From IMG/VR virus record IMGVR_UViG_3300025127_000020, positions 15,562-79,561 of that record: a DNA stretch of 64,000 nt; one strand, given 5' to 3'. A program made the position numbers and the translations under genes. The stretch is from a virus. Positions within the stretch are counted from its first letter, which is position 1. Each line of letters opens with the position of its first letter. This document shows, piece by piece, positions 1 through 64,000 of the stretch. The notes under the pieces are model-generated. The model saw nothing but the letters and a program-made list of their open reading frames with translations, made no database searches and was not told where the DNA came from.

Positions 1-1134
1 CTCCAAAGTCTTGATTGACCAACTGATGTTTCTATAGGTAGATCGTTCTTCGCTTTCAGCTTGAGCATTCACCCTTCTGTTTATCTCAAGAACCTCTTTG
101 AGAACCGCTGCGTCGTCTTCCGTGTCTGACAAATAATCATTTAGATACTCTTTTATCAAACGCTCTTGAACTGCCACATCTCGTAGGTTGAATTTTTCAA
201 AGTCCTCTGCTAAGTTGACCTTGGCACGAGAACCTGTAGCTCTGTTCAAGAAAGTAACAGATTCAGGTCTGAACTTTGTCTTGGCAACGTCAATAGCTTT
301 GCGAACCTTTTCCACTGGAATGGCATGGTTCGTTACGATTCTGAGCCTGGCACCCTGTGGCGGGTTAGCGTTTCTTGGCAAGCGACCAGTCTTTGTAAGT
401 TCCACTGTTACAAATGGTCTTGGATTCTTCAAGACGTGATGACGAACATCGAAAGTGTCTTTGTCGTCAATGTCCCAAATCAAAAAACCTTTATCGTTAG
501 TTTCGCCGTGATTCTGTTGAACAGTTGAACCACAATAACGAACTCGACCTTCAGTGTCTAAAATCTGGTTTGTTTTATGAATGTCTCCAAGAAAAGCAAA
601 GTCGTGACCCTCAAAGATTCCGACATCATCTTCACCATGGTCCATTACCCAGCCGATGTCTGTCTGAACTCCAGAGATCGCTCCATGATAAAGTGCTATG
701 TTTATTGATGTCTCATTAGATGGAGAAACCCAATTATCTCTGTCAAAAACAGAGAGAACATTAAAAGTCAGACCCTTCTCTGGAGAAAACTCACCTGAGT
801 TCTTCAAATAGTGAATAGTCTTTTTATCCAACGCATTGATGATTGGTGTAAGAGCATCCTGCCTGCTACTATTCTTTAGATTGCCATCGTGATTGCCTGC
901 GATAAGAACCAGGGGTGCAATGTCAGATAAATTATCAAAAAAGTTTGCAGCCATCTCAAAAAACTCTGGTGATAGCTGAGTCTTCGTGTGTGCAACATCT
1001 CCGCAGTGAACAATGTAGTCTGGTTTCTCCTCACGAAGAATAGTATACATCTGTTCAAACACTGCACGATAGTCGTCGTGATACTTTAAGTTTCTAATGT
1101 GTGTGTCGCTTATGTGAGCAAGTCTAAAACCCAT
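1..1134 (-). CDS. Mre11/SbcD-type metallophosphoesterase nuclease (T4 gp47-like), probably fused to a Rad50/SbcC ATPase; 3' end beyond the window
   Basis: Not in the ORF track. Hand translation from ATG 1134 is open for 378 codons to the edge: MGFRLAHISDTHIRN...HCGDVAHTK...AGNHDG...ALYHG...FLGDIHK...RYCGS, ending ...YRNISWSIKTLE. Confidence 0.9.
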   Translation of the reverse strand, partial: MGFRLAHISDTHIRNLKYHDDYRAVFEQMYTILREEKPDYIVHCGDVAHTKTQLSPEFFEMAANFFDNLSDIAPLVLIAGNHDGNLKNSSRQDALTPIINALDKKTIHYLKNSGEFSPEKGLTFNVLSVFDRDNWVSPSNETSINIALYHGAISGVQTDIGWVMDHGEDDVGIFEGHDFAFLGDIHKTNQILDTEGRVRYCGSTVQQNHGETNDKGFLIWDIDDKDTFDVRHHVLKNPRPFVTVELTKTGRLPRNANPPQGARLRIVTNHAIPVEKVRKAIDVAKTKFRPESVTFLNRATGSRAKVNLAEDFEKFNLRDVAVQERLIKEYLNDYLSDTEDDAAVLKEVLEINRRVNAQAESEERSTYRNISWSIKTLE

Positions 1135-1143
1135 TCATCTCTC

Positions 1144-2079
1144 CTAGATACTAAAAATTGCTTGTTCCAAAAATGACTCTGGTGTCATAAGTTTGGCGTT
1201 GGCTTTTCTTTTCTCAAATTCTCTTCTTGTCATCTCACCTACATCATCGTAAGGTGCTATGTCTATCTTATAGACTTCTATATCAAATGTCAACATTTTT
1301 TTTATTAAACGCATAGCCTTTGTTTCAACGTCTGGATCTAAGGCTATGTAAACTGGTGTGTCGTGTTCGACCACCTTCTTTATTAGTTTTGAATCTTCCT
1401 TTAGGGACGAGCCAAGAATAGGAACTGCATTGCCTGCAACGATGGCGTCAAATGCTCCTTCAACTATCGTCAAGTCAGAATCAAAGTCTACATAGAGTTC
1501 GTTGAAAACAATGTCTCTGCTTGCAGGAGGATTCTTGTATTTCATCCAGTCATTGCCGTAAGTTCTGGCAACAAAGTAGTTTACATCCCCGTCTTCGTTG
1601 AACGATGGAATAATTATTCTCTCCTTATAATCCCCTGATGGACAATAGCCAATCTTCCACTTCAAGATGTCATCGTTGGAAACACCTCTACTGTAAAGAA
1701 ATTTAAGAATAGGCTTTGTAGCCAAAGAAAGGTTCTTGGAGCACAAAGTCTTGAACTCCTCTGGCAAATCTACTCTCTGCTCTATCTTTTCTTCTATGGG
1801 TTGTTCCGTTGAGAAAATTTCCTCAAATGAAGAAATCTCCACTGAATCATCAAACTTCTTCCACTCTTGCTGATCTCTAAATGAGCCGTGCCTCTTTATA
1901 AGACGACGAACACTGTTTCCCCTATAAAAACAGACCCAACACTGAAACTTGTTTTTGTCAAGATTTACAGATAGTTTCTTCTTGTGGTGATTACACTTTG
2001 GACAAAAGAATAAAATCTCGTCGCCTGTGTGATAGTGTGCTCCAAGAACTTTCTTAAGGATTGCTACTTTGCTTGACAA
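1144..2079 (-). CDS. DnaG-type DNA primase (Zn finger + TOPRIM)
   Basis: CPKCNHH...CWVC zinc finger, RIIIP, KYKNP, IVEGAFDA and ALDPD TOPRIM motifs; TTG start. Confidence 0.9.
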   Translation of the reverse strand: MSSKVAILKKVLGAHYHTGDEILFFCPKCNHHKKKLSVNLDKNKFQCWVCFYRGNSVRRLIKRHGSFRDQQEWKKFDDSVEISSFEEIFSTEQPIEEKIEQRVDLPEEFKTLCSKNLSLATKPILKFLYSRGVSNDDILKWKIGYCPSGDYKERIIIPSFNEDGDVNYFVARTYGNDWMKYKNPPASRDIVFNELYVDFDSDLTIVEGAFDAIVAGNAVPILGSSLKEDSKLIKKVVEHDTPVYIALDPDVETKAMRLIKKMLTFDIEVYKIDIAPYDDVGEMTRREFEKRKANAKLMTPESFLEQAIFSI

Positions 2080-2107
2080 TTATAAAACCTTATTATTATT
2101 TTTTTAC

Positions 2108-2136
2108 ACTATAACAAAGAAGAAATAGAAAGTCAA
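2108..2136 (-). promoter_or_regulatory. sigma70-type promoter upstream of primase
   Basis: Minus strand reads TTGACT-N17-TATAGT. Confidence 0.75.
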
Positions 2137-2648
2137 GAGTTTTTTTGATAAAAACCTGCCTTTGCAATTACCCAACTATCTGCCTTGTCAAAAGAGTTGG
2201 GTTTTGGATTTCCATGCTTAGTGTATTCTACCATAAACTTTGGCTCGTTGTCAAGCACAAATTGTAAAACAACTGGTTTGGCTTTCTCTCCTTTTGGAAC
2301 TTTGATTCCGCAGAGTTTTCTTGCAGATGTTGCTGCAATGTAGGTAGGTTCTTTGTGCCACAAAGAATAGCACATCCAACTTACAACTCCGTTGAACCTT
2401 GATAGAGTCGATAAAGTCTTTGCAGATGAGAATCCTGAACGGAAAGACTGAAGTGATTGTTCTATTACAATCTGGTCTACTGAGTGTTTCCTAGAAAGAT
2501 CTTTTAGAAAAGATTTAATAGCTTCAGCTTTTTGAAAGAAATTCTTATTCTTCCTTGTGTCAACTGAAGAAATAAAAATAACTTCTCCTTCTTTATCTAG
2601 TAATGTTATGCCTGTGATGCTAGTTGAGATGTCTAATCCTAAAATCAT
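2133..2648 (-). CDS. RuvC-like Holliday junction resolvase
   Basis: MILGLDISTSITG, IVIEQ and DKADSWVIA RNase H-fold catalytic pattern. Confidence 0.85.
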   Translation of the reverse strand: MILGLDISTSITGITLLDKEGEVIFISSVDTRKNKNFFQKAEAIKSFLKDLSRKHSVDQIVIEQSLQSFRSGFSSAKTLSTLSRFNGVVSWMCYSLWHKEPTYIAATSARKLCGIKVPKGEKAKPVVLQFVLDNEPKFMVEYTKHGNPKPNSFDKADSWVIAKAGFYQKNS

Positions 2649-3880
2649 TAAAAGTCCAATTTCATTTTAAATGTGTAAGCTCTTGATTCTGTCTTCTTTA
2701 CAGGAGTGGCGAGTTTTGCAACTGCAATTAAATTTTTGTGTTCATCGTAAATGCCGATCTTTGAAATGTAAGTAACCTTTTCAAAAGAACCTGAAGTATT
2801 TGGGTAGAAAGATTTAACGACATTCGCAATCTCTTTCTCTTTATTTTGATCAAACTTTTTATTTTCTTGCTCGAAAGCGCAATTTCCAAGCTCTGTAGAT
2901 GCGTCCTGTTGTCCAAACTTTATAAAAGTAGGATTGTTTGAATGATTTAGCTCGCCCTCTGGAGCATGAGCTAACATTGTCATAACTGGAACATAATTAG
3001 TTCCTTTACACTCTAACGACCAGGATGAGGATGGACAAAATGATGCTGGAGTGGATGGTGAGGCAAAATCCTTGTTTCCCCAGAACAACCATTTGGGAGC
3101 GACATTAACTGTGTCTTCTATGAATTCGTCAGTGTAAGTGTCTATGATATCCCATGAGCCTGTTATGGACACAAAACCTTCATTATAGAGAACAACGCCT
3201 GCCACCTTGCCAGCGTTTGCATCATTTGGTAAAGTTTGAATTAACTCTCCGTTCCTTTTCTTGTCTTCCAGAGTGCCAATTAAAGATCCAGTCACATAAA
3301 AATTCATCTTGACAGTGCCCTTCTTAATTGAAGATCCATAGAAAATAGCAGGAACGGAAACAAGTTTAACAGCCTGTGTAGACTTATCCCATGTTCCCGT
3401 AGCGTTCTCAGAACTATAAGCGTAGTGCGGGCTGTGACCTTTATAAAAATTAAAAACATTTTTTAATGCTTTTACTTTTCTACGAACAGAATCTGAAGCT
3501 GGAAAATATTCCGTTACGATAGAAGATGAAAGTGGATAAGACCCACTCATCTTGTCTCCAAAACCGAAAGTGTGAAAAGTCTCTGTTGAAACAGTCTTGA
3601 AAGATGTGAGGCTTCCCTGCTTTGTGATGAACGGATAGATTAAGCTAGGATTATCGTTTTCTGGGTCATGTGTTGACTCGTCTCTATTGACATTCATCTC
3701 ATAAAGACTTATGTTGCCTTGAGGAACGTGAGTGACAGTCTTCGTTGCGCCGTGGGTGTTTTGGGCAAGAATCTCTTTATTATAAAAAGTTTTTGTGTCA
3801 GCTATTAAAAAATGAATTCTAGGGTGCGTCTTCAACCTGTTGTTGAAAATGTCATTCTGCTCAAACTTATAAAAAGACAT
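2648..3880 (-). CDS. Virion structural protein (baseplate/tail-collar-like), paralog of 3900..5123
   Basis: C-terminus TYISKIGIYDEHKNLIAVAKLATPVKK...FKMKLDF is shared with the neighbour, as are the SIKKG and GVVLYNEG segments. Confidence 0.6.
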   Translation of the reverse strand: MSFYKFEQNDIFNNRLKTHPRIHFLIADTKTFYNKEILAQNTHGATKTVTHVPQGNISLYEMNVNRDESTHDPENDNPSLIYPFITKQGSLTSFKTVSTETFHTFGFGDKMSGSYPLSSSIVTEYFPASDSVRRKVKALKNVFNFYKGHSPHYAYSSENATGTWDKSTQAVKLVSVPAIFYGSSIKKGTVKMNFYVTGSLIGTLEDKKRNGELIQTLPNDANAGKVAGVVLYNEGFVSITGSWDIIDTYTDEFIEDTVNVAPKWLFWGNKDFASPSTPASFCPSSSWSLECKGTNYVPVMTMLAHAPEGELNHSNNPTFIKFGQQDASTELGNCAFEQENKKFDQNKEKEIANVVKSFYPNTSGSFEKVTYISKIGIYDEHKNLIAVAKLATPVKKTESRAYTFKMKLDF

Positions 3881-3899
3881 CTAGGCATCCTCGCACAAA

Positions 3900-5123
3900 T
3901 TAATAATCAAGGCGAACACGAAGCGTAATGTCGTTTGTTGGATCCTTACGAAGTGGTTCTGATAATTTAGCTACTGCTAAAAGTTCATTTTCTGAAGAGT
4001 AGAGACCAACAGTCGTGATGTATGAAACAGGTGCGTCTGTAGATTTATTCTTCACAACAACCTTGCTGTTAGAAAGGTAAGTTGGGTTTGAACTATAGTT
4101 GAAGTCGTTATGATTGACTCTACAAAAGTAAATCGTTGAATTTAGTTCAGTTGTGTTGTTAAAGCAGACTTTCAACATTCTTTGTCGAAGTGCATTTGAA
4201 AGTTTATCCATGTTCTTTGAAGCATGGTTCATTAGCTGCAAAACGTTGTGGTTATCAGTGTCCATGTTACAATTGGCAGAAGCAAGAATTCCCTTCGAAT
4301 TTGTGGTAGCGTCATAAGCCATGAAAACTTCTGGAGACAAGGCAACAATGCCTGCCTGATAATAAATCAAACCAACATAAGGAATTTTTGCGGGGGTACT
4401 ATCCCAGTAGGTGTTCAATCCGTTGGTGCCGACAGACCCGCCTGATGCTGTAACCCTTAAAAGACCGAACTCACCTGCTGGAGAGTTTACTTTATAATTC
4501 GTTGCTGCACCTTCGTCTTTTATTGTAATTGTAGAAGTGTGCTGGTCGGTGCCACTTGATGGATTTGCTTCATTGAAGCCGCTACCCGTTCCCAAATGTA
4601 ACTCAAATGACCCTTTCTTAATCTCGTCTTTTCCTAACAATCTAGCAAAATTGATAAACATAAGAGCATTATAGTTCAGTTCGTCACCTGAATCTGACAG
4701 ATCGCCATCGATGTCAAATTTTCGAATCGAACCATCGACATTGTGACCAACTAAAACTTGTGCCATTTGGTTATAAATGTTTTTTCTTTTATTAACAAAA
4801 GGATGAGAATTGATTGTTCCTAAAGATGTTACCTGATCGTAAGCTGCGCCATCAGATTTTGTTCCAGTCACACCCTTTGTAGCGAAGTCTGCATGGTGAC
4901 CATGCGTAAGGTCAAAAATGTGATTTGCAGATGAACTCTGATAAGGGTAGTCATAAACTGACTGAAACATCCCGTGCGAATAAGTCTTCACATGTGATGT
5001 TGCTGCCGTTGGCTCATCATAGGAGCCTGAGATAATTGATCCTGTGATTGGAATCGATTCGTGAAGTAACGTTCTTGTGCTTGTTACATCATCGTTAATA
5101 AATGTCTTAAATGTACTTGCCAT
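3900..5123 (-). CDS. Virion structural protein (baseplate/tail-collar-like)
   Basis: C-terminus SYITTVGLYSSENELLAVAKLSEPLRK...LRVRLDY; EIKKG and GLIYYQAG; GAGG-type RBS upstream. Confidence 0.6.
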   Translation of the reverse strand: MASTFKTFINDDVTSTRTLLHESIPITGSIISGSYDEPTAATSHVKTYSHGMFQSVYDYPYQSSSANHIFDLTHGHHADFATKGVTGTKSDGAAYDQVTSLGTINSHPFVNKRKNIYNQMAQVLVGHNVDGSIRKFDIDGDLSDSGDELNYNALMFINFARLLGKDEIKKGSFELHLGTGSGFNEANPSSGTDQHTSTITIKDEGAATNYKVNSPAGEFGLLRVTASGGSVGTNGLNTYWDSTPAKIPYVGLIYYQAGIVALSPEVFMAYDATTNSKGILASANCNMDTDNHNVLQLMNHASKNMDKLSNALRQRMLKVCFNNTTELNSTIYFCRVNHNDFNYSSNPTYLSNSKVVVKNKSTDAPVSYITTVGLYSSENELLAVAKLSEPLRKDPTNDITLRVRLDY

Positions 5124-5137
5124 TATTTTTTATCCTC

Positions 5138-6076
5138 TTAAACTGTCTTCATGAACCTAACTGGAATGTCAATGCTTCTACCAGTTGTTGCCCCTGTTAC
5201 CTTGACAATCGAATCTATGAACTTGTAAGTTTCAGCAACACCATCGCCTTTAGCATCGAAGGTTTTTGAACTTCCAAGTTCATCAAACAAAAATTCAGAA
5301 GAGTTAAGATCTAGGGATGCAATAATCTTAAATTGTAGCATTGTTCCTACTGGACCTCGAATTGCATTGGTTTCGTTGAGCGAATCTGGTATGTCCATTT
5401 GTTGAATAAATTGAGAATCCGTGTTACTTGAAAGGTAATAGCTTGCAATGTTGTCGTCATCTTTAAATGAAATTGTCGCTTGTTGTGGCTTGGGTGAAGC
5501 TGAAACAATTCTACCAAAGCGATCATCAATTTGAATTATATATTGTGTTTCTATAAGATCTGTTTGCAAAGGTCTTTTAAATGAAATCTCTGTTGTGTCT
5601 AGCCCTTGGTCAACTCTAATGCTGCCACCTCTCGTGCCCTCGTGACCATCCATGTGTCCCTGTTGCTGACAAAGATTATCGAGCGTGTCTTTATCTACAG
5701 AAACGATAAATGATCCGCTTGCCAAGGCAGAATTGTTATTTCTTGCGTTGCCTGCTCTTCCAGTGCTCGCACCTTCGTTTAGTTTTAGAACTGGGAGAAA
5801 TAAAAGATTGGTCTGAGGAATAGACACTAGTCTATGCTTCATTAAAGAAGTATTATTAGTAAAAGCCTCTAACACTGGTGTCTGCATGATTTCTAAATCA
5901 TAGTATGCTGAGCCACTGGGGTGAGATTTATTATAAAGATTATAATCAATCTCATCATCGGCAAGTGCAAACTTAACAACTTTGAAAGTTCCATCACCCT
6001 TTGCCAATCTCATTCTTCCAGTGTCAGTTAAAACTGCGTCAAGAATGATATCACCTGAATTATCTAAAAATGCCAT
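5138..6076 (-). CDS. Virion structural protein (tail-collar-like N-terminus)
   Basis: N-terminus DIILDAVLTDTGRMRLAKG...KFALADDEIDY; GGAGG RBS and late motif upstream. Confidence 0.6.
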   Translation of the reverse strand: MAFLDNSGDIILDAVLTDTGRMRLAKGDGTFKVVKFALADDEIDYNLYNKSHPSGSAYYDLEIMQTPVLEAFTNNTSLMKHRLVSIPQTNLLFLPVLKLNEGASTGRAGNARNNNSALASGSFIVSVDKDTLDNLCQQQGHMDGHEGTRGGSIRVDQGLDTTEISFKRPLQTDLIETQYIIQIDDRFGRIVSASPKPQQATISFKDDDNIASYYLSSNTDSQFIQQMDIPDSLNETNAIRGPVGTMLQFKIIASLDLNSSEFLFDELGSSKTFDAKGDGVAETYKFIDSIVKVTGATTGRSIDIPVRFMKTV

Positions 6077-6097
6077 TTTATTCTATCCTCCGCATTA

Positions 6098-6105
6098 TAA
6101 TTAGT
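6098..6105 (-). promoter_or_regulatory. Putative late promoter motif (ACTAATTA)
   Basis: About 21 nt upstream of ATG 6076; one of 11 copies. Confidence 0.65.
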
Positions 6106-6147
6106 TTTTATTATAGAAATAACGCCTCAATCATAAAAAAATTATCT

Positions 6148-8607
6148 TTACTGCCGTGTTGGTAATTTCTCGTGATCGAAAGTAAAATTAAAATCAACTT
6201 TTTTTCCTGATGATTTGGAAGTTAACCTAACTTTAAAATTTTGACCCCAAATTTTTGCTTGACCTTGCTGACCCAAATAAATGTTTTGGAGTTCGCTGCC
6301 TATTATGGTAGATTTCCGTAAATCACCTAAGCCACTTCGCTCCTCATCGATCTCAGTTTGTAAAACAGCGGGTTTTATGTGAATTAGTCTTTTAACAGGT
6401 TTTGTAGGATGCTTTGGTTCAGGATCATTAAACTCAACTGTTCTTATCAAAGGGTAGACGGCACCTGAATCAGAAACTAATTCTACCTCGTAGACAAAAG
6501 ATGGATAAGAATAGTGATCGTGAATGTCTATTGATTTGAAGCAGTAATAATATTTTTTATTCGGTTTAATTTTATCGTCTAGTGCAACAGATGGATATCG
6601 ACCTGTGGAAATTTCTCTTATTAAAGATGATTGAAAATCTTGATAATTTTTTGGTTTAGATTCCATTCTATAAACTATGAAACTGCGAGCGGCGTCATCT
6701 GATTCAAATCTTACCTTTTCATCTTCTTCGATGTCTTGTGCGATTCTAAGTTTTTCTATCTCTTCTCCCTCTTCTTGTTCTATAGAAATTGGATGAAAAT
6801 CATAACTACCAACACCAGATGTTAAGAATATTCTAATTTTATCTTGAACACCTCTGAAAGGGATGATTTCTACTTCAGGAGCAACAGGTGGGTTATCCAT
6901 AATAATAACATGTTTCTGAAAAATTTCAACTTCCATGAGCATCATAGTTGGAACAGATTTCACCACTACAGAGCCGACAACACCTGACGATGGAGGTGTT
7001 TGGATTACAGGACCAATTTCTTTAATATCAATTTTATAACGACTACCAATGATCAAATTATAAGAATAAATTTTGTAAGTGTAAGATTTTCCGTATTTAA
7101 CTTGAGAATCAATAAACATTACTCGTTTTGCCTCTTCAATGTTAGAAAAGTAGAAAGATTGAACTGGTTGTAGGTTTAGATTATCTTGTTGTTCAGAACC
7201 AACATGTTTATCTACTTTGTAGAAAACAATTTCATTATAACACTTTGTTCCAGCTAGAATGTCTGAATAATTTCTTACTTTCTCCTGCTTAAGTTTATCA
7301 AACCTTCCTTTGGAAATTAATTCCATTAAGTTGTAAAAGAATTCGGACTGTTCGTCTCTAACCGCTGCTTCACCTTGGTTCATAACAATCATGTTTGCAA
7401 TCTGACTTCTTCTTGTTTCTTTAAAATTTTGGATCCAGTTATCAAAATCGAAAAGTCTTTTTGTTCCAAAAGCAACCTCAGTGTTATAGCCAGAACTGAT
7501 TTTTGCGAATTTATCTTTATAACGAGGTAAAGTTTGACCTTCAAAGGTTTCCATCGTCGCCAAAGAATTATCGTTCGTTGCTTTAATAACATCTTGCTGA
7601 AGTTCTGAGATTAATTCTACTTCCGAAAGAAATGAGGCAACTACACTATTTGATGTGGTCTTAAATTCTAAATCAACAAACATGGGAAAAATCTGTTTAT
7701 TTTTATTTTTAGACTCAAAAAGAGAAACGTCTTTGTGAGAAAAGATAACATTTTTAAATTTACTTATCTGTGATTGATAAGAGTCGCTTTCAGACCACTC
7801 GAAAGCCTCTAGAACCCATTTATTAAAATATTGACCTACTGGTCTTATTCTCTGCTCCTTTTTTGAATCCAAACCTCTACTGTAGAAAATTCCATTTACT
7901 GAACGTTGGTTAATTCTTCCATCTAAAGTCAAGATCCTTCTAAGGTCAGTTCTCTCAAATGTGTTCTGTGATTCATAAAAGGCATAAAAATTTGGCAATG
8001 CCTCTTCACTAAACCTTCCATGATGAGTTTCATAGTTTTCTTGATAATAATTGTAATCTGACTTTATTTTCGCATAAAGATGAGGACTAAGCGAACTTTC
8101 TGTTATCTCCTTTTCTTCCACTAAAGTGTCGAACACACAACAATGATCAGAAAATACTTGTTTCGAAAAATCACCCTCCATCAATCTTAAGATTTTTTCT
8201 ACATTAGAAGGGTCTTCTTCCATAAAGTAAAAGTGCTCTTCTATCGAAAGATTACCGTTTGTGTCTATGGTTTCTTTAGATAATTCTCTGTCTTTTAAAA
8301 ATTCAACAAATGTTCCAGAACCTTCAGTGTTTATTGGATAATAAATGTGACCAGCGAGGTCGAGCTTAGTTGTCCAAAATGCTCCAGATAGTTCACGAAT
8401 CGGGTCTTTAACAACCTCAGTTTGATTAATGTTTTGTGCGTTATCTTTTTCAACAACAAAAAGAGGAAAGCCAAAGTTTGTTTCTTCGAGCGTGTTTGTT
8501 GATGCTCGAAGTTCATCTCTTTCTATTTTTCTAGAGTTTGAGGGATCTCTCCTTTCCCTAATTCTTCTAACTCTTTCAATTTTTTCTATAACTTCAACTG
8601 GTCGCAT
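6148..8607 (-). CDS. Large hypothetical virion protein with FN3-like C-terminal beta domains
   Basis: 819 aa; FIDSQVKYGKSYTYKIYSY and DDKIKPNKKYYYCFKSID resemble FN3 end strands. Confidence 0.55.
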   Translation of the reverse strand: MRPVEVIEKIERVRRIRERRDPSNSRKIERDELRASTNTLEETNFGFPLFVVEKDNAQNINQTEVVKDPIRELSGAFWTTKLDLAGHIYYPINTEGSGTFVEFLKDRELSKETIDTNGNLSIEEHFYFMEEDPSNVEKILRLMEGDFSKQVFSDHCCVFDTLVEEKEITESSLSPHLYAKIKSDYNYYQENYETHHGRFSEEALPNFYAFYESQNTFERTDLRRILTLDGRINQRSVNGIFYSRGLDSKKEQRIRPVGQYFNKWVLEAFEWSESDSYQSQISKFKNVIFSHKDVSLFESKNKNKQIFPMFVDLEFKTTSNSVVASFLSEVELISELQQDVIKATNDNSLATMETFEGQTLPRYKDKFAKISSGYNTEVAFGTKRLFDFDNWIQNFKETRRSQIANMIVMNQGEAAVRDEQSEFFYNLMELISKGRFDKLKQEKVRNYSDILAGTKCYNEIVFYKVDKHVGSEQQDNLNLQPVQSFYFSNIEEAKRVMFIDSQVKYGKSYTYKIYSYNLIIGSRYKIDIKEIGPVIQTPPSSGVVGSVVVKSVPTMMLMEVEIFQKHVIIMDNPPVAPEVEIIPFRGVQDKIRIFLTSGVGSYDFHPISIEQEEGEEIEKLRIAQDIEEDEKVRFESDDAARSFIVYRMESKPKNYQDFQSSLIREISTGRYPSVALDDKIKPNKKYYYCFKSIDIHDHYSYPSFVYEVELVSDSGAVYPLIRTVEFNDPEPKHPTKPVKRLIHIKPAVLQTEIDEERSGLGDLRKSTIIGSELQNIYLGQQGQAKIWGQNFKVRLTSKSSGKKVDFNFTFDHEKLPTRQ

Positions 8608-8628
8608 GTAATAACCTCTCTTACAACA

Positions 8629-8636
8629 TAAATAGA
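8629..8636 (-). promoter_or_regulatory. Putative late promoter motif (TCTATTTA)
   Basis: About 21 nt upstream of ATG 8607. Confidence 0.6.
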
Positions 8637-8661
8637 ATTAACTTAATAATTGCTATCAGAA

Positions 8662-11600
8662 TTAGTAATCACTAAACATGCCACGAACGGCACCAAAGAT
8701 GCTCGTGGCGGCTTCTCCTGCGTCGTTGAGTGGCTCTTGTCGTCTTTCCCTTTCTGCTCTTCGTTCTTCTCTTCGTCTTTCCGCTTCTGCTTCATCTAGC
8801 CTTCTCAAATGTTCTAACTCCGCCATTTCCCTCAACCACTCACGATAAGAAGCCATTATACCTTCTGAACTGGGTCTGGTAATTCCATATTGTTGAGTAA
8901 TGTTGCCCATTTCTATGAGCACACTCATGAGTCTTCCTCTCCTGCCTCGGTTTTCATTAAATAAAGCGTTCCTTTCTTCGGTAGCCATGTCAGCCTCAAG
9001 CATGCCAGACCAGCCTCTGGCATTTTGAATAATGTCTGTAAGTTCATCAATCCGAGATTGGACCAGATCAACCTCTCTTCGTAGCTGTCTTTCTAGTTTA
9101 TAAAGCTCGTCAAACCTTTTCTGTGCATCTGCTTTAGACATGAGCATTTGAGCCGTGTCGATAGCTGCTTGCTCTCTTGCTTGCTCTTGTCTGGCAAAAT
9201 CGACTCCTTGTGTCAGAACCAATTCTTGCTCTTCTGCCCTTCTTAGCTCGTCTTCAAGCCTATCTATTACAACTTCTCCCTCGTTCTTTGCTGGAGGTCT
9301 AATAATAAAATAAGAATCGTAAATTGGTAATTCTAAGTTTTCATGAACCTTTACGCCTAACTCTTTTATTGTAGATTTCTTTAATCTACACAACATTTCC
9401 TCTCCCCTAGAAGATAAGAATTTAGATGCCGTTAGAGGCTTCCAAATAGGTTCTTTGATCATTTTAAAGTTTTTTCTCATTCTGCTGTTCTCGAAATAAA
9501 GATTATCATCTCCGAATCCGCTTAAATATTCTACAGACATAAGAAAGTTAAAGTTTATTCTGAACTTCGAAGGAGAAGGCGGCACATCTGCATCTACAAA
9601 CCTAACCTTAGATGCATCAGACTCAAATAAAAAGAGAGACTGAATCTGTAATGGTAAGTTTTTAAAGTTTTTCTTTAATTCCTTTGGTAGAACTGAAAAC
9701 TGCTTGAACCTTTGAATGGGATGCACGGGTTGTTCGTAGTCATTAAAATTTAGTTTTTGATCAATTCCTTTTACAATCGATTCTTTGAATATTCTTGTGA
9801 ATTTACTTTGACCGTATTCATGTGGTTTTGAAACTGGTGGATCTTTTCTAATGTCTGTTATTTTTGTGGTTGTAAATGTTGATCGCTGTGAACTGGACAA
9901 CTCTTCTTCTGGTGTTAAGTCTTCCTTTTCTAGCATCTTTACAATTCCATTTTCAATATACCAGCCGTTTAGCGCATCGATTGGCGACTGTCGAATGTTT
10001 CTATTTGTGATAACACAAGTTGGAACCTTTTCAACCTTTCTTTCCCCTATTTCACTATTTATCAATAACGCCTCTTCGGACTCTTCGTAAAATGAAACAC
10101 CCATTTGAGAAAAATAATCCCTCTCTCCTTCGTTGGATGATAAAATAGCCTCTTCACTCTGAAGGGTTCTTTCTTCTGAAGAATTTACTTCAAGTTCAAT
10201 TGGTTCTGAAGTCTCATTGCCCAATAAAATAAATGATGGTGTCAGGTAAGAAGAATTTATTCCTCGAATATCTATAGCCTCTTCCTGTGCGATAGAACCA
10301 TCTGAAGGAGGATTAAATGATGGGTTTGGAGATGAGTAAAATCTATCTATTTCAGACTGGACCCTCTGCTGCCAAACTGACGAATCTACAACTCTTAAAC
10401 CGATCTTAGATTCTTGTCCTGAAAAGCCTAAACTTCTTGAAACTTCTCTAACTCTTTCTTGCAAATCATTTTCAACGCTTGTGGGATCCCTGAGTTCTTG
10501 CAAGATATCTGCTGCTCTTTCGTCCGTGGGGTTCACCAAGAACTCTAGACCCTTGCCTTTATCTACATTAGAGTCAAAAGTGTGATTAGTAAAAAACTTC
10601 GAATCTTTTATAGAAAACCTCTCTGATGACGAGATCTTCCCAGATTTGCGAGACGGTTCAAAATAAGTTGACTCATCGTTAGTTACCCTCTCTAGCTTAG
10701 AAATTATAGAATCCATAGATTTAACTAATTGATCTGCATAAGCAGGAGATCTATAAATTGCCGACATTGACATAAAAATCTCTGAATCTGGTGGAATGGC
10801 AAGCATTGACAATATAGTAACATAAGACCTAAAAACTTTTAATATTTTTTGTCTTTCTTCTTCCGAAAAAGCGAAGTTTCTAACGTAAGTGTTTGTAACA
10901 ACATCATAAGCATAATCTTTAACTGGGACCGCTTGATTCATTTTTTCTAAAATTTCAATTAATCCAGAACGTGCTTCAAAAATAGTATTCTTTATTTCAA
11001 TTAAAAACTTTCTTGTTCCATCGATAACATTAACTTCAACACCGTATTGATATAATCCGTCTGTTATTGTTTTCATAGATTTATCATTTGCTGTAAAATA
11101 TCTAATAGAAGAATAATAATTTTCATCTGTAGAAATTAAAGATTCACGAATAGATGCGTGCTCTCCGTCAATCCTCTTAAATCCTCCAGATGTTTCTCCA
11201 GACATGACTAGCGCCTCACGTTTTTTATTATTGTCAAAATTTGTGTAACCTTTCACTTGACTTCCAAGTTTATTTTGAACGTTTGTCGGTCTAACCCTTT
11301 TTCTTAAAAGTTTTATTGATTGAACTTTACAGTGTGACAAAAGTTCTCTTTGCATTATTTCTGGCATTCTATCCAACAATTTACCGAATGCTCCCTTTGC
11401 TCTTATCATCTCCTTCAAATCAATTGCAAACATTAATTTTGCTTCGCCATCTAAACTTCTAGAAAGCCAAATTTCAGAATAAAAATCTTTTTTTAGATTT
11501 TCAATAGAAGAGCGATTACCTGGACTTATTTCTTCCTGTAAGTTGTGAAAGATAGAATCATCTATTTCGAACTTTTCAAATGAGGTAAATGTTCGAAAAT

Positions 11601-12297
11601 CTTGAATTTTATTATTGCTGACAACTCTGGAAATTAAAGGTTCTGAAGACTCATCATCATGCGTAGCGCCTGTCATAAAAGTCCCTTCTTCTGGCATTCT
11701 ATGCCGTGGACCATTCCAAACTTGCCCAGTTCTCTCTAAAAGGTAGATTGTTGATAGACCAAGTTTCCCATCTTCTAAAACAGTTTCTGTAGATTTTTTT
11801 AAATTGCCTTCTAGGTTGATAGAATTATTTAATTCTGTTCCAAATTTACGATTGATACTATCAATGTCTAATTGAGATGAGATCTTATAAGAAAGATGCA
11901 TTGGACAATAGTTATAATTAAAACTTCTTGAAAATCTGTAATAATTAAGCATTCTACCATTTTCGTTAACTTCTCTAACTCGTGAAAATCTACTAGAATA
12001 AGAAGTAAGATCTCTAGAATTAGAAATTTCATGATCTAGGTCCGATAAAGAAAATTGCTTTTCAAGCATTTGACCATCTCTATTTTCAACCAACGTCAAC
12101 CTTATTGATGAAAGAAAGTCTATCTGATCAAACCATTTTGAAATCTGATCACTTTCTACGACGTCATAGACTGAAAAATTTAATGTAACCTTTAAGCCAT
12201 CTTTATTATCTGCGCTCTTCCTGGTTTCCAGTGTTATTTCATCTATAGAAACATCTGGAAGTAGCATTCCTATTAATTCTTTTTCTTTTATAGCCAT
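8662..12297 (-). CDS. Large hypothetical structural protein with C-terminal coiled coil
   Basis: About 1,211 aa; likely start is ATG 12297, coupled (TGATG) to the upstream stop; E/R-rich helical C-terminus. Confidence 0.6.
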   Translation of the reverse strand: MAIKEKELIGMLLPDVSIDEITLETRKSADNKDGLKVTLNFSVYDVVESDQISKWFDQIDFLSSIRLTLVENRDGQMLEKQFSLSDLDHEISNSRDLTSYSSRFSRVREVNENGRMLNYYRFSRSFNYNYCPMHLSYKISSQLDIDSINRKFGTELNNSINLEGNLKKSTETVLEDGKLGLSTIYLLERTGQVWNGPRHRMPEEGTFMTGATHDDESSEPLISRVVSNNKIQDFRTFTSFEKFEIDDSIFHNLQEEISPGNRSSIENLKKDFYSEIWLSRSLDGEAKLMFAIDLKEMIRAKGAFGKLLDRMPEIMQRELLSHCKVQSIKLLRKRVRPTNVQNKLGSQVKGYTNFDNNKKREALVMSGETSGGFKRIDGEHASIRESLISTDENYYSSIRYFTANDKSMKTITDGLYQYGVEVNVIDGTRKFLIEIKNTIFEARSGLIEILEKMNQAVPVKDYAYDVVTNTYVRNFAFSEEERQKILKVFRSYVTILSMLAIPPDSEIFMSMSAIYRSPAYADQLVKSMDSIISKLERVTNDESTYFEPSRKSGKISSSERFSIKDSKFFTNHTFDSNVDKGKGLEFLVNPTDERAADILQELRDPTSVENDLQERVREVSRSLGFSGQESKIGLRVVDSSVWQQRVQSEIDRFYSSPNPSFNPPSDGSIAQEEAIDIRGINSSYLTPSFILLGNETSEPIELEVNSSEERTLQSEEAILSSNEGERDYFSQMGVSFYEESEEALLINSEIGERKVEKVPTCVITNRNIRQSPIDALNGWYIENGIVKMLEKEDLTPEEELSSSQRSTFTTTKITDIRKDPPVSKPHEYGQSKFTRIFKESIVKGIDQKLNFNDYEQPVHPIQRFKQFSVLPKELKKNFKNLPLQIQSLFLFESDASKVRFVDADVPPSPSKFRINFNFLMSVEYLSGFGDDNLYFENSRMRKNFKMIKEPIWKPLTASKFLSSRGEEMLCRLKKSTIKELGVKVHENLELPIYDSYFIIRPPAKNEGEVVIDRLEDELRRAEEQELVLTQGVDFARQEQAREQAAIDTAQMLMSKADAQKRFDELYKLERQLRREVDLVQSRIDELTDIIQNARGWSGMLEADMATEERNALFNENRGRRGRLMSVLIEMGNITQQYGITRPSSEGIMASYREWLREMAELEHLRRLDEAEAERRREERRAERERRQEPLNDAGEAATSIFGAVRGMFSDY

Positions 12298-13334
12298 CAG
12301 CAATCATCTCCAAAAGGTGGTTCTGCGGTAGAATCATAAATATCTTCTCTTCTACCAATTTCACCTGATTCGTCGCACTCGACTACAACATAAGATCTCC
12401 TGCTATAGTCTGTTCTGTAGCCAAGTTTGCACAGTAAATTTTTATCTATTTCTTCGTCCACATCTATGTCAAAATAGTGCTCGACATATGTCGAGTCTAT
12501 GCTATCTTCAGAGTAAATTTCCACTTCATTATCATCAAGTAAAATTCCATCTCTGATGTTACTAGACTTTTTTAGAAATGAAAGAGGATTTAATTTTTCA
12601 ATGCTTTTGCCGTTTATTACTTCAGTTTCAACTTTAAAAATTTCAATTTCATAATTTTCTTTTAAAACATCTGTGTTAAATTCGTCTACATCTAAGATAA
12701 GATGCTCTGGAGAAATTTCTACAATAGAGCCGTCTTGTGTAACCCTTGACATAAGTGCTGATGATCCTGGGTGACCACCTTCTCCGAGATCTCCAACACT
12801 TCTAAAAGTTCCATAATCAATGCTCTCACCTGCTTTTCCTAAATAAAGTTTATACATTATGTTTTCTACATTTAACTGAGGAATTGCAAGTGTCGGTTGT
12901 TCACCCTGAGTTATCAAATTTTGACTTTCAAATTCTTTTCCGTAAATGCTTATCTGCCAAGATGGTGAATAATTCGAAGATAGTGAAGATTTTCCAAGAG
13001 GTGCTGACATAGCGTAGTGTTTTTCTGGATCTTGTTGTAGTGCCTCTCTTAAGCCTAATTTTCCTTCTCTTACTAACTCTACTTGTTCATGAACGTTATC
13101 TTCTGCACTAGAAAAATTTACTTGAGTTTTTGTTACTGGTGTTTCTTCTAGAATTCTTGTTTCTGCATAATTTTGATTTTCTACGGTGTCCGAAGTGTAT
13201 TGCCAATCATAAATTATGTCATCATCAAAAAAAGCATAATAAGAAGGTTTAAATTTTCCTTTTGATAAAAGATGTTTTCCAAATTGAGTTAGCTTAATTT
13301 CAATTACTTCTTCTTTTTTATCCTTAAATGACAT
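12297..13334 (-). CDS. Virion structural protein, N-terminal paralog of 5138..6076
   Basis: EEVIEIKLTQFGKHLLSKGKFKPSYYAFFDDDIIYD aligns by eye with LTDTGRMRLAKG...FALADDEIDY. Confidence 0.6.
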   Translation of the reverse strand: MSFKDKKEEVIEIKLTQFGKHLLSKGKFKPSYYAFFDDDIIYDWQYTSDTVENQNYAETRILEETPVTKTQVNFSSAEDNVHEQVELVREGKLGLREALQQDPEKHYAMSAPLGKSSLSSNYSPSWQISIYGKEFESQNLITQGEQPTLAIPQLNVENIMYKLYLGKAGESIDYGTFRSVGDLGEGGHPGSSALMSRVTQDGSIVEISPEHLILDVDEFNTDVLKENYEIEIFKVETEVINGKSIEKLNPLSFLKKSSNIRDGILLDDNEVEIYSEDSIDSTYVEHYFDIDVDEEIDKNLLCKLGYRTDYSRRSYVVVECDESGEIGRREDIYDSTAEPPFGDDC

Positions 13335-16300
13335 TTACTCAGCCTCCTCTGGTAATTTCTTCTTGTAAAGTTCCATAGGATTGATTTCAAATTCTGCACC
13401 TGCTTCAATTTTTACCATTTCTACTAAACTAAAATAGTCGTAAGGATAATTATAACTATATTGAGGTTCTTCTACACCAGCAGTAGTTTCAAAATCAAAT
13501 CTTTGATCCTGAATTGAGTCATTCAATAGAGTTTCATAATCCATGCATGCAGTCTTTTTAACCTTAAACACCATCCATCTAACATCTTGTGTTATTTTTC
13601 TGCCTTCAAAAAATTCCCAGGGAGCAAGATCATGAATAACTTCATTACTATCTTTCCTTGAAGTCAAAGCTATTTTAGGCTGAAGACCTTGCCAAATGTT
13701 TGATAAATCTTCTTGATCTAAAGTTTCTTCAAATTCGAAAAAGTAAATAACAAAAGGTTTTGAATCTGAACGGAACTTCATAAAATCGTAACGAGGAGGA
13801 AGATTATATTTTTTCATCATCTTGCTCATTCTAGTTATAGTTGTTTCTTCAATGTCTGATTCTAAACCATAATCTTGAGCCGAGACTGCTGGCAGACCAT
13901 TCTCAACATTAGAGACTTGCTTAATAAATTTTTCTGGTGTTATTGAAAAGAAGTTCCTATCGTCTACTCTTATTGTTTCTTCTAGTGGTGAATCTACAAA
14001 AGGAATCATAACAACGGCTTCAGAAATTGTTCTTTCTTGTGCTATTCTCCCCACTTGTTCCTTGAAAGATTTAAACCCACACACGTCTATAAGAGAGCCA
14101 ATTCTCTCACCCTCAGAAACAGATGTGAAACTTTCTTCCAAAGAGATAAAAATTCCTTCGCCATCTCTAGGAATCTCTCCATAAGAACTCCAAATTCCCT
14201 GACCAGACTTATGTGCTGTTACGCCCTGCTCTCTATAGAAAGAAGAGTAGGTAAATTCTTCTATCTTTCGCTCTTGCACGGCAACGTCGGTGCCCTTAAG
14301 ATCTCTTACGTGTGCGAAATTTAAGACTGGACATTCGAATTTAGTAGAAATGCACCAAGAATTATAACTGGTGTCTGCTGCGTCTTGCGCAGACATCGGT
14401 TTCTTTTTTTCTACTCCGTCTTCTTCTAATTTAGTTGAACTAAGATCAAAACTCACTTGCCTTGTTCTTCTTTTACCAAGTAATTCAAGGCAAGATTCAA
14501 CCTTCATTCTTGATTTCCAAGCTGGTTGGTTTCTATAATCTGATACTCTGACTCCTTCTCTCACCATGACGGGAAGTTCAAAGCCAGGAAAATCTCGAAA
14601 ACCATCCTCGGGCTCATCGTCAGGGGTCAATGGGGTAATAATAGTCTCAACAATTTGTGATCTGCTTCTAAAATAATCATTATGCTCCCTTGAAACGTCT
14701 TCTGTAGTAATTTTAGACAAAATCTCATTCAAAGTGTAAACCCTACTTTCCTCTGCTCTGAAAGCAAGTCTTGTAACTCCCTTTCCATATAAGTAAGGAG
14801 GGGCATAAGCAGCCTGCGAAGGAGGTGCAGTTAAATCCTCGATTCCTTCAATGGTGGTCACATCATAATCTCTAAGTTCTTTCCATTTCATAGCTGGACC
14901 AAAATATTTTGTTGGAATTTCACCACCTGAAGTAGTTGCAATTTCAAAACCTTTAGATTTAGAGATTGCAACGTCCATGTAATATGTTACTCCCGCTGTC
15001 ATTTGCTTAAATTCAATTTCTGGTCTAGATGTCAACGTTGTAAGTTTACTATTCTGTAAAAAGAATTTAGGAACCTCTGCTACAAAATTGTTTATTGCAT
15101 TATCATATCTAATGTCAGACCTTGAATCTGATAACCACTCAAAATTTGGATAAACATAATCTCTTAGGTTTCTCAGCCTGGAGGAGGGATCTTGGTCTCC
15201 TTTCTGATGACGGATTTCATAATATTCTGGAGTCATTAAGAAGAACTTATTACAATAAGATTCATCTGCTTCTGTTTCATACCTGTGAGGATCTGAGAAA
15301 ATAAGTTGACCAGAAATTGGATCAGAAGCTGCTGTTGAGACAAATAGGGATTGCTGTGTTGAGCCAGTCCCTTGATCGTCTCGATCCGAAATTACAAAGC
15401 GGGTGTTGACGTCTGTAACGTTATCAGGATTAGGGTAACCATCAGAAGTAAAAAATGGCTTTACCCCCAAACTATTTGGAGAAGAATAATTTTGTGATCC
15501 TAGTATTGTAACCCTATCACCGCTTACTTGAAACTCTCCTCCTGCAATTCCCGAAATAACCCTTCTCGAAGCAAGCAAAGTGGCGACACTTCCAGTCGAA
15601 CCTTCGAAGCGTCCGAAGCCCGAATGACGACCTGAAAAATGATCTAATCTTTCTTGAATATTCGTGTTATGTGGAAGAATTTCTCCTGCTTCGGTTTCTC
15701 GAACACAATGAAACTGTTTCCACGTTAGTGAAGCATTGCTTGCGATGTGGTTCACTTTCAAAAACTGCTTTGGCATGCCGTCATCACCAAAAGTTTCAAT
15801 AGTTTCTTCAATTGGACCAGTTGCTATAAGTCTAATAACCCAAGTTCCATTATTTTGTTTTCCTATTATCTGATCGGTGCAACCCCATTCCAATTCAGAC
15901 AAAGTAGAGAGCAAGCCACCTTCTGGGGTAGAAATTCTAGTCGGACTGTAACGGACGCCGAAAAGTTCTGGGTTAAGTGTTGGAAACCAATAGCTTATTG
16001 GTTCAAGCGGTTCAAAACGAACGGGGTTTTCATATTGATGAGTGGGTGTCCAACCAGGAATCGCAATTACGGAAAAATCTTCTCTTTCGTTTATTGCCTT
16101 ACATAATCTTATAGCAATTAATTCGTTGAGATAATCTATGGTGATTTCACCATCTGAAATCTGGTTTGCCAATATTGTGTTTCCTTGAGAACCATCTAAA
16201 GGAACCGAATCTATGGTGAAATTTTTTGGTGCCAACATAAATTCTCGAACGTCAACATCCCAGTCAGTGTCTTCAAACCCAGGTCTTTGTGTTGTGCCTA

Positions 16301-19300
16301 TTGAAATTTTATTTTTCTTGAGATAGTATCCGTCTCCGCTAGGATCAGACTCTACTGTCTCAAAAGTTAAAATAGTGCCTTCACAATCCCATCCATTTAA
16401 TTCCAAACTCAAATTTTTAAACTTAGTTTTTGATTCAGCGGGCTCAGCCATCGAAAGAAATTTTGTTGGATTTATAAGCGCCTCAAAAGGCAATCTTGTT
16501 GTGGGCTCGGTAACTGTCACAAAACCATACATTGAATGGCTCGGCATGTTCAGGTTGCCAAGGACCCCAGGCTGATGGGCATTTAGTAGCGAATAGAGTG
16601 GTCCGCTGTCCATGGATTCAGTAAGTTCAAAAAGTGCCTCATCCAAATTTTCTCTGCTCTGCCTGGGACAATACCAATGTGGAGCAGGTGTTTTAAAAGT
16701 TCTTTCAACATTTTCAGATGTAGTATAAGAGGACGACACAGCCGATTGCTCTAAACCATAAGTGTCTGTAAACGATGCCCAGTCACATGCAATTCCAGCC
16801 TTTATTGAATTATATAAAATTCCTGGTGCGAAAAAATGCTGTAGTGCAGCTTGAATAGCTTGCTCATTGTGAAAAACGGCTTCTTCTGGTTGTGGCTTAA
16901 TAGACTTTTTAGCTTTTTCTGTAAATAATTTAGCTATTTGAACTGTTCTATCTTGTGGATAAAAACCATCATAAGGTAATAATTTCTTAATAGCATTTAC
17001 CTTTAGCCTTACACGTTCTTCGACTTTAACACCTAAAGATTCTTGATCTCTAGTCACTTTTTCGATGAATTTTATGTTATCTGAGTGAACATAAGAATTG
17101 AAAAATTCATCATCCCAAGATTCACACTCTGTTATTTCCTCATGATAAGCAACGCCGAGACGATGCCACATTTGAAGATGTTCGTTGACCAATGAGCCCG
17201 ATCCTGTTCCTCTGGACATTTCAGCCACTGACCATCCAAAGGTAGCGTTGGGATCTGTTATGGCAATGCCAGTGTCATCGATATCTAATTTTCTAAATCT
17301 TTCTGGTATTGTAGATGACAATTTCCAATCATCAAGGTTACTGGGTGGGAGAAATTTATCAGTCTCGATGTCATTTAACAAATTGCTAGGCTTGCCATTA
17401 TTATAAAGCACTCCAATGCTATCCTTTGTCATAAAACCACTCCAAACCGACAATTCATCTAAAAGACCAGAAAATCTAAATCTCTTTGTCTCTTCAGATT
17501 GATTTGTTTCTAATGCAACAACAGGATTTGAATTGCCAAGCACAAGTGATTTGTTGAAGGAAGACGCTGCAAAGCCTACATATTCAATGCCCAAATTGTC
17601 AGTCCCATGTGGTTGAACAGTTGAATGCGGTTTACCAACAGAAGCTGGGGAATAGGCATTTGCTACATGTGTAGCACCGACTGCTAAAGCATAAGGGTGA
17701 GCACCGTAAAGCTCTTCGCCATTCAACCACAATTTAATCAGAGTTGTCTGATTTGGGGTGTTATTAAAGACATCCTTGTTAGACACGAGTTGAAAAACAA
17801 TATGATTAAATTGACCTTCCTTAAGAAAAGCGGGTTTTCCATCTCCACGAAAAAATGTAATTACATCTGTACCCCGAAAATCGTGAGAGCCGTAGGAATC
17901 TACTATTTCTGGTAGTCTAGGAGTGTCACTAAAAACCACAGTTAATCCTGAATTTCCAAGACTGTCTGTAAACTTATTTTTGACTCCTTCAAATTTTACC
18001 TTTTCAAGAACAGACATAGAAGCGGTGGCACTGCTGCTGAGTTGTAACCCTAAGCAACTAAATAACCCACTTGTTTCTCTCTCTGGATTTGGTTGAGCCC
18101 ACACTGAAAGATTGAAGGGCACTCCAAAGCCCGCAGGAAAAATTCGATTACTTTGGCTAGCTCCAGTAGATGGATCACGGAAAGCAACTTTATTGAAGGA
18201 AGCCACTAAATAATCATTTTCATTTTCTATGTTAAATTGTGCTGCTGCATTGATTCCTTTCTGGTGTGGAACTCTGGCTGGCGAGACGAATGGAAAAGGT
18301 TCATCAATTATGACATCAGTGTTAACACTGTTATCTATTGTGAATGTGCCACCAGCATAAAGTGGATTTATTGATTGGTCTTGTCCTCTGACAACACCAT
18401 CTGGTCGATTATTATTTCTAATAAAATAACTCTCTAAGGCTTCTTGGGCTGAAGTTGGATAAACAATTTTACGAGTACTTTCAATGTCATCTGCGGTTTG
18501 CCCTGGAAACAAATTAATCGCATAAGTTCTAACTTTAGTTATATCTTTCTTTGAACTAAACTGAGTGTGTGTTTTCCCTTCATGACGATTTGAGTCGTAG
18601 CTTGCACCATCGAGAGACAAAAAGCTATAGTTTTTTTGCCTATAATTGACAGTTCCATCTAACAAATATTTATCCATGTGTTGTGAAACTCTAAATTCTG
18701 ATAAAATTCCATAATTTTGCCCAATGCTTCTAAGTTCTTCTCCATAATGGTCGTAATCGTCATAAGCTGGAACCAATTGAGATTGATCAATAATTTTTCT
18801 TGGAAACCATTGTTTTTCCTGACCATCGGTGTGCTCACGGGGTAAATAAAAAAGTTGAGCCCTTGGTTGAGTCCGCAATCTTTCATTTCTTATTACCGAA
18901 GAGTTATAAAATGGAGCTATTGAAGAGCTAGAGTCAAACAATTTTTCCTGACCCCAATCACGAACATCTACACTGGCTTCGGCAGATACGGCATTGCGAA
19001 TTTTGTTCAGAATCTTGGATTGGTAAAAATTTATTCCTCCATAGTTTAATTCACCAATAACCTCATAACCTCTTGTGGTAAGTCCATCATTTTGTTGATA
19101 TTGGTAGTAATCCATAACAAATGAAGATTCGTGTAATCTGCCATTGGCTTTTGAAGCCAAAACAAGTTTTTCAAACCCAAGTTTACTTTTTTGCCAAGCT
19201 GGTGTCATTCTATCCAACAGCAAAGAATCCCAAAATTCTTCATAACCATCAAATTTAGATCTTTCTCTTACCTTATTCAAGCCCACGTTTCTGTGCTTTG

Positions 19301-22300
19301 GATAGATAATTTCTTTATAGAAAAAACTAGTGTAGTAAGGTGTTTGCTCTAAGGGAAAATTACCTGATAGAAGATTGTTAATCTCATCGTAGAACTGATT
19401 AGAGTTTTTAACAACTTCAACTCTTGCTGCCAAATTTGGATTTGCAAAGAATTCTAAACCGTTAGAATAAGCATGCCTAGCCAAGATTGTTGGTGGTGTT
19501 GATTCTTCCATGTCAAAATCAATAGCAATTTGTAAGTCTCTAGAGTTTCTCAAAATTCTATGAGTCATCGGCTTATTCCAAGCCGCTATTGGTTCCCTAT
19601 AGTTTGACGAAGATTGCTCATCGCCATCAATAACAGAGATAACATTTTCTTTTCTACCCTCAACTGGTTCATTGCGTTCTGAACCTCTTATGAATCTCCA
19701 ACCAGAACCTTGATAGTCTGCATAAGATTCTTGATCAGAAGTTGCATCATAGCCTTCTGAGATCACAAAATCATTATAATAGTCGCTAAATCTCAGAGGA
19801 ACCTTTGAACCACAAACATCATTTATAGATGTTTCATATTGAGATGGATCTACAGAAGATGTTACAAAATGATATTGTAAATCAGACCTTGGAATTTGAT
19901 GACCGACATAAGCATTATCGAAAGTAGACTTGCAAACATAGGATTCCCCTGATGGTCCTGAGTTGACTAATCGAACATCATAAAGTCTATTTCTATTATT
20001 CTTCTGATATGCTGCAATACCTGGCAGTGCAAGGTCTTGCCTATAGCCCTGCGAACCTTCGTAGAGACCACTGTGTTGGGCGAGCCAATAATGAAGATGA
20101 GACCTAACATTAAAGTTTCTAAAATTCATAGAATTGTAAGGACTAAATTCAGCAGCCTCATGATCCATAAATCCAAGACCCATTGTCAATGGATCGCCTG
20201 GGGCAGAGAATCTTTCTACGAAAATGTTTTCAGTTCTGCCGAAGTCATAATTATTTGCCCTTGTTCTGTCTGGAAGCGTGTAGTCTGAAAGACCAGTAAT
20301 AACAGTTGATGCTCTTTTATTAGCTACCTGATTTCCTTCATCTTTTACAAACCATCGATTATTTTTTGATCTACCAGATGTTTGAATTACATCATAGTCA
20401 TGAGTGTAATTGCCGAGAGGTTTTTCGTTTGCGTTTACCCTATCGTGAATTATAACTGTTTTAATGTTTTTTATATTTAATGGTCTTTTTGCAACCTCTT
20501 CTCTTAGAAATCTTGCAGATGCATTATTCACATCTATATCTTTAGGATGTTTTAATTCATTACCTGATTTTAAAAACAATTCTGGTCTATTTGGATCCGC
20601 ACCATAATAAGTTGATAAAACAACATGCCTGTGTTGATTACCCCCTACCCATTGTGATGTAAATGGACCCTGCATTGGAATTTCAGCATCATCACCATAA
20701 GAATCATTATGTAAATTTTTCAAGTCGGCAGTGGCAGTGTCTATTGATTCTCCAAATCTAGGATAAATGAATGATCCATCTAGAGACTCTGTTTTAGAGC
20801 CATCTTTCAAAGTAATTGTGCTAGACCTCTTGAATTTCTTAAAAAATTCTGTGTTTATTTGAGATTCTCTTGAGCACTCTCTTGGGTTGATGTCAAGTGA
20901 TGTTATTTCAACTGATTTGCCCATTGGCGTTGAAGACCTAACAAAATCATTAGGATCTTTCGTTGTTTCGCTGTAATTTACACCACCATGAATAGTTGGA
21001 GACTTTGTAACATTCAACCTGTAAGGCTTTGAAAGCCTCCTCGTTGCATAGACTCGACCCTCATAAAAAGTTGTAGAACTAGAATCATAGAGTGTTGGAT
21101 CAGATTCCTCGACAAGACCAAGCCCACGGTCTACTAATTTTGTTTGCCCCTTTATCTCTCTGGTTTCTACACTTCTTATTTTCTCTCTGTCTGCATCAAC
21201 ATTTGCATCGCCAGAAGTAACAGTTGTTCCAGTTCTCTCTGCCCTATCTTTTTCCCACAGGCACTTATCTTCTCCCGCAAGGGGTGCTCGACCTAAGTCG
21301 TAATTATAGAGCATTTCGTTTATGCCACGAACGTTTGCTTCGATAGGTTGATCTTCCATTTCAAGCGTTGGAAACTTTGTCCAGTATTTGTTTCTCTCAA
21401 GAACATGAGACTCAATCATTGTTCTAAGTTCAGAAGAGAAGTTGCTTGAAACTGGAATTAATTGTTCCAACATCATGCCTATAGAGTTGTCAATCCACTT
21501 GTAATAGTCTACGTATTTTTCTAGACTAGGAACATTTTTTACACGTTCAAAAAACATCTGTCTAAACTTTTCTAAAGACTTGTAGTCCATTCTATAGCGG
21601 TTGATTGGCTGACCTATCAAATCATTAAATTCTACAATAGTTGCAAAAAGGTTTACAATCTGATCGTTGATAATTTGATACATGCTCTTTTCTGCTGCGA
21701 AGAAGTGAGTTATCGGTCTAGAGTCTCTTGTAAATTTATCATCATCTTGAGTTCTTATTTCCACAAGTTCTTCTGAGTTGATGACTTCTGGTGGTCTATG
21801 TTTAGCCGAATAAATAAATTCTCTATTCGTTACTTGATCGTCATTTGCTTGAAAGTGTCTACCCCTACCTGTTACCTGTTTTCTTACAAGTTCTGTAAAC
21901 CATCCATATCTTGAATCTGATGCTGCAAAGCCTTCAGAAAGATCTTCTACTGTAAAATTACCGCTGGCATCGGATGTTGCAACTCCGTTAAAGTCCCAGT
22001 GCATGGCTAGTGTGTCTTTTCTTGGAACTCTAATGTCTGCTGTTCCACCGCTGCTTAGATTTGCTACAAACGAATAGGCATCATCATTTGGGTGTAATCG
22101 ACCAAAATTACTACCATCAGAGGCGTGTGCTTTAATTTCTTCATTAGATAAATAATCATACCAAAACAGTGTTGACGAAATTTTTAAATTAGTTTTTCGA
22201 TTAACATTAGGTTCCGAAGGATCATAATTTTGTTTTGATGCACCTATTGAGATAAACTTCTTTTTTTCTACCTCTGTTCTAGCAGCAGTAGATGTTATGA

Positions 22301-24662
22301 TTTGTGTCTTAGTAAATTCGTGCTCTACAGAATCAGACAACGTGCTAACACCATAGAATTCTAATTCATAATCAGTAGTAGCTCCGCCGTGAATTTTATC
22401 ACCAAATTCTTTTACTGGAGATAATTTAACTGCAAGATTCCACTTTGAATTATCATAGACAGACTTATAGACATCTGACTTTAGTAGATAATTTACTCCC
22501 CCAAAATTAAGAGAGGCTACAAACTTTACATTGTCTGAATAATCTTGCTCCTTCTCTATGTAGATGTCAACAATCGGTGGATTAGAATTTTGATAAACAG
22601 AATCTCCAGTCTGAGTTGGATCAGCTTCTGCAACAACTAAAATCTGTTCTTCTGATTGAATAGGAGTAGTAAAAGCTGGATGACCATTGTCTGCTTTCTT
22701 TGGAATAATAAATTCAGTTTCTACGGTAAAAGAAATCAAATTGCTATTTGCATTTGAAGGTGCGTCAATGTAAGATGATGTTTCTGTTCTTGCTGCATCA
22801 TTTTGACAATAAACAGTTGCAGAGTCTCTAGTCAGGCTATTAAAGTCTACAAAATTCTTCTTTATCGCTGTAGTTCTTCTAGTGTCTTCAAGTGTGTAGT
22901 CTGAATTGTCTGCGTAGAGATTTATTTTTACCAACTCATCATCAATGCCGAAACATCTGATTAGGTTTCTAAACGACTTTTCCGTTCCTTTTGATTTAAA
23001 GATGAACGAGATGTTATTGTAAATATTTTGATAAATAGTATTTTTTATATCATGAATCTTTTCGTTAAAAAGATCTTGCTCGCCTCTGGATAAAATCTCC
23101 TCAATGGCATTAGCTTCCGAGAATAAGTCTGGAACTATAATTCCTCTTGACTGTAATGAATCTCTTATTAAAGCGTAAGGCTTATCATTCTCTTCTTTTA
23201 GTGAGTAATATTTAACTTCTCCAATGTCTGTAATCTCTTTTATCTGTTGATGCGTTTCATCAAAGTAGCTACTTAAAACTTGAGTAAACTTTTGCAAGTT
23301 GTTGCCAGTTTTTTCGTCCTCATCGATGATCCAAGCGGGTAAAGTGTTAAAGATTGAAGAATTATTAATATAGTCATGAGCACGCCCAAGTGTTTCATAA
23401 GACGAAAGAGTTGACGCTAAAGAAGGGTGTGTGGAATAAATTATCGGATCTTTAGTTTCCAAATCATCGAAGAGACCGTATTCATCAAGAGCAGAAGTTA
23501 ATTTTCTAACTTCCAAACTGTAGCTTGAGATTGTTCCATTTGAAATTCTTCCAGAATAGTCTAAAACAATTGAATCAATCGATTCGTTTCCGACAATACC
23601 TTCATTGAATTTAAGATAGACGCCTAAGTCTACCTTATTGTTTTCTTTGCTATATTTCTCGTTATCAGTGTTGGTCCCTCCATCTACATTTGTAAACCAA
23701 TAGCGACCGATTTGTTCTTCTGTTCTTCTTTGCTTCCAGAATCTAAACTCATCAACATAAAGACCGTTAACCGTGTTTGTTCCAGATGCGGTGCCATTTA
23801 TGTTCAAATAGGTCTCAGCCTGAGAGATAGAATCAACATTCGTGCCTGCTTTTATAAGACCAATCCTTGTTCCATTTTTGTAAATTTCTACTTGAACATC
23901 ATTTCCAAAATTTATAAAGGATAAAGCATAGTGTGCCCAAGAGGTTCCTAAGAAATTAGAGATTGTAACCTGACCATCGGCTCCAGATAGACCTGTAGAT
24001 GTGTCATCAGTGTAAGTAAGAGACAGAACAGAGGAAGTAGTGTTATAAGCAACCTGAATCCTATTACCCGACTCATTACCTGCAACAAACGGATAGACGT
24101 CTCCAGAGACCGATCCTTCTAGTTTTGCCCAAAACTCAACTGTGTTACCTAAAGTTCCATTGATGTGAACATTTGCTGTTCTGTAAATTTCTGGATCCCA
24201 GATGTTTGCATTTCCCTCTTTATGCGGATACTGTTTTGATAGTTCTTCTTTATCATTTACAGCTACAGAGGGGTCTCTGTTTGGTCCACCCTTCACATAA
24301 ATAGATTGACCTGTTCCTAGTTTTACATGACCAACGGTCTTTGGATAGACATTATCAAAAATCCACTTGTCCAAGCCAGAGGACTCATTATGCCATTTTG
24401 TTTTTTCTAGCAAAGAGCCATCATAGGGATAGGTTTGATAAATTCTTCTAAATGAATCTTGATAGTAGCGCTCTGCCGAACCATACCTTGCAAAGTTTTC
24501 TGGTTTTGAATAATCTATGTGAGAGACAAAAGACTTTCTCTCTTTTACCTTTTCTGAAATCAGAGCACTAGATTCGACATTCTTTTCTATCTCTTCTTGC
24601 TTAGACTTAGTGATTACCTTATTGTTTTTTCTTTTATTAAATAAGTCTTTTACGCTCATCAA
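13335..24662 (-). CDS. Giant baseplate/tail-associated protein with LamG (concanavalin-like) domains and a P2 gpI/T4 gp7-like wedge motif
   Basis: 3,775 aa. LamG patterns: TVEFW...WAHYALS...VDEFRFWKQRRT and FNHIVF...LWLNG...FSGLLDELSVW. Wedge-like motif: IFKSKGTEKSFRNLIRCFGI. Confidence 0.7.
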   Translation of the reverse strand: MMSVKDLFNKRKNNKVITKSKQEEIEKNVESSALISEKVKERKSFVSHIDYSKPENFARYGSAERYYQDSFRRIYQTYPYDGSLLEKTKWHNESSGLDKWIFDNVYPKTVGHVKLGTGQSIYVKGGPNRDPSVAVNDKEELSKQYPHKEGNANIWDPEIYRTANVHINGTLGNTVEFWAKLEGSVSGDVYPFVAGNESGNRIQVAYNTTSSVLSLTYTDDTSTGLSGADGQVTISNFLGTSWAHYALSFINFGNDVQVEIYKNGTRIGLIKAGTNVDSISQAETYLNINGTASGTNTVNGLYVDEFRFWKQRRTEEQIGRYWFTNVDGGTNTDNEKYSKENNKVDLGVYLKFNEGIVGNESIDSIVLDYSGRISNGTISSYSLEVRKLTSALDEYGLFDDLETKDPIIYSTHPSLASTLSSYETLGRAHDYINNSSIFNTLPAWIIDEDEKTGNNLQKFTQVLSSYFDETHQQIKEITDIGEVKYYSLKEENDKPYALIRDSLQSRGIIVPDLFSEANAIEEILSRGEQDLFNEKIHDIKNTIYQNIYNNISFIFKSKGTEKSFRNLIRCFGIDDELVKINLYADNSDYTLEDTRRTTAIKKNFVDFNSLTRDSATVYCQNDAARTETSSYIDAPSNANSNLISFTVETEFIIPKKADNGHPAFTTPIQSEEQILVVAEADPTQTGDSVYQNSNPPIVDIYIEKEQDYSDNVKFVASLNFGGVNYLLKSDVYKSVYDNSKWNLAVKLSPVKEFGDKIHGGATTDYELEFYGVSTLSDSVEHEFTKTQIITSTAARTEVEKKKFISIGASKQNYDPSEPNVNRKTNLKISSTLFWYDYLSNEEIKAHASDGSNFGRLHPNDDAYSFVANLSSGGTADIRVPRKDTLAMHWDFNGVATSDASGNFTVEDLSEGFAASDSRYGWFTELVRKQVTGRGRHFQANDDQVTNREFIYSAKHRPPEVINSEELVEIRTQDDDKFTRDSRPITHFFAAEKSMYQIINDQIVNLFATIVEFNDLIGQPINRYRMDYKSLEKFRQMFFERVKNVPSLEKYVDYYKWIDNSIGMMLEQLIPVSSNFSSELRTMIESHVLERNKYWTKFPTLEMEDQPIEANVRGINEMLYNYDLGRAPLAGEDKCLWEKDRAERTGTTVTSGDANVDADREKIRSVETREIKGQTKLVDRGLGLVEESDPTLYDSSSTTFYEGRVYATRRLSKPYRLNVTKSPTIHGGVNYSETTKDPNDFVRSSTPMGKSVEITSLDINPRECSRESQINTEFFKKFKRSSTITLKDGSKTESLDGSFIYPRFGESIDTATADLKNLHNDSYGDDAEIPMQGPFTSQWVGGNQHRHVVLSTYYGADPNRPELFLKSGNELKHPKDIDVNNASARFLREEVAKRPLNIKNIKTVIIHDRVNANEKPLGNYTHDYDVIQTSGRSKNNRWFVKDEGNQVANKRASTVITGLSDYTLPDRTRANNYDFGRTENIFVERFSAPGDPLTMGLGFMDHEAAEFSPYNSMNFRNFNVRSHLHYWLAQHSGLYEGSQGYRQDLALPGIAAYQKNNRNRLYDVRLVNSGPSGESYVCKSTFDNAYVGHQIPRSDLQYHFVTSSVDPSQYETSINDVCGSKVPLRFSDYYNDFVISEGYDATSDQESYADYQGSGWRFIRGSERNEPVEGRKENVISVIDGDEQSSSNYREPIAAWNKPMTHRILRNSRDLQIAIDFDMEESTPPTILARHAYSNGLEFFANPNLAARVEVVKNSNQFYDEINNLLSGNFPLEQTPYYTSFFYKEIIYPKHRNVGLNKVRERSKFDGYEEFWDSLLLDRMTPAWQKSKLGFEKLVLASKANGRLHESSFVMDYYQYQQNDGLTTRGYEVIGELNYGGINFYQSKILNKIRNAVSAEASVDVRDWGQEKLFDSSSSIAPFYNSSVIRNERLRTQPRAQLFYLPREHTDGQEKQWFPRKIIDQSQLVPAYDDYDHYGEELRSIGQNYGILSEFRVSQHMDKYLLDGTVNYRQKNYSFLSLDGASYDSNRHEGKTHTQFSSKKDITKVRTYAINLFPGQTADDIESTRKIVYPTSAQEALESYFIRNNNRPDGVVRGQDQSINPLYAGGTFTIDNSVNTDVIIDEPFPFVSPARVPHQKGINAAAQFNIENENDYLVASFNKVAFRDPSTGASQSNRIFPAGFGVPFNLSVWAQPNPERETSGLFSCLGLQLSSSATASMSVLEKVKFEGVKNKFTDSLGNSGLTVVFSDTPRLPEIVDSYGSHDFRGTDVITFFRGDGKPAFLKEGQFNHIVFQLVSNKDVFNNTPNQTTLIKLWLNGEELYGAHPYALAVGATHVANAYSPASVGKPHSTVQPHGTDNLGIEYVGFAASSFNKSLVLGNSNPVVALETNQSEETKRFRFSGLLDELSVWSGFMTKDSIGVLYNNGKPSNLLNDIETDKFLPPSNLDDWKLSSTIPERFRKLDIDDTGIAITDPNATFGWSVAEMSRGTGSGSLVNEHLQMWHRLGVAYHEEITECESWDDEFFNSYVHSDNIKFIEKVTRDQESLGVKVEERVRLKVNAIKKLLPYDGFYPQDRTVQIAKLFTEKAKKSIKPQPEEAVFHNEQAIQAALQHFFAPGILYNSIKAGIACDWASFTDTYGLEQSAVSSSYTTSENVERTFKTPAPHWYCPRQSRENLDEALFELTESMDSGPLYSLLNAHQPGVLGNLNMPSHSMYGFVTVTEPTTRLPFEALINPTKFLSMAEPAESKTKFKNLSLELNGWDCEGTILTFETVESDPSGDGYYLKKNKISIGTTQRPGFEDTDWDVDVREFMLAPKNFTIDSVPLDGSQGNTILANQISDGEITIDYLNELIAIRLCKAINEREDFSVIAIPGWTPTHQYENPVRFEPLEPISYWFPTLNPELFGVRYSPTRISTPEGGLLSTLSELEWGCTDQIIGKQNNGTWVIRLIATGPIEETIETFGDDGMPKQFLKVNHIASNASLTWKQFHCVRETEAGEILPHNTNIQERLDHFSGRHSGFGRFEGSTGSVATLLASRRVISGIAGGEFQVSGDRVTILGSQNYSSPNSLGVKPFFTSDGYPNPDNVTDVNTRFVISDRDDQGTGSTQQSLFVSTAASDPISGQLIFSDPHRYETEADESYCNKFFLMTPEYYEIRHQKGDQDPSSRLRNLRDYVYPNFEWLSDSRSDIRYDNAINNFVAEVPKFFLQNSKLTTLTSRPEIEFKQMTAGVTYYMDVAISKSKGFEIATTSGGEIPTKYFGPAMKWKELRDYDVTTIEGIEDLTAPPSQAAYAPPYLYGKGVTRLAFRAEESRVYTLNEILSKITTEDVSREHNDYFRSRSQIVETIITPLTPDDEPEDGFRDFPGFELPVMVREGVRVSDYRNQPAWKSRMKVESCLELLGKRRTRQVSFDLSSTKLEEDGVEKKKPMSAQDAADTSYNSWCISTKFECPVLNFAHVRDLKGTDVAVQERKIEEFTYSSFYREQGVTAHKSGQGIWSSYGEIPRDGEGIFISLEESFTSVSEGERIGSLIDVCGFKSFKEQVGRIAQERTISEAVVMIPFVDSPLEETIRVDDRNFFSITPEKFIKQVSNVENGLPAVSAQDYGLESDIEETTITRMSKMMKKYNLPPRYDFMKFRSDSKPFVIYFFEFEETLDQEDLSNIWQGLQPKIALTSRKDSNEVIHDLAPWEFFEGRKITQDVRWMVFKVKKTACMDYETLLNDSIQDQRFDFETTAGVEEPQYSYNYPYDYFSLVEMVKIEAGAEFEINPMELYKKKLPEEAE

Positions 24663-26125
24663 TCCACCCTAAACTTAAAAACTTCATCCTGCTCTTTTAA
24701 CTCCCCGTTAATAGAGAGCATAAATTTAATTCCATACATGTAGCCAGACTCAAGATTGGACATGTCAAAATCAAAGTAGCTGCCAGATGCGTCATAAGAT
24801 AATAGAGTGTGCTCTTTGTTCAAAGAAGAAGCAGAGGTTCCATTTCCATAGTCAACAACAACAGCATCATCTACAAGGCGAACAATCTTATAATAAATCT
24901 TGTCGATAATTAGATTCTCAATCTCCTTGCTTGCTACCGTATAAATAGTTGGAGACCAATCTTTTGCTCTTGTGTAAACTCTGAATTTTGGCTTCTCAGT
25001 TCTTAGATAAGAAGGTTTCATGTTTGTTACATCTAAAACGTATTCTGTGTTTCCAGAATCAGTTGAAAAATCTCTTGTTAAAACTTTTATGCTGCCTTCT
25101 TTCAAAATGCTCGTTTCTGTAGTGCCTGCATCTGCGGAGATATACCACCTGTCATAAACTTTTGTTAAAGCAGTAGCTTCAGGAACAGTGACTGTTGCAA
25201 CATAAATTCCAGAACCTGTAGGCGTCTCATCTGCGGTCGCAAATAAGTCTGGTGAAAATGCTGTTGTATAAGTAGAGTCTTGGTAGAGTCTAACCGCAAG
25301 AGTGCTGCCTCCAAGTTCCAGACTCTTTCTTACGCCATTGACAGAATTATAAAAATATAGCTTTCTTTGATTATCTGTTGCTGATAACCCAGATGAAGCC
25401 TTATAGAAATTTCCTCTGTTATCTTCAATAGCGTCTTGCCTTCTTACTTCAATAACTGGACGTTTAAAAAAGAACTCTGATGATCTTGAAAAGAATTTCT
25501 TTGTGTAAAAGTTTGGCGTAGCTGTTCCGCTGTCGTCTGTGTCTGAGGATGGAAACTTTATAAGAAAAGCGTTGATGGGTTCTCCGTTCCATTGCGATTG
25601 CACATGTGAAGTTATATCTATTTCCAAATCCTCTGTTCCCAAATCAAAGGACGCTGTTCCTATTGGGTTGAGTGAGCCATCAGGTAAAGCCCCTGGAGTG
25701 GTCCAGGTAGTATTATTTCCTTTTCTGTTTATCCAGTTGGCTTCTCCTACATCTTTGTAAGATTCCATGTCCAGACCGTGACCTTCGTGCCAATCCTCAT
25801 CGATAAGCCAGGCTTCTAGAGAGAAATTCTTTGGCAATGTAAACGGATGAGGTGCGTTAAACAATCTAAGGATAAATTTAGCATCAGTAGGAAAAGTTCC
25901 ATAATAATCCCAGATGTCTTGAAATTTTGGATAAACAAGTATCCTTGCTTCCTCAAGTTTGTCTGCGGAAGTAGGGTTCGCTTTAGCGGTTTGATTGTAG
26001 ATGAAAAAAACCTCTAGAGAGTCTGAGAGTCCCATGTTTGCGTCTGTTGCTCTACTTTTAAGATTTTCTTTGTAAGCATTTGTAATCGTTGTGTCTTTTG
26101 TTATAAACCATTTTTTAATAGACAT
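24659..26125 (-). CDS. Baseplate-associated structural protein (DNRLRE-like N-terminal domain)
   Basis: KDTTITN...EARIL...W.EG.G...W...G...LEIDITSHVQ...KFFSR pattern; lies directly downstream of the gp6-like gene. Confidence 0.55.
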   Translation of the reverse strand: MSIKKWFITKDTTITNAYKENLKSRATDANMGLSDSLEVFFIYNQTAKANPTSADKLEEARILVYPKFQDIWDYYGTFPTDAKFILRLFNAPHPFTLPKNFSLEAWLIDEDWHEGHGLDMESYKDVGEANWINRKGNNTTWTTPGALPDGSLNPIGTASFDLGTEDLEIDITSHVQSQWNGEPINAFLIKFPSSDTDDSGTATPNFYTKKFFSRSSEFFFKRPVIEVRRQDAIEDNRGNFYKASSGLSATDNQRKLYFYNSVNGVRKSLELGGSTLAVRLYQDSTYTTAFSPDLFATADETPTGSGIYVATVTVPEATALTKVYDRWYISADAGTTETSILKEGSIKVLTRDFSTDSGNTEYVLDVTNMKPSYLRTEKPKFRVYTRAKDWSPTIYTVASKEIENLIIDKIYYKIVRLVDDAVVVDYGNGTSASSLNKEHTLLSYDASGSYFDFDMSNLESGYMYGIKFMLSINGELKEQDEVFKFRVD

Positions 26126-27963
26126 TAGACAATGACCCCCTTAATATCAAAGTTCGGAAATTTAATTTCATAAATAACATTCTTTGGCATTTCGATATAT
26201 CTTCCATCAGGTGACTTTGCCTTTTCAATGTCAAATCTTATTGTAGAATAGTCACGAGAACCATCTGTTCCAACTTTCTGATTTACCTCTACTTCAGTCA
26301 CATCTATAATCCCATCGACTTCACGAAGTTCTCGATAAATATCTGTGATAAAAAGTGGCTCGCCAATGTCTGGTAGTCTTAGAAAGTGATCTACTAGTCT
26401 CTGCTTTGCATCTTCAAGTGTTTCAAATTTTGGTTTTCCCAACTCCCCTATTGCTGTAAAATTTATCTCTACATTTAAAATCTTTGCATCAAAAATGTCT
26501 ATAGTGTCGTTTATCATTTTATTTTTTTGAATCCAAGTCTTTACATTTTTTTTCAAGACATCATTAGGATTTGCAAGTTCACCAAATGCTCCTTCTGCAA
26601 TAAGATAAAGATTTAGATTTCTCTTTAAAGAATCATTATCTCTATAAATCCTACATCTCTTAACTGCTCCAAACTTTTGAGGCATTTGATAAATTAAAGA
26701 TTCATAGTCTTGCTGTGTCACTGCTCTGTTCTGTGCTGCGAATGATCCTTTGATTCTGTGCTTTATTTCATAAGAGTCTGGATAAGCAACATTTCCCACA
26801 ATAGGTTCTTCATTATCTACTTCTAAAGAATTATTTACGAATGAAAATTTTACAGGATCTAGAGAAATCACATCTTCAAATTCGAAAACGTAATTTACTG
26901 CATCCGTTAACTGACCTACTCTACAGTTGACATTATCTTCACTATTTGTTCGATAATCTATTGTTAAAACAGTGTTTGATGGACCTACGCCGAATTTGTC
27001 ACTTTCAATTAATTTTGTAGGGTCAAATGCTCTATCTTGAATATAATTTCTGCCATGAGTTTCTAAAACTGTAGATTGAGGTTCTGAAATCATATCCTTT
27101 GGTAGACTTACATCAGAACTTGCTCCAAAAGTAATTTTTGTTATTCGACCATCTAATTCTGAAATAAACCTTCTTGGCACTACAAAAGGTTTTAAAATCT
27201 CCGCTGCTTGATCTCCAGTGTTATAAGAAAGAGTTTGATTTCCCAATGTTTTACTGCGGTTTGTTACGCCTTTATAAATAACATTTTGAGAAAGGTTATC
27301 TACTTCATAAAATTCATTACCTTCAGAATCGATTATAGAAATAACTTCAGAGATATCTGGTGCTTCAAGTTCAACTCTTCTAAACTTCACAAAATCGTCA
27401 ATCTCAACAAATTCTCTTTGTAAATTACCAGAGATAACCTGCCCATAGGCTTTTACTGCATAATAAGTTGGCTTGCCTGTAGACTCATTTACCCTAGCCA
27501 CTCTGATTTCATTATTTTCTCTTCCAAAATGAACATCTTCATTCAGAATAAAATTAGAACCAGATCTAGATGAAAAAGTCGAACTTCTTTTCAAAATAGG
27601 AAGATAATTTAAATCTGGTCCCAACCCTGAAGACAACGCAGGGATCATTATGTAAAACGCTGCTGTTCCAACAGAAGGAGGGCTAGATCTAAATCTATAG
27701 CCTAATTGTTTTCCTATTTTTAAAATGTTTTCATATTCGGCTGCGGTTTCAAGAAAAGTTTCATTGGCTTGATAATCAATATAAAATGACAAGATGTCGC
27801 CAATGTAGGCAACTGTGTCTATCATTAAAGAACCAAACGAAGCCTCATTAAAATCCCTATAAGTGTTTGGATAATATCTTTTTACATAATTCAGCAAGTC
27901 TGCCTTGATGGTGTCAAACTCACGGCTAGTGTAATTTATGGAAACTGTTCTTTTTTTACTCAT
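26125..27963 (-). CDS. Baseplate wedge protein (T4 gp6 / baseplate J-like)
   Basis: YTSREFDTIKADL...YPNTYRDFNEASFG...AYIGDILSFYIDYQANE.FLETA and QNRAVTQQDY. Confidence 0.9.
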   Translation of the reverse strand: MSKKRTVSINYTSREFDTIKADLLNYVKRYYPNTYRDFNEASFGSLMIDTVAYIGDILSFYIDYQANETFLETAAEYENILKIGKQLGYRFRSSPPSVGTAAFYIMIPALSSGLGPDLNYLPILKRSSTFSSRSGSNFILNEDVHFGRENNEIRVARVNESTGKPTYYAVKAYGQVISGNLQREFVEIDDFVKFRRVELEAPDISEVISIIDSEGNEFYEVDNLSQNVIYKGVTNRSKTLGNQTLSYNTGDQAAEILKPFVVPRRFISELDGRITKITFGASSDVSLPKDMISEPQSTVLETHGRNYIQDRAFDPTKLIESDKFGVGPSNTVLTIDYRTNSEDNVNCRVGQLTDAVNYVFEFEDVISLDPVKFSFVNNSLEVDNEEPIVGNVAYPDSYEIKHRIKGSFAAQNRAVTQQDYESLIYQMPQKFGAVKRCRIYRDNDSLKRNLNLYLIAEGAFGELANPNDVLKKNVKTWIQKNKMINDTIDIFDAKILNVEINFTAIGELGKPKFETLEDAKQRLVDHFLRLPDIGEPLFITDIYRELREVDGIIDVTEVEVNQKVGTDGSRDYSTIRFDIEKAKSPDGRYIEMPKNVIYEIKFPNFDIKGVIV

Positions 27964-27986
27964 TTAAATAAATTCCTCGCTCAGGA

Positions 27987-27994
27987 TAAATAGT
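27987..27994 (-). promoter_or_regulatory. Putative late promoter motif (ACTATTTA)
   Basis: About 23 nt upstream of ATG 27963. Confidence 0.65.
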
Positions 27995-27999
27995 TTCTG

Positions 28000-28392
28000 T
28001 TATGAATTATCATCCCCAATAGCAAACTCAAGAGAATCCACAACTTCTACAGGAGGAACTTCATAATTTAAAGTGACTTTTATTCCATCGTTAGGAAAGT
28101 CTGGATTGAAATCTACTATTTCTATTTGATTTATTATAACAAATGGCAAATAGATCTCTATCTGTTCTCTTATTTTAGATCTAATTTTTTCAAAAGTCAT
28201 CTCTGTTTTATTTTCAAATAAATAATTTCTCAAACCGACGCCAAAAAATGGATCCATTATTCTTTCCCCAGGTGAAGTAAGAATTAACATTTTTACGTTT
28301 TGTGCTATGAGTTCTTGATAATTTTTATTTAAAGCATACCCATCTGCTGGATCTAAAGTGAGTGGTAGCTTTGGTGAAAATCCGTAAGACAT
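28000..28392 (-). CDS. Baseplate wedge / sheath-initiation protein (gp25/GPW family)
   Basis: QNVKMLILTSPGERIMDPFFGVGLRNYLFE. Confidence 0.9.
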   Translation of the reverse strand: MSYGFSPKLPLTLDPADGYALNKNYQELIAQNVKMLILTSPGERIMDPFFGVGLRNYLFENKTEMTFEKIRSKIREQIEIYLPFVIINQIEIVDFNPDFPNDGIKVTLNYEVPPVEVVDSLEFAIGDDNS

Positions 28393-28407
28393 TTGTTTTC
28401 CTCAAAT

Positions 28408-28415
28408 TAAATAGT
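28408..28415 (-). promoter_or_regulatory. Putative late promoter motif (ACTATTTA)
   Basis: About 15 nt upstream of ATG 28392. Confidence 0.65.
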
Positions 28416-28423
28416 CAATAAAA

Positions 28424-31400
28424 TTATTCATCATTGTCAGAATTTGATTCTTGTGAATCTCTTTCCGCTAGCTCTTCACAAATATCTCTTCTTTCTAGAC
28501 CTTCTACATTAGGCTGTTCCTTGCTTCCTTTTTTATTTAAATTTCCCAAGCCAAGCGCATTGTAAGCAGCGTTAAGTGGGTTTGGACCATAAAGAAGTGG
28601 ATTTGCTATAGAAAGTCCAAGAGAATTTTCAGTTGGAGAAACGTCAATGCAAGCAAGTCTTTGCAGTTTTGATAAATAAACAGCTAGTTTTATGTTTGGA
28701 TCATTTTTTTCTACATAATCTTTAAAGACTTGCAATGCTGCATCAGAAGCTGCCTTTGCTGCTGCACCTAGAGAGAGACCTTTAAATGCATTTCCCCAAT
28801 CAACATCTAATCCAAAGTTCCAAGCCAAATCTGATTTGCAGCTTCCCAATTGTAAGCCAAAATTAAATTGATAAGCTGCTAGAATATCTTCTGATGAGTT
28901 CTCTTGCATTGGCTTTGCAATTTTTTTCCAATCGTCCGCCTCTGGTGTTATTGTATAAAATAAAATGTTAAGCTCATCTCTTGAGACAAGTAGGGCATTT
29001 CTTACTTCACTAATTAATGATAGAGTTGACATTTCATAAATTATAAATGATGACTTATAAATCTCTAATGGAAAAATATAATCAAGAAGAACTGAAACTT
29101 CTGCTGATAATTTCAATTCTTGTAGCGCATATTCGTTTGTGTTATTTTTGAATGAAAGAGATACTCCTTCAAAATCTGTTATTTCTTGCATGGGAATTTC
29201 TTCTTGACTAAAACCTCCTATTAGGTTTCTAATTTCGTTCAATCTTACGAGAAGCGTGTCTATTTCTGTGACAATAGCATCATAAGCTGCTTGACGATTT
29301 GGCAGAAGAGGTTCTGTCATGTCATGGTGATAGTGATTCCTCGGATTGTCCCAAATTCTGTCTCTCGCACGATAAAGTTCTTGGTATCTAGCTTCTAAAT
29401 GTCGCTCTTCCTGTCTTAAGTCATCGGCTGTCGAACGATGTGTTGGAGATTCTGAAAAAACCATAGTATAAGGCTTTCTCTTTGTCTCAAAAAGTGGAAT
29501 TACTATTCTGCGCTTATCTGGAGTCAAAAATGCTTTTTCAGCGCTGGGTCGTGCAGGGCGGGGGTTGTTAACGAAACCAAAGTCAGGATTAAAACTTTCC
29601 AACCCATCTCTGTAATAAGGATAAGCCATGTCTACTAAACAAACTACATAATAACTTTGTATTGAGTCTCTAATTTCCTGCTTACTTACGCCTAAGCCAA
29701 TTAATTCTTGAGCATAATCCCTAACTCTCTCCTCCAGTGACTCTGAATCTTCGTGTTCATAGAAAACATTATTTCTAGGTGACAGATTCTCGTCAAACGA
29801 AGTCATGTCGCCAAAGTGAAACCTCACTGCTCTTTGTACTACAAGATCTTTATGATAATGATTCTCAAAAGTGTCATTACCAATGTTCTGACGGTTGATA
29901 ACTTCTTCCGTGTCTAATAGGATCTTATTTATAAAAAAATCTTTAACAGTTTGAGTTAATCCTTTTGGCTTCATAATGGCAATTTCAAAAGCTAATTTTA
30001 TTTCCTTAAATTCTGACTCAAACAATTCTATCATAACTCCCTCTGGTGAAGGTGGTTCCAGAAGATCTGGGTCTAGTAAATATTCGCCCACTTCATTTAA
30101 AAAGTCATCGTAATAGGAGCCGTATCTTTGCATTTCAGATTTCATAAGATCAAATGTAAAATCAAAAATTACTGCCTCTTCCAGTTCCGAAGTTGCAAAA
30201 ACAGAATTTGAAATAATACTCCTAAGCAATCCTTCTAAAATATAATGTCGAATAGTTAACCTAATGCAAGCTCGCATTAATTCCGTTTCAAATGGAGTCT
30301 TTGAAGGTTTGCCCTCTAACGAATCAGCGTCAACACAAAACTCTTCACTAAAATTCTTTTTTATTTCATCAATTAAAGTTTTCAATCTTAAAACATGATT
30401 ATCACATTCTGGTGATGTTGCTTTTGTAACAAGCTCAATTAACTCAATTGCTTTCTTATTGGCTTTAACATTTTTAAAGTAAGGACTGGTGTTTAATTTT
30501 TTTGTAATTTCTTCAATAAATTTAACTTTTAAAGATTTATAAATAAGCTCATAATCTATGACCTCGTAATCTTCTTGTGTCAGTTGAAACGGTCCTAATC
30601 CACGCCTAATTATACTTTCAAAAAGAGTAAAAGGTCTTCGATCTCCTGGTGGAACTCGGGATGAGACAAAACTCAACTCCTCTGGTGATAATCTTTTTTC
30701 TCTTCTATAAACCTGTGGTGGGAATGTGCCTGTTGTAGGATCCAAAAACACACCACTATCCACTGAGATTTCATAATCATAAGAAAAGCCTGCTGAAAAA
30801 GTTCTTAGTTTCAATTCCCTTGATGGCGAATAATTTAAAATTTCAGCAGAAGAGCCCTGAACTGCGTCAATTTGAAACTGTCTTTGTCGATATTCTTTTA
30901 ATCGTTTCTGATATTCAACCAAATCTTCGACTCGGAAGAGCCATCGTTCTGCCAGAATAATGTCTACTGCTTCTATCTCCTTTTCGATCCTTTCGACATC
31001 TTCAGTGTTTTCGGTTTCAATCATGGTGCGTTTTTGTCTAATAAGAACATTTCTACGCTCGTTAAGATCTTCTACATTCTGTTCCATGTTTTGCTGCCAT
31101 CTTCGGAGAGCGGCAGAGAGACCGATGAAGTCCGTTTCTTCATTAATTTGAAAATAGTTAAAAAGAATTTCAATAGCGACTATCCATTTATCTGTTTCAC
31201 GTTCAACCGCATTGCTTCTTTCAACAAACCTCTCAAGCTCACCTTGTAGTTCATAATTTTCTTCAATAGGAATTTTAAACGACTCTATTTCGTGCTCTAT
31301 ATCAAATGAAGGATTACTATAAAACTCAGACAAAGAAGGTAATAATTCTCTAGTTGGAATTAATGTAGATGTCCCAGTTTCAGGATCTATTACAATTTCG

Positions 31401-34400
31401 CCTGTGTTTGGATCTCTCATCGGTTTGGACGTTATTGTAAAAAAAGAGTTAAAATAGTCGTTTGCCTCTTGATTGAATTTGTCCCTAAATGATGAGAATG
31501 TAGAATCAACCGTTGTTCCCACCATCTCTGCAAAAGTTGGATCTGCGAATGAAACTAGTCCAGGAGTGGATTCGTTGATTGGACGACCCATAACTCTTTG
31601 GCAAAAAAGTTCTGGTGTCTCAAATGCTCCCGACAATGGAGGCGTGTTTAATGCCGCTTTAATCCTATCCGCTAACTGCTTTCGCCTGTTATTATTTCTT
31701 GCAATCTGATCTTCAACTTCAGATTCAGTTATGCCATTCTTTTCTGATAAAATTCTTCTCCTAAGTTCGTCATCTTCTAAGCATAAATTATTTGGATCTA
31801 TAAATTGGTTTTGTGGTGCTAGTGCCTCAAAACAAATTGAAAAATCGATTGAGCCGCCGAGAGTAATAAAAAAGTTTTCTATTTCAGACTTTGTTCTTAT
31901 TTTTAAGTTAGGATAAAATCTTTCTATGTAGTTCTGAACTAACTGTAAAGTTTGATCCGTTGCTTCGCCATTTAAAAGTGTGCATAATTCATCAGAAGAT
32001 AAAAATGTGGCTAGACCATCTACAAATGATTCTACTTCTTCAGGGTCAAAAGAACCGTCTCCACCTAGATTACTTATTGCTGATGATAATTCAAAAGGAT
32101 CAATCTTTAGTGGACTGTCCAGATCATCATCTTTACAGCTAAGAATAGAGTCTATTGCACCTTTTAATAAGCCAGTTATCGTGTTCTTGATCATGAAAGC
32201 TAGGGTTTCACTAAGTGTCTTCATAAATTCAGCACCAATGTCGTCGGTTGGAAAGTCATCAGGAACAAACATGGTTGGAACTTTTGGAAGTTCCTTTAAA
32301 AATTCAGACAAAACTTCAATGTCATTTGAAATCTGAGGGACTTGTAAACAAGCCAGCGCATTTTGAAAAAGATGTGGAATAGAAATAGAATTTAAAGCAT
32401 CGCTAAATACTTTTTCACTATTATCAATTGCCTTCTTTGTTTTAGGTAAAGAATTTTTTGTAGCCATTGAAGATTGAGTACAATTTTTTTCTTTTTTTCT
32501 TTTTTCATAAACATCTTTTTTTCTTGCAATGTTATCGACATAATTTTGCTCTTTTTTAAAATCCTCTATAGTTTTTACTGGTGGTCCGAGAGCCTCTGAA
32601 TCACCTCCTGCATCAGACTCTGAAGAATTTGGAATAAACTCAGGTGGGTCTTGTGTTACGAAAGATTGTATAAACTGAGATAAAGAATAAGAAGAATGTG
32701 AGTATTGATCTATTTTATGAATTATTTCTTGGACTCTAACAGATTCTACTTCTTTTAATTTTTTAAATTTAACAAGACCTGTCTTAATCTCACGAAGCTC
32801 ATTTTCATAAAAAATTGAAATATAGGATGCTTTGTAACCCTCTTTCCATCCTATAACAATTTGACCTTCTTCTCCTCCTCTTGCTGGCAAAGCTGCTAGC
32901 TTATCCAAATCCTCCTGCATAAATCCATTTTCGAGAAGAAGAATATCAAAAGAATTTTTATAATCAAGGAGAAGTTGAGATTCTTTTTTAACATCATAGA
33001 CACGAACTTCGCCTTCATAGCTGTCTACCTGTGGCTTCAATTTTAAAATTAGATTTGAAAATTCTTTAATATTATCTGAAAGAACTCTATAATCTACCTG
33101 TTCTTCCTCTGTCCTAAAATCATAATCTGATTCTGAATCTGGTAACGGCTCTACATATTTATGTTCTATTGTTACGAGAAACCTAGCTGTTGCTGATGTT
33201 TTAGGATCTACATAATGTTCTAAAACTTTTCCAAAAATTAATTTTTCAGTTAAGATTAAACTGTAAACAAAATCACTATCATGTTGTTTACCTTCTTCTT
33301 CAAAGATTTTACTTAAACCTTTATGCAAGACATCTTGAAGTGCCTCATTTCTAGAAGCGGATCCTTCTGCGCCCATTGCCCCCAGAGATTCAAAGTCGCT
33401 TGTCACAGACACTCTGTGTTCAGCCAATGATTTATCAAACCAAGGCACATCAATCTCATATTCTGTCCAAGGTTTTTGTGGCAAACTCGCTTCATCATCT
33501 GCAATGTATCGGTCTATGACCACCTTATCATCGGTGAAACTCATTTCGGCTGATTCGGGGATTCCCTCAAGAGCTTTTAAATCTGCACTTTTTATGTAAA
33601 AGAATTTTGATTTTTTATATAATTCACTATCTGGTAATGGTTCAATCTTAGACCACTCAAAAAAACCACCAGTTTTTTCTGTTCTAACAGCGACAACTGT
33701 GTTTTCAGGGACTTCAGTGAACTCTATGTAGTGACCTGCCGAAGGATAAATAACCTGCATTAGTGTGTCACTTGTCACCATGTGTGTTGATTCTAACAAT
33801 GGAGGGTAAAGTTGTTTATCGCTTGGTGGAGGTGTTGCTTCTTCGAACTCTGTATCCCAAATAACAGTATATCTGAGCCACATGACACGCTTACCGCCAA
33901 GCCATCTAGGTTGCTTAAACGCTTCAGAACTAGGAGCATCCTTTGCATAAATCTTGTTCATTTTGTCACACAACGGATAGAGAATGGTTGGAATTTCACT
34001 CCCATATTTAGTTATTGTGCAGCCTGCTGAACCTGAAGCCCAACCTTTTTTGTCCTTCCATTCAACGGTTGAATCTGCTACACTGTGACCATGAACATTA
34101 ATTCCAAATCTCCCAGTGTCTTCACCAGAGCGTCCATCAATGCCTTTACTATTTTCATAGTCTAATGTAGCGTTTGAGTTACCATCTCTCCAGACTGTTA
34201 CTATTCCCTGTTGTGTTATTGCTGGCTTGCCTCTATGTAATCCTGTTGCATAGGCTTTCCACTGACCGTTTTGTAAAATCGCTGTGCCTGCTCGACCCTC
34301 TTTCTTCCACACGGCACCACGAGTAACTACGCCACCTTGAGGCTCTGTTGTTACTGAAAATTCTTCTACGACCCATTCTCCATCTACTCTATAAATAGCA

Positions 34401-34600
34401 TAAAGAACGTCGTCCCAATTTCTCCAGTTTCTCAGTGAGTTTCGAAGTGATAAAAGATTGATATCATAATCACCACGATCCATCCATTCAAAACCTTTTT
34501 TGTCGTAGGTGTTCATTGCACGAGAAGCTAATTCATAAGCCTCTGGTCCAGTGTGGTGAATGTGTCTTACGCCTAGTCTACGTCCTAATGCTTCGCCCAT
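28424..34600 (-). CDS. Giant virion protein with an N-terminal YkuD/L,D-transpeptidase-like domain, an SH3-like domain and long helical regions
   Basis: 2,058 aa; TTEP...GTAILQNGQW...GLHRG...GRFGINVHG...SGSAGC (His...Ser-x-Gly-Cys); then VPENTVVAV...EWSKIE...FYIKSADL (SH3b-like). Confidence 0.6.
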   Translation of the reverse strand: MGEALGRRLGVRHIHHTGPEAYELASRAMNTYDKKGFEWMDRGDYDINLLSLRNSLRNWRNWDDVLYAIYRVDGEWVVEEFSVTTEPQGGVVTRGAVWKKEGRAGTAILQNGQWKAYATGLHRGKPAITQQGIVTVWRDGNSNATLDYENSKGIDGRSGEDTGRFGINVHGHSVADSTVEWKDKKGWASGSAGCTITKYGSEIPTILYPLCDKMNKIYAKDAPSSEAFKQPRWLGGKRVMWLRYTVIWDTEFEEATPPPSDKQLYPPLLESTHMVTSDTLMQVIYPSAGHYIEFTEVPENTVVAVRTEKTGGFFEWSKIEPLPDSELYKKSKFFYIKSADLKALEGIPESAEMSFTDDKVVIDRYIADDEASLPQKPWTEYEIDVPWFDKSLAEHRVSVTSDFESLGAMGAEGSASRNEALQDVLHKGLSKIFEEEGKQHDSDFVYSLILTEKLIFGKVLEHYVDPKTSATARFLVTIEHKYVEPLPDSESDYDFRTEEEQVDYRVLSDNIKEFSNLILKLKPQVDSYEGEVRVYDVKKESQLLLDYKNSFDILLLENGFMQEDLDKLAALPARGGEEGQIVIGWKEGYKASYISIFYENELREIKTGLVKFKKLKEVESVRVQEIIHKIDQYSHSSYSLSQFIQSFVTQDPPEFIPNSSESDAGGDSEALGPPVKTIEDFKKEQNYVDNIARKKDVYEKRKKEKNCTQSSMATKNSLPKTKKAIDNSEKVFSDALNSISIPHLFQNALACLQVPQISNDIEVLSEFLKELPKVPTMFVPDDFPTDDIGAEFMKTLSETLAFMIKNTITGLLKGAIDSILSCKDDDLDSPLKIDPFELSSAISNLGGDGSFDPEEVESFVDGLATFLSSDELCTLLNGEATDQTLQLVQNYIERFYPNLKIRTKSEIENFFITLGGSIDFSICFEALAPQNQFIDPNNLCLEDDELRRRILSEKNGITESEVEDQIARNNNRRKQLADRIKAALNTPPLSGAFETPELFCQRVMGRPINESTPGLVSFADPTFAEMVGTTVDSTFSSFRDKFNQEANDYFNSFFTITSKPMRDPNTGEIVIDPETGTSTLIPTRELLPSLSEFYSNPSFDIEHEIESFKIPIEENYELQGELERFVERSNAVERETDKWIVAIEILFNYFQINEETDFIGLSAALRRWQQNMEQNVEDLNERRNVLIRQKRTMIETENTEDVERIEKEIEAVDIILAERWLFRVEDLVEYQKRLKEYRQRQFQIDAVQGSSAEILNYSPSRELKLRTFSAGFSYDYEISVDSGVFLDPTTGTFPPQVYRREKRLSPEELSFVSSRVPPGDRRPFTLFESIIRRGLGPFQLTQEDYEVIDYELIYKSLKVKFIEEITKKLNTSPYFKNVKANKKAIELIELVTKATSPECDNHVLRLKTLIDEIKKNFSEEFCVDADSLEGKPSKTPFETELMRACIRLTIRHYILEGLLRSIISNSVFATSELEEAVIFDFTFDLMKSEMQRYGSYYDDFLNEVGEYLLDPDLLEPPSPEGVMIELFESEFKEIKLAFEIAIMKPKGLTQTVKDFFINKILLDTEEVINRQNIGNDTFENHYHKDLVVQRAVRFHFGDMTSFDENLSPRNNVFYEHEDSESLEERVRDYAQELIGLGVSKQEIRDSIQSYYVVCLVDMAYPYYRDGLESFNPDFGFVNNPRPARPSAEKAFLTPDKRRIVIPLFETKRKPYTMVFSESPTHRSTADDLRQEERHLEARYQELYRARDRIWDNPRNHYHHDMTEPLLPNRQAAYDAIVTEIDTLLVRLNEIRNLIGGFSQEEIPMQEITDFEGVSLSFKNNTNEYALQELKLSAEVSVLLDYIFPLEIYKSSFIIYEMSTLSLISEVRNALLVSRDELNILFYTITPEADDWKKIAKPMQENSSEDILAAYQFNFGLQLGSCKSDLAWNFGLDVDWGNAFKGLSLGAAAKAASDAALQVFKDYVEKNDPNIKLAVYLSKLQRLACIDVSPTENSLGLSIANPLLYGPNPLNAAYNALGLGNLNKKGSKEQPNVEGLERRDICEELAERDSQESNSDNDE

Positions 34601-34603
34601 TTA

Positions 34604-35518
34604 TTAATTTACCTTATTATAGCGACTTAGAATATAGAAATCGCCAGTCACTTTTAAATAGTTATTACCCCAAGAATCAATGTTACTTCGATTTAGACGT
34701 AAAGATGGTTTAGATTTTTGCATTAATCTAAGATTGTAAAAAGGAACTGTCAACTGTAGGGTTGGAGATTTTTCTGTAGGATATCCAGGCTTTGTGCTAA
34801 TATGCCAATGGTCTTTAAGTTCTGCATTAATTTTGTGCTGAGATTGTAAAATTCCCTCCACAACACCATTTAATTTTTGAACAAGGTGTGCAAGTTTGTT
34901 GAATGCTTCTACAACATTATCACCTCGAACCATTGGCTGTAAATCACTTGTGTCATTTCCAGCAATAAGATGAATTCCGTCAACAGTCGCCTCAAGGTCA
35001 CCACCTTGAGAGTTCTTCTTATCAGTTCTTGTGATTAATCTTATTTCTTCTCTGCCTATTATCCTGACACTATCTGCTTTAATGCCTACTGCGGATTTTG
35101 CTATAGACTCAGAAATTCCCTCTGTGTTAAGTCCAAAATTTTTATCTACGTCAGTCTTTTGACTTATGTAGATTCTTGCTGCGTCTGTTGCAAAGTTTGG
35201 ATCAACATAAGTGTCTTTCTTTACGAAATAACTCGATCGACCCACGACCAAATCCATCATTGATGCCTGATGATCTCCTGAGCCTCCATAGCCTGTAGTT
35301 CTATCTCCTGGTCTGTCTCTACCCATTACAATGTAGTTATTGTTTTTACCAGCATAAATTTTTTCACACCCAGCTTTTACAAATTCTGGAATAGCTTCCA
35401 TAAGTTCATCGCAAAAAATACCCCTTCTCTCAATTCCATCATGAGATTCGGAAATGTGCTCTTGTTGTGATTTAGATAAGTTTTCTTCTTGAATTGCGTT
35501 CTTGGTTGTAGCTTTCAT
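34604..35518 (-). CDS. Putative baseplate hub/spike protein (gp5 C-terminal/VgrG-like)
   Basis: Short beta-strand repeats (AVGIKADSVRIIGREEIRLIT), QPMVRGD, HWH motif near the C-terminus; position next to the wedge genes. Confidence 0.5.
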   Translation of the reverse strand: MKATTKNAIQEENLSKSQQEHISESHDGIERRGIFCDELMEAIPEFVKAGCEKIYAGKNNNYIVMGRDRPGDRTTGYGGSGDHQASMMDLVVGRSSYFVKKDTYVDPNFATDAARIYISQKTDVDKNFGLNTEGISESIAKSAVGIKADSVRIIGREEIRLITRTDKKNSQGGDLEATVDGIHLIAGNDTSDLQPMVRGDNVVEAFNKLAHLVQKLNGVVEGILQSQHKINAELKDHWHISTKPGYPTEKSPTLQLTVPFYNLRLMQKSKPSLRLNRSNIDSWGNNYLKVTGDFYILSRYNKVN

Positions 35519-37077
35519 TAATAAAATCCACCTCCCTTAAATTTAGCATTCTTGCCTGTTTCATAAGTCGGCTTTCCTTTCAGTTTAGATAATTCAAAAA
35601 CCTCCTTCAAAAAATCTTCCCATCGTGTGCCTATTTCAATTCCAAGTGTTTTGCGACCATCAAAATGCCAATATTCGCCACCCATTCCTGGCTTTCCTGT
35701 TGTCCACCAAGTTGATCTCGATCTTATTGGATCATATTTCATTACATCTTTCATTATCTCAGTCAAATTGACAAATGTTCCTTTGTAATTTTTTTTTATT
35801 TTTTGAGGCTTATTCCAAGCTGGAATTATTAATTTCTTTATTGTTATTTCTTGAGGCTTATAAACTTTTCCTTCATATTCAAAGGTTGCTTGAGGGGTGT
35901 CAGTTCTTGCCCAAACAAGATATGGTCCTCTGTTTCCTGTGTTGGATAATAACTCTACATAATTTTCTCTTTTCTTGAGATTCCAGTGGCTCATTCCATT
36001 ATTATTTAAATCAATTGCAGTGCCTGTGTAGTGAAAAGATGTTAAAATTTGTGCTGAACTTTTAGGCTTTGATCCTAAACCACGACCTGAACCAGATGAG
36101 TGAAAAGTACAACCAAGTGCATTTAAAATTTCTTTCACTTTTGCATGCCTGTCTGCCAAATCACTCCTAACAGAATCTTTACCTCCTGGAGGGAATTTCG
36201 ATGACGCACCTGGAGTTCTTGGAAAGTCAACTGGTGCCTTTACAATTTTGTGCTTTGGGTTTGACTTTACTTCCTTTTTATCTTCTTCTTTATTTTCTTT
36301 AATTCTCTGTTTTGACGCTGGTTGTGCTGTTTCTTTTTTAGGAGGCTTTTTAAAAGCACTTTTAGCTTCGCCTTTTGTTGAAGACTTAAGTGCAGATTGT
36401 TTTGTTCTATTTTCAACTGGTCCAAGGTAGATGTAAGAGTCTCCCTGAGCAACTCTAACTCTAACCTTTTCACCAACTGTTGGCTCTGGTGTGTCTTCTT
36501 TTTCTGAAACAAACGTTCTATGTAAATAAATTAATCCCCTTTGGTAAATCGCTTCTTCTTCATTAAAAGGAGCAAATTGTGGTTCTTCAAGCATTGCATC
36601 AAGTTCTGGAATTCTTATTTTATAAGTTTTAAGTCTATTGACCTGTGGGTTGTCAGATTTTTTATCAACATAAGAGTTTGTGTGATCTGAATATTCCTTA
36701 CTTAGGGAAGAAATCTTAGCTAAAACAATTCCAATGTAGTCACCCTCTTTTACAGCGGCTGAACCAAATGTTTGAACTACTGTTTTTCGAAGTGCTTCAA
36801 CTGAAGTTTCATTTTTAGTGTCTAAAGATTCTTGAACTGGAACAGGAGATGAAGGTGGTCTATTTAATATTCCTACTGGATTTTTTGGCTTTTCTTTAGA
36901 TGCTTTATTTACATTAACTCTATTATTAACTTCTTTTGTAGATTTTCTGTTTTTTCTACTCGCAATCTTACCATCTTTTGTTGCAACAACTTGAGATTGA
37001 GTTGGTCTTTTAGCTGCTGATTCTTTATCTACATTATCTTCTTTTCTCGTAGTTACTTTTCCGCATGATTCACTCAT
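35518..37077 (-). CDS. Hub-associated protein: OB-fold-like N-terminal part plus C-terminal peptidase M15 (Zn peptidoglycan peptidase)
   Basis: YKIRIPELD...PTVGEKVRV; SSGSGR...SFHYTGTAIDL...EYWHFD matches the M15 SxHxxGxAxD...ExWH signature. Confidence 0.75.
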   Translation of the reverse strand: MSESCGKVTTRKEDNVDKESAAKRPTQSQVVATKDGKIASRKNRKSTKEVNNRVNVNKASKEKPKNPVGILNRPPSSPVPVQESLDTKNETSVEALRKTVVQTFGSAAVKEGDYIGIVLAKISSLSKEYSDHTNSYVDKKSDNPQVNRLKTYKIRIPELDAMLEEPQFAPFNEEEAIYQRGLIYLHRTFVSEKEDTPEPTVGEKVRVRVAQGDSYIYLGPVENRTKQSALKSSTKGEAKSAFKKPPKKETAQPASKQRIKENKEEDKKEVKSNPKHKIVKAPVDFPRTPGASSKFPPGGKDSVRSDLADRHAKVKEILNALGCTFHSSGSGRGLGSKPKSSAQILTSFHYTGTAIDLNNNGMSHWNLKKRENYVELLSNTGNRGPYLVWARTDTPQATFEYEGKVYKPQEITIKKLIIPAWNKPQKIKKNYKGTFVNLTEIMKDVMKYDPIRSRSTWWTTGKPGMGGEYWHFDGRKTLGIEIGTRWEDFLKEVFELSKLKGKPTYETGKNAKFKGGGFY

Positions 37078-37387
37078 CTTCTTCTTTCGCCTCTGCGCTT
37101 AAGAGATCATAAATTTCCTCCTTCTCTATTGAAGACAAGCCATCGGATTTTGATTCTTTCTTTTGAATTAGTGCTGCGAGTTTGACCATTTGTTCATTTG
37201 ATCTTTGCAGTGTTTCAACATATTTTGAAGCAATCATGCCGCACTGTTGAATGGTTGAGAGACCGTTTTGCTTATTCATTTCCTGAACAAGTTCAGTCAA
37301 TAGGTGAGATGTAATTGCTCTGTCTGAGCGAATGTTATCTATTGCTTCTCCAATAAAATCCTCAAGGTTCTGATTCTTTTTTGTCAT
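37070..37387 (-). CDS. Hypothetical helical protein
   Basis: Likely start ATG 37387 (GAGGA RBS); overlaps both neighbours. Confidence 0.6.
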   Translation of the reverse strand: MTKKNQNLEDFIGEAIDNIRSDRAITSHLLTELVQEMNKQNGLSTIQQCGMIASKYVETLQRSNEQMVKLAALIQKKESKSDGLSSIEKEEIYDLLSAEAKEEDE

Positions 37388-38117
37388 TATGTCTTTCCTC
37401 AATGTGGGTTACTTTGCCCTCATTCCAATCAGACTTGAAAGAACGATACTTTACTCGAAGTTTATTTAAGTTATTTACAACCTGCTTCGTATTGAGTCCT
37501 GTAAGTTCTCTCAGGTAAAGGTAAATAGCTTTCTTATTAAAAATTTCAATGTCGTCAGGCTGCTCCATTAGAATCTTGACTGCTTTATAAACCCTCTCTT
37601 CTGTAGGCTTCATGGGCATCTCACCCCACTTTTCAATCTCAGACCATAGTGCTTGCCAAAACTGTTTTTGTTCTAACTTTTCTTCGTAGGGATTGTAAGT
37701 TGATAAATATCTCTCTTCTATGGTTCTTGGGATGTAGTCATATTGAATTTCTCTTTGTCTTTGTAAAGAATGTTTTTTAACTTTATGAATAAACCAATTT
37801 TTTGTAATGACTGAAAAATAAGAAAAAGCCTTTGATCCCTTGGATGGGTCGAATTTTTCAAGAATTGTTGTAAGCCAAATTTTACATTCATCTCGCAATT
37901 CATCAATGTTTGGAAGTGTTGTAAACTTATAAGTGAAGACAATCTTATCAACCATCTCGTTCATTGCTGGCTGAATTAAGCCTCTGTAGAGTTCTTCTCT
38001 TTTCTTTCTGTCCCTAGTTGAACAATAATCAATTATTGCCTGTTCATGGACCTCAGTGAAATAAAGTCTCTTAGTTCTCTTACGTCGCTTTCTCTTAATC
38101 TTCTTCTGCTCTGTCAT
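37362..38117 (-). CDS. Phage sigma factor for late transcription (T4 gp55-like)
   Basis: LYFT...AIIDY...MVDKIVFTYKF...KFDPSKGSKAFSYFSVITKNWFI is a sigma region 2 / gp55-like pattern; helical C-terminal region. Confidence 0.75.
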   Translation of the reverse strand: MTEQKKIKRKRRKRTKRLYFTEVHEQAIIDYCSTRDRKKREELYRGLIQPAMNEMVDKIVFTYKFTTLPNIDELRDECKIWLTTILEKFDPSKGSKAFSYFSVITKNWFIHKVKKHSLQRQREIQYDYIPRTIEERYLSTYNPYEEKLEQKQFWQALWSEIEKWGEMPMKPTEERVYKAVKILMEQPDDIEIFNKKAIYLYLRELTGLNTKQVVNNLNKLRVKYRSFKSDWNEGKVTHIEERHNDKKESEP

Positions 38118-38388
38118 CTTTTTCAGCTACCACTCTGTTTTGAAATTCTTCTGACCATTGATGAAACTCTTTTATAATTGATAATAGTTCTTTTAACCTT
38201 GGCTCACCATAGTAAAGATCCATTTTATAAGTCTCTTCCATAAATTGATGGAACGAAGAGAATCTTTCATTAATCTCTAATGAATTGTTTTCAATTATTT
38301 GAAGAATTTTATTTATATACCAAACTAAAATACCAATAACAATTATAGAAATTGGAAAAAGAAGATAAATTATAATAGCCTCAATCAT
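38095..38388 (-). CDS. Small membrane-anchored protein
   Basis: N-terminal hydrophobic helix IIIYLLFPISIIVIGILVWY. Confidence 0.6.
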   Translation of the reverse strand: MIEAIIIYLLFPISIIVIGILVWYINKILQIIENNSLEINERFSSFHQFMEETYKMDLYYGEPRLKELLSIIKEFHQWSEEFQNRVVAEKDDRAEED

Positions 38389-38635
38389 CTAATTCCCTTT
38401 TTGATTCTTCTTTGTGTTGGTCTAAAATTTGCTTAGAATCTTTTATAAAATCATTCACTCTTTGTGCTGCACCTGTCTTCTCATTTGTTTTAGCGTTAAA
38501 TGAAATTTTATCATAAACTCTTTTTAAACACTCTACAGAACCACAGACTTCACACTTAGATAAAGTCTCTGACATTCCATGAAAAGTTTGAAATGTTTCA
38601 TTACATTCTGAACATTTATAGGTGTAGCGAGGCAC
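38381..38635 (-). CDS. FmdB-family zinc-ribbon protein
   Basis: MPRYTYKCSEC...CEVCGS...LKRV. Confidence 0.85.
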   Translation of the reverse strand: MPRYTYKCSECNETFQTFHGMSETLSKCEVCGSVECLKRVYDKISFNAKTNEKTGAAQRVNDFIKDSKQILDQHKEESKRELDD

Positions 38636-38841
38636 TATTTATTCTCTTCTAAAATCTCTTCAATGGTAAAGGTTGGGGGGTTTGTGACTACCAGTTCTCC
38701 GTTTTTTGTTCCCCAGCGCTTAGTCGTCTCATCTTTAGTAAAATCCATTGACTTTAAAACTGGAACTATGTCTGTTTGTTCCAACAAACTTTTTTGAAGT
38801 GCCATCATAATAGCGCTCAATGCTTGATCACTCAGTTTCAT
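38635..38841 (-). CDS. Small hypothetical protein
   Basis: Likely start ATG 38841 (AGGAG RBS), MKLSDQALSAIMMALQKSL. Confidence 0.6.
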   Translation of the reverse strand: MKLSDQALSAIMMALQKSLLEQTDIVPVLKSMDFTKDETTKRWGTKNGELVVTNPPTFTIEEILEENK

Positions 38842-39997
38842 TTTCTTCTCCTGTTGTTTCATTTAATTGTAGAACTTTATCTACTACATTATTATAACTC
38901 ATATTTATTTTTTGTTCAGTAAAATTTTCTTTTATAAAGTTTTGATGCTTTTTGGCAATCCCTTTAAATTTTGAATAATTGTTGTAAACTTCTCTCATCT
39001 TTTCTCTAACAGAAGAAGTTTTTGAAAAGCACCATTTAGTCTCTTTATTAAGAACTCCTTCCCAAACTTGATAGTCTTTTAATTCTTCTACTTCGTAATT
39101 TACATTTAAAATAAAGTTTTCAGCATAGTCTTCTATTCCTCCCCAAACAGGAGCTATAATCGGAACTGCATGTTGTGCTGCTTCAAAAACTGGTAGACCA
39201 AAACCTTCACCATGAGTTGTAGTGATATAACAAGAAACTTTTTTATTATTATAAAGAGATGACATTTGCTGATCTGTAAGTGAGCCATGGAGCAAGTGAA
39301 CTTTGCACTTTCTATCCTGCGGAAACTCTCTTAAGATCGCTTGTAATCTTTTTGTAACATGTTCCTTATCAATTTGACTACTTCCTTTTATGTTTAGTTT
39401 TAAAATTAAACCAACTTCTTCACTTTGAAATTCTTCAATAAATGATGTTATTGTTTGTTCTACATTCTTTCTTGGATTCCATTGAGCTACCGTTAGAAAA
39501 TTAAATTCTGTAGAAAAGTCAAAGTTTGTCTTTTTGGGTGCAATGTTTCTTGACGGAAAACTTATAACCTCGATTAGATCAGAAACTTCCTCTGTGAAAG
39601 AATTCTTTGAATGCTCAGAAGGAACTAGAACCTTATCCATAGACTTACAAGCTGCAATCCACTCGCTGGGTGCCTTAGTCGTTTCTACGCCAGCACAAAC
39701 GCCGATGTTTCGCTCACAAAGGTTTTGCCATTCAACGGGAAGCTGAACCTGAACTGATGCTGCGAAATCACGAACTCCTGCCTGAATTTCACTTGCCGTT
39801 TTAATAATAGTTTGATCTATCCAGCTTCTTTCTTCTGTGTCTTCGGAAATCCATCCAGAACTTCCCCAACCAACATTCAACAAGTAGATTTCATTTCTTT
39901 CATCTGAACGTAAAGCCCTTAAAACAGTTCTACAATGCTCACCGTAGCCAGACCTCGACAATGCTGGACCTCTTACCAAAATCTTTCTTTTGCTCAT
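38828..39997 (-). CDS. Glycosyltransferase, GT-B fold (GT4-like)
   Basis: SGYG at the N-terminus, QWNPRKN, THGEGFGLPVFEAA (EX7E motif). Confidence 0.9.
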   Translation of the reverse strand: MSKRKILVRGPALSRSGYGEHCRTVLRALRSDERNEIYLLNVGWGSSGWISEDTEERSWIDQTIIKTASEIQAGVRDFAASVQVQLPVEWQNLCERNIGVCAGVETTKAPSEWIAACKSMDKVLVPSEHSKNSFTEEVSDLIEVISFPSRNIAPKKTNFDFSTEFNFLTVAQWNPRKNVEQTITSFIEEFQSEEVGLILKLNIKGSSQIDKEHVTKRLQAILREFPQDRKCKVHLLHGSLTDQQMSSLYNNKKVSCYITTTHGEGFGLPVFEAAQHAVPIIAPVWGGIEDYAENFILNVNYEVEELKDYQVWEGVLNKETKWCFSKTSSVREKMREVYNNYSKFKGIAKKHQNFIKENFTEQKINMSYNNVVDKVLQLNETTGEENETE

Positions 39998-41247
39998 AGT
40001 TCAATAATCTCCCAATTTTGATGTTTTCTACTTTTCCAAGAACCTGCGGTCTTGTGTAAAGAAGTTATTGCCTTTTGCCAGGACTTTGAATAATCATTTA
40101 AATTGTAGTTTTTGATGACGTGATTATGACCTAGCTGACCAAGAACTTTTCTCTCCTCATTTGTCATTGAATAAATCTTTTTTAAACCTTGAACAAAATC
40201 TTCTTTACTTACTCGATCTTGATAAATATAGGGAACTCTCTGAGATCCAATTATGGTTCTAGTAGAGGGTTCGATCCCGACACCGAATTCATTTTCACCA
40301 TCAGTAATCTGCTCTTTTAGTCCTCCAGTTTTATTCACAAGAATCGGAGTTCCACAAGCTAAAGATTCAAGAGTGGATAGCCCGAAACCTTCAGCGTCAG
40401 AGATGTTTATAGTGCAGTCAACACAGTTATAAAGCAAAGCCATTCTATCTGATGCATATTTTAAAGGAGAAAGCATTACCTGACCATTATTTAATTCAAG
40501 TGTTCTTAAATTTTCCTCCAAATCAGTTCCCAAAGGATCTTCAGGATCAGTGTGCATTAAGAGTGCCGCTTTTTCCTCTCCTACTTCTTGCAAAAATTCC
40601 TTGAACCACCATAAGATTGTTGTTGCATTTTTTCTTGGCGCATTTCTATTATTCCAAAAAAATAAAAATTTATCGTCACCAAAATGTTCTTTTTTAAACT
40701 TCTTTACTTCTTCCTCTGGTAAAATTTTAAAAATTGTTTGATCAACAGTGTGAGGAATTCTTATGTGCTTTGCCGTTGTTCCAACTTCGTTAACGACCTT
40801 TTCTGTTAGCTTAGAAATCGAAACTACTAAATCGTTAGAATCGTAAAAAACCTTATTGTAATGTGGTGCTGGTTCATTATCCCAAACATGATAATAACAA
40901 ATAGGAATTTGATTTCTTATTTCATCTTCAATCTGCCACAGCCACGTCCAATAACGTGGATCTGTCATTATCCACATTACATCTGGTCTTTCGGTTCTCA
41001 TTATAGACCTTACAGTTTCAGCATTTCCATAACCTTCAATTGGAAAAATTTTCCAATCATCGCCGTATTGCTCTGTTTTTATTGGTGACATGTCTCGATG
41101 TTTTTGTGCTCCAGCTAAAGACACAAACTCAAATTTACCAGTCTCAAGCAATGACTCTACAAACATTTTCGTTTGAATAGCAACACCTGTTGAAAATAAA
41201 GGATGGTCAGATAGTGTTAAAATTTTAATTTTTTTATTTTTTGCCAT
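39994..41247 (-). CDS. Glycosyltransferase, GT-B fold (GT4-like)
   Basis: SDHP...TGV, NNRNAPRKN, SDAEGFGLSTLESLACGTPI; likely start ATG 41247 (AGGAG RBS). Confidence 0.9.
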   Translation of the reverse strand: MAKNKKIKILTLSDHPLFSTGVAIQTKMFVESLLETGKFEFVSLAGAQKHRDMSPIKTEQYGDDWKIFPIEGYGNAETVRSIMRTERPDVMWIMTDPRYWTWLWQIEDEIRNQIPICYYHVWDNEPAPHYNKVFYDSNDLVVSISKLTEKVVNEVGTTAKHIRIPHTVDQTIFKILPEEEVKKFKKEHFGDDKFLFFWNNRNAPRKNATTILWWFKEFLQEVGEEKAALLMHTDPEDPLGTDLEENLRTLELNNGQVMLSPLKYASDRMALLYNCVDCTINISDAEGFGLSTLESLACGTPILVNKTGGLKEQITDGENEFGVGIEPSTRTIIGSQRVPYIYQDRVSKEDFVQGLKKIYSMTNEERKVLGQLGHNHVIKNYNLNDYSKSWQKAITSLHKTAGSWKSRKHQNWEIIEL

Positions 41248-41255
41248 TTTTTCTC

Positions 41256-42029
41256 CTACGGGCATTCTGGTGTGTTTTTGAACTCACACATTCTGCACGA
41301 TAATTTATTCTTTATAAATTTACCACTTTGAATATTATAAAGCGCCTTGTTCAATAACTCCAATGCGTTACTGATTTTTCTATTACCACTTGTTACTCTA
41401 AAGATTTCTACTAAGTCTTTCTTAGATGTTCTCTTTAACAACCCAAAGTGTGTTTCTATGTCCTTCAATGGGACATTATGTTTTTTTGCATAAAAGTGTT
41501 TATAATAAGTTAATTGATAGGTCGTCATTGGGTCAGACTTCTTTTGTGCATTCCATCCCCAAGAACATGTCTTCCAATCGATAACGTGAAATTTATTATC
41601 AGGTGTTTTTATAACAAGGTCTATGAACCCCTTGAAATTATAGTCTTCAAAACCTTCGATAGATTCATAAATGTCTTCTTCGGTTGAGACAACTTCAAAA
41701 TCGCCAAAATGAGATTTGAGAGCAGGGATTGCAACAACAGAAAGTCTTCGACCTTGCTCTCTCATGTCCTGAATGTCTTTTGGCTTTAGTTCATTTCTCG
41801 CTTCTTCTGGTAAACTCTGTAGTTCTCTGAGGAAGGCTGATTCGAATAAGTCTGGCAGACCAGTTAGACTGTTATCTTCTGCATTTAACTCGCAGACTTC
41901 ATGAAGTGCTGTTCCAAAAGCTGTGTAATGATTACCAACAAATCTCTTTATCTTGTCAACATAAGTTAACTTGTAATAATAGGGACATTGATTCCAGTTT
42001 TTGAGAGCAGAAAATGAAATGTGCTGCAT
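41256..42029 (-). CDS. PD-(D/E)XK nuclease, Cas4/AddB-like with a four-Cys cluster
   Basis: SFS...QCP, GTALH, GFIDL...IDWKT, QLTYY, C-terminal CRMCEFKNTPEC. Confidence 0.85.
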   Translation of the reverse strand: MQHISFSALKNWNQCPYYYKLTYVDKIKRFVGNHYTAFGTALHEVCELNAEDNSLTGLPDLFESAFLRELQSLPEEARNELKPKDIQDMREQGRRLSVVAIPALKSHFGDFEVVSTEEDIYESIEGFEDYNFKGFIDLVIKTPDNKFHVIDWKTCSWGWNAQKKSDPMTTYQLTYYKHFYAKKHNVPLKDIETHFGLLKRTSKKDLVEIFRVTSGNRKISNALELLNKALYNIQSGKFIKNKLSCRMCEFKNTPECP

Positions 42030-42055
42030 TAAATAAACCTCTACTTTATAGTCAC

Positions 42056-42084
42056 ATTATGACATAATTTAAGGTCTTAGTCAA
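42056..42084 (-). promoter_or_regulatory. sigma70-type promoter upstream of the PD-(D/E)XK nuclease
   Basis: TTGACT-N17-CATAAT with extended -10 TG. Confidence 0.7.
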
Positions 42085-42087
42085 GTA

Positions 42088-42414
42088 CTATTTTGTAGTT
42101 TTTGTCGTTGTCTTACGAGTTCTTCTACGACGAGTAGTCTTTGGCTTGGGCTCTGGATCTGTTATTTCAGATGGAGCGACCTCCAAAGAAGATGCACCAT
42201 AACTTGTTGTAAGATCTGTCATTTTCAAATCTGGTTGCCTACCATCTTCTATCTGAAAAATCATAAAACCTGGACCAGACGCAATCAACGATTCTACAGT
42301 TATCTTACTCTTTTTAAGTTCTTCTCTTACTTGTTTCTCAGTTGGGTTTTCTCTAAAATAAGCGAAAACTTTATTTTTTTTATCTATAACATCTGTCTTA
42401 TATAAAATTGACAT
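42088..42414 (-). CDS. Hypothetical protein with a basic C-terminal tail
   Basis: Ends PKPKTTRRRRTRKTTTKTTK. Confidence 0.65.
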   Translation of the reverse strand: MSILYKTDVIDKKNKVFAYFRENPTEKQVREELKKSKITVESLIASGPGFMIFQIEDGRQPDLKMTDLTTSYGASSLEVAPSEITDPEPKPKTTRRRRTRKTTTKTTK

Positions 42415-42415
42415 T

Positions 42416-43096
42416 TTAAACTCCTGCTTCTGAAATCTTATTCAGCTTTTCAAATAATTGTGGTGAAATTTTTCTCACATAACTTGGGTCAGATTGAACA
42501 AAATAAAATTCAAATCCTGTTGCAAAATATTCAGAAATTGAAACTGACGAATAGGGGCTTAAAAATAAACCCTGGGAATAAGGGACAACTACATCATAAC
42601 CAAGTTGATAAAATAAAAACTCATCAAAAAGTTTAGAATATTCTGTCTCGTATCTTAACCTATTTGGAATTTTCATTCCGCCAGCACTCAATAAATCTAA
42701 AAATCTTTTTTTCTTTCCAAGATACTCTTTTTCGATCTTATCATCTGAATAAAGTTCAACCTCAAACATCTTCTCAACCGCATGTGCAACTTCGTGAACT
42801 ATGTCCTCGAACAACTGCTCTTCTGAGGGTTGTTCGTTAGTAACGTAAATTCCACCATCTAAATAAACTGCACGTAATCCACGTTCTTTAACTTCTTTAA
42901 ATTGACCCACCAAAACAGTCTCAACTTCATGAAATAAATGAGCAGGAATTGAATCCTCCAAATTCATGATAACATTTGTGAGATTTACATCCTCTGGTAA
43001 AGGGTCTTTAACAAAGACGTGAATGTTCCCAAAAATTGTAAATTCTTTTCTTTCTTTCATTATTTTATTGTGAGATTTTTTTATGTAATTGCTCAT
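42416..43096 (-). CDS. Zinc metalloprotease (HEXXH; anthrax lethal factor/MtfA-like zincin)
   Basis: RAVY...IVHEVAHAVE...SPYS...SEYFATGFEFY...ISPQLFE. Confidence 0.7.
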   Translation of the reverse strand: MSNYIKKSHNKIMKERKEFTIFGNIHVFVKDPLPEDVNLTNVIMNLEDSIPAHLFHEVETVLVGQFKEVKERGLRAVYLDGGIYVTNEQPSEEQLFEDIVHEVAHAVEKMFEVELYSDDKIEKEYLGKKKRFLDLLSAGGMKIPNRLRYETEYSKLFDEFLFYQLGYDVVVPYSQGLFLSPYSSVSISEYFATGFEFYFVQSDPSYVRKISPQLFEKLNKISEAGV

Positions 43097-43102
43097 TTGT
43101 TA

Positions 43103-43131
43103 ATTGTAGCACAAGGTGTAAAGTTTGTAAA
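43103..43131 (-). promoter_or_regulatory. sigma70-type promoter, probably producing a leaderless mRNA
   Basis: TTTACA-N17-TACAAT with extended TG; only 6 nt lie between the -10 box and ATG 43096, and there is no SD. Confidence 0.65.
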
Positions 43132-44460
43132 CTATAAAATTTTAGAACCAAGTGTTGCGATTGCAGAACGTTCACCCTTTTTTAAAGTTACGTGACCTGT
43201 AATCTCGTGCTCCTTCATTTTTTCTACTGCATAGGTTAGTCCGTTAGTTCTCTCATCTATATAGATGTTATCAATTTGTTCAACGTCTCCAGTAAGAATA
43301 AGTTTTGTCCCTTCTCCTACTCGGGTAACAATAGTCTTAAGTTCATGCTTAGTGAGATTTTGTGCTTCATCAATAATAATAAAAGCATTGGCAATGGATC
43401 GACCTCTAATGTAGGTAAGTGCCTCGACTTCTATCTTTCCCATGTCCATGTATTCTTGCAGTGTAACTGAATCATCGACCATTAAAAATTTTAAATTATC
43501 TTGAATAGGTTTTAGCCAAGGCTCCATTTTTTCTTCCATTGTCCCTGGTAAAAATCCGATATCTTTTCCGAGGGGCTCTACGGGACGAGAGACAATAAGT
43601 CTTGTGTAGATGGACCTTTGACTGCTCATTGGATGATCGTCGAGGGTTTGCTCTAAGCCTGCTGCGATTGCACATAAAGTCTTACCAGAACCAGCTTTGC
43701 CAACAAGTGACACGAGGGAGATAGAAGGGTCCATTAGAAGCTCAATAGCATAGGTCTGTTCCTTGTTTCGAGGAGAGATGCCCCAAACCCTACGCTTGTT
43801 TGGAATTTTTATTAATGGAGAATTATAATTTTTAAATCTTGCAAGAGCAGACTTCTTTTCATTTATCTCAGAAGACATAACAAGAAACTGATTTCCATTT
43901 AATCCCTGCTCTTCTTTTGGAATAAAAACATCTTCTCCATTATAAAAATCTTCTATGACAGAATCTTTTACAACCATCTCGGTGTAGCCTGAATAAATTT
44001 CATCTAAAGATTCTATAACCTGACTTGCTTGATAATCGTCTGTTGACAATCCTATAGAATCACACTTAACTCTCAGGTTAATATCTCTTGAAACAAGAGT
44101 GACCTTGGAATCTGGGTTTTCAACTTTAACTGTCAATGCAGTGGCTATAATTTGATTATCTGGATCTTCTACGTCCCAGTCTAATGGAATAAGTTGAGGA
44201 TCGTAGCTTCTAGCCGTAACAGTTCCAAAGCCTTCTCCCATAGAAACACCATTATGCAATGAACCTATCTCTCTTAGTTCATCCAAAGCTCTGATAATAT
44301 TTCTAGCATTAGATCCTACGGCATCTTGTCTTTTCTTATGTTTATCAATTTCTTCAAGAACTTTGAATGGAATAACAATATCATTATCTTCAAAAGCTCT
44401 AAGTGAGGAGAAATCTGTCAAATAAACACTGGTGTCAATAACGTAAATTTTGTTTGTCAT
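43132..44460 (-). CDS. phoH: PIN-domain + PhoH-family ATPase (PhoH2-like)
   Basis: YVIDTSV...EEID...DNQI...SRDINLRVK PIN domain; GKAGSGKT Walker A; IGFLPG, YIRGRSI, IIDEAQN, TGDVEQID. Confidence 0.92.
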   Translation of the reverse strand: MTNKIYVIDTSVYLTDFSSLRAFEDNDIVIPFKVLEEIDKHKKRQDAVGSNARNIIRALDELREIGSLHNGVSMGEGFGTVTARSYDPQLIPLDWDVEDPDNQIIATALTVKVENPDSKVTLVSRDINLRVKCDSIGLSTDDYQASQVIESLDEIYSGYTEMVVKDSVIEDFYNGEDVFIPKEEQGLNGNQFLVMSSEINEKKSALARFKNYNSPLIKIPNKRRVWGISPRNKEQTYAIELLMDPSISLVSLVGKAGSGKTLCAIAAGLEQTLDDHPMSSQRSIYTRLIVSRPVEPLGKDIGFLPGTMEEKMEPWLKPIQDNLKFLMVDDSVTLQEYMDMGKIEVEALTYIRGRSIANAFIIIDEAQNLTKHELKTIVTRVGEGTKLILTGDVEQIDNIYIDERTNGLTYAVEKMKEHEITGHVTLKKGERSAIATLGSKIL

Positions 44461-44479
44461 AGTTTGCCTTTCTCACCAA

Positions 44480-44487
44480 TAAATAGG
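44480..44487 (-). promoter_or_regulatory. Putative late promoter motif (CCTATTTA)
   Basis: About 19 nt upstream of the phoH ATG. Confidence 0.6.
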
Positions 44488-44512
44488 TCTTTTACTTTTT
44501 TATTCTTTCTAC

Positions 44513-44520
44513 CCTACTTA
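44513..44520 (+). promoter_or_regulatory. Putative late promoter motif (CCTACTTA) on the plus strand
   Basis: Upstream of AGGAGG and ATG 44550; the motif flips strand together with the gene. Confidence 0.55.
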
Positions 44521-44549
44521 CTTATAGGGAACGCAGGAGGAGAATTTTT

Positions 44550-45446
44550 ATGATTAAAAAGATTTTTTTTCTTATTATAATTGCACTTATAGCTGGATGT
44601 GCTTCTTCAATCAAGCATCCAACAAGCATGAAAAAATCTTTTGTAAAAATTCACAAGTCAGTTGAAATAAAGATTTGTGGAGAAAACAGTCTGTCAAAGA
44701 CAAACGAATGCAAGAAATTAATGACGATGAATTCAACTGGTTCTGGTGGAGTTATTTGGAACGAGAGAGAAATTGGACAAATCCCAAGAACACTTGTCCT
44801 AACTGCTGATCACTTATGTGAAGATGAAGAATATTCAATAAAAGATTTTGACAAATCTGCTCATAATCACATAAAAAAAATTTTAGGCTTTAATAAAGAT
44901 TTTAAAATAATTTCTGATTCTTCCATGAGGGTTGTAGACAGTAGCGGAACCACCTACTCAGTAAAGAAAATTCCGTGGATAAGAAATGTTGCCGCAGACA
45001 CATGCGTGATTGAAACTTCAATGAACGTGCCCTCTCTTAAATTAGGATCTCCTCCAGAATACGGTCAAGAGGTTATTAACATCTCTGCTCCAAAAGGAAT
45101 CTATCATCCAAGCTCAAGTGGTGGAGGTGTCTTTTTTACTAAAGGAAGTTATAACGGTCAATTTTTAATGCCAGGAGGTAAAAAGAAAAAAAGAATTTTT
45201 TCAATGTATAACTTAAGCGCTGCTCCTGGCTCTAGTGGCTCCCCTATCTTAAACACAAATGGCGAAATTATTGGAATGATTCATTCTATTGATTCAAGTT
45301 ATTGTAATCTTATCACGGGTCAATGTAATAGTCCTATCAGCTACAGTGCAACAGTTGATCAAATTAAAGAAACATTAACTGAGGCACTTGCTGCAATAAA
45401 GAGAGGTAAGTCCATTAAATTTGACTATAACAAAATTAGTCAATAA
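44550..45446 (+). CDS. Trypsin-like serine protease, predicted lipoprotein
   Basis: Signal peptide MIKKIFFLIIIALIAG-C (lipobox); TGSG, LTADHLC (His), DTCVI (Asp), AAPGSSGSPI (Ser); AGGAGG RBS. Confidence 0.85.
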   Translation: MIKKIFFLIIIALIAGCASSIKHPTSMKKSFVKIHKSVEIKICGENSLSKTNECKKLMTMNSTGSGGVIWNEREIGQIPRTLVLTADHLCEDEEYSIKDFDKSAHNHIKKILGFNKDFKIISDSSMRVVDSSGTTYSVKKIPWIRNVAADTCVIETSMNVPSLKLGSPPEYGQEVINISAPKGIYHPSSSGGGVFFTKGSYNGQFLMPGGKKKKRIFSMYNLSAAPGSSGSPILNTNGEIIGMIHSIDSSYCNLITGQCNSPISYSATVDQIKETLTEALAAIKRGKSIKFDYNKISQ

Positions 45447-45955
45447 GAAAAAGGCTCCAGATAAGTTTTCCAAGCCTCGTCAATGTTATTATTAAAATTA
45501 TAAAATAATTTAATAGATGGAACACGAGGCGTGTTTTTAGGAAACATGTTTGCTTCTCTTGGAAGTTTGTTTGCTTTCTTTTGATTACACTTTCTACAAG
45601 CTGCTACTAGATTCTCCCAAGTCTTTGGACCACCAGCAGACTTCGGTGTTACATGATCTATTGTAAGCTCTCCTTTAGGAAACCTTGTGTTACAATATTG
45701 ACAAGTGTATTTATCTCTTATAAATAAATTGTTTCTCGTTACCCGCAGCGAGACTCTTGCCTTTCTAACATAACGATTGATTGCAATAACGGAAGGGACT
45801 TTAAATGATTCAGATGCGGAATTGACAAATGCACCTTCTCTATATTCTACAACGTTGGCTCTACCAGCAAACACCATAGTGAATGCCTCTGTCCAGTCTA
45901 TAACCTGAATAGGTCTATAGGAACTATCTAACTTTAAAACTTTCCAATTTTTCAA
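45440..45955 (-). CDS. HNH endonuclease (McrA-like)
   Basis: RDKYTCQYC...LTIDHVTPKSAGG..TWENLVAACRKCNQKK. Confidence 0.92.
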   Translation of the reverse strand: MKNWKVLKLDSSYRPIQVIDWTEAFTMVFAGRANVVEYREGAFVNSASESFKVPSVIAINRYVRKARVSLRVTRNNLFIRDKYTCQYCNTRFPKGELTIDHVTPKSAGGPKTWENLVAACRKCNQKKANKLPREANMFPKNTPRVPSIKLFYNFNNNIDEAWKTYLEPFSY

Positions 45956-47064
45956 AACTCTCCCTTAGAAAAGTGAGTCTGAATTTCCTTTTCTAAGAGT
46001 TCCACATAACCTTCAACGTTCTTTATGTTATTAGGACTGTATCTCCAAAGTAGTTCATTATTCTTTGGTCTATCTTCAAGATAACGTTTATGGTGATTAT
46101 TAATCGCCTCTTCAAGAGCGTCAGCACCAGCATGAACATCAAACTCTGGATAATAGTAGCCGTGTTCTTTAAACACTGGACTATTATGAATAAAAGGTAA
46201 ATTAAAGTGCATTGCTTCCAATTGGAGGTAGTTCAATTCGTTACACCATTGATGTGAGATAATTGAACCAGCATAACCTTTTTCTAATAAAAAGTTCAAA
46301 GCCCATCTTCCTTCGAAAGACATCTTCGCATCTTTGACTAAATCTAATCGATTACAAAATCTGACAAAGTTAACTTTATCTTTTAATAAAGAAGAACCAA
46401 CATTGAAAACTTGATCAATCATCTCTGGTTTTCTATTGTAAAGTTCTTCTGCTATTAGCATTGGAATAAAACACATCTTTACCATGTAAAGATTAGATTC
46501 CATAATAGCAATGTTTTTTAAGTTAGTGTGTGCTCCAAAAAAGGGACTATAACCAGCGCCCATGTAAGATAAGGTAATAATCTCTGGAGACCAAATGTAA
46601 GGGCAAATACTTACAGGAGCTTTTGCCATTGTCTGTAGTGCGTTTGCTGTTCTTTCAAAGTGCGGAGACGTCCAGTAGAAGTCAACCTCTGGCATAGTAA
46701 AACTAGCATCATCATCTTTATAGATCATAGTGCCCATGTCAATTAGAATCTTGTTTCCATATTCACAAGAACCAACAATTCCTTTATTTCCTTTGTGAAC
46801 CATTCTGACTTCTTCCGTCAAAGAATTGGCACACTGAATTAATACTTGATAATCAGAAACAGTAATAGTGTCTAATTTTTTAAGTTCAACGCCTAACAAC
46901 TTCTTACCATAATGTTTATCAGATTCAGAAACCATGTCAACATCATAGCCAGTATTTTTTAATAATTTATAAAGAAACCAAACGTTGGACTTAAGTCCAT
47001 TACCAAAAAGGTTTTCTTCACATTGTGAAGTGATTCCAATTTTTATGTGTTTACTTATTTTCAA
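45952..47064 (-). CDS. DUF2827-like protein (probable GT-B-related fold)
   Basis: KIGIT...LFGNGLKSNVWFLYKLL...PYIWSP...IMESNL..VK...SHQWCNELNYLQLE...P.IHNS...GYYYPEFD; TTG start with purine-rich RBS. Confidence 0.65.
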   Translation of the reverse strand: MKISKHIKIGITSQCEENLFGNGLKSNVWFLYKLLKNTGYDVDMVSESDKHYGKKLLGVELKKLDTITVSDYQVLIQCANSLTEEVRMVHKGNKGIVGSCEYGNKILIDMGTMIYKDDDASFTMPEVDFYWTSPHFERTANALQTMAKAPVSICPYIWSPEIITLSYMGAGYSPFFGAHTNLKNIAIMESNLYMVKMCFIPMLIAEELYNRKPEMIDQVFNVGSSLLKDKVNFVRFCNRLDLVKDAKMSFEGRWALNFLLEKGYAGSIISHQWCNELNYLQLEAMHFNLPFIHNSPVFKEHGYYYPEFDVHAGADALEEAINNHHKRYLEDRPKNNELLWRYSPNNIKNVEGYVELLEKEIQTHFSKGEF

Positions 47065-47088
47065 TTTTTCTCTCCCTCTTTTCTATAG

Positions 47089-47096
47089 TAATTAGA
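47089..47096 (-). promoter_or_regulatory. Putative late promoter motif (TCTAATTA)
   Basis: About 24 nt upstream of TTG 47064. Confidence 0.55.
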
Positions 47097-47211
47097 GAGT
47101 TTGAAATGAATTTACTTAGTAACTCAGACTCAGACTTGAGTTTTTTTATTTAATTTAGTTATGAGTGAAGCGAATAACTTAATATATATATACCTTACAA
47201 AAACTGTCTTG

Positions 47212-47553
47212 TTAAGACCTTTTTTTAAAATAATGAAAAAGTCCATAGTTTTTAAGGTTTTGTCTTAGGTTGGCATAAGTGATTCCGAGAAACCTTGCAG
47301 CGTCCCGTCGAGTTGCAGATCCAGAAATTGCAGCTTTGAGACAAGCATCTCTAACAATGGTGGGCATGTTTTTCCAGATGGGCAGACCGTACATCTTACC
47401 GTCCATCTCTCTTGTGGCGAGTTCTAGCTTTAAACTAATAACCTCTTCAAGACTCAGGTTAGATAATTGAATCTCAAAGAGGTCATTAATTTTATTTTCT
47501 TCCCTCAGTTGTTTTGAAACAGAAGGGGTTTTATGAGGACGTTCTTTATGCAA
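47212..47553 (-). CDS. Small DNA-binding protein with a Fis-type HTH
   Basis: C-terminus LKAAISGSATRRDAARFLGITYANLRQNLKNY. Confidence 0.65.
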   Translation of the reverse strand: MHKERPHKTPSVSKQLREENKINDLFEIQLSNLSLEEVISLKLELATREMDGKMYGLPIWKNMPTIVRDACLKAAISGSATRRDAARFLGITYANLRQNLKNYGLFHYFKKRS

Positions 47554-47564
47554 CTAAATCCCTA

Positions 47565-48377
47565 TTAAGGCTCGATTGTGTCTAAAGCTGCGTCGCAAAG
47601 ATTCTTGTTGGCGGTTGCAGCAGCTACTGCGGCATCCACATCCACATCATTAGCACCAGTAACGGCAATTACAGAAGCTCCAGATAAGTGATAAGGGTTT
47701 GCGCCAGGAACTGTTACACCCGCTGTAGCGGTTGCAGCCGCAATCTCTGCTTTAAGTTCATTTGCTTGCGATTGTTGATCTTGCAATGTTGTAAGCAATG
47801 TTGCCAATGCAGCTTTTGTGCAATCAGCAGCTTGGGCAACTTGACCGACTGCGGTACCTGCTCTTAGTTGAGCAAGGCGTGTTGCTTGGTCTGCTGGATC
47901 TGCGAGTCCAGCAGCAGCTTCAAGGTCTGTCCTTGCATTTGCAAATCTAGTTGCAATGTCTGCTATAGAACCGTCGTTTGGAGCTACAGGGTTACCATCT
48001 GCACCGATAGACCTAAGAAAAGCATCTAATGCAATTTTATTAAAAACAATGTCTCTGTTGTCTCCAATTCCGTCGTTGTCTGTGTCTCGAACTTCAGATG
48101 CATCAAGATCATCAAAATCAACCCCGTGGGCTGCTCCGTCTTCGTCAATGTTTAAAGTTTCGTTTATAAGACCTGGGTTTGCAATTCCAATTACGTCTAA
48201 TAACAAGCCGTCACCAGAACCTTCACCAGCGCCGTCACCGCCAGCCTTTGCAATTGAATCGAGTTCCACTAATCTTGATTCTTGAAGAGAAGGTGTCGCA
48301 AGTGATGGCACACCCGTAACCAAGACTCTATTTAATTTTGCCTTGATAATCTTTTTTAGTCTTTTCTGTTTTGACAT
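47565..48377 (-). CDS. Ala-rich protein with a thrombospondin type-3-like Ca-binding repeat
   Basis: LDASEVRDTDNDGIGDNRD; GGAGG RBS; late motif upstream. Confidence 0.6.
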   Translation of the reverse strand: MSKQKRLKKIIKAKLNRVLVTGVPSLATPSLQESRLVELDSIAKAGGDGAGEGSGDGLLLDVIGIANPGLINETLNIDEDGAAHGVDFDDLDASEVRDTDNDGIGDNRDIVFNKIALDAFLRSIGADGNPVAPNDGSIADIATRFANARTDLEAAAGLADPADQATRLAQLRAGTAVGQVAQAADCTKAALATLLTTLQDQQSQANELKAEIAAATATAGVTVPGANPYHLSGASVIAVTGANDVDVDAAVAAATANKNLCDAALDTIEP

Positions 48378-48411
48378 TTAAATGTCCTCCATATTAAAAA
48401 TAAGCTGTTAA

Positions 48412-48419
48412 TAAATAGT
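48412..48419 (-). promoter_or_regulatory. Putative late promoter motif (ACTATTTA)
   Basis: About 34 nt upstream of ATG 48377. Confidence 0.6.
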
Positions 48420-48436
48420 AGCAATAGTTGAAAAAG

Positions 48437-49201
48437 TTACAGTTCTAGCTCTTCTTCTTCAGATTCTTCAGTTTCTTCTTCTTTTTCGTTTTCATATTCA
48501 TCTGTTGTTGGTTCAGAAATAGTGGTTTTAAGTTCATCTTCAAACTTGTCAAAATAAAGTTTAACATTTGTCAAGAGATATTCTTCAAATAAATCTTGGT
48601 CTTCTTGATTTCCTAATAAAGAAAACGCATCGATGATTTGTTTTTCAATTTTATCAAAAGTTGCTTGAGCAAAATTTGAACCTGTCTTATCCTCGTCACC
48701 CAAATCTTTAAAGTTACCTTCTTCATCTTCGTCTTCTTTGCCATCGTCGTCGATGTCAATAAAAGCGTCATCATCTTCTGGCTTGTCGCCTATCTCGACT
48801 TCAATTTCATCTAGTTTTTCAACTTCTTCGATGCCAATAAATTTATCATCATCCCCACCAGCTTCCTTGTTTGCAGTTACTGGAGCCAAAGCGTTTTCTA
48901 TCGCAGTAAGAATGTGTGCGGAAAAAGACTTTCTCTGATCATCGCCTGTTGTAAGCATTTTGTAATCTTGCTCAATAACAGGGATAATCTTTTTCAATAA
49001 ATCCTCTAAAACATTTATTCCTGTAGATCTGTGTTGAACTTTTTCTGTTGCCGCTTCTTTTAGAAGTTTTCTAATTAAAGCTCGAAGCTCAAACTCTTCC
49101 CACACTCTATGGTCATCTTTATTTTTTGCTCTAACCTTGATAGCTCTCTTAATAAATTCTCTTAATTTAAGCTCTTGAATCATCTCATTTCTGTCAATCA
49201 T
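48437..49201 (-). CDS. Acidic hypothetical protein (putative head core/internal protein)
   Basis: Two N-terminal LRxxIR/K helices; very D/E-rich. Confidence 0.55.
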   Translation of the reverse strand: MIDRNEMIQELKLREFIKRAIKVRAKNKDDHRVWEEFELRALIRKLLKEAATEKVQHRSTGINVLEDLLKKIIPVIEQDYKMLTTGDDQRKSFSAHILTAIENALAPVTANKEAGGDDDKFIGIEEVEKLDEIEVEIGDKPEDDDAFIDIDDDGKEDEDEEGNFKDLGDEDKTGSNFAQATFDKIEKQIIDAFSLLGNQEDQDLFEEYLLTNVKLYFDKFEDELKTTISEPTTDEYENEKEEETEESEEEELEL

Positions 49202-49210
49202 TTTTATTCC

Positions 49211-52174
49211 TCAAACATTATATGTTTTTTGTTTTCCACCACCAAAATTGTCTGTCTTAAAATCATCTTTTCTCATGACAGTTATAATCTTCATAGCATC
49301 TGGACCTTTTTTCATTTCCAGTGCAGCCACAAGATTTAATGCTGGTGTTTTCGCATTCGCTTTGTGTCGAATAACAAATGCCTCACCATTAGCAATCTCA
49401 CCATTTGCATAGTCTTGAATAACTAGTCCCAAACCTCTTTCTGCTGCCTGCAAGATAGCATCTTTAGAAATAGTCTTACCCTTTCCGTGTCGAAATCTTC
49501 TTTCTTCTCCATGTTTTGAAGGCTCTAAATCCATGTCCTCTACATCGATAACAATCTTCATCTTTCCAACATTTACAACACTGGAATCACCGCTTCCGAT
49601 TTTACCATAAGACTCATCTAAAGGCTCGACTGTCAATTCATCTACAGGTCTTTTATAAGAAGTCTTAGGAAATTGCTTCATAAGTGAGATAAGATCTAAG
49701 ATAGGTGCGTCAATAATGATAACATCTATTTCATTATTCTCATCCAATTCTTTTAAAGCATACCATCTGTGATGACCGTCTACGAGGTGCTCATCACCAG
49801 AGACCATGACTGGTTTACCATTAGATAAATCTATCTGCCCTGCTTCATGCTTTGCTTTCATTGAATTTGTCTTATCAATGTTGATTTCTTTTTGAACTGG
49901 TGTAAGTTCGCCTACTCTCATTGAAGATTTTAGACACTCTACCCCTTTAGACTCCAACCAATCACAAAATTCCTGAACATCTGTTGACTTAATCTGAGGA
50001 AGGTTCATTCTAGGCATCCTCAACCCATAATCTAAACTTATAATGCCTCTTTCTTGGGGTTCTTCTGCTTCTTCACTTATAACTTCTTTAATGTCTTCAG
50101 AATCATCGTCTGTTGTGACACTGACTTTGTTTCCATCAACAGTTACATTAACGATAGTCTTTGTGGTGACCTCAACTTCTGTTTTTTCACCCCCTTCCTT
50201 CGTGGATTTTTGTTTTTCGTCTTCAGTTGAGTCGTCCTCTTGGTTATCAGTTCTTTGCGGACCGCCTAATTGACCTCCTGGCACTGATTCTGAATCAATT
50301 TTGACTGCTTCGTCGATCATCTCGTAAAGTTGCCTTAAAAGGCTGCTTTCGCCTTCTAATTTAGAATAAGATCCTTCGTCTATGACAGTACTTACCAATT
50401 CTTCCCAAAGGTCCATTGCAGAAGCCCCAGAAAGAGGAATCATTTTTTTAAAAGTGTCTAAATCTCGGTTAGCAATAGCTAATCCAAGTTTAGTTCCAGA
50501 AGCTCCAGTGTCTGACATCGATCCATCTACTTGTTCTAGGCTTACTGATAGATTATTTTTAGCAATAAATTGTTGCATGCGAGCGAAACGAGGATCTTCT
50601 GCATCTTTTTCACCCTTTGAGACTAAAACAGTTGTTCCCTCTGGAAATTCTTTCAACATTTCGTAAGTGTCTGCGATAGGAGAGGGGTAACTCGACACTG
50701 TAGCAATAATTTTGCCCTTATAACCGTTTTCATCGATGTATTTGTTCCAAATCTTCTCAGAAGTTTCGGGATAAACAATAAATAAGCCTTTTTCAGTCTC
50801 TCTTTTCACTGCTTTCTTAGAAATTATTACAATAACCTTGTCAGCTTCATAAGAATCAATCATTTCTTTGGCACCAAGGAAATGTCCAGCGTGTGGAGGC
50901 TTGAATTTACCTGGAAAAACACCAATTCTTTGACCGCCACCAGTATTTTCGGATAGATCACCGCCTTTTTTCTTTTCCCAAGGTAATAATCCCATAATTT
51001 GATTGACTGGAGCGAAGGAACCAGTGATTTTATAAGTGTTTCCATCAAAAGCAAACACGAAACCTTCCATTGAGGAGGAAATCTTGTCTAAACTCTTTAG
51101 CTTTCCAAGTTGATCCTTCAATTTATCAGACTTTACAGCATCACCAGCGGCTTCAATCTCTGCAATAGCGGCTTCTAGTCTATCTGCGATGCGATTTATC
51201 TCATCTTTGTGTGAAAGAACGAACCTAGACTTCAATCCATCGAGCATTGCGACTGCAAAGTCATGCACGATGTCCTCAAGAGGGAAAATAATTTCTTTTC
51301 TAACTCGTTTTTGGTCTTTAATGAAGTCTCGGACTGCTGATTTGACCTCTGGGTCTTTAATTCTCTTGTAGATCTGTGTTGCATTAACACCTTTAACACC
51401 GAACATTCGCTGCATTATCATCTTTTTAGTGTCATCATCGAGTTGTGGAAACATTCTTTCGATAAGATTGTCTAATTTAGAGATAATAAACTCTCCAACC
51501 TTTGCACCCTCACCAACTTCTGAACTTGCAAGTAGTTTTTTAAGACGTGAGACCGCTGTGTTGAGTGCTGTGTCATCAGAAAGTGCCCTTAATCTCTCAA
51601 CAGCTTTCATTTCTACACCAAATCCATTCTGTTTGTCAGACTTCTGAACTTGTTTTAGTGCTTTTCCTAGTAGATTTGCTTCCTTAGAGACATCTCTATC
51701 TGTAACTTTTCCAGTTTCACGGTCATATTCTCCGTGACCATCTCTATGAATAATAAGATTCTTTGAATTGTAGTTGATAATGTTTGGGTTATCAGGATCC
51801 ATTACTTCTGCATTATAAAAAATGTTAGCATCGGGACCAAACACTTTTAGCTTGACTTCTTCTGGCATTTGACTTACTGCGTCAACAAAGGCTTCAAAGG
51901 CTCCGTTGAATGCTGCCTCTAAAGTTCCACGACCTGCAAACTTTGCAGCGAGAGCTTCGGCATCCATTCCACCTTTCTTTACATTACCTACATTACGTGC
52001 AGCTTTTGCTTTACCATCTTTTACAGAATAAGAGACAAAAAGATTTTGCCCATCTAGCTTCTCACCACCTGTAATTTCTCCATTCGAGGCAGCAGTCATG
52101 ATTTTTATCATGTCGGTAAAAGTTAAGTCTGGATTGTCGTAGAGATGATCTACGTGTCCACCAAGTCCACCCAT
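49211..52174 (-). CDS. Multidomain protein: ligase-like nucleotidyltransferase + HIGH-type cytidylyl/adenylyltransferase + ParB/sulfiredoxin-like + small C-terminal RNase-like domain
   Basis: EKLDG...NAEV...EGFVF...YKITG; GVFPGKFKPPHAGH...GEKD...SGTK; PVQ...LVDGHHRW; SKHGEERRFRH...IITVM. Confidence 0.7.
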   Translation of the reverse strand: MGGLGGHVDHLYDNPDLTFTDMIKIMTAASNGEITGGEKLDGQNLFVSYSVKDGKAKAARNVGNVKKGGMDAEALAAKFAGRGTLEAAFNGAFEAFVDAVSQMPEEVKLKVFGPDANIFYNAEVMDPDNPNIINYNSKNLIIHRDGHGEYDRETGKVTDRDVSKEANLLGKALKQVQKSDKQNGFGVEMKAVERLRALSDDTALNTAVSRLKKLLASSEVGEGAKVGEFIISKLDNLIERMFPQLDDDTKKMIMQRMFGVKGVNATQIYKRIKDPEVKSAVRDFIKDQKRVRKEIIFPLEDIVHDFAVAMLDGLKSRFVLSHKDEINRIADRLEAAIAEIEAAGDAVKSDKLKDQLGKLKSLDKISSSMEGFVFAFDGNTYKITGSFAPVNQIMGLLPWEKKKGGDLSENTGGGQRIGVFPGKFKPPHAGHFLGAKEMIDSYEADKVIVIISKKAVKRETEKGLFIVYPETSEKIWNKYIDENGYKGKIIATVSSYPSPIADTYEMLKEFPEGTTVLVSKGEKDAEDPRFARMQQFIAKNNLSVSLEQVDGSMSDTGASGTKLGLAIANRDLDTFKKMIPLSGASAMDLWEELVSTVIDEGSYSKLEGESSLLRQLYEMIDEAVKIDSESVPGGQLGGPQRTDNQEDDSTEDEKQKSTKEGGEKTEVEVTTKTIVNVTVDGNKVSVTTDDDSEDIKEVISEEAEEPQERGIISLDYGLRMPRMNLPQIKSTDVQEFCDWLESKGVECLKSSMRVGELTPVQKEINIDKTNSMKAKHEAGQIDLSNGKPVMVSGDEHLVDGHHRWYALKELDENNEIDVIIIDAPILDLISLMKQFPKTSYKRPVDELTVEPLDESYGKIGSGDSSVVNVGKMKIVIDVEDMDLEPSKHGEERRFRHGKGKTISKDAILQAAERGLGLVIQDYANGEIANGEAFVIRHKANAKTPALNLVAALEMKKGPDAMKIITVMRKDDFKTDNFGGGKQKTYNV

Positions 52175-52178
52175 CTTC

Positions 52179-52433
52179 TTACTCCTTTGATCCTTCTTCT
52201 AGGATGCGAAGTTGTTCTTCAAGAGTTTCAATTCTCTCGTTTGCTTTTCTAAGATGTCTTTTAATTTCTTTTAGATTGTGCTTAGCGATATCGACTCTTC
52301 TAGAGTCTCTAAGGGAGCCTGTGCGAATGGAAGATAAAGCCTCTTCGATAGATTGAACGAGAGCTTGCCAATTGACCTGTTGTTTACCTTCGTTCACAAT
52401 AAACTTTCTCGTCATTTTTCTTAAATCTATCAT
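52179..52433 (-). CDS. Small coiled-coil protein
   Basis: 84 aa; heptad-like LKEIKRHLRKANERIETLEEQL; GGAGG RBS. Confidence 0.65.
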   Translation of the reverse strand: MIDLRKMTRKFIVNEGKQQVNWQALVQSIEEALSSIRTGSLRDSRRVDIAKHNLKEIKRHLRKANERIETLEEQLRILEEGSKE

Positions 52434-52477
52434 AATGTTACCTCCAAGTCAAGTAAAACGTAAAAATTTCTCACATT

Positions 52478-52485
52478 TAATTAGT
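52478..52485 (-). promoter_or_regulatory. Putative late promoter motif (ACTAATTA)
   Basis: About 44 nt upstream of ATG 52433. Confidence 0.55.
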
Positions 52486-52512
52486 TTGCTTACAAGTAAA
52501 CAACTCTTATTA

Positions 52513-55500
52513 TCATTCGTAATCGTGACCTACTGGATATAGCTTGGTAACTTCTGTCCAATTAACTCCATCGTCTGCTCTGAAGGCTTGAAGGGTCATG
52601 TTACCAGCAGTTCCATCATTCATAGAAATAACAATCTTTAAATCAGACATCGCACCAGTGTGAGTGTGGTTTGAGCCAGCAAATGATGTAGAATTATAAT
52701 TGGCTGGAAAGTAGAAAGTTACATTTGTGTTATTATCTGGCGCATCAGCAATAGTGGTCGATTTAGTTCCTGAATTATCATCACCATAATAGCCAATAGC
52801 TAACTCAGTAGCAGTGGCAGAACTTCCTTTACCGAAAGGAACTACATATTGACTTGCACCACCAGTAGAGTTGCCAACTGAATATTCAGTTCTTCCACTA
52901 GTAACCTGACTATGCATTCTGTGTGATGCGTCACTAATGTTCCCCGTGCCGAGTTGTCGATAATCAATTAAATAATAATCTGTTCCTCCAATAGTCATTG
53001 TAACTGCACCTCTGTAATAATCAAACTCTTTAAGGTAATTTACAAAAGCATGATTATCTTGTGTAACAAAATCACTTAATTGAAGTTTCCAAAGTGGACC
53101 TTGCATGGCAACGTTTGTGCTACCCTGTGTTCTATATTTCCACGCAAAAGAATTTAGGAATTGATTAATGCCAGAGGATGTTTCAACATAAGGAGGAGAA
53201 ATTATAGCGTTATCTTCAGCTATCAATTTACCAGCACCCCAGTTAGTGTCTACTATGGTTGAATTTGTTGGAGAATTACTCATTCTAAACGCCCAAGACA
53301 TTATGCGAGAAGTATCAAGGTTATGTCTCCAGTGAAGACTTATGTATCTATGACTGGCACTTGTCCCAGTAGCTTTAGAGTTTATCCATGAGATGGTAAC
53401 TTGTTCATAATCAGAGTCCCAAGTAGTTGTAAACTGTTTAGAATCTGCCATGTAATTACCCCAATTCCCAGAAATAATTGAATGTGGTTCTTCAAGATTA
53501 TAAAATTTCTGAGCACAATCTTGAGAGCCAACACCTGAAACGGTAAACGTCACACTTGAAGCCTCTCCATTGCCATTCGAAAGCCCAGATGTGTCAATTC
53601 CTACTAACTTCATAACACTACAGCCTCCTCCGCCTCCGCCTGAGCCTCCACCTCCGCCAGGAGGTGATGGAGCTTCAGGAAGATTACTAGGCACAAATCC
53701 ATCTTCCTGTGTAATAACAGGTGGATGACTTTCTGGTGACGTCGGTCCTCTTGGGTTTGGTCTACCTGGAACTGAAAAAGGAACTTGTTCAACAGTAGTG
53801 CCACTTCCAGGTGCAGTCCATTCACTATTTTCTTTATCGACGTCGCAGATAACATATGTTGCATCACTATTGTGGCACCCACAATCACAATCTACAACAT
53901 TAATTGTTAAAACACCGCTTCCAACTTGACCTGCTGTGTCTGTTACTGTAAAGTTTTGCGTGTGAGTTCCAACAGCTACACCTGTTGTATTTATTGTTGC
54001 AACACCAGTGTTGACATCAATAGTTACGAGTCCTGCTGGGGCAGTCCCACCAGAAGTTTCTGCAAATAAAATTCCAGATTCTTGACCCTTTATTATGCAA
54101 CCATAATTCAGTTGAACAGAAAAGTCTGTTTCACCAGCGCAAATTTCAACTGTTTCAGACTGAGGGCACGGAGCGGTTGCACAGTTTGACACTGCAATTA
54201 GAGATTCGCTGCCACCTTGAGAACAAGAGTCGCCTTCATTAATTGCATCTGTAGAATCTGTGTTCCATAAGCCCCAATTTGCATGATTTGGATCGCCACT
54301 TACAGAACCATCTTTTGCTTGAGTTACAACTGCGTATTTATAACTTGAACTAGTGGCAAAAATCGCTTGGCTTGGCAGTGAACTATCTTTAAATGTTGTC
54401 GTCGCCTCATCTGTAGTTCCAACCTTTACATAAGGACCACCAGTTGGATGAGGCTTTCTATAGACTATGTAACGTTCAACAGTCTTTCCACTTGTTGCTG
54501 TGTTTGTCGCATTCCACGTAACAGTGACCTCTGGATGATTGCTATCGGAGCAGCTTGTAGCCGAAGTTGAAAGATTTGTTACATTTTCCAAAGCACAACA
54601 TTCTACAGTAACTGAAACAATTGTAGGCTCTGAAGTAACTACTGTGTTAGAGCTATTTGTAGTTTGAGCAGTGATTCTGTAGTTATAAATAACATCAGCA
54701 TTACAACATTCAGAAATTCCAGGTTCATCAACAAGAGTTATTTCTCTCTCACCTACATGATTTCTCGACTCAATTTTCGTGACGTCAGTAAAACTAGAGC
54801 TTGTAGATAATTTTCTTTGAATTACCCAAGTCGTTTCAGCTATGTCTCCAACCTCATTCTGAAGAGTGATCAAAACCTTACCAGAATTTTCTTCGCCACA
54901 TCCAAAAGGTGTTATTGTAAAATTTGGGTCGGGTGGAATGAAATTCAATTCAATAATCCCCCCAGGCTGTTCAATATTAAAACTAGGACCAGCGCCAGGG
55001 CGTGACATCGCTCTTGCAGTATAGGTAAATTCCACTTTGCCTAACAGATTCTCGGGTGGTCTATAAATTAATTTTCCTTCGTTTGCAAATGAACTGTCAA
55101 TTCTTCCGCCAAGACTTGGAACAGAAGTTACAATAACACTCACAGGAACTCCAGTTTCAGGAGAAGAGTTGCCAAAAAATGCTGGAGCATCGTTGAATGT
55201 TACTGGTAAAAATATTTCAACATCGCTATTCATAACACGAGTTAAAGAGACATCTGGTGTTGTAATAGTTCCGTCGCAGCAATTGTAAGAAACCGTAACT
55301 TCTTTTGCGACTTCGCCAGCGCTATTAAATGCTATTACATAATAAGTTGCTTCATGAGTTAGACTACAGTCTCTGACTGGAACACTTGGTAAATCAATGT
55401 AAGTTTGATGAGTTGATAGTGTTGTTAAGAATTCTAATTTAGTTGCATAAAGATCTTCTGTTCTGACAATTCCTTCTTTTAAAAATTTATTTATTAAAGC

Positions 55501-57333
55501 AGAATCAGGAGTTTTATATGATTCTGAGATTATTCTAGCCTTACGATAAACATTATAACCAGTTGCACTGGTAGACTGACCTATTGCTAGACTTATTTTT
55601 CCAGGGTTTGTTGGCTGATTACAAGCAATAAACGTGCCAGATAAAGTAAAATCTCCTGGTAATGTAATGCTACAACAATCACTAGGAACTATTAGAGCAG
55701 TGTTATCAGAGGCTGTGTCAAGCCCCTTAATTGTAATGTGATTTCCAACAGCTAAAACATCACTAATTGCAAGCTCACTTCTTCCAGTCTCTGAAATAAA
55801 TTTTTGAGTAAAAGTATTTAAAGAATCATAGGGTGAAGATTCTGCTCCGCCAAACCCTTCTCGATAATAGTAAAGACATGCCATTAAATCTTTTACACCG
55901 ACAGTCGAATGAGAGACGCTTCCTAAAAACCCATTCAAATCAATAGCAGTCCAATTATTAGAATAATCGTTAACAGGTGCTTTTAATGTCTCACTAGTCA
56001 CCATTTTAAAACTAGATAAAACTGGAATAGAAGAGAAAGATTCTAGGTTCACAACAACTCTTGTAAGTTTTTTAAATTTACCACCAGTAGACGGTAAGCT
56101 CCAAGCAGTTGTAGGTGAGTTTAAATCTCCCAAATCTACTGTCCCGTCTTCATTTTGATGTAATAATCTACCAAAAGAAAATCCAAAGATTCTGGTGTTT
56201 ATCTTTTCATCTGGTGCATTATAAGTTAGTCTATCTGAGTTTGATAATGCTGGATCTCTACCTAAATTTTCAAGCCACTGTTTTTTATATGCTTCTTGAT
56301 CATCTAATTGTAAAATCTTTAATGCTCCACCTACACCTTGAAATGCAGTTCTAGATTTTAATCCACCAAGAGTTATTTCGTAACCACTAATCCTGCACGT
56401 TGATTTATAACCAAACGTTATGACGGCTTCTTTACCATTCTTAGAAGTAGTTGAGTTTAAGATGCAAATTTCAGAATCGCAGTCGGAAGTTGTTGCAATA
56501 TCTTTCGGACTCTCACAAACAGTGCAGTCAGAATCGCTAATCATTTGTTCTTCACAGATATAATCAAATAAAATTTTTGAACCGTCAATTCTAAAGAGTT
56601 TATGAGAACATAAATCTGTTATATCATAATAACCCTTAAGTCTGGTGTCTTTGGATTTATTCCAATTAGTAGCATCGAATATAAGACCAGACTGATAAAT
56701 GTCTGCAATCTCATCTGTGAATGTATTGAAACTTGTGTCATCACCAAATCCAGACCAAGAATCATTTTTTATGTTGCTTGTAGTCAGGATTGCAAAAACT
56801 GGATTAGGGCTTGATGGAGAATTTATGTTGTCGTTTGCATAAACAATGCTTGTCTTGTTTGTAACATCTGAACTAGAAAGACCAGCAAATGCATTGTTAG
56901 AAGTCGTTATTTCAATAGTTAAAAAGTTAGTGTCTGTTTCCGCAGGAGCTAAAAATGTTCCAGCAGAAGAAAAGAATCCAAAGACTAAAAATCTATTCCC
57001 TCCCAGTGCTTGCGGTACTGAGATTTGAAACCCTGGCTGACTCCCTGCTCTCTCTGAAACATTAATGCTGGGACTTGTTATAGTAAGGGATGAATCGAAC
57101 TCAATTACAAATTGATAACCATACACCTTACTGGAGGATTTATAGTCTAGTTGAATTGTAGCAGTTGTGTCGCTGTCTTTGGTGACCCCTTCTACTTTTA
57201 CTGTTCTATAACAAATTGTAGAGTCTCCACAAATCAAACCTTCAGGATTCTTATTTGTCCCTGAAACACCTTTTCCTGATGAAGCAGGGTCAGAACCAGA
57301 GCCACCACTGGGTGGGGGGGCAAACATGGTCAT
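52513..57333 (-). CDS. Large virion surface/fibre-like protein: cohesin-like and degenerate dockerin-like modules, FN3/Ig repeats, Gly linker, C-terminal domain
   Basis: LDYKSSSKVYGYQF...VFGFF; FGYKSTCRISGYEI...IFGFSF; IDLNG...VGVKDL; GYNVYR, YIVYRK...YKYAV FN3 patterns; Cys-rich junctions. Confidence 0.6.
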   Translation of the reverse strand: MTMFAPPPSGGSGSDPASSGKGVSGTNKNPEGLICGDSTICYRTVKVEGVTKDSDTTATIQLDYKSSSKVYGYQFVIEFDSSLTITSPSINVSERAGSQPGFQISVPQALGGNRFLVFGFFSSAGTFLAPAETDTNFLTIEITTSNNAFAGLSSSDVTNKTSIVYANDNINSPSSPNPVFAILTTSNIKNDSWSGFGDDTSFNTFTDEIADIYQSGLIFDATNWNKSKDTRLKGYYDITDLCSHKLFRIDGSKILFDYICEEQMISDSDCTVCESPKDIATTSDCDSEICILNSTTSKNGKEAVITFGYKSTCRISGYEITLGGLKSRTAFQGVGGALKILQLDDQEAYKKQWLENLGRDPALSNSDRLTYNAPDEKINTRIFGFSFGRLLHQNEDGTVDLGDLNSPTTAWSLPSTGGKFKKLTRVVVNLESFSSIPVLSSFKMVTSETLKAPVNDYSNNWTAIDLNGFLGSVSHSTVGVKDLMACLYYYREGFGGAESSPYDSLNTFTQKFISETGRSELAISDVLAVGNHITIKGLDTASDNTALIVPSDCCSITLPGDFTLSGTFIACNQPTNPGKISLAIGQSTSATGYNVYRKARIISESYKTPDSALINKFLKEGIVRTEDLYATKLEFLTTLSTHQTYIDLPSVPVRDCSLTHEATYYVIAFNSAGEVAKEVTVSYNCCDGTITTPDVSLTRVMNSDVEIFLPVTFNDAPAFFGNSSPETGVPVSVIVTSVPSLGGRIDSSFANEGKLIYRPPENLLGKVEFTYTARAMSRPGAGPSFNIEQPGGIIELNFIPPDPNFTITPFGCGEENSGKVLITLQNEVGDIAETTWVIQRKLSTSSSFTDVTKIESRNHVGEREITLVDEPGISECCNADVIYNYRITAQTTNSSNTVVTSEPTIVSVTVECCALENVTNLSTSATSCSDSNHPEVTVTWNATNTATSGKTVERYIVYRKPHPTGGPYVKVGTTDEATTTFKDSSLPSQAIFATSSSYKYAVVTQAKDGSVSGDPNHANWGLWNTDSTDAINEGDSCSQGGSESLIAVSNCATAPCPQSETVEICAGETDFSVQLNYGCIIKGQESGILFAETSGGTAPAGLVTIDVNTGVATINTTGVAVGTHTQNFTVTDTAGQVGSGVLTINVVDCDCGCHNSDATYVICDVDKENSEWTAPGSGTTVEQVPFSVPGRPNPRGPTSPESHPPVITQEDGFVPSNLPEAPSPPGGGGGSGGGGGGCSVMKLVGIDTSGLSNGNGEASSVTFTVSGVGSQDCAQKFYNLEEPHSIISGNWGNYMADSKQFTTTWDSDYEQVTISWINSKATGTSASHRYISLHWRHNLDTSRIMSWAFRMSNSPTNSTIVDTNWGAGKLIAEDNAIISPPYVETSSGINQFLNSFAWKYRTQGSTNVAMQGPLWKLQLSDFVTQDNHAFVNYLKEFDYYRGAVTMTIGGTDYYLIDYRQLGTGNISDASHRMHSQVTSGRTEYSVGNSTGGASQYVVPFGKGSSATATELAIGYYGDDNSGTKSTTIADAPDNNTNVTFYFPANYNSTSFAGSNHTHTGAMSDLKIVISMNDGTAGNMTLQAFRADDGVNWTEVTKLYPVGHDYE

Positions 57334-60300
57334 TACACTAATCCTCCTACTGGGTCGTCTGAAGAGTTAAATAAATAATTAATGTCTTTGTCTATGGAAA
57401 CTCTACTTGAGATCCATTTTGCACCACATTTAGAACTTCTTTTTGTTTTATGTGATAAATGGTCTTTAAATTTATTAATTGCGAATCGAGTCTCTGGGTC
57501 ACTGTTTCTTAAAGTTTCATAAGTAAAGTCAGAAGGAGAACCAACATGCGTAGAAGGAAGTGATGACTTTAATCCAAACTTCATAGCTAAGTAGGCTTCT
57601 ACTTTTTGTCTAAAATCGTCCGTCACAGAATCAGAATAAAACAAAAATTCATAAATTTTACCATTGAAACCCTTTGTTCCACTTGCAGGATTACCAGTTC
57701 CATCATAACCAAGTGCCCATCCAAAATCGTTGTCTGTGAGAGTAGAAGTAATAGAATTGGAAACATCAGTTCCAACAAGAGTTCCGTTTAAAAATAGTTT
57801 ACAATCACCACCAGCTTGTCCAAGAAAAGTTACAACCTGTTTTGTTCTTAAATCAGATAGGCTGGAATAACTATGTGTAAGTGTTATTGTCCCACCAGAA
57901 GTTGTAACACATTTAGCAATAAGAGAACCATTGCTTGTTGTGTCGAATTTAAGACTTATTTGCGGCTGTGTTGTGGAAACATTTGTTCCAATTGTAGTAA
58001 AAACAATTCCCTCATCAGGTGAAGTTGGCATAACAGGTTCCACAACAACAGAAGCCATCCAAGTGGTTATGTTTTTTGTTCTTGCATAAATCACACTATC
58101 AGATGTCAAACCCTGAGTTCCACTGAATGAAACGTGGTCTGCGCCTCTAGTAGGACTGTAGGTCGTGTTGTCAGAGTGAGGAATAAGATCTAAACCTTGG
58201 CTTACCCATTTTGTAATGTTGGAACTAGTGTCTACAACTACGCTGTCTTCAAATGTTTTTGATGCATCGCAGATTTGAATTAAGGATTTATCGTTTACTT
58301 GTGTTCCAAACCTTTGTTTTGTTCCCTGATTTGCCTCAATTGTGTTGTCGTTTGAGACATTCCAATTTGATAAATAATCTTTTTCTCCTTGAAAAGAACT
58401 ATCTAAGTTTGGAATAAATAAATTGTTAGATTTTCCAAGCGGTGGGCAAATAAGCTCTTGTCCACTTGAAATAATAGATTTTTCAAAAACATCTTTATCT
58501 AAAATTATTCTACATAGTATTCCCTTGCCTATGAGATTTCTTGGTTCAGCGTAGTTTCCAGAAAAGCCAGTAATTAAAATTATGTCTTCTCCATTGGAGT
58601 CTGTAGTATTTTGAGCAGATATATTCCATCCATTTAAAGACTTCACTCCAATGTTTGTAATGAAGCTACTCCACTTAGCACCGTTCCATGTTCTGATAGC
58701 AAAGTTAAATCTTCTAAATTGCTTTTTAGAATTATAAATAATGTCTATTGCGTTCGTTCCAATAGCAGATGTGTGAAGAACATAATCACTGTAAGTGTGA
58801 GTTGAACTACTGTTATCTTCATAATTTTGTAATAAGATGCTACTGGGCGGACCTAAAATTAAATCACCATTTCCAGAATTATAATTTACTTCAGAAACGT
58901 CAGTAGTCAAAGAACCCACTGTTTCATCGTAAGTTCCTTTTGGTCTTTTTCTAAAATGAATGTGTCCATCTGATAGTCTTATGGTTTCTTCTTTTAATCC
59001 TTCAATATTTTTATCCAATAAAATAGTTGCAATCTTAAATGCTCCACCATCATAGGTTATTGGAATTGCATTGTTTTCAACGGAAGATGCCCCACTAGCG
59101 ACTCTACAAACAAAATGAATTTCCCCTTCAGATGCATCACCACTAATCGGAAATGTGTATGAACCGTCAGAATTTGCACTTATTGGTGTAGTTTTATTAT
59201 TCTTATAAACTTCTAATCCTGCAAATGAACTGTTTAAAATAATTTTTGCAGTTACTGCGGTGTCTGTTAAAGCATAGCCTGAACAAATGTTTAATGTAAA
59301 TCTAGCATGGTCTATAAAATTAATCTCACGGTTACTCGTGTGCATCTTTACTTCAAATAGTGCGCCACCATTTTGCAAAGTTCGAATGTCTGGAGCATTT
59401 TTATAAGGAATGGAATAAATGTCTTTTTGATAACGGTACCAATCTTTAAACTCTTGAGGCAGTGTTGTTAAATAATTTGAACCCTCAGTGAATGAATCTG
59501 GAAATTTTCTTAAAAATGGTAACGAGTTTGAAGAATAGGTAATAGCAGTGTTTCCTCTTTCTCCCTTTTTAACGCTTGTTATTGTAACCTTCGAGCCACT
59601 AATCGCAGTCGTAAAAGAGTTACCATGTGTAGCATCTCCATCGATTGCATTTTTAAAGTTTGTAGCAGTAGCGCTTGCAGACCCGCCTATGGTTACTGAG
59701 ACATTAGAGCCAGAAACTCCTGCTGCACTTTCAAATTCATAAACTTTTGTTACGCCGTCCCAATCTGTTAGTGTGATGGTTTCCGCATCTACGCCAACTC
59801 CTCTAAATTCTATTTCAGCAGAAGCGGCTTTATCAGGTAAAATGTCTGTTCTTTGTGACAAATAAAGCATAACTTTAGGGTCTTGATCTTCTAAAGAATG
59901 AACAGACGGGCAGATTGACGGATAGGTAGACGTTCTATAACCATTATTTTGAGAATAGGAAGGGACTATTCTATCAAGTTCTCTTGCTGAAGTAAGAGAG
60001 TCGATCTGTGCAAGGTTCCAAAAACTAACGTCGCTTGAACTCGCAAACTTATTATTGTTGCCACTCTTAGAAATAACTGATAAAGAAGATGCATCAAATG
60101 TTCCGCCATTAAAAGGCAAAGACATCCTCATTTGAGACAGGTTGACAAAAGCTACTAAGTCTGCTACATCAAATCGACCGTCGAGATTTGAATCAATGTC
60201 AAATCCCGATGCACTACTTAAATAAGAATAAGCAGAGAAAGTTGGATTAGAGTCAAGTCCGTTGTAGAGAGATTTTTTTATATAATCTCTAAAAGTCTTT

Positions 60301-61913
60301 TCATAAAAGTCTGAATAGTTAGGATAGTCGTGACTGCTTATTGCTTGTGAATAGAACAATTCTTTACCCTTATAAGGTAAATTTTGTTCATGGTGCTCTA
60401 TAAATTCTCTAAGGTCATTTGAAACTACTTTAACATTAAAAATTTCAATTCCTTGCCAAGATTTTTCTAGAAGCATTGATGTTGGAGTCCACTTTCCAGA
60501 TGTTGTGGTCCAATAATCATTTTCATGATAAACTACGTTTCCATAGTATCGAGTTCCTGCTGTGAATGTTTGATTACTAGCAGTGTAACTATCTTGTTTT
60601 ATTTTATAAATAACTTCAGGGGCTTTACAACCGTCAGGAATACAATCTTTTATGCAAAATTCTAAAATTTGATAATCTTCAACTGGAGGCATTGAATTTT
60701 CAGTAAACAAATTTGTCATAGATTCTTTGTCTGAAATAATGTCAGTTAATCTTTTTGACGTGCTTATTGGCTTTTGAAAACTTACTATTCTTGTAACTTG
60801 ATCGAAACCGAATCGATCCGAAATAGAAATAAAGTCTGAGAACCAATTACCATCGATAGAAGGATTGATTGTTATAGATTGATTTTTACCTGGAGACTTA
60901 CTATAATAATTATAACCTAAATCAAACTGAAATCCAGAAACGCTAACGTCTGAAGAAATTTTTATTTTTATTTTGAAATCGTGTGGTTCAGATTCTCGGT
61001 CTAGCAATAAAGAAGAGTCTTTTGAAGAAGAGTAATCAGAGGTGTCTTCATAGGGTTCTTCCGAACAACCGTAAAAACCTGTTCTTTCTTTTAGCGACCT
61101 TTGTCTAGAAGGGTAAGACTCTACACAAGAAATAAAAATGCTCTTGTTATTTTCTTCTTCTGTAACAGCACATGCAAGAGGTGGAACTACAATGTCAGAA
61201 TTAAGATTGTTGAAATTTTTGTTAGCCTTGTAAGCAATTGCAACTATGTCGGATAAATTTATTTTAGAGGAAACTTCACCAGAAAAATACTTATCAGAAA
61301 ATTTGTCCTCGTAAGACATTCTAATTACATTGTTTAATTCAGACTCAAACCAGAAGTTATTTTGAACTCCAAAAAGAAACCAATTTGAATTTGCCTTTTT
61401 TATTTTATTCGCCGCTGCTTCTGTTGCAACTTGATCTTCAAGAATTGTTGTTGTTTTTACAGATTTTTTAAGAGAACAATCTCTTCCACCAACGATAACA
61501 TAACATAGAATTTGACTAGCTAAACTACCTAGATAAGACAAGCCAGCCTCTCTTACTGGGTCAAACACTCCGTAAACATTATCTTTGTAAGAATAAAGTC
61601 TAAACTCTTGAGTTTTTGCATGCCCATCAACACCATTAAATCCGCCAACTACTGCCAAGATGTTTTTACAATCACTAGGAAGATCAAGATTTTCAAACGG
61701 CATCTTAAACTGAAAGCCACTAATAATACCAGTCGTTTTATAAGAAATCTCATAGACAACTACATCAGAATTTAAATTATTTATAGATTCTGTAATGTTA
61801 GTTGCATTTCTGTGAACGTCTGTGATCGCACCTAGATCTTTTAACTTGCCGCTGTAGACATTAGAAATAAAAAAATCAAAATTGCAATCTGACGGGGGTG
61901 AAGGTGTAACCAT
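57333..61913 (-). CDS. Large virion surface protein: cohesin-like repeats, dockerin-like EF-hand, C-terminal LamG
   Basis: ISYKTTGIISGFQF; ISSDVSVSGFQFDL; IIYNSKKQFRRFNF; DSNLDGRFDVADLVAFVN; LFLNG...FNGKIYEFLFY...RQKVEAYLAMKFGL. Confidence 0.65.
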   Translation of the reverse strand: MVTPSPPSDCNFDFFISNVYSGKLKDLGAITDVHRNATNITESINNLNSDVVVYEISYKTTGIISGFQFKMPFENLDLPSDCKNILAVVGGFNGVDGHAKTQEFRLYSYKDNVYGVFDPVREAGLSYLGSLASQILCYVIVGGRDCSLKKSVKTTTILEDQVATEAAANKIKKANSNWFLFGVQNNFWFESELNNVIRMSYEDKFSDKYFSGEVSSKINLSDIVAIAYKANKNFNNLNSDIVVPPLACAVTEEENNKSIFISCVESYPSRQRSLKERTGFYGCSEEPYEDTSDYSSSKDSSLLLDRESEPHDFKIKIKISSDVSVSGFQFDLGYNYYSKSPGKNQSITINPSIDGNWFSDFISISDRFGFDQVTRIVSFQKPISTSKRLTDIISDKESMTNLFTENSMPPVEDYQILEFCIKDCIPDGCKAPEVIYKIKQDSYTASNQTFTAGTRYYGNVVYHENDYWTTTSGKWTPTSMLLEKSWQGIEIFNVKVVSNDLREFIEHHEQNLPYKGKELFYSQAISSHDYPNYSDFYEKTFRDYIKKSLYNGLDSNPTFSAYSYLSSASGFDIDSNLDGRFDVADLVAFVNLSQMRMSLPFNGGTFDASSLSVISKSGNNNKFASSSDVSFWNLAQIDSLTSARELDRIVPSYSQNNGYRTSTYPSICPSVHSLEDQDPKVMLYLSQRTDILPDKAASAEIEFRGVGVDAETITLTDWDGVTKVYEFESAAGVSGSNVSVTIGGSASATATNFKNAIDGDATHGNSFTTAISGSKVTITSVKKGERGNTAITYSSNSLPFLRKFPDSFTEGSNYLTTLPQEFKDWYRYQKDIYSIPYKNAPDIRTLQNGGALFEVKMHTSNREINFIDHARFTLNICSGYALTDTAVTAKIILNSSFAGLEVYKNNKTTPISANSDGSYTFPISGDASEGEIHFVCRVASGASSVENNAIPITYDGGAFKIATILLDKNIEGLKEETIRLSDGHIHFRKRPKGTYDETVGSLTTDVSEVNYNSGNGDLILGPPSSILLQNYEDNSSSTHTYSDYVLHTSAIGTNAIDIIYNSKKQFRRFNFAIRTWNGAKWSSFITNIGVKSLNGWNISAQNTTDSNGEDIILITGFSGNYAEPRNLIGKGILCRIILDKDVFEKSIISSGQELICPPLGKSNNLFIPNLDSSFQGEKDYLSNWNVSNDNTIEANQGTKQRFGTQVNDKSLIQICDASKTFEDSVVVDTSSNITKWVSQGLDLIPHSDNTTYSPTRGADHVSFSGTQGLTSDSVIYARTKNITTWMASVVVEPVMPTSPDEGIVFTTIGTNVSTTQPQISLKFDTTSNGSLIAKCVTTSGGTITLTHSYSSLSDLRTKQVVTFLGQAGGDCKLFLNGTLVGTDVSNSITSTLTDNDFGWALGYDGTGNPASGTKGFNGKIYEFLFYSDSVTDDFRQKVEAYLAMKFGLKSSLPSTHVGSPSDFTYETLRNSDPETRFAINKFKDHLSHKTKRSSKCGAKWISSRVSIDKDINYLFNSSDDPVGGLV

Positions 61914-61940
61914 CTTCGATAAAGTCCTCTTGTTTCATAA

Positions 61941-61948
61941 TAAATAGT
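61941..61948 (-). promoter_or_regulatory. Putative late promoter motif (ACTATTTA)
   Basis: About 27 nt upstream of ATG 61913, just downstream of a terminator. Confidence 0.65.
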
Positions 61949-61973
61949 TTACTTTAAAGTTCTTAACAAATAG

Positions 61974-62006
61974 AAAAGCCCCCTACAGTTTGTAAGGGGC
62001 TTTTTT
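61974..62006 (-). terminator. Intrinsic terminator (possibly bidirectional)
   Basis: AAAAGCCCC-CTACA-GTT-TGTA-AGGGGCTTTTTT hairpin flanked by A/T tracts, 45 nt after the stop at 62052. Confidence 0.8.
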
Positions 62007-62051
62007 ATCTATCAACCAGCAAAAGGAGGAGCTAATTAACAGGAAATAATT

Positions 62052-63470
62052 TTAGCTAAGTTTCCAAGCCTTCATAAGACGCTCATTTAAAAGAGTCGAA
62101 CGCTTCTTGCGAATGCTCTTATTCCAGTCTTCTGAGATAGTTCTTGCGTCGTTTCTCATTTGAGCATAGAAGTCTTCTTGTGTCTCGGCAATGTCTGGAA
62201 GTTCTACGTCGCTTGTGTCAAGATAGTCTTGAATGTCAGATGCAGCGTATTCCTTGCCGAATCCGTCAACAACAACATCGCCTGAACCTAGCTCACCGTA
62301 AAGCCAGTCAGCAAGTTCTTCGTTTTCTTCCATTGCACGAACGTCCTTTTCGATGTTGCCAGTGAATTTCATTTTGGTTAATTTGTGTCTCATATCACCG
62401 TAACGGTCTTCTTCAGATTCGATATCGTCCTCAATGGCTTCATTCTTTTCATCTTTTTCGGCATCAATAATAGCTTTCTGAAGGTGGTCTGGAAGTTCGT
62501 CTTTCTGGTCGCCTGTGAGTGCTGGATGGTCGTCGTGCTTATCTGTGGTTGCTTCATCAACACCCTGCATCTGTGCGAGTAGAATAGTAATCATCTGGTC
62601 AACTCTTTCAAGTCGCTCAATAGCCTCTGGGTCTTCAATCATTCCAATGACACCATTGACAACATCACCGATTGTTTCAATCTGTGTGATTGTTCTAGAC
62701 ATCTCGTCACCTTCTGCAACAACCTCTTCTTCCATCGCTTTGCCACAAGTGCATTCACTTCTTGGGGCATCGCCATCGCAATGAGGACAACCCTTCATTT
62801 CCATCATGTCGTCTTCATCATCGGCTGGCATCTCGTCGTCCATAGCGGCTTGAACGTCAGCAGGTGCCTTTCCACCCATTTCTGGGTCGTCTTTAAGAAA
62901 TGGGAACTCTTTCTCCAAGTCGTCCATGTAGGCATCGTCTTCGTAGTCCATCTCCTGAATCTTGTTTTGTGTAAGAACTCGTGAGACAGCTTCTCTAACG
63001 ATGGTTCTCATTTCTTTCTTGGTGCTCATTTTTAACTTCTCCTTAGTAAATGTTTTGATAACACTCTCATAAATAGTTCCAACTTCTTGTTTTGCCTTAT
63101 AACCGTCTTCCCAGTCTCTAAAGCACATGTTACCTTCTAAATAAGCCTCTTCTTCAAGTGCTCTAAGGTGCATGTCATTTTGAGCATAGCCAGGACCAGT
63201 AGCTCTTGGTTCATTCATCTTACCTTGGCAGTTTTGCCTGTGATGGACTAGTTCATGAGCCACTGAGCGAAGGATGTCTTTCGGATGTCTACCTGAAATG
63301 TAGACGGTTACTTGCATGTTATCTGGGTTATAGTGCGCTGTAGTGCCGAGAGGATTTTTAGAATTCTCTTCATCACTGGCGAAAGTTATCTTAGCATCTT
63401 TATCAAAGCCAAGCCTGTTTTTGGCAAACTGATAAAAGTGAGATAACAATGTTTGCATTTGTTCGTTCAT
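62052..63470 (-). CDS. N-terminal HEXXH metallopeptidase domain + acidic scaffold-like region
   Basis: TAHY...RHPKDILRSVAHELVHHRQ...EEEAY; acidic C-terminal two-thirds; CPHC..CTC mini-motif. Confidence 0.7.
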   Translation of the reverse strand: MNEQMQTLLSHFYQFAKNRLGFDKDAKITFASDEENSKNPLGTTAHYNPDNMQVTVYISGRHPKDILRSVAHELVHHRQNCQGKMNEPRATGPGYAQNDMHLRALEEEAYLEGNMCFRDWEDGYKAKQEVGTIYESVIKTFTKEKLKMSTKKEMRTIVREAVSRVLTQNKIQEMDYEDDAYMDDLEKEFPFLKDDPEMGGKAPADVQAAMDDEMPADDEDDMMEMKGCPHCDGDAPRSECTCGKAMEEEVVAEGDEMSRTITQIETIGDVVNGVIGMIEDPEAIERLERVDQMITILLAQMQGVDEATTDKHDDHPALTGDQKDELPDHLQKAIIDAEKDEKNEAIEDDIESEEDRYGDMRHKLTKMKFTGNIEKDVRAMEENEELADWLYGELGSGDVVVDGFGKEYAASDIQDYLDTSDVELPDIAETQEDFYAQMRNDARTISEDWNKSIRKKRSTLLNERLMKAWKLS

Positions 63471-63721
63471 AGTTTACTGAAAATGGTTTTTAATGCACGC
63501 TTTGCTCTTGTTGCATTAATCTTTTGAGGATCTAGTTTTGACATTACAAATTGTAAAAGCTCTTCAAGTTCTTCTTGAGTGTTGATTGAAGCAATCCTAG
63601 ATTCAAACCCTGAAGCCTTTGAGACTACTTGAGCAACCCTTTCAGCGTCTTTGCTTTTTTCCAAGACTTTTGTAATCTCTTCTTTGATAATTTTATTTAA
63701 TTCTTTACCTGAAATTTTCAT
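63467..63721 (-). CDS. Small protein with N-terminal MKISxxELxxIIKEE helix (putative internal head protein)
   Basis: MKISGKELNKIIKEEITKVLE; ATGA-coupled to both neighbours. Confidence 0.65.
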   Translation of the reverse strand: MKISGKELNKIIKEEITKVLEKSKDAERVAQVVSKASGFESRIASINTQEELEELLQFVMSKLDPQKINATRAKRALKTIFSKL

Positions 63722-63894
63722 TTTTTAATGTTCTCCATAATTTCTGCACGCAGTTCTTTAAGTGCTTTCATGGCTTCAAGAGAAACCTTTCTTAGTCTAC
63801 GACCAGCAGAAGCGTTTCCCTTCTCGCACTTCTCGGCATCTTCTGTTGCTAATGTCAATTCTTTTAAAATTTTTTCAAACTTCTCTACTATCAT
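63718..63894 (-). CDS. Histone H1-like protein (Hc1 family core)
   Basis: True start is probably ATG 63894 (GGAGG RBS); EDAEKCEKGNASAGRRLRKVSLE..K.LKELR matches the KGNxxAGxRxRK Hc1 signature. Confidence 0.8.
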   Translation of the reverse strand: MIVEKFEKILKELTLATEDAEKCEKGNASAGRRLRKVSLEAMKALKELRAEIMENIKK

Positions 63895-63919
63895 TTTATA
63901 AAGCCTCCAATTCAACTAA

Positions 63920-63927
63920 TAAATAGT
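63920..63927 (-). promoter_or_regulatory. Putative late promoter motif (ACTATTTA)
   Basis: About 25 nt upstream of ATG 63894. Confidence 0.65.
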
Positions 63928-64000
63928 TAGAACTTTACAAAATGCACAAGATGAAAAAACCGCAGATAATATAGAGATAGACCAAAAAGCAGGTGAAAAT

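What the first reader, a model, noticed from the sequence alone, without database searches (positions are those of the whole stretch)
49211..52174. 987-aa four-enzyme polyprotein: ligase-like NTase + HIGH NTase + ParB/Srx + RNase-like domain, separated by prohead-protease-type sites
Seen: domain 1 (about 50970-52174) has covalent nucleotidyltransferase motifs EKLDG (Lys39), EGFVF and YK. Domain 2 (about 50390-50935) has GKFKPPHAGH...SGTK. Domain 3 (about 49650-50030) has LVDGHHRW. Domain 4 (about 49211-49610) has SKHGEERRFRH...IITVM. The boundaries carry LSE, IDE, IDE, ISE, VDE and LDE in acidic linkers. Known: KxDG marks RNA/DNA ligases and capping enzymes; HxGH marks NMNAT/cytidylyltransferases; T4 gp21 cleaves after (I/L)xE; HAxxRxxxR-type motifs occur in small toxin RNases. 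Inference: a late-made, head-packaged polyprotein matured into separate enzymes and injected to counter host defences, e.g. by tRNA/RNA repair or NAD/nucleotide-signal manipulation. I know of no characterised system with this architecture.
Basis: partly seen in the sequence, partly recalled or inferred. Interest (0 to 1): 0.82.

Follow-up and report, generated by a model that had tools for sequence, protein, structure and literature searches.

The report
Capsid-cut four-enzyme phage polyprotein
A marine T4-like phage encodes one 987-residue protein made of an RNA-ligase-like, an NAD-synthesis-like, a ParB-like and an RNase-toxin-like enzyme; relatives carry head-protease cutting sites at every domain border, so it is probably loaded into the capsid, cut apart and injected with the DNA, though no experiment shows this yet.

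Summary
ORF 49211-52174 (-) is a real, strongly conserved 987-aa protein of an uncultured T4-like myovirus, and it has four domains.
- D1: covalent nucleotidyltransferase of RNA-ligase fold, Lys39 (AF2 pLDDT 92.7; best VIA Z 9.5).
- D2: NadD/NMNAT-like HxGH nucleotidyltransferase.
- D3: ParB/Srx fold.
- D4: RelE/BECR RNase-like fold.

The polyprotein reading gains strong comparative support.
- D1 always begins at the same Gly-Gly. It follows either the initiator Met or a hydrophobic-x-Glu triplet. This holds for 61/61, 56/58 and 42/42 N-terminal extensions and for 12/13 internal copies.
- Separately encoded D2 and D4 relatives carry T4-CTS-like leader peptides. These end in the same register as the internal sites of this protein.
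- All 10 large contigs tested encode a gp21-type prohead protease.
- The gene lies in a conserved three-gene cassette whose two flanking genes have CTS-like N-termini.
- Published virion proteomes of two T4-like cyanophages contain the cytidylyltransferase, which one profile comparison links weakly to D2.

Packaging, cleavage and the biochemical role (RNA repair or NAD/nucleotide rescue) remain inferred. The closest known kinds are T4 Alt and internal proteins, and the 'polyvalent proteins' of Iyer et al. 2017. This scan already found, and followed up, the same family on other DNA (e1-5788339, e1-5810433). Rating: new variant of a known kind.

The parts
49211..52174 (-). Whole 987-aa ORF (P0001), including its stop codon at 49211-49213
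   Evidence: more than 100 full-length homologs down to 35% identity
50948..52174 (-). D1, residues 1-409: covalent (lysine) nucleotidyltransferase of RNA-ligase fold, with a helical insert at about 200-360. K39 is the predicted nucleotidylated lysine. The domain ends at L-S-E409.
   Evidence: AF2 pLDDT 92.7. VIA: NgrRnl Z 9.5, TbREL1 9.3, T4 Rnl2 8.9, Rnl1 8.8. Foldseek top hits are all ligases. Invariant motif residues.
50309..50947 (-). D2, residues 410-622: HxGH (HIGH-type) nucleotidyltransferase, NadD/NMNAT-like. It ends at I-D-E622.
   Evidence: Pfam CTP_transf_like 0.0014 for the query and 1.3e-6 in homologs. PDB profile hit to NadD at 2.4e-4.
50072..50308 (-). Acidic, hypervariable spacer, residues 623-701, bounded by the two best-conserved sites (E622 in 32/37, E701 in 34/37)
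49613..50071 (-). D3, residues 702-854: ParB/Srx-fold domain with DGHHRW
   Evidence: AF2 pLDDT above 93 over the domain. VIA: sulfiredoxin Z 7.8, SerK 7.3, PadC 7.2. Foldseek: ParB-N/Noc, probability 1.0. phrog_2859 at 4e-24. ParBc_2 in 22/38 members.
49214..49612 (-). D4, residues 855-987: RelE/ParE/BECR-like RNase-fold domain. It starts right after L-D-E854.
   Evidence: VIA: CdiA-CT Z 5.9, RelE 5.6-5.5, HigB2 5.3, T4 RegB 4.3. Foldseek: HigB2/RelE/YoeB. DUF4258 weak. Stand-alone D4 proteins begin in this register.
52179..52433 (-). Upstream 84-aa coiled-coil gene, 4 nt from the ORF, with a CTS-like N-terminus ending I-V-N-E15. Conserved partner in the cassette.
   Evidence: 41/50 unique N-termini have the site at 7-18, mostly 13-16
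48437..49201 (-). Downstream 254-aa very acidic gene. Its first 10 residues (MIDRNEMIQE) resemble the T4 capsid targeting sequence. Conserved partner in the cassette.
   Evidence: (46/51 unique N-termini have the site at 7-18, mostly 9-12)
61940..61948 (-). Late-type motif ACTATTTAT heading the transcription unit that contains the ORF. The same motif precedes the baseplate genes gp6 and gp25.
   Evidence: 11 matches against 2.7 expected

Best explanation
The ORF encodes a late-expressed cargo polyprotein of a T4-like myovirus. It is made with the structural proteins, incorporated into the prohead, and cut by the phage's gp21-type prohead protease after (L/I/V/M)-x-Glu at the domain borders (E409, E622, E701, E854). 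This would release four separate enzymes that are ejected into the host with the DNA. D1 is a lysine nucleotidyltransferase of RNA-ligase fold. D2 is a NadD/NMNAT-like adenylyltransferase. D1 and D2 form the ancient, obligatorily linked core of the family. D3 (ParB/Srx NTP-binding, kinase- or nuclease-type) and D4 (RelE/BECR-type endoribonuclease) are accessory modules of this clade. The most likely job is to act in the first minutes of infection on host or phage RNA and nucleotide pools: sealing RNA cut by host defence nucleases, with D2 supplying or restoring an adenylylated cofactor such as NAD+, and D4 cutting host RNA. Shown here: the folds, the catalytic motifs, the conservation and register of the sites, the presence of the protease, the synteny. 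Inferred: packaging, cleavage, ejection, substrates.
For: Folds and motifs.
The genome is T4-like and encodes Peptidase_S77/gp21 (3e-33). All 10 large contigs tested that carry family members also encode it.
gp21 cuts after L/I-x-E, and the T4 CTS is a roughly 10-aa leader removed at such a site (PMC9026906; bioRxiv 10.1101/2021.01.19.427310).
D1 N-terminus rule:
- 144 proteins start Met-Gly-Gly, and 61/61 real extensions end hydrophobic-x-Glu directly before Gly-Gly.
- Among 141 further 50%-identity representatives there are 51 Met-GG starts, 56/58 extensions and 12/13 internal D1 copies obeying the rule.
- 42/42 unique leaders of the stand-alone D1 clade end this way, and they begin with a T4-CTS-like peptide.
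- P3 is Leu or Ile in 51/53 unique sites.
- Microcystis phage Mel-JY01 has the order D2-D1 with an I-A-E|GG junction.
D1/D2 linker: 142/145 unique linkers carry a site (71% in shuffles). The Glu sits 9-12 residues before the PG.FKPPH motif in 104/145. D2-first proteins have a 10-aa leader and a site in that same register.
Stand-alone D4 proteins have a 14-aa leader that ends where E854 lies.
Cassette with CTS-like flanking genes: 82% and 90% of unique N-termini carry a site, against 28% of other ORFs in the same loci.
The late-type motif is shared with baseplate genes.
Fusion partners elsewhere include a peptidoglycan M23 peptidase and a 2H/LigT phosphoesterase.
Virion mass spectrometry of the cyanophages S-SZBM1 and S-CREM2 detected the cytidylyltransferase (PMC9146016, PMC10665884). 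In S-SZBM1 that gene follows a DUF6267 gene and starts with a 9-aa CTS-like leader.
Against: This protein has no N-terminal targeting peptide, since it starts Met-Gly-Gly, so how it would reach the prohead is unknown.
No virion proteome exists for this phage or any close relative.
The homology of D1/D2 to the cyanophage DUF6267/cytidylyltransferase pair is distant. hhalign gave probability 1% for D1 and 52-59% for D2 and the junction. The A2 profile found nothing in the two cyanophage records. The PF19782 HMM found nothing in this genome.
Hydrophobic-x-Glu is a short motif that is common in acidic linkers. Counts over related sequences are not independent events.
Conserved sites also occur inside folded domains (E228, E239, E482, E809).
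The second NTase motif of D2 is degenerate in this clade (SGTKLG, lacking the Arg seen in most relatives).
The D4 fold match is only middling (Z 5-6).
Confidence: 0.6

Rival explanations
1. The protein is an uncleaved multifunctional cytoplasmic enzyme. It would work during infection as one chain (for example an RNA-repair or nucleotide-salvage machine) and would never enter the capsid. The hydrophobic-x-Glu triplets would be structural features of linkers.
For: There is no N-terminal targeting peptide on this protein. Multidomain RNA-repair enzymes such as Trl1 and Pnkp work uncleaved (established knowledge), and Trl1 and T4 Rnl1 are among the best fold matches. Linkers of this composition carry a site by chance in 71% of shuffles.
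Against: This reading does not explain why every upstream extension of D1, whether 5 residues or a whole domain, ends in L/I-x-Glu directly before the same Gly-Gly. It does not explain why separately encoded D2 and D4 carry T4-CTS-like leaders in the same register. It also leaves unexplained the late operon, the CTS-bearing neighbours and the virion detection of the cyanophage cytidylyltransferase.
Confidence: 0.15
2. The protein is packaged and ejected as one intact 'polyvalent protein'. In relatives only the N-terminal leader is removed, and the internal sites are not used because they are inaccessible.
For: T4 IPs are cut only once, next to the CTS. Many polyvalent proteins are thought to be delivered whole or processed only after entry (PMC5512222). 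The evidence for the N-terminal site is much stronger than for the internal ones.
Against: Internal D1 copies are preceded by the same site in 12/13 cases. The domain order is permuted, with the site kept at the new junction. The sites lie in low-confidence or hypervariable linkers. The internal sites match the leader-cleavage register of the stand-alone D2 and D4 forms.
Confidence: 0.17
3. The sites are cut by another Glu-directed protease, for example the trypsin-fold peptidase at 44550-45446 (+), and the processing is unrelated to the capsid.
For: A Trypsin_2-type serine peptidase is encoded 4 kb away (7.8e-13). Some S1 peptidases are Glu-specific (established knowledge).
Against: The P3 Leu/Ile preference is the gp21 signature. 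The leaders resemble the T4 CTS. gp21 homologs co-occur in 10/10 contigs. I did not test whether the trypsin-like gene is conserved with the family.
Confidence: 0.04

Closest known systems
Phage T4 Alt and internal proteins IPI-IPIII (CTS-targeted, gp21-processed, ejected head proteins)
   Same: The phage is T4-like and has a gp21-type protease. The cleavage motif is L/I-x-Glu. Relatives carry 7-14-residue leaders like the T4 CTS. Like Alt, the cargo is enzymatic, and the gene sits among late and structural genes.
   Different: This is a chain of four unrelated enzymes with internal sites, not one small basic protein or one ADP-ribosyltransferase. This member has no N-terminal leader. There is no sequence similarity to Alt or the IPs.
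Polyvalent proteins of phages and conjugative elements (Iyer, Burroughs, Anand, de Souza, Aravind 2017, PMC5512222)
   Same: One polypeptide carries several disparate enzymatic domains. It is encoded next to virion genes and predicted to be injected and proteolytically separated. ParB/Srx plus BECR-fold RNase is a typical pairing in that set.
   Different: There is no zincin metallopeptidase domain in the chain, so processing would be by the prohead protease in trans. In the passages I read, no RNA-ligase or HxGH domain is named among the polyvalent-protein domains, and the paper says its 2H domains are never found with RNA ligases. I did not test whether D3 belongs to their DdrB-ParB clade or D4 to one of their PBECR families.
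Cyanomyovirus T4-GC71 (Pfam DUF6267) plus 'cytidylyltransferase' (fused in S-PM2 d138, adjacent genes 141/140 in S-SZBM1)
   Same: The order of a KxDG/EGFV domain followed by an HxGH nucleotidyltransferase is the same. The S-PM2 fusion protein is a structural match to the D1 model (BFVD E 4e-6). The S-SZBM1 cytidylyltransferase has a CTS-like leader and was found in virions.
   Different: Sequence similarity is marginal. The cyanophage proteins have no D3 or D4, and their D1-like domain starts differently (no Gly-Gly).
ATP-dependent RNA ligases (T4 Rnl1, T4 Rnl2/TbREL1, NgrRnl, fungal Trl1 ligase domain)
   Same: The nucleotidyltransferase fold is shared, and so is the order of motifs I, Ia, III, IV and V with an invariant Lys.
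   Different: A helical module of about 160 residues is inserted between motif IIIa and motif IV. None of the appended OB, N-terminal or C-terminal domains that define Rnl1-Rnl5 is present. Motif V has one Lys rather than KxK. There is a conserved His-rich Gly-Gly N-terminus.

Membership tests
Covalent nucleotidyltransferase superfamily (ligases/capping enzymes) | Motif I KxDG with the nucleotidylated Lys | tested here: met
   E38-K39-L-D41-G42 is invariant in 39 sequences down to 26% identity.
Covalent nucleotidyltransferase superfamily (ligases/capping enzymes) | Motifs Ia, III, IV and V in order | tested here: met
   R60-N61, E123, E370-G-F-V-F374 and K382 are invariant. Assigning each residue to a named motif is my inference.
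Covalent nucleotidyltransferase superfamily (ligases/capping enzymes) | Nucleotidyltransferase fold | tested here: met
   In the VIA search, 25 of the top 26 rows are ligases or capping enzymes. The best is Z 9.5, rmsd 4.4, 188 residues aligned. The Foldseek top hits are all ligases but weak (E 4.5e-3).
Covalent nucleotidyltransferase superfamily (ligases/capping enzymes) | Formation of a Lys-NMP adduct and strand joining | not testable with these tools
   This needs an adenylylation and ligation assay.
Named RNA ligase families Rnl1-Rnl5 (Pfam RNA_ligase PF09414 and others) | Family-specific appended domain and a match to the family profile | tested here: inconclusive
   PF09414 matched only at 0.037, in 2 of 38 members. 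No PDB sequence hit covers D1. A helical insert stands in place of an appended domain.
HIGH-signature nucleotidylyltransferases (Pfam CTP_transf_like; NadD/NMNAT/PPAT) | (H/T)xGH motif after the first strand | tested here: met
   P426-P-H428-A-G430-H431 is invariant and aligns to the NadD motif.
HIGH-signature nucleotidylyltransferases (Pfam CTP_transf_like; NadD/NMNAT/PPAT) | Profile score above the curated cut-off | tested here: inconclusive
   The query scores 19.3 bits against a cut-off of 21. Eight homologs match, the best at 1.3e-6. The PDB profile hits NadD at 2.4e-4, but only over 45 residues.
HIGH-signature nucleotidylyltransferases (Pfam CTP_transf_like; NadD/NMNAT/PPAT) | Second motif, S-x-T-x-x-R type | tested here: inconclusive
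   Most homologs have S-G-T-x-M-R. The query clade has S-G-T-K-L-G, without the Arg.
ParB/Srx superfamily | Fold, and a DGxHR-type active-site loop | tested here: met
   Sulfiredoxin Z 7.8, SerK 7.3 and ParB-N 7.1. Foldseek probability 1.0. D799-G-H-H-R803-W is invariant.
ParB CTPase clamps (chromosomal ParB/Noc/KorB) | GERRxRA-type CTP-binding box, plus an HTH and a dimerisation domain | tested here: not met
   No such box and no further domain is present in residues 702-854.
RelE/ParE/BECR-fold RNases (incl. PBECR, DUF4258) | N-terminal helix followed by a 4-5-stranded sheet | tested here: inconclusive
   The model has that topology. Matches are CdiA-CT Z 5.9, RelE 5.6 and HigB2 5.3. This is below the level at which a fold match is safe.
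RelE/ParE/BECR-fold RNases (incl. PBECR, DUF4258) | [quoted passage not shown] | tested here: met
   H888/H896 and R892/R893/R895 lie in the helix, and T965 lies in the last long strand. All are invariant. The criterion comes from PMC5512222.
T4-type capsid-targeted, gp21-processed head proteins | gp21-family protease in the same genome | tested here: met
   PF03420 at 3.2e-33 at G000:C1:5486-5941.
T4-type capsid-targeted, gp21-processed head proteins | L/I-x-Glu sites at exposed, conserved positions | tested here: met
T4-type capsid-targeted, gp21-processed head proteins | N-terminal targeting peptide on this protein | tested here: not met
   The protein starts Met-Gly-Gly, and only 8 in-frame codons lie upstream. 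Relatives and both flanking genes do carry such a peptide.
T4-type capsid-targeted, gp21-processed head proteins | Presence in virions in processed form | not testable with these tools
   The only evidence is indirect: the cytidylyltransferase was detected in S-SZBM1 and S-CREM2 virions.
Polyvalent proteins (PMC5512222) | Two or more disparate enzymatic domains in one chain, encoded among virion or late genes | tested here: met
   Four domains. The neighbours are giant virion proteins, and a late-type motif heads the unit.
Polyvalent proteins (PMC5512222) | Zincin metallopeptidase hub domain in the chain | tested here: not met
   No peptidase domain was found by Pfam, PHROGs or the PDB profile.

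The most novel reading that the evidence does not exclude
T4-like phages of the ocean use the T4 capsid-targeting and gp21 system as a general modular delivery platform. A very large, uncharacterised family (2442 clusters at 50% identity) of RNA-ligase-fold enzymes, obligatorily paired with an NMNAT-like enzyme, would be pre-loaded in capsids and injected. This would give the phage RNA-sealing and NAD-type cofactor chemistry before any phage gene is expressed. It would be a first-minute counter to RNA-cutting or NAD-depleting host immunity, and the first virion-packaged RNA ligase.
Probability: 0.3. Interest if true: 0.85.

Novelty: new variant of a known kind. Interest (0 to 1): 0.66.

Why it matters
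If true, capsid-injected cargo in T4-like phages is much richer than Alt and the small internal proteins. Whole enzyme sets would be concatenated or leader-tagged and matured by the prohead protease.

The D1-D2 core is abundant in marine viromes: 2442 clusters at 50% identity. Its probable cyanophage counterpart has been annotated for about 15 years merely as 'cytidylyltransferase', an auxiliary metabolic gene of unknown role.

A testable model (packaged RNA ligase plus NMNAT-like enzyme) would give that gene pair a function. It would also link it to current work on RNA-targeting and NAD-depleting defence systems.

The leader/site grammar found here can be used to predict the ejected proteome of uncultured T4-like phages from sequence alone.

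Tried and rejected
- The T4 late promoter TATAAATA occurs 12 times, but not upstream of this operon. A different motif, ACTATTTA(T/A), precedes the baseplate genes and this transcription unit.
- No tRNA or tmRNA gene lies in the window. The tmRNA/tRNA linkage reported for relatives in note e1-5810433 therefore does not hold within these 64 kb.
- Megablast of 20 kb against cultured phages gave no match. tblastn finds D1 in only three records: two huge uncultured phages and Microcystis phage Mel-JY01.
- The Pfam DUF6267 HMM found nothing in this genome or in four relatives. The D1 profile found nothing in S-PM2 or S-SZBM1. hhalign of the D1 profile against the S-SZBM1 DUF6267 protein gave probability 1%. 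The link to DUF6267 therefore rests on fold, motif order and the ESM Atlas lead, and I do not file D1 as a member.
- PHROGs names nothing for D1, D2 or D4. The PDB profile search gives nothing for D1 or D4.
- No paper was found on Mel-JY01 or on DUF6267.
- I considered ParB-CTPase membership for D3 and rejected it, because the CTP box is absent.
Full report
WHAT IS THERE. The window is part of a 79.5-kb IMG/VR viral contig estimated 44% complete, with about 36% G+C. It carries T4-type genes:
- gp47-like SbcD, gp61 primase, and gp6- and gp25-like baseplate wedge proteins;
- a gp55-like late sigma factor, dexA-like exonuclease and PhoH.

ORF 49211-52174 on the minus strand gives 987 residues. 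AAGGAG lies 8 nt before the ATG, and only eight in-frame codons lie upstream. More than 100 metagenomic proteins share the full length down to 35% identity, on contigs of up to 198 kb. The gene is real and under selection.

THE FOUR DOMAINS.

D1 (residues 1-409). With an alignment that includes stand-alone relatives of about 420 aa, AlphaFold2 gave pLDDT 92.7 and pTM 0.89.
- An all-against-representatives structural search put ligases and capping enzymes in 25 of its first 26 rows. The best were Naegleria RNA ligase (Z 9.5, rmsd 4.4, 188 aligned), TbREL1 (9.3), T4 Rnl2 (8.9), T4 Rnl1 (8.8) and fungal Trl1 (8.4).
- Foldseek listed the same families, but weakly (best E 4.5e-3).
- K39 in E-K-x-D-G, R60-N61, E123, H143, E370-G-x-x-F374 and K382 are invariant down to 26% identity.
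- The model shows a helical module (about 200-360) inserted before motif IV. None of the appended domains that define Rnl1-Rnl5 is present.
- I therefore place D1 in the covalent nucleotidyltransferase superfamily, nearest the RNA ligases, but in no named family.

D2 (410-622).
- It has the invariant P-P-H-x-G-H and aligns to NadD at that motif (PDB profile E 2.4e-4).
- Pfam CTP_transf_like is just under the cut-off for the query and reaches 1.3e-6 in homologs.
- The second motif is S-G-T-x-M-R in most homologs but lacks the Arg in this clade.

D3 and D4 were modelled together (pLDDT 84; D3 above 93; D4 74-91).
- D3 matches sulfiredoxin (Z 7.8), free serine kinase (7.3), PadC and ParB-N domains. 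It carries the invariant D-G-H-H-R-W, and 22 of 38 family members touch Pfam ParBc_2.
- D4 matches CdiA-CT, RelE, ParE, HigB2 and YoeB, and more weakly T4 RegB, at Z 4.3-5.9.
- D4 has an invariant His/Arg-rich first helix and an invariant Thr in the last long strand. This is the configuration described for phage BECR RNases (PMC5512222).
- The D4 fold match alone is middling. Taken with the residue pattern, I regard an RNase-type domain as likely.

THE FAMILY.
- A profile of D1 finds 2442 cluster representatives (50% identity) at E<=1e-3, and 1269 at E<=1e-30.
- Domain HMMs built from the alignment show that D1-D2 is the persistent core (about 95 of 141 representatives). There are D1-only forms, a few D1-D2-D3(-D4) forms, and permuted D2-D1 forms.
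- Microcystis phage Mel-JY01 is the only cultured phage found, and it has D2-D1 in one 639-aa protein.
- Other partners include an M23 peptidoglycan peptidase and a 2H/LigT phosphoesterase (2.4e-15). The latter is the classical end-healing partner of RNA ligases.
- Fusion in both orders argues that D1 and D2 act in one process.

THE CLEAVAGE-SITE EVIDENCE. T4 gp21 cuts after Glu in L/I-x-E. Alt loses a 7-residue propeptide, and the IPs lose a 10-residue capsid targeting sequence (CTS), MKTYQEFIAE (PMC9026906; bioRxiv 10.1101/2021.01.19.427310). Five observations bear on this.

(i) D1 always starts at the same Gly-Gly.
- 144 proteins begin Met-Gly-Gly, and all 61 with a real extension end it in hydrophobic-x-Glu directly before Gly-Gly.
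- In 141 further representatives the figures are 51 Met-GG starts, 56 of 58 short extensions and 12 of 13 internal D1 copies. The exceptions read L-L-C.
- In the stand-alone clade, 42 of 42 unique leaders end this way, and they begin with a peptide of the T4 CTS pattern (aromatic-x-E-F-L/I-x-E).
- P3 is Leu or Ile in 51 of 53 unique sites.
- Whatever lies upstream, whether nothing, a short propeptide, a CTS-like leader or whole domains, the junction is the same. That is what a processing site predicts and what a structural motif does not.

(ii) In 145 unique D1-to-D2 linkers, 142 carry a site (71% in composition-preserving shuffles). The Glu lies 9-12 residues before the D2 P-G-x-F-K-P-P-H motif in 104 of them. 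Proteins that start with D2 have a 10-residue leader and a site in that same register.

(iii) Stand-alone D4 proteins start with a 14-residue leader whose final Glu aligns with E854 of this protein.

(iv) E622 and E701 flank a hypervariable acidic spacer and are conserved as sites in 32 and 34 of 37 full-length homologs.

(v) A Peptidase_S77 (gp21) gene is present in this contig (3.2e-33). It is also present in all nine other large contigs tested that carry family members.

Caveats:
- The sequences are related, so counts are not independent events. At least a dozen unrelated leader types obey the rule.
- The motif is short.
- Conserved triplets also occur inside folded domains, where gp21 would not be expected to reach.

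CONTEXT.
- The gene is 4 nt downstream of an 84-aa coiled-coil gene and 9 nt upstream of a 254-aa very acidic gene. Both have CTS-like N-termini, with sites at residue 15 and residue 10.
- This three-gene cassette recurs in 54 IMG/VR loci. Sites occur at 7-18 (mostly 13-16) in 41/50 unique upstream N-termini, and at 7-18 (mostly 9-12) in 46/51 unique downstream N-termini. Among other ORFs of the same loci the figure is 28%.
- The transcription unit starts at a motif, ACTATTTAT (61940-61948), that also precedes the gp6- and gp25-like genes. It occurs 11 times against 2.7 expected. The unit includes two giant proteins, one of which touches a virion-structural PHROG.
- Late expression is therefore likely, but it is inferred.

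LINK TO CYANOPHAGES AND EXPERIMENT.
- The ESM Atlas pointed to clusters in which a quarter of members carry Pfam DUF6267.
- The viral structure library matched the D1 model to a 591-aa S-PM2 protein (E 4e-6).
- DUF6267 is found in S-PM2 d138 (T4-GC 71, fused to an HxGH domain) and in S-SZBM1 gene 141, directly upstream of the 'cytidylyltransferase' gene 140.
- These proteins show the same motif order: H-L-x-H-L, K-x-D-G, E-G-F-V, then HxGH.
- Sequence-level support is marginal, so I call them probable distant counterparts, not members.
- S-SZBM1 gene 140 begins with a 9-residue CTS-like leader. Both it and the next gene, 139, were detected by LC-MS in CsCl-purified virions (PMC9146016).
- The S-CREM2 cytidylyltransferase was also found in virions, and its authors suggested encapsidation (PMC10665884). 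I did not compare the S-CREM2 protein with D2.
- This is the only experimental evidence bearing on packaging, and it is indirect.

MECHANISM AND ODDS.
- I put about 0.6 on the full model: late synthesis, incorporation into the prohead, gp21 cleavage at E409, E622, E701 and E854 into products of about 45, 24, 17 and 15 kDa plus a discarded acidic spacer, then ejection.
- Two smaller alternatives are packaging without internal cleavage (about 0.17) and a purely cytoplasmic uncleaved enzyme (about 0.15).
- How this member is targeted is open, since it starts Met-Gly-Gly. Candidates are the translationally coupled 84-aa partner, or the amphipathic helix that ends at E622.
- The biochemical role is the weakest part. 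The nearest folds are RNA ligases, a relative is fused to a 2H domain, and D4 is RNase-like. These favour RNA-end chemistry.
- A NadD-like partner suggests supply or restoration of an adenylylated cofactor such as NAD+. None of this was tested.

COMPARISON AND NOVELTY.
- It works like T4 Alt and the IPs (targeting leader, gp21 site, ejection). It looks like a 'polyvalent protein' in the sense of Iyer et al. 2017, and ParB plus BECR is one of their typical pairings.
- It lacks their metallopeptidase hub. It adds an RNA-ligase-like plus HxGH core that I did not see named among the polyvalent-protein domains in the passages I read.
- It fails one membership feature of each kind: no CTS on this chain, and no in-chain peptidase.
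- I rate it a new variant of a known kind.

EARLIER NOTES OF THIS SCAN.
- The same family was noted and followed up on other DNA, with the same reading (e1-5788339; also e1-5810433, e1-5648199, e1-5982832).
- Note e1-6014015, on this window, proposed the shared leader/site system. I tested that on the flanking genes and across loci, and it holds.

Noticed in passing
window 61940-61948, 63919-63927, 63069-63077, 48411-48419, 28407-28415, 27986-27994 and others (minus strand): The motif ACTATTTA(T/A) occurs 11 times against 2.7 expected, 9 of them on the coding strand. It sits just upstream of the gp6- and gp25-like baseplate genes and of several genes around the finding. It is probably this phage's late promoter, and it differs from T4's TATAAATA.
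   Followed up: partly
window 48437-49201 (-) and 52179-52433 (-): The two genes flanking the finding have T4-CTS-like N-termini. With the D1-D2 gene they form a three-gene cassette conserved in 54 IMG/VR loci. The downstream protein is extremely acidic, like a prohead core or scaffold protein.
   Followed up: partly
P0400 (1385 aa) and P0303 (1288 aa), metagenomic relatives: D1 is fused to a 2H/LigT phosphoesterase (2.4e-15) in one relative and to an M23 peptidoglycan peptidase (6.9e-21) in another. The first contradicts the statement in PMC5512222 that 2H domains of polyvalent proteins never accompany RNA ligases.
   Followed up: no
P0378, P0393, P0406 (metagenomic relatives): The only exceptions to the Glu rule before D1 read L-L-L-C directly before Gly-Gly, with Cys in place of Glu. 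The reason is unknown.
   Followed up: no
L121:7271-9229, L152:10415-12984, L144:10679-12565: In loci with stand-alone D1, several neighbouring large genes also begin with CTS-like leaders (for example M-N-F-x-x-F-L-N-E). These may be clusters of capsid cargo genes. The gene just downstream of D1 there has an E-K-I-x-G motif that might be a second ligase-like enzyme.
   Followed up: no
window 44550-45446 (+): This is the only plus-strand ORF of 100 aa or more in the window outside larger minus-strand genes. It is a trypsin-fold serine peptidase (Trypsin_2, 7.8e-13).
   Followed up: no
window 52513-57333 (-) and 57333-61913 (-): Two giant proteins (1606 and 1526 aa) lie in the same transcription unit. 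One touches Pfam Cohesin (4e-4, below cut-off) and the other touches a virion-structural PHROG (9e-6).
   Followed up: no
window 38828-41265 (-), 45440-45955 (-) and 45952-47064 (-): Two glycosyltransferase genes, an HNH endonuclease (1e-32) and a DUF2827 protein (5e-68) lie between the baseplate module and the finding.
   Followed up: no
residues 2-10 of D1 (window about 52145-52171): G3, G6, H7 and H10 are invariant, and the chain must apparently begin exactly at Gly2. Why a free Gly-Gly N-terminus is needed next to a ligase-type active site is unexplained.
   Followed up: no

What the first reader, a model, noticed from the sequence alone, without database searches (positions are those of the whole stretch)
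52513..61913. Cellulosome-like cohesin-dockerin modules in two adjacent giant phage proteins
Seen: at least five repeats of an about 100-aa beta module with a YxS/T...(I/V)xG(F/Y)QF...GF signature (about 61490-61760, 60650-60980, 58490-58760, 56900-57170, 56040-56430). Several are followed by EF-hand/dockerin-like segments: a near-canonical DSNLDGRFDVADLVAFVN (about 60140-60200) and degenerate KINLSDIVAIA, YDITDL, IDLNG..VGVKDL and LAISDVLAV. The two genes are translationally coupled, sit behind a late motif, lack signal peptides, and end in LamG or FN3 plus a putative binding domain. Known: dockerin repeats (DxNxDGxxxxxDxxxxxx) bind cohesins in a Ca-dependent way in cellulosomes and in some non-cellulosomal bacterial and archaeal surface proteins. 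Inference: the phage either builds a modular, self-assembling fibre via cohesin-dockerin contacts or mimics these modules to dock onto host surface cohesins/dockerins as receptors. I am not aware of this being described for a virion.
Basis: partly seen in the sequence, partly recalled or inferred. Interest (0 to 1): 0.82.

Follow-up and report, generated by a model that had tools for sequence, protein, structure and literature searches.

The report
Cohesin-like modules in phage fibre proteins
Two neighbouring giant proteins of an uncultured marine phage are built partly from the "socket" fold (cohesin) and calcium-loop "plug" motifs that bacteria use to clip surface proteins together. The parts are arranged in an unusual built-in way, and whether they clip anything together has not been tested.

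Summary
The two translationally coupled genes (P0001 1526 aa, P0002 1606 aa) carry four related beta-sandwich modules, not five.

- **The other two modules:** tied to these only by profile-profile similarity.
- **The fifth module (P0001 ~1030-1175):** not supported.

The calcium-loop segments are real and are the most conserved parts of both proteins. DSNLDGRFDVAD is nearly invariant in 16 relatives. They are not dockerin modules: Pfam Dockerin_1 finds nothing, and they are single loop-helix units. In the P0001 model, the F-hand excursions sit inside the sandwiches, before the last strand.

Three distant relatives fuse the two proteins and drop exactly P0002's N-terminal cohesin. This suggests that this module joins the two chains.

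Most likely this is a two-segment, calcium-stabilised virion fibre with a hypervariable receptor tip. Binding is untested. I found no published description in phage virions. The scan has noted other phage cohesin-dockerin sets on other DNA.

The parts
57333..61913 (-). Gene for P0001 (1526 aa), first fibre segment
   Evidence: ORF and translation. It follows a 14-bp terminator hairpin (62004-61974) and a CTATTTAT motif. Relatives are P0011-P0025.
61419..61886 (-). P0001 module 1, beta-sandwich (aa 10-165). It is closed by strand aa 241-246 after the first F-hand.
61212..61301 (-). P0001 F-hand site 1 (aa 205-234, KINLSDIVAIAYK), degenerate loop plus helix
   Evidence: Helix 220-234 in the model. 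I218, D222 and K229 are invariant. Relatives have canonical loops here (P0015, P0020, P0024), and P0020 aa 207-236 gives Dockerin_1 E 0.028.
60642..61151 (-). P0001 module 2, cohesin-fold sandwich, strands 1-8 (aa 255-424)
59967..60641 (-). Excursion inside P0001 module 2 (aa 425-649): small beta subdomain 434-503, helices 516-560, canonical F-hand, disordered stretch 602-639
   Evidence: Secondary structure and pLDDT of the model. The cohesin alignments run from 253 to 657 with only about 127 aligned residues.
60123..60194 (-). P0001 F-hand site 2 (aa 574-597), canonical Ca loop D-x-N-x-D-G-x-x-D-x-x-D plus helix
   Evidence: Nearly invariant in 16 relatives at 22-45% identity. Only two strict matches occur in the whole contig. 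Helix 583-597. Block 501-600 is the most conserved of the protein.
59943..59966 (-). Last strand of P0001 module 2 (aa 650-657, IVPSYS)
   Evidence: Strand 650-656 in the model. The cohesin alignments end at 657. I649, V650, P651 and Y653 are invariant.
58389..58826 (-). Claimed fifth module (P0001 aa ~1030-1175): not supported as a repeat
   Evidence: hhalign probability about 1% to all four modules. No Pfam hit. Not folded here.
57504..58076 (-). P0001 C-terminal LamG/ConA-like lectin-type domain (aa ~1280-1470)
   Evidence: phrog_10356 'virion structural protein', E 9e-6, aa 1350-1459. Laminin_G_3 in 6 of 18 relatives, best E 3e-7. Weak pentraxin match, E 0.23.
52513..57333 (-). Gene for P0002 (1606 aa), second fibre segment. 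Its start overlaps the P0001 stop (TAATG).
   Evidence: Relatives are P0003-P0009. The gene pair and its neighbours are conserved in marine loci L002-L004.
56821..57204 (-). P0002 module 1, cohesin domain (aa 44-171)
56596..56649 (-). P0002 F-hand-like site 1 (aa 229-246, DTRLKGYYDITDL), with Arg and Lys at Ca positions 3 and 5
   Evidence: D229, R231, L232, K233, G234, D237, I238, T239 and D240 are invariant in 8 relatives.
55984..56478 (-). P0002 module 2, beta-sandwich (aa 286-450)
55729..55941 (-). P0002 three-helix segment with two degenerate F-hands (aa 465-535: IDLNG...VGVKDL and ELAISDVLAV), followed by the invariant ALIVPxDCC
   Evidence: Helices 480-492, 503-513 and 523-531, but pLDDT only 35-63. 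The sites are conserved in 8 relatives. Blocks 401-600 are the most conserved of the protein. BLAST links it weakly to P0001 site 1 (E 0.3).
53749..55671 (-). P0002 shaft of Ig/FN3-like domains (aa ~555-1195), with conserved Cys pairs
   Evidence: Weak matches: NCAM Ig, tandem-95 repeat, Big_9 and PKD. Conserved CC and CDCGC motifs.
52516..53691 (-). P0002 C-terminal hypervariable domain (aa ~1215-1606), the probable receptor-binding tip
   Evidence: Identity to close relatives falls from about 80-95% to 33-55% at aa 1300-1500. The domain is absent from P0007-P0009.

Best explanation
P0001 and P0002 are two consecutive segments of a long 'beads-on-a-string' virion fibre or adhesin. The phage is an uncultured marine myovirus of roughly 180 kb.

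**Architecture.** Each protein starts with two units of the same design. A unit is a cohesin-type beta-sandwich with a helical excursion that carries one F-hand Ca2+ loop (two in P0002 unit 2). In P0001 units 1 and 2 and in P0002 unit 2, an invariant (I/V)VP stretch follows the F-hand. In the P0001 model this stretch is the strand that completes the sandwich. After the units come Ig/FN3 shafts, then lectin-type ends: LamG in P0001 and a hypervariable tip in P0002.

**Shown here:**
- the cohesin fold of two modules;
- the relatedness of four modules;
- the conservation and canonical Ca ligands of the P0001 loop at aa 574-585;
- the embedded position of the loops in the P0001 model;
- the gene coupling;
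- the fusions in relatives;
- the variable tip.

**Inferred:**
- The proteins are in the virion.
- The embedded F-hands bind Ca2+ and stiffen or lock each sandwich once the particle is in Ca-rich sea water.
- P0002's N-terminal cohesin unit (aa 1-300) is the non-covalent joint that holds P0002 on P0001.
- The hypervariable P0002 C-terminus binds the host.
For: **Cohesin fold**
- Pfam Cohesin over the cut-off for P0002 aa 44-171.
- ESM Atlas neighbours of P0002 module 1 are Cohesin clusters.

**Four related units**
- hhalign 43-95% against under 10% for controls. The strand and F-hand matches between P0001 units 1 and 2 are collinear.
- The GFQF-type motif occurs only in these four places in the contig.

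**F-hands**
- Alignment of 16 relatives.
- These regions are the most conserved blocks of both proteins.

**Embedded position**
- Model secondary structure plus alignment ranges 253..657 and 13..248.

**Joint**
- P0015, P0024 and P0020 join a P0001-like protein directly to P0002 from aa ~301-347 onward. All three omit P0002 aa 1-300.
- TAATG start/stop overlap.
- The gene pair is conserved in three marine loci.

**Virion and fibre**
- PHROG virion structural protein hit.
- No leader peptides.
- A baseplate wedge gene lies in the same contig.
- The C-terminus is variable or replaceable.
Against: - No experiment or complex model shows any binding, Ca2+ dependence or presence in particles.
- The P0002 model is poor (mean pLDDT 47).
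- Only 2 of 8 P0002 relatives reach E 0.05 for Pfam Cohesin. No P0001-family member does.
- The genes lie about 25 kb from the baseplate genes, among non-structural genes.
- The fusions could equally mean that P0002 gained its N-terminal unit later.
- The F-hands are as canonical or more so in the fused relatives. They are therefore not the partner of the lost cohesin.
- I could not inspect model coordinates, so the contacts of the F-hand helices are unknown.
Confidence: 0.5

Rival explanations
1. The sandwiches are only spacers or weak glycan-binding (CBM3/Ig-like) beads of a virion adhesin. The F-hands are plain structural Ca sites. No cohesin-type protein-protein docking takes place, within or between the two proteins.
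Against: For P0001 module 2, cohesins stand about 3 Z units above all other folds. The F-hand regions are the most conserved blocks of both proteins, which is unusual for spacers. The three fusions all drop precisely the N-terminal cohesin unit.
Confidence: 0.3
2. Trans plug-and-socket assembly. The F-hand of one chain inserts into the cohesin face of another chain (swapped), polymerising or bundling the fibre.
For: Cohesin fold plus a canonical dockerin-type loop in the same proteins. Proteins that carry both a cohesin and a dockerin and self-associate are known, for example in Archaeoglobus fulgidus (my own knowledge; its cohesin 2xdh is among the matches). Translational coupling.
Against: There is no tandem F-hand pair in P0001, and no Dockerin_1 match. 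In the model each F-hand lies between strands of its own sandwich. No binding data exist.
Confidence: 0.12
3. Host mimicry. The modules dock onto cohesin- or dockerin-bearing surface proteins of the host and serve as the receptor-binding step.
For: Non-cellulosomal cohesin and dockerin modules occur on many bacterial and archaeal surfaces (general knowledge). The ESM Atlas neighbours include bacterial clusters.
Against: The modules are in the conserved N-terminal halves. The rapidly varying, replaceable part is the P0002 C-terminus. No cellular homologue was found by phmmer in 1.8 billion representatives or by the word-based searches. The host is unknown.
Confidence: 0.05
4. The proteins are not part of the particle. 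They are made late and act in or on the infected cell or after lysis, for example as a released adhesive matrix.
For: The genes sit among non-structural genes (PhoH, glycosyltransferases, a four-enzyme protein), far from the baseplate cluster.
Against: There are no export signals. The size and domain make-up are adhesin- or fibre-like, with a PHROG virion-protein hit and a hypervariable tip.
Confidence: 0.03

Closest known systems
Non-cellulosomal cohesin modules of Clostridium perfringens glycoside hydrolases (GH84C, GH33; PDB 2w1n, 2jh2, 2vo8, 2o4e) and of Archaeoglobus fulgidus (2xdh)
   Different: Sequence identity is only about 10%. The phage proteins have no signal peptide. No separate dockerin partner is evident. 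The phage sandwiches carry an internal F-hand excursion.
Type I cohesins of clostridial scaffoldins (C. acetobutylicum CohA2 6kgc; C. thermocellum 1aoh, 1ohz, 3ul4)
   Different: In the phage protein the first strand is separated from the rest by a disordered acidic loop. The last strand follows a 225-residue excursion. No Pfam match to Cohesin.
Dockerin type I (Pfam PF00404): two tandem F-hand Ca loops plus helices
   Same: The P0001 loop at aa 574-585 has Asp/Asn at positions 1, 3, 5, 9 and 12 and Gly at position 6, followed by a helix. Relatives have the same at site 1. P0002 aa 465-535 has three helices and two loop-helix remnants, as a dockerin has.
   Different: No Pfam hit in the contig; the best hit in relatives is E 0.028 for half a profile. 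The two P0001 F-hands are about 350 residues apart. In the P0001 model each lies inside a sandwich. The P0002 loops lack the Ca ligands: Arg/Lys at positions 3 and 5, or a six-residue insertion.
TMEM132-type adhesion proteins: cohesin plus Ig-domain arrays (PMC6030884)
   Same: A cohesin-fold domain is combined with strings of Ig-like domains in an adhesion-type protein unrelated to cellulosomes.
   Different: They are eukaryotic membrane proteins. No homology was shown here. They have no F-hand loops.
Multi-segment phage tail fibres encoded by consecutive genes (T4 gp34-gp37 type)
   Same: Adjacent, co-expressed genes encode successive parts. The conserved part is proximal and the tip is variable and distal. 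Relatives with fused or split versions exist.
   Different: There is no sequence or fold similarity to trimeric fibre proteins. The domain make-up (cohesin, Ig/FN3, LamG) resembles bacterial adhesins. The oligomeric state is unknown.

Membership tests
Cohesin (Pfam PF00963) | Sequence match to the family profile at or above the curated cut-off (24.1 bits) | tested here: met
   Applies to P0002 aa 44-171 only: 25.6 bits when scanned alone and 24.5 bits on the DNA, but 21 bits in the whole protein. This is borderline. Only 2 of 8 relatives reach E 0.05.
Cohesin (Pfam PF00963) | The same profile match for the other three modules (P0001 modules 1 and 2, P0002 module 2) | tested here: not met
   No hit at E up to 10 for the cut-out modules, nor in any of the 18 P0001-family members.
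Cohesin (Pfam PF00963) | Nine-strand jelly-roll sandwich that superposes on solved cohesins better than on other folds | tested here: met
Cohesin (Pfam PF00963) | Ca-dependent binding of a dockerin on the 8-3-6-5 face | not testable with these tools
   No complex prediction or coordinates were available.
Dockerin type I (Pfam PF00404) | Sequence match to the family profile (cut-off 22.9 bits) | tested here: not met
   No match at E up to 10 anywhere in the 79.5-kb contig or in the cut-out segment. Among relatives only P0020 aa 207-236 matches, at 15 bits, E 0.028.
Dockerin type I (Pfam PF00404) | Two tandem 22-residue F-hand repeats within about 60-70 residues | tested here: not met
   In P0001 the F-hands are single, at aa 205-234 and 574-597. 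Each lies inside a different sandwich. P0002 aa 465-535 has two degenerate repeats and three helices at low pLDDT, which is inconclusive.
Dockerin type I (Pfam PF00404) | Ca ligands Asp/Asn at loop positions 1, 3, 5, 9 and 12, followed by a helix | tested here: met
   Met for P0001 aa 574-585 only (D, N, D, D, D, with G at position 6), nearly invariant in 16 relatives. The other four segments of this phage lack two or more ligands.
LamG / Laminin_G_3 (PF13385) | Profile match in the C-terminal part of P0001 | tested here: inconclusive
   P0001 itself has no Pfam hit. 6 of 18 relatives match, best E 3e-7. phrog_10356 E 9e-6. Pentraxin E 0.23.
Phage virion fibre / receptor-binding protein | Presence in particles, attachment to the tail or head, binding to the host | not testable with these tools
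   Only indirect evidence: PHROG virion-protein hit, no leader peptide, variable C-terminal tip, baseplate wedge gene on the same contig.

The most novel reading that the evidence does not exclude
The unit 'cohesin sandwich with its own F-hand excursion before the last strand' may be a self-capping or swappable plug-and-socket. Inside the low-Ca cell the excursion would be loose. In sea water Ca2+ would fold it onto a cohesin face, either its own (locking the bead) or that of the next chain (zipping P0002 onto P0001 and the fibre onto the particle). That would be a Ca-triggered, cellulosome-style self-assembly system in a virus particle.
Probability: 0.15. Interest if true: 0.8.

Novelty: new variant of a known kind. 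Interest (0 to 1): 0.55.

Why it matters
Cohesin-dockerin pairs are the classic bacterial plug-and-socket for building surface machines. They are also a favourite tool of protein engineers.

Suppose a marine phage builds or joins its fibres with cohesin-type sandwiches that carry built-in calcium loops. That would show three things:
- a new way in which virus particles assemble large appendages from separate chains;
- a new architecture for this module pair, with the loop inside the socket domain rather than a separate plug;
- a possible calcium switch between the cell interior and sea water.

It would also give a handle on the function of the many unannotated giant proteins of marine phages. 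If the modules turn out to be only spacers, the finding is an ordinary case of adhesin-type domains on a phage fibre.

Tried and rejected
- **GenBank phages.** Megablast of the region and tblastn of both proteins gave no match.
- **IMG/VR viral contigs.** No relative apart from the own record.
- **Pairwise BLAST between the modules.** Not significant.
- **Searches against PDB sequences.** Profiles of both families, and single modules, found no cohesin or dockerin. Only chance-level nanobody, peptidase, NCAM and pentraxin hits appeared.
- **phmmer of P0001 aa 1-700 against 1.8 billion representatives.** Only 16 clusters were found. All are relatives of the same family, and none is a recognisable cellular cohesin or dockerin protein.
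- **Word-based search for short proteins like P0002 aa 38-180.** Nothing.
- **BFVD viral structure library.** No convincing match; TM-scores are mostly 0.05-0.2, and the few higher ones cover only short local stretches.
- **NCBIfam.** Nothing useful.
- **Fifth module.** Rejected as a repeat.
- **A true dockerin module in P0001.** Rejected.
- **The look-up of encoding contigs.** The context of relatives came from one metagenome scan instead.
- **Structure jobs.** Both prediction jobs went on the two N-terminal halves. Single modules, P0001 module 3 and the C-terminal domains were therefore not folded.
- **Papers.** Searches found no description of natural cohesin or dockerin modules in phage particles. 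One preprint mentions in passing a dockerin gene in a jumbo phage.

Full report
**Where it is.** The window is bases 15562-79561 of a 79.5-kb IMG/VR virus record that CheckV rates about 44% complete.
- The contig has a T4 gp6-type baseplate wedge gene at 26125-27963. Its nearest relatives are in Microcystis phage Mel-JY01 and the Flavobacterium 'immuto' myoviruses, at 27-30% identity.
- It also carries a PIN-PhoH gene, two GT4 glycosyltransferases and several other giant ORFs.
- Close relatives of the region occur in marine metagenome contigs, including a Tara Oceans scaffold. The gene order there is the same: a roughly 500-aa gene, a P0001-like gene, a P0002-like gene, then a roughly 988-aa gene.
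- So this is an uncultured marine myovirus. The host is unknown, and the window holds no tRNA genes.

**The two genes.**
- P0001 is encoded at 57333-61913 and has 1526 aa. P0002 is encoded at 52513-57333 and has 1606 aa. Both are on the minus strand.
- The P0001 stop and the P0002 start overlap as TAATG, behind AGGAGG.
- A strong terminator hairpin (62004-61974, 14 pairs) and then a CTATTTAT motif precede P0001. The pair therefore forms its own transcription unit.
- Neither protein has a signal-peptide-like N-terminus.
- Neither protein matches any GenBank phage.

**Are the repeats real?** Four are, the fifth is not.
- Pairwise BLAST between the claimed modules is not significant.
- Sub-profiles cut from the family alignments match each other by hhalign:

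| Pair | Probability |
|---|---|
| P0002 module 2 vs P0001 module 1 | 93% |
| P0002 module 1 vs module 2 | 75% |
| P0002 module 1 vs P0001 module 1 | 71% |
| P0001 module 1 vs module 2 | 72% |
| P0002 module 1 vs P0001 module 2 | 43% |
| P0002 module 2 vs P0001 module 2 | 8.5% (control level) |
| Control domains of the same proteins | under 10% |
| Claimed fifth module (P0001 ~1030-1175) vs all | about 1% |

- Five of the six pairs stand above the controls. The sixth does not, so P0002 module 2 and P0001 module 2 are linked only through the other two modules.
- With whole units, P0001 unit 1 matches unit 2 twice and collinearly: strands at 76%, F-hand at 59%. P0001 unit 1 matches P0002 unit 2 at 95%.
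- The motif [LIV]xG[FY][QE][FIL] occurs only four times in all ORFs of the contig, once per module and at the same relative place.

**Are they cohesins?**
- *P0002 aa 44-171.* It matches Pfam Cohesin at 21 bits within the whole protein. It scores 25.6 bits alone and 24.5 bits on the DNA, against a cut-off of 24.1.
  - The AlphaFold model of P0002 aa 1-620 is poor overall (mean pLDDT 47), but the two sandwich cores reach 60-85.
  - ESM Atlas neighbours are Cohesin clusters: 17 of 30 hits, score 0.92.
- *P0001 module 2.* The model of P0001 aa 1-700 is better: mean pLDDT 70.5, with module 1 at about 90.
  - All these alignments span model residues 253..657.
- No P0001-family member hits Pfam Cohesin.

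Verdict on the fold: two cohesin-fold modules are supported directly, and two more are supported only through profile similarity to these.

**The Ca-loop segments.** I aligned all relatives: 8 of P0002 and 16 of P0001, down to 22% identity.
- *P0001 site 2.* D-x-N-L-D-G-x-F-D-V-A-D followed by a helix is nearly invariant.
- *P0001 site 1.* It is degenerate in this phage (KINLSDIVAIAYK) but canonical in P0015, P0020 and P0024 (LDANNDGxIDIxDL). In P0020 it gives the only Dockerin_1 hit in the family, at E 0.028.
- *P0002 site 1.* It keeps the pattern, but invariant Arg and Lys stand at Ca positions 3 and 5.
- *P0002 aa 465-535.* It has two loop-helix remnants and three predicted helices, like a dockerin, but at low confidence.
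- These regions are the most conserved 100-residue blocks of both proteins.
- Pfam Dockerin_1 finds nothing in the contig.

**An unexpected architecture.**
- In the P0001 model the cohesin fold of module 2 is built from three pieces: strand 258-268, strands 311-424, and a last strand at 650-656 (invariant IVPxY).
- Residues 425-649 form an excursion. It holds a small beta subdomain, helices and the canonical F-hand.
- Module 1 behaves the same way. Structural matches span 13..248, which includes the strand after the site-1 helix (IVVPP).
- P0002 has the matching invariant ALIVPxDCC right after its three-helix segment.
- The F-hands are therefore built into the sandwiches, before their last strand. 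They are not separate C-terminal dockerin modules. I know of no cohesin described with such an insertion (my own knowledge, not tested).

**Fusions.**
- P0015 (2244 aa), P0024 (2339 aa) and P0020 (2100 aa) are P0001-like proteins that continue directly into a P0002-like chain. The continuation starts at P0002 aa ~301-347 (BLAST E 8e-49, 6e-34 and 8e-26).
- All three lack P0002 aa 1-300: the Gly-rich N-terminus, the Pfam-positive cohesin and F-hand site 1.
- This links the two proteins functionally and in the order of the genes. It fits the idea that the N-terminal unit of P0002 is the non-covalent joint. Later gain of that unit cannot be excluded.

**The rest of the proteins.**
- P0001 ends in a LamG-type domain: Laminin_G_3 in 6 of 18 relatives, and a PHROG virion structural protein hit.
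- P0002 has an Ig/FN3-type shaft with conserved Cys pairs.
- P0002 also has a C-terminal domain of about 390 aa. Its identity to close relatives drops to 33-55%, and it is absent in P0007-P0009. This is the usual signature of a receptor-binding tip.

**Reading.**
- *Most likely (about 0.5).* A two-segment virion fibre or adhesin. Its conserved proximal halves are made of cohesin-type sandwiches with built-in Ca loops. The P0002 N-terminal cohesin unit acts as the joint, and the P0002 C-terminus as the receptor binder.
- *Rivals.* Plain spacer or glycan-binding beads with structural Ca sites (0.3). Host mimicry (0.05; disfavoured because the modules are in the conserved half, not the variable one). 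Not a virion protein (0.03).

**Novelty.**
- Cohesin- and dockerin-like modules outside cellulosomes are known in all domains of life. The best structural matches here include C. perfringens and A. fulgidus non-cellulosomal cohesins.
- Paper searches found no description of such modules in phage particles. There is only a passing mention of a dockerin gene in a jumbo phage.
- Earlier notes of this scan report other phage cohesin-dockerin sets on other DNA, in exported proteins or with true dockerins. None concerns this protein family.
- I class it as a new variant of a known kind. Function is untested.

Noticed in passing
P0015, P0024, P0020 (relatives): Natural fusions of a P0001-like and a P0002-like protein. 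All of them lack the first ~300 residues of P0002.
   Followed up: partly
P0017 aa 1169-1238 (relative of P0001): A ubiquitin-activating-enzyme E1 FCCH domain (Pfam PF16190, E 1.4e-13, two stretches) sits inside a 2127-aa P0001-like phage protein. This is an odd place for that domain.
   Followed up: no
window 62052-63470 (-): The 472-aa protein just upstream has an HELVHH zincin-type metalloprotease motif and a weak DUF6647 hit (E 0.0014). Its C-terminal half is very acidic.
   Followed up: no
window 47565-48377 (-): This 270-aa ORF holds the only other strict DxDxDG-type Ca loop of the contig (DTDNDGIGDNRD, thrombospondin-type-3-like). No amphipathic helix follows it.
   Followed up: no
window 52179-52433 (-): An 84-aa, highly charged, coiled-coil-like ORF lies directly after P0002. 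It could be an assembly factor. It has no family match because it was not searched.
   Followed up: no
window 53749-56520 (-), P0002: Many invariant cysteines in pairs or clusters: CxxC at aa 270-273, CC at 553-554, 876-877 and 912-913, and CDCGC at 1149-1153. This is unusual for a protein made in the cytoplasm. They could be disulfides formed after release, or metal sites.
   Followed up: no
window 43132-44460 (-): A PIN-domain plus PhoH ATPase fusion (PhoH2 type), well supported: PF13638 E 1e-28 and PF02562 E 1e-50.
   Followed up: no
window 13335-24662 and 28424-34600 (-): Two further giant ORFs (3775 and 2058 aa) flank the baseplate wedge gene and have almost no family matches. The 3775-aa ORF has none; the 2058-aa ORF has only phrog_3000 of unknown function.
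   Followed up: no
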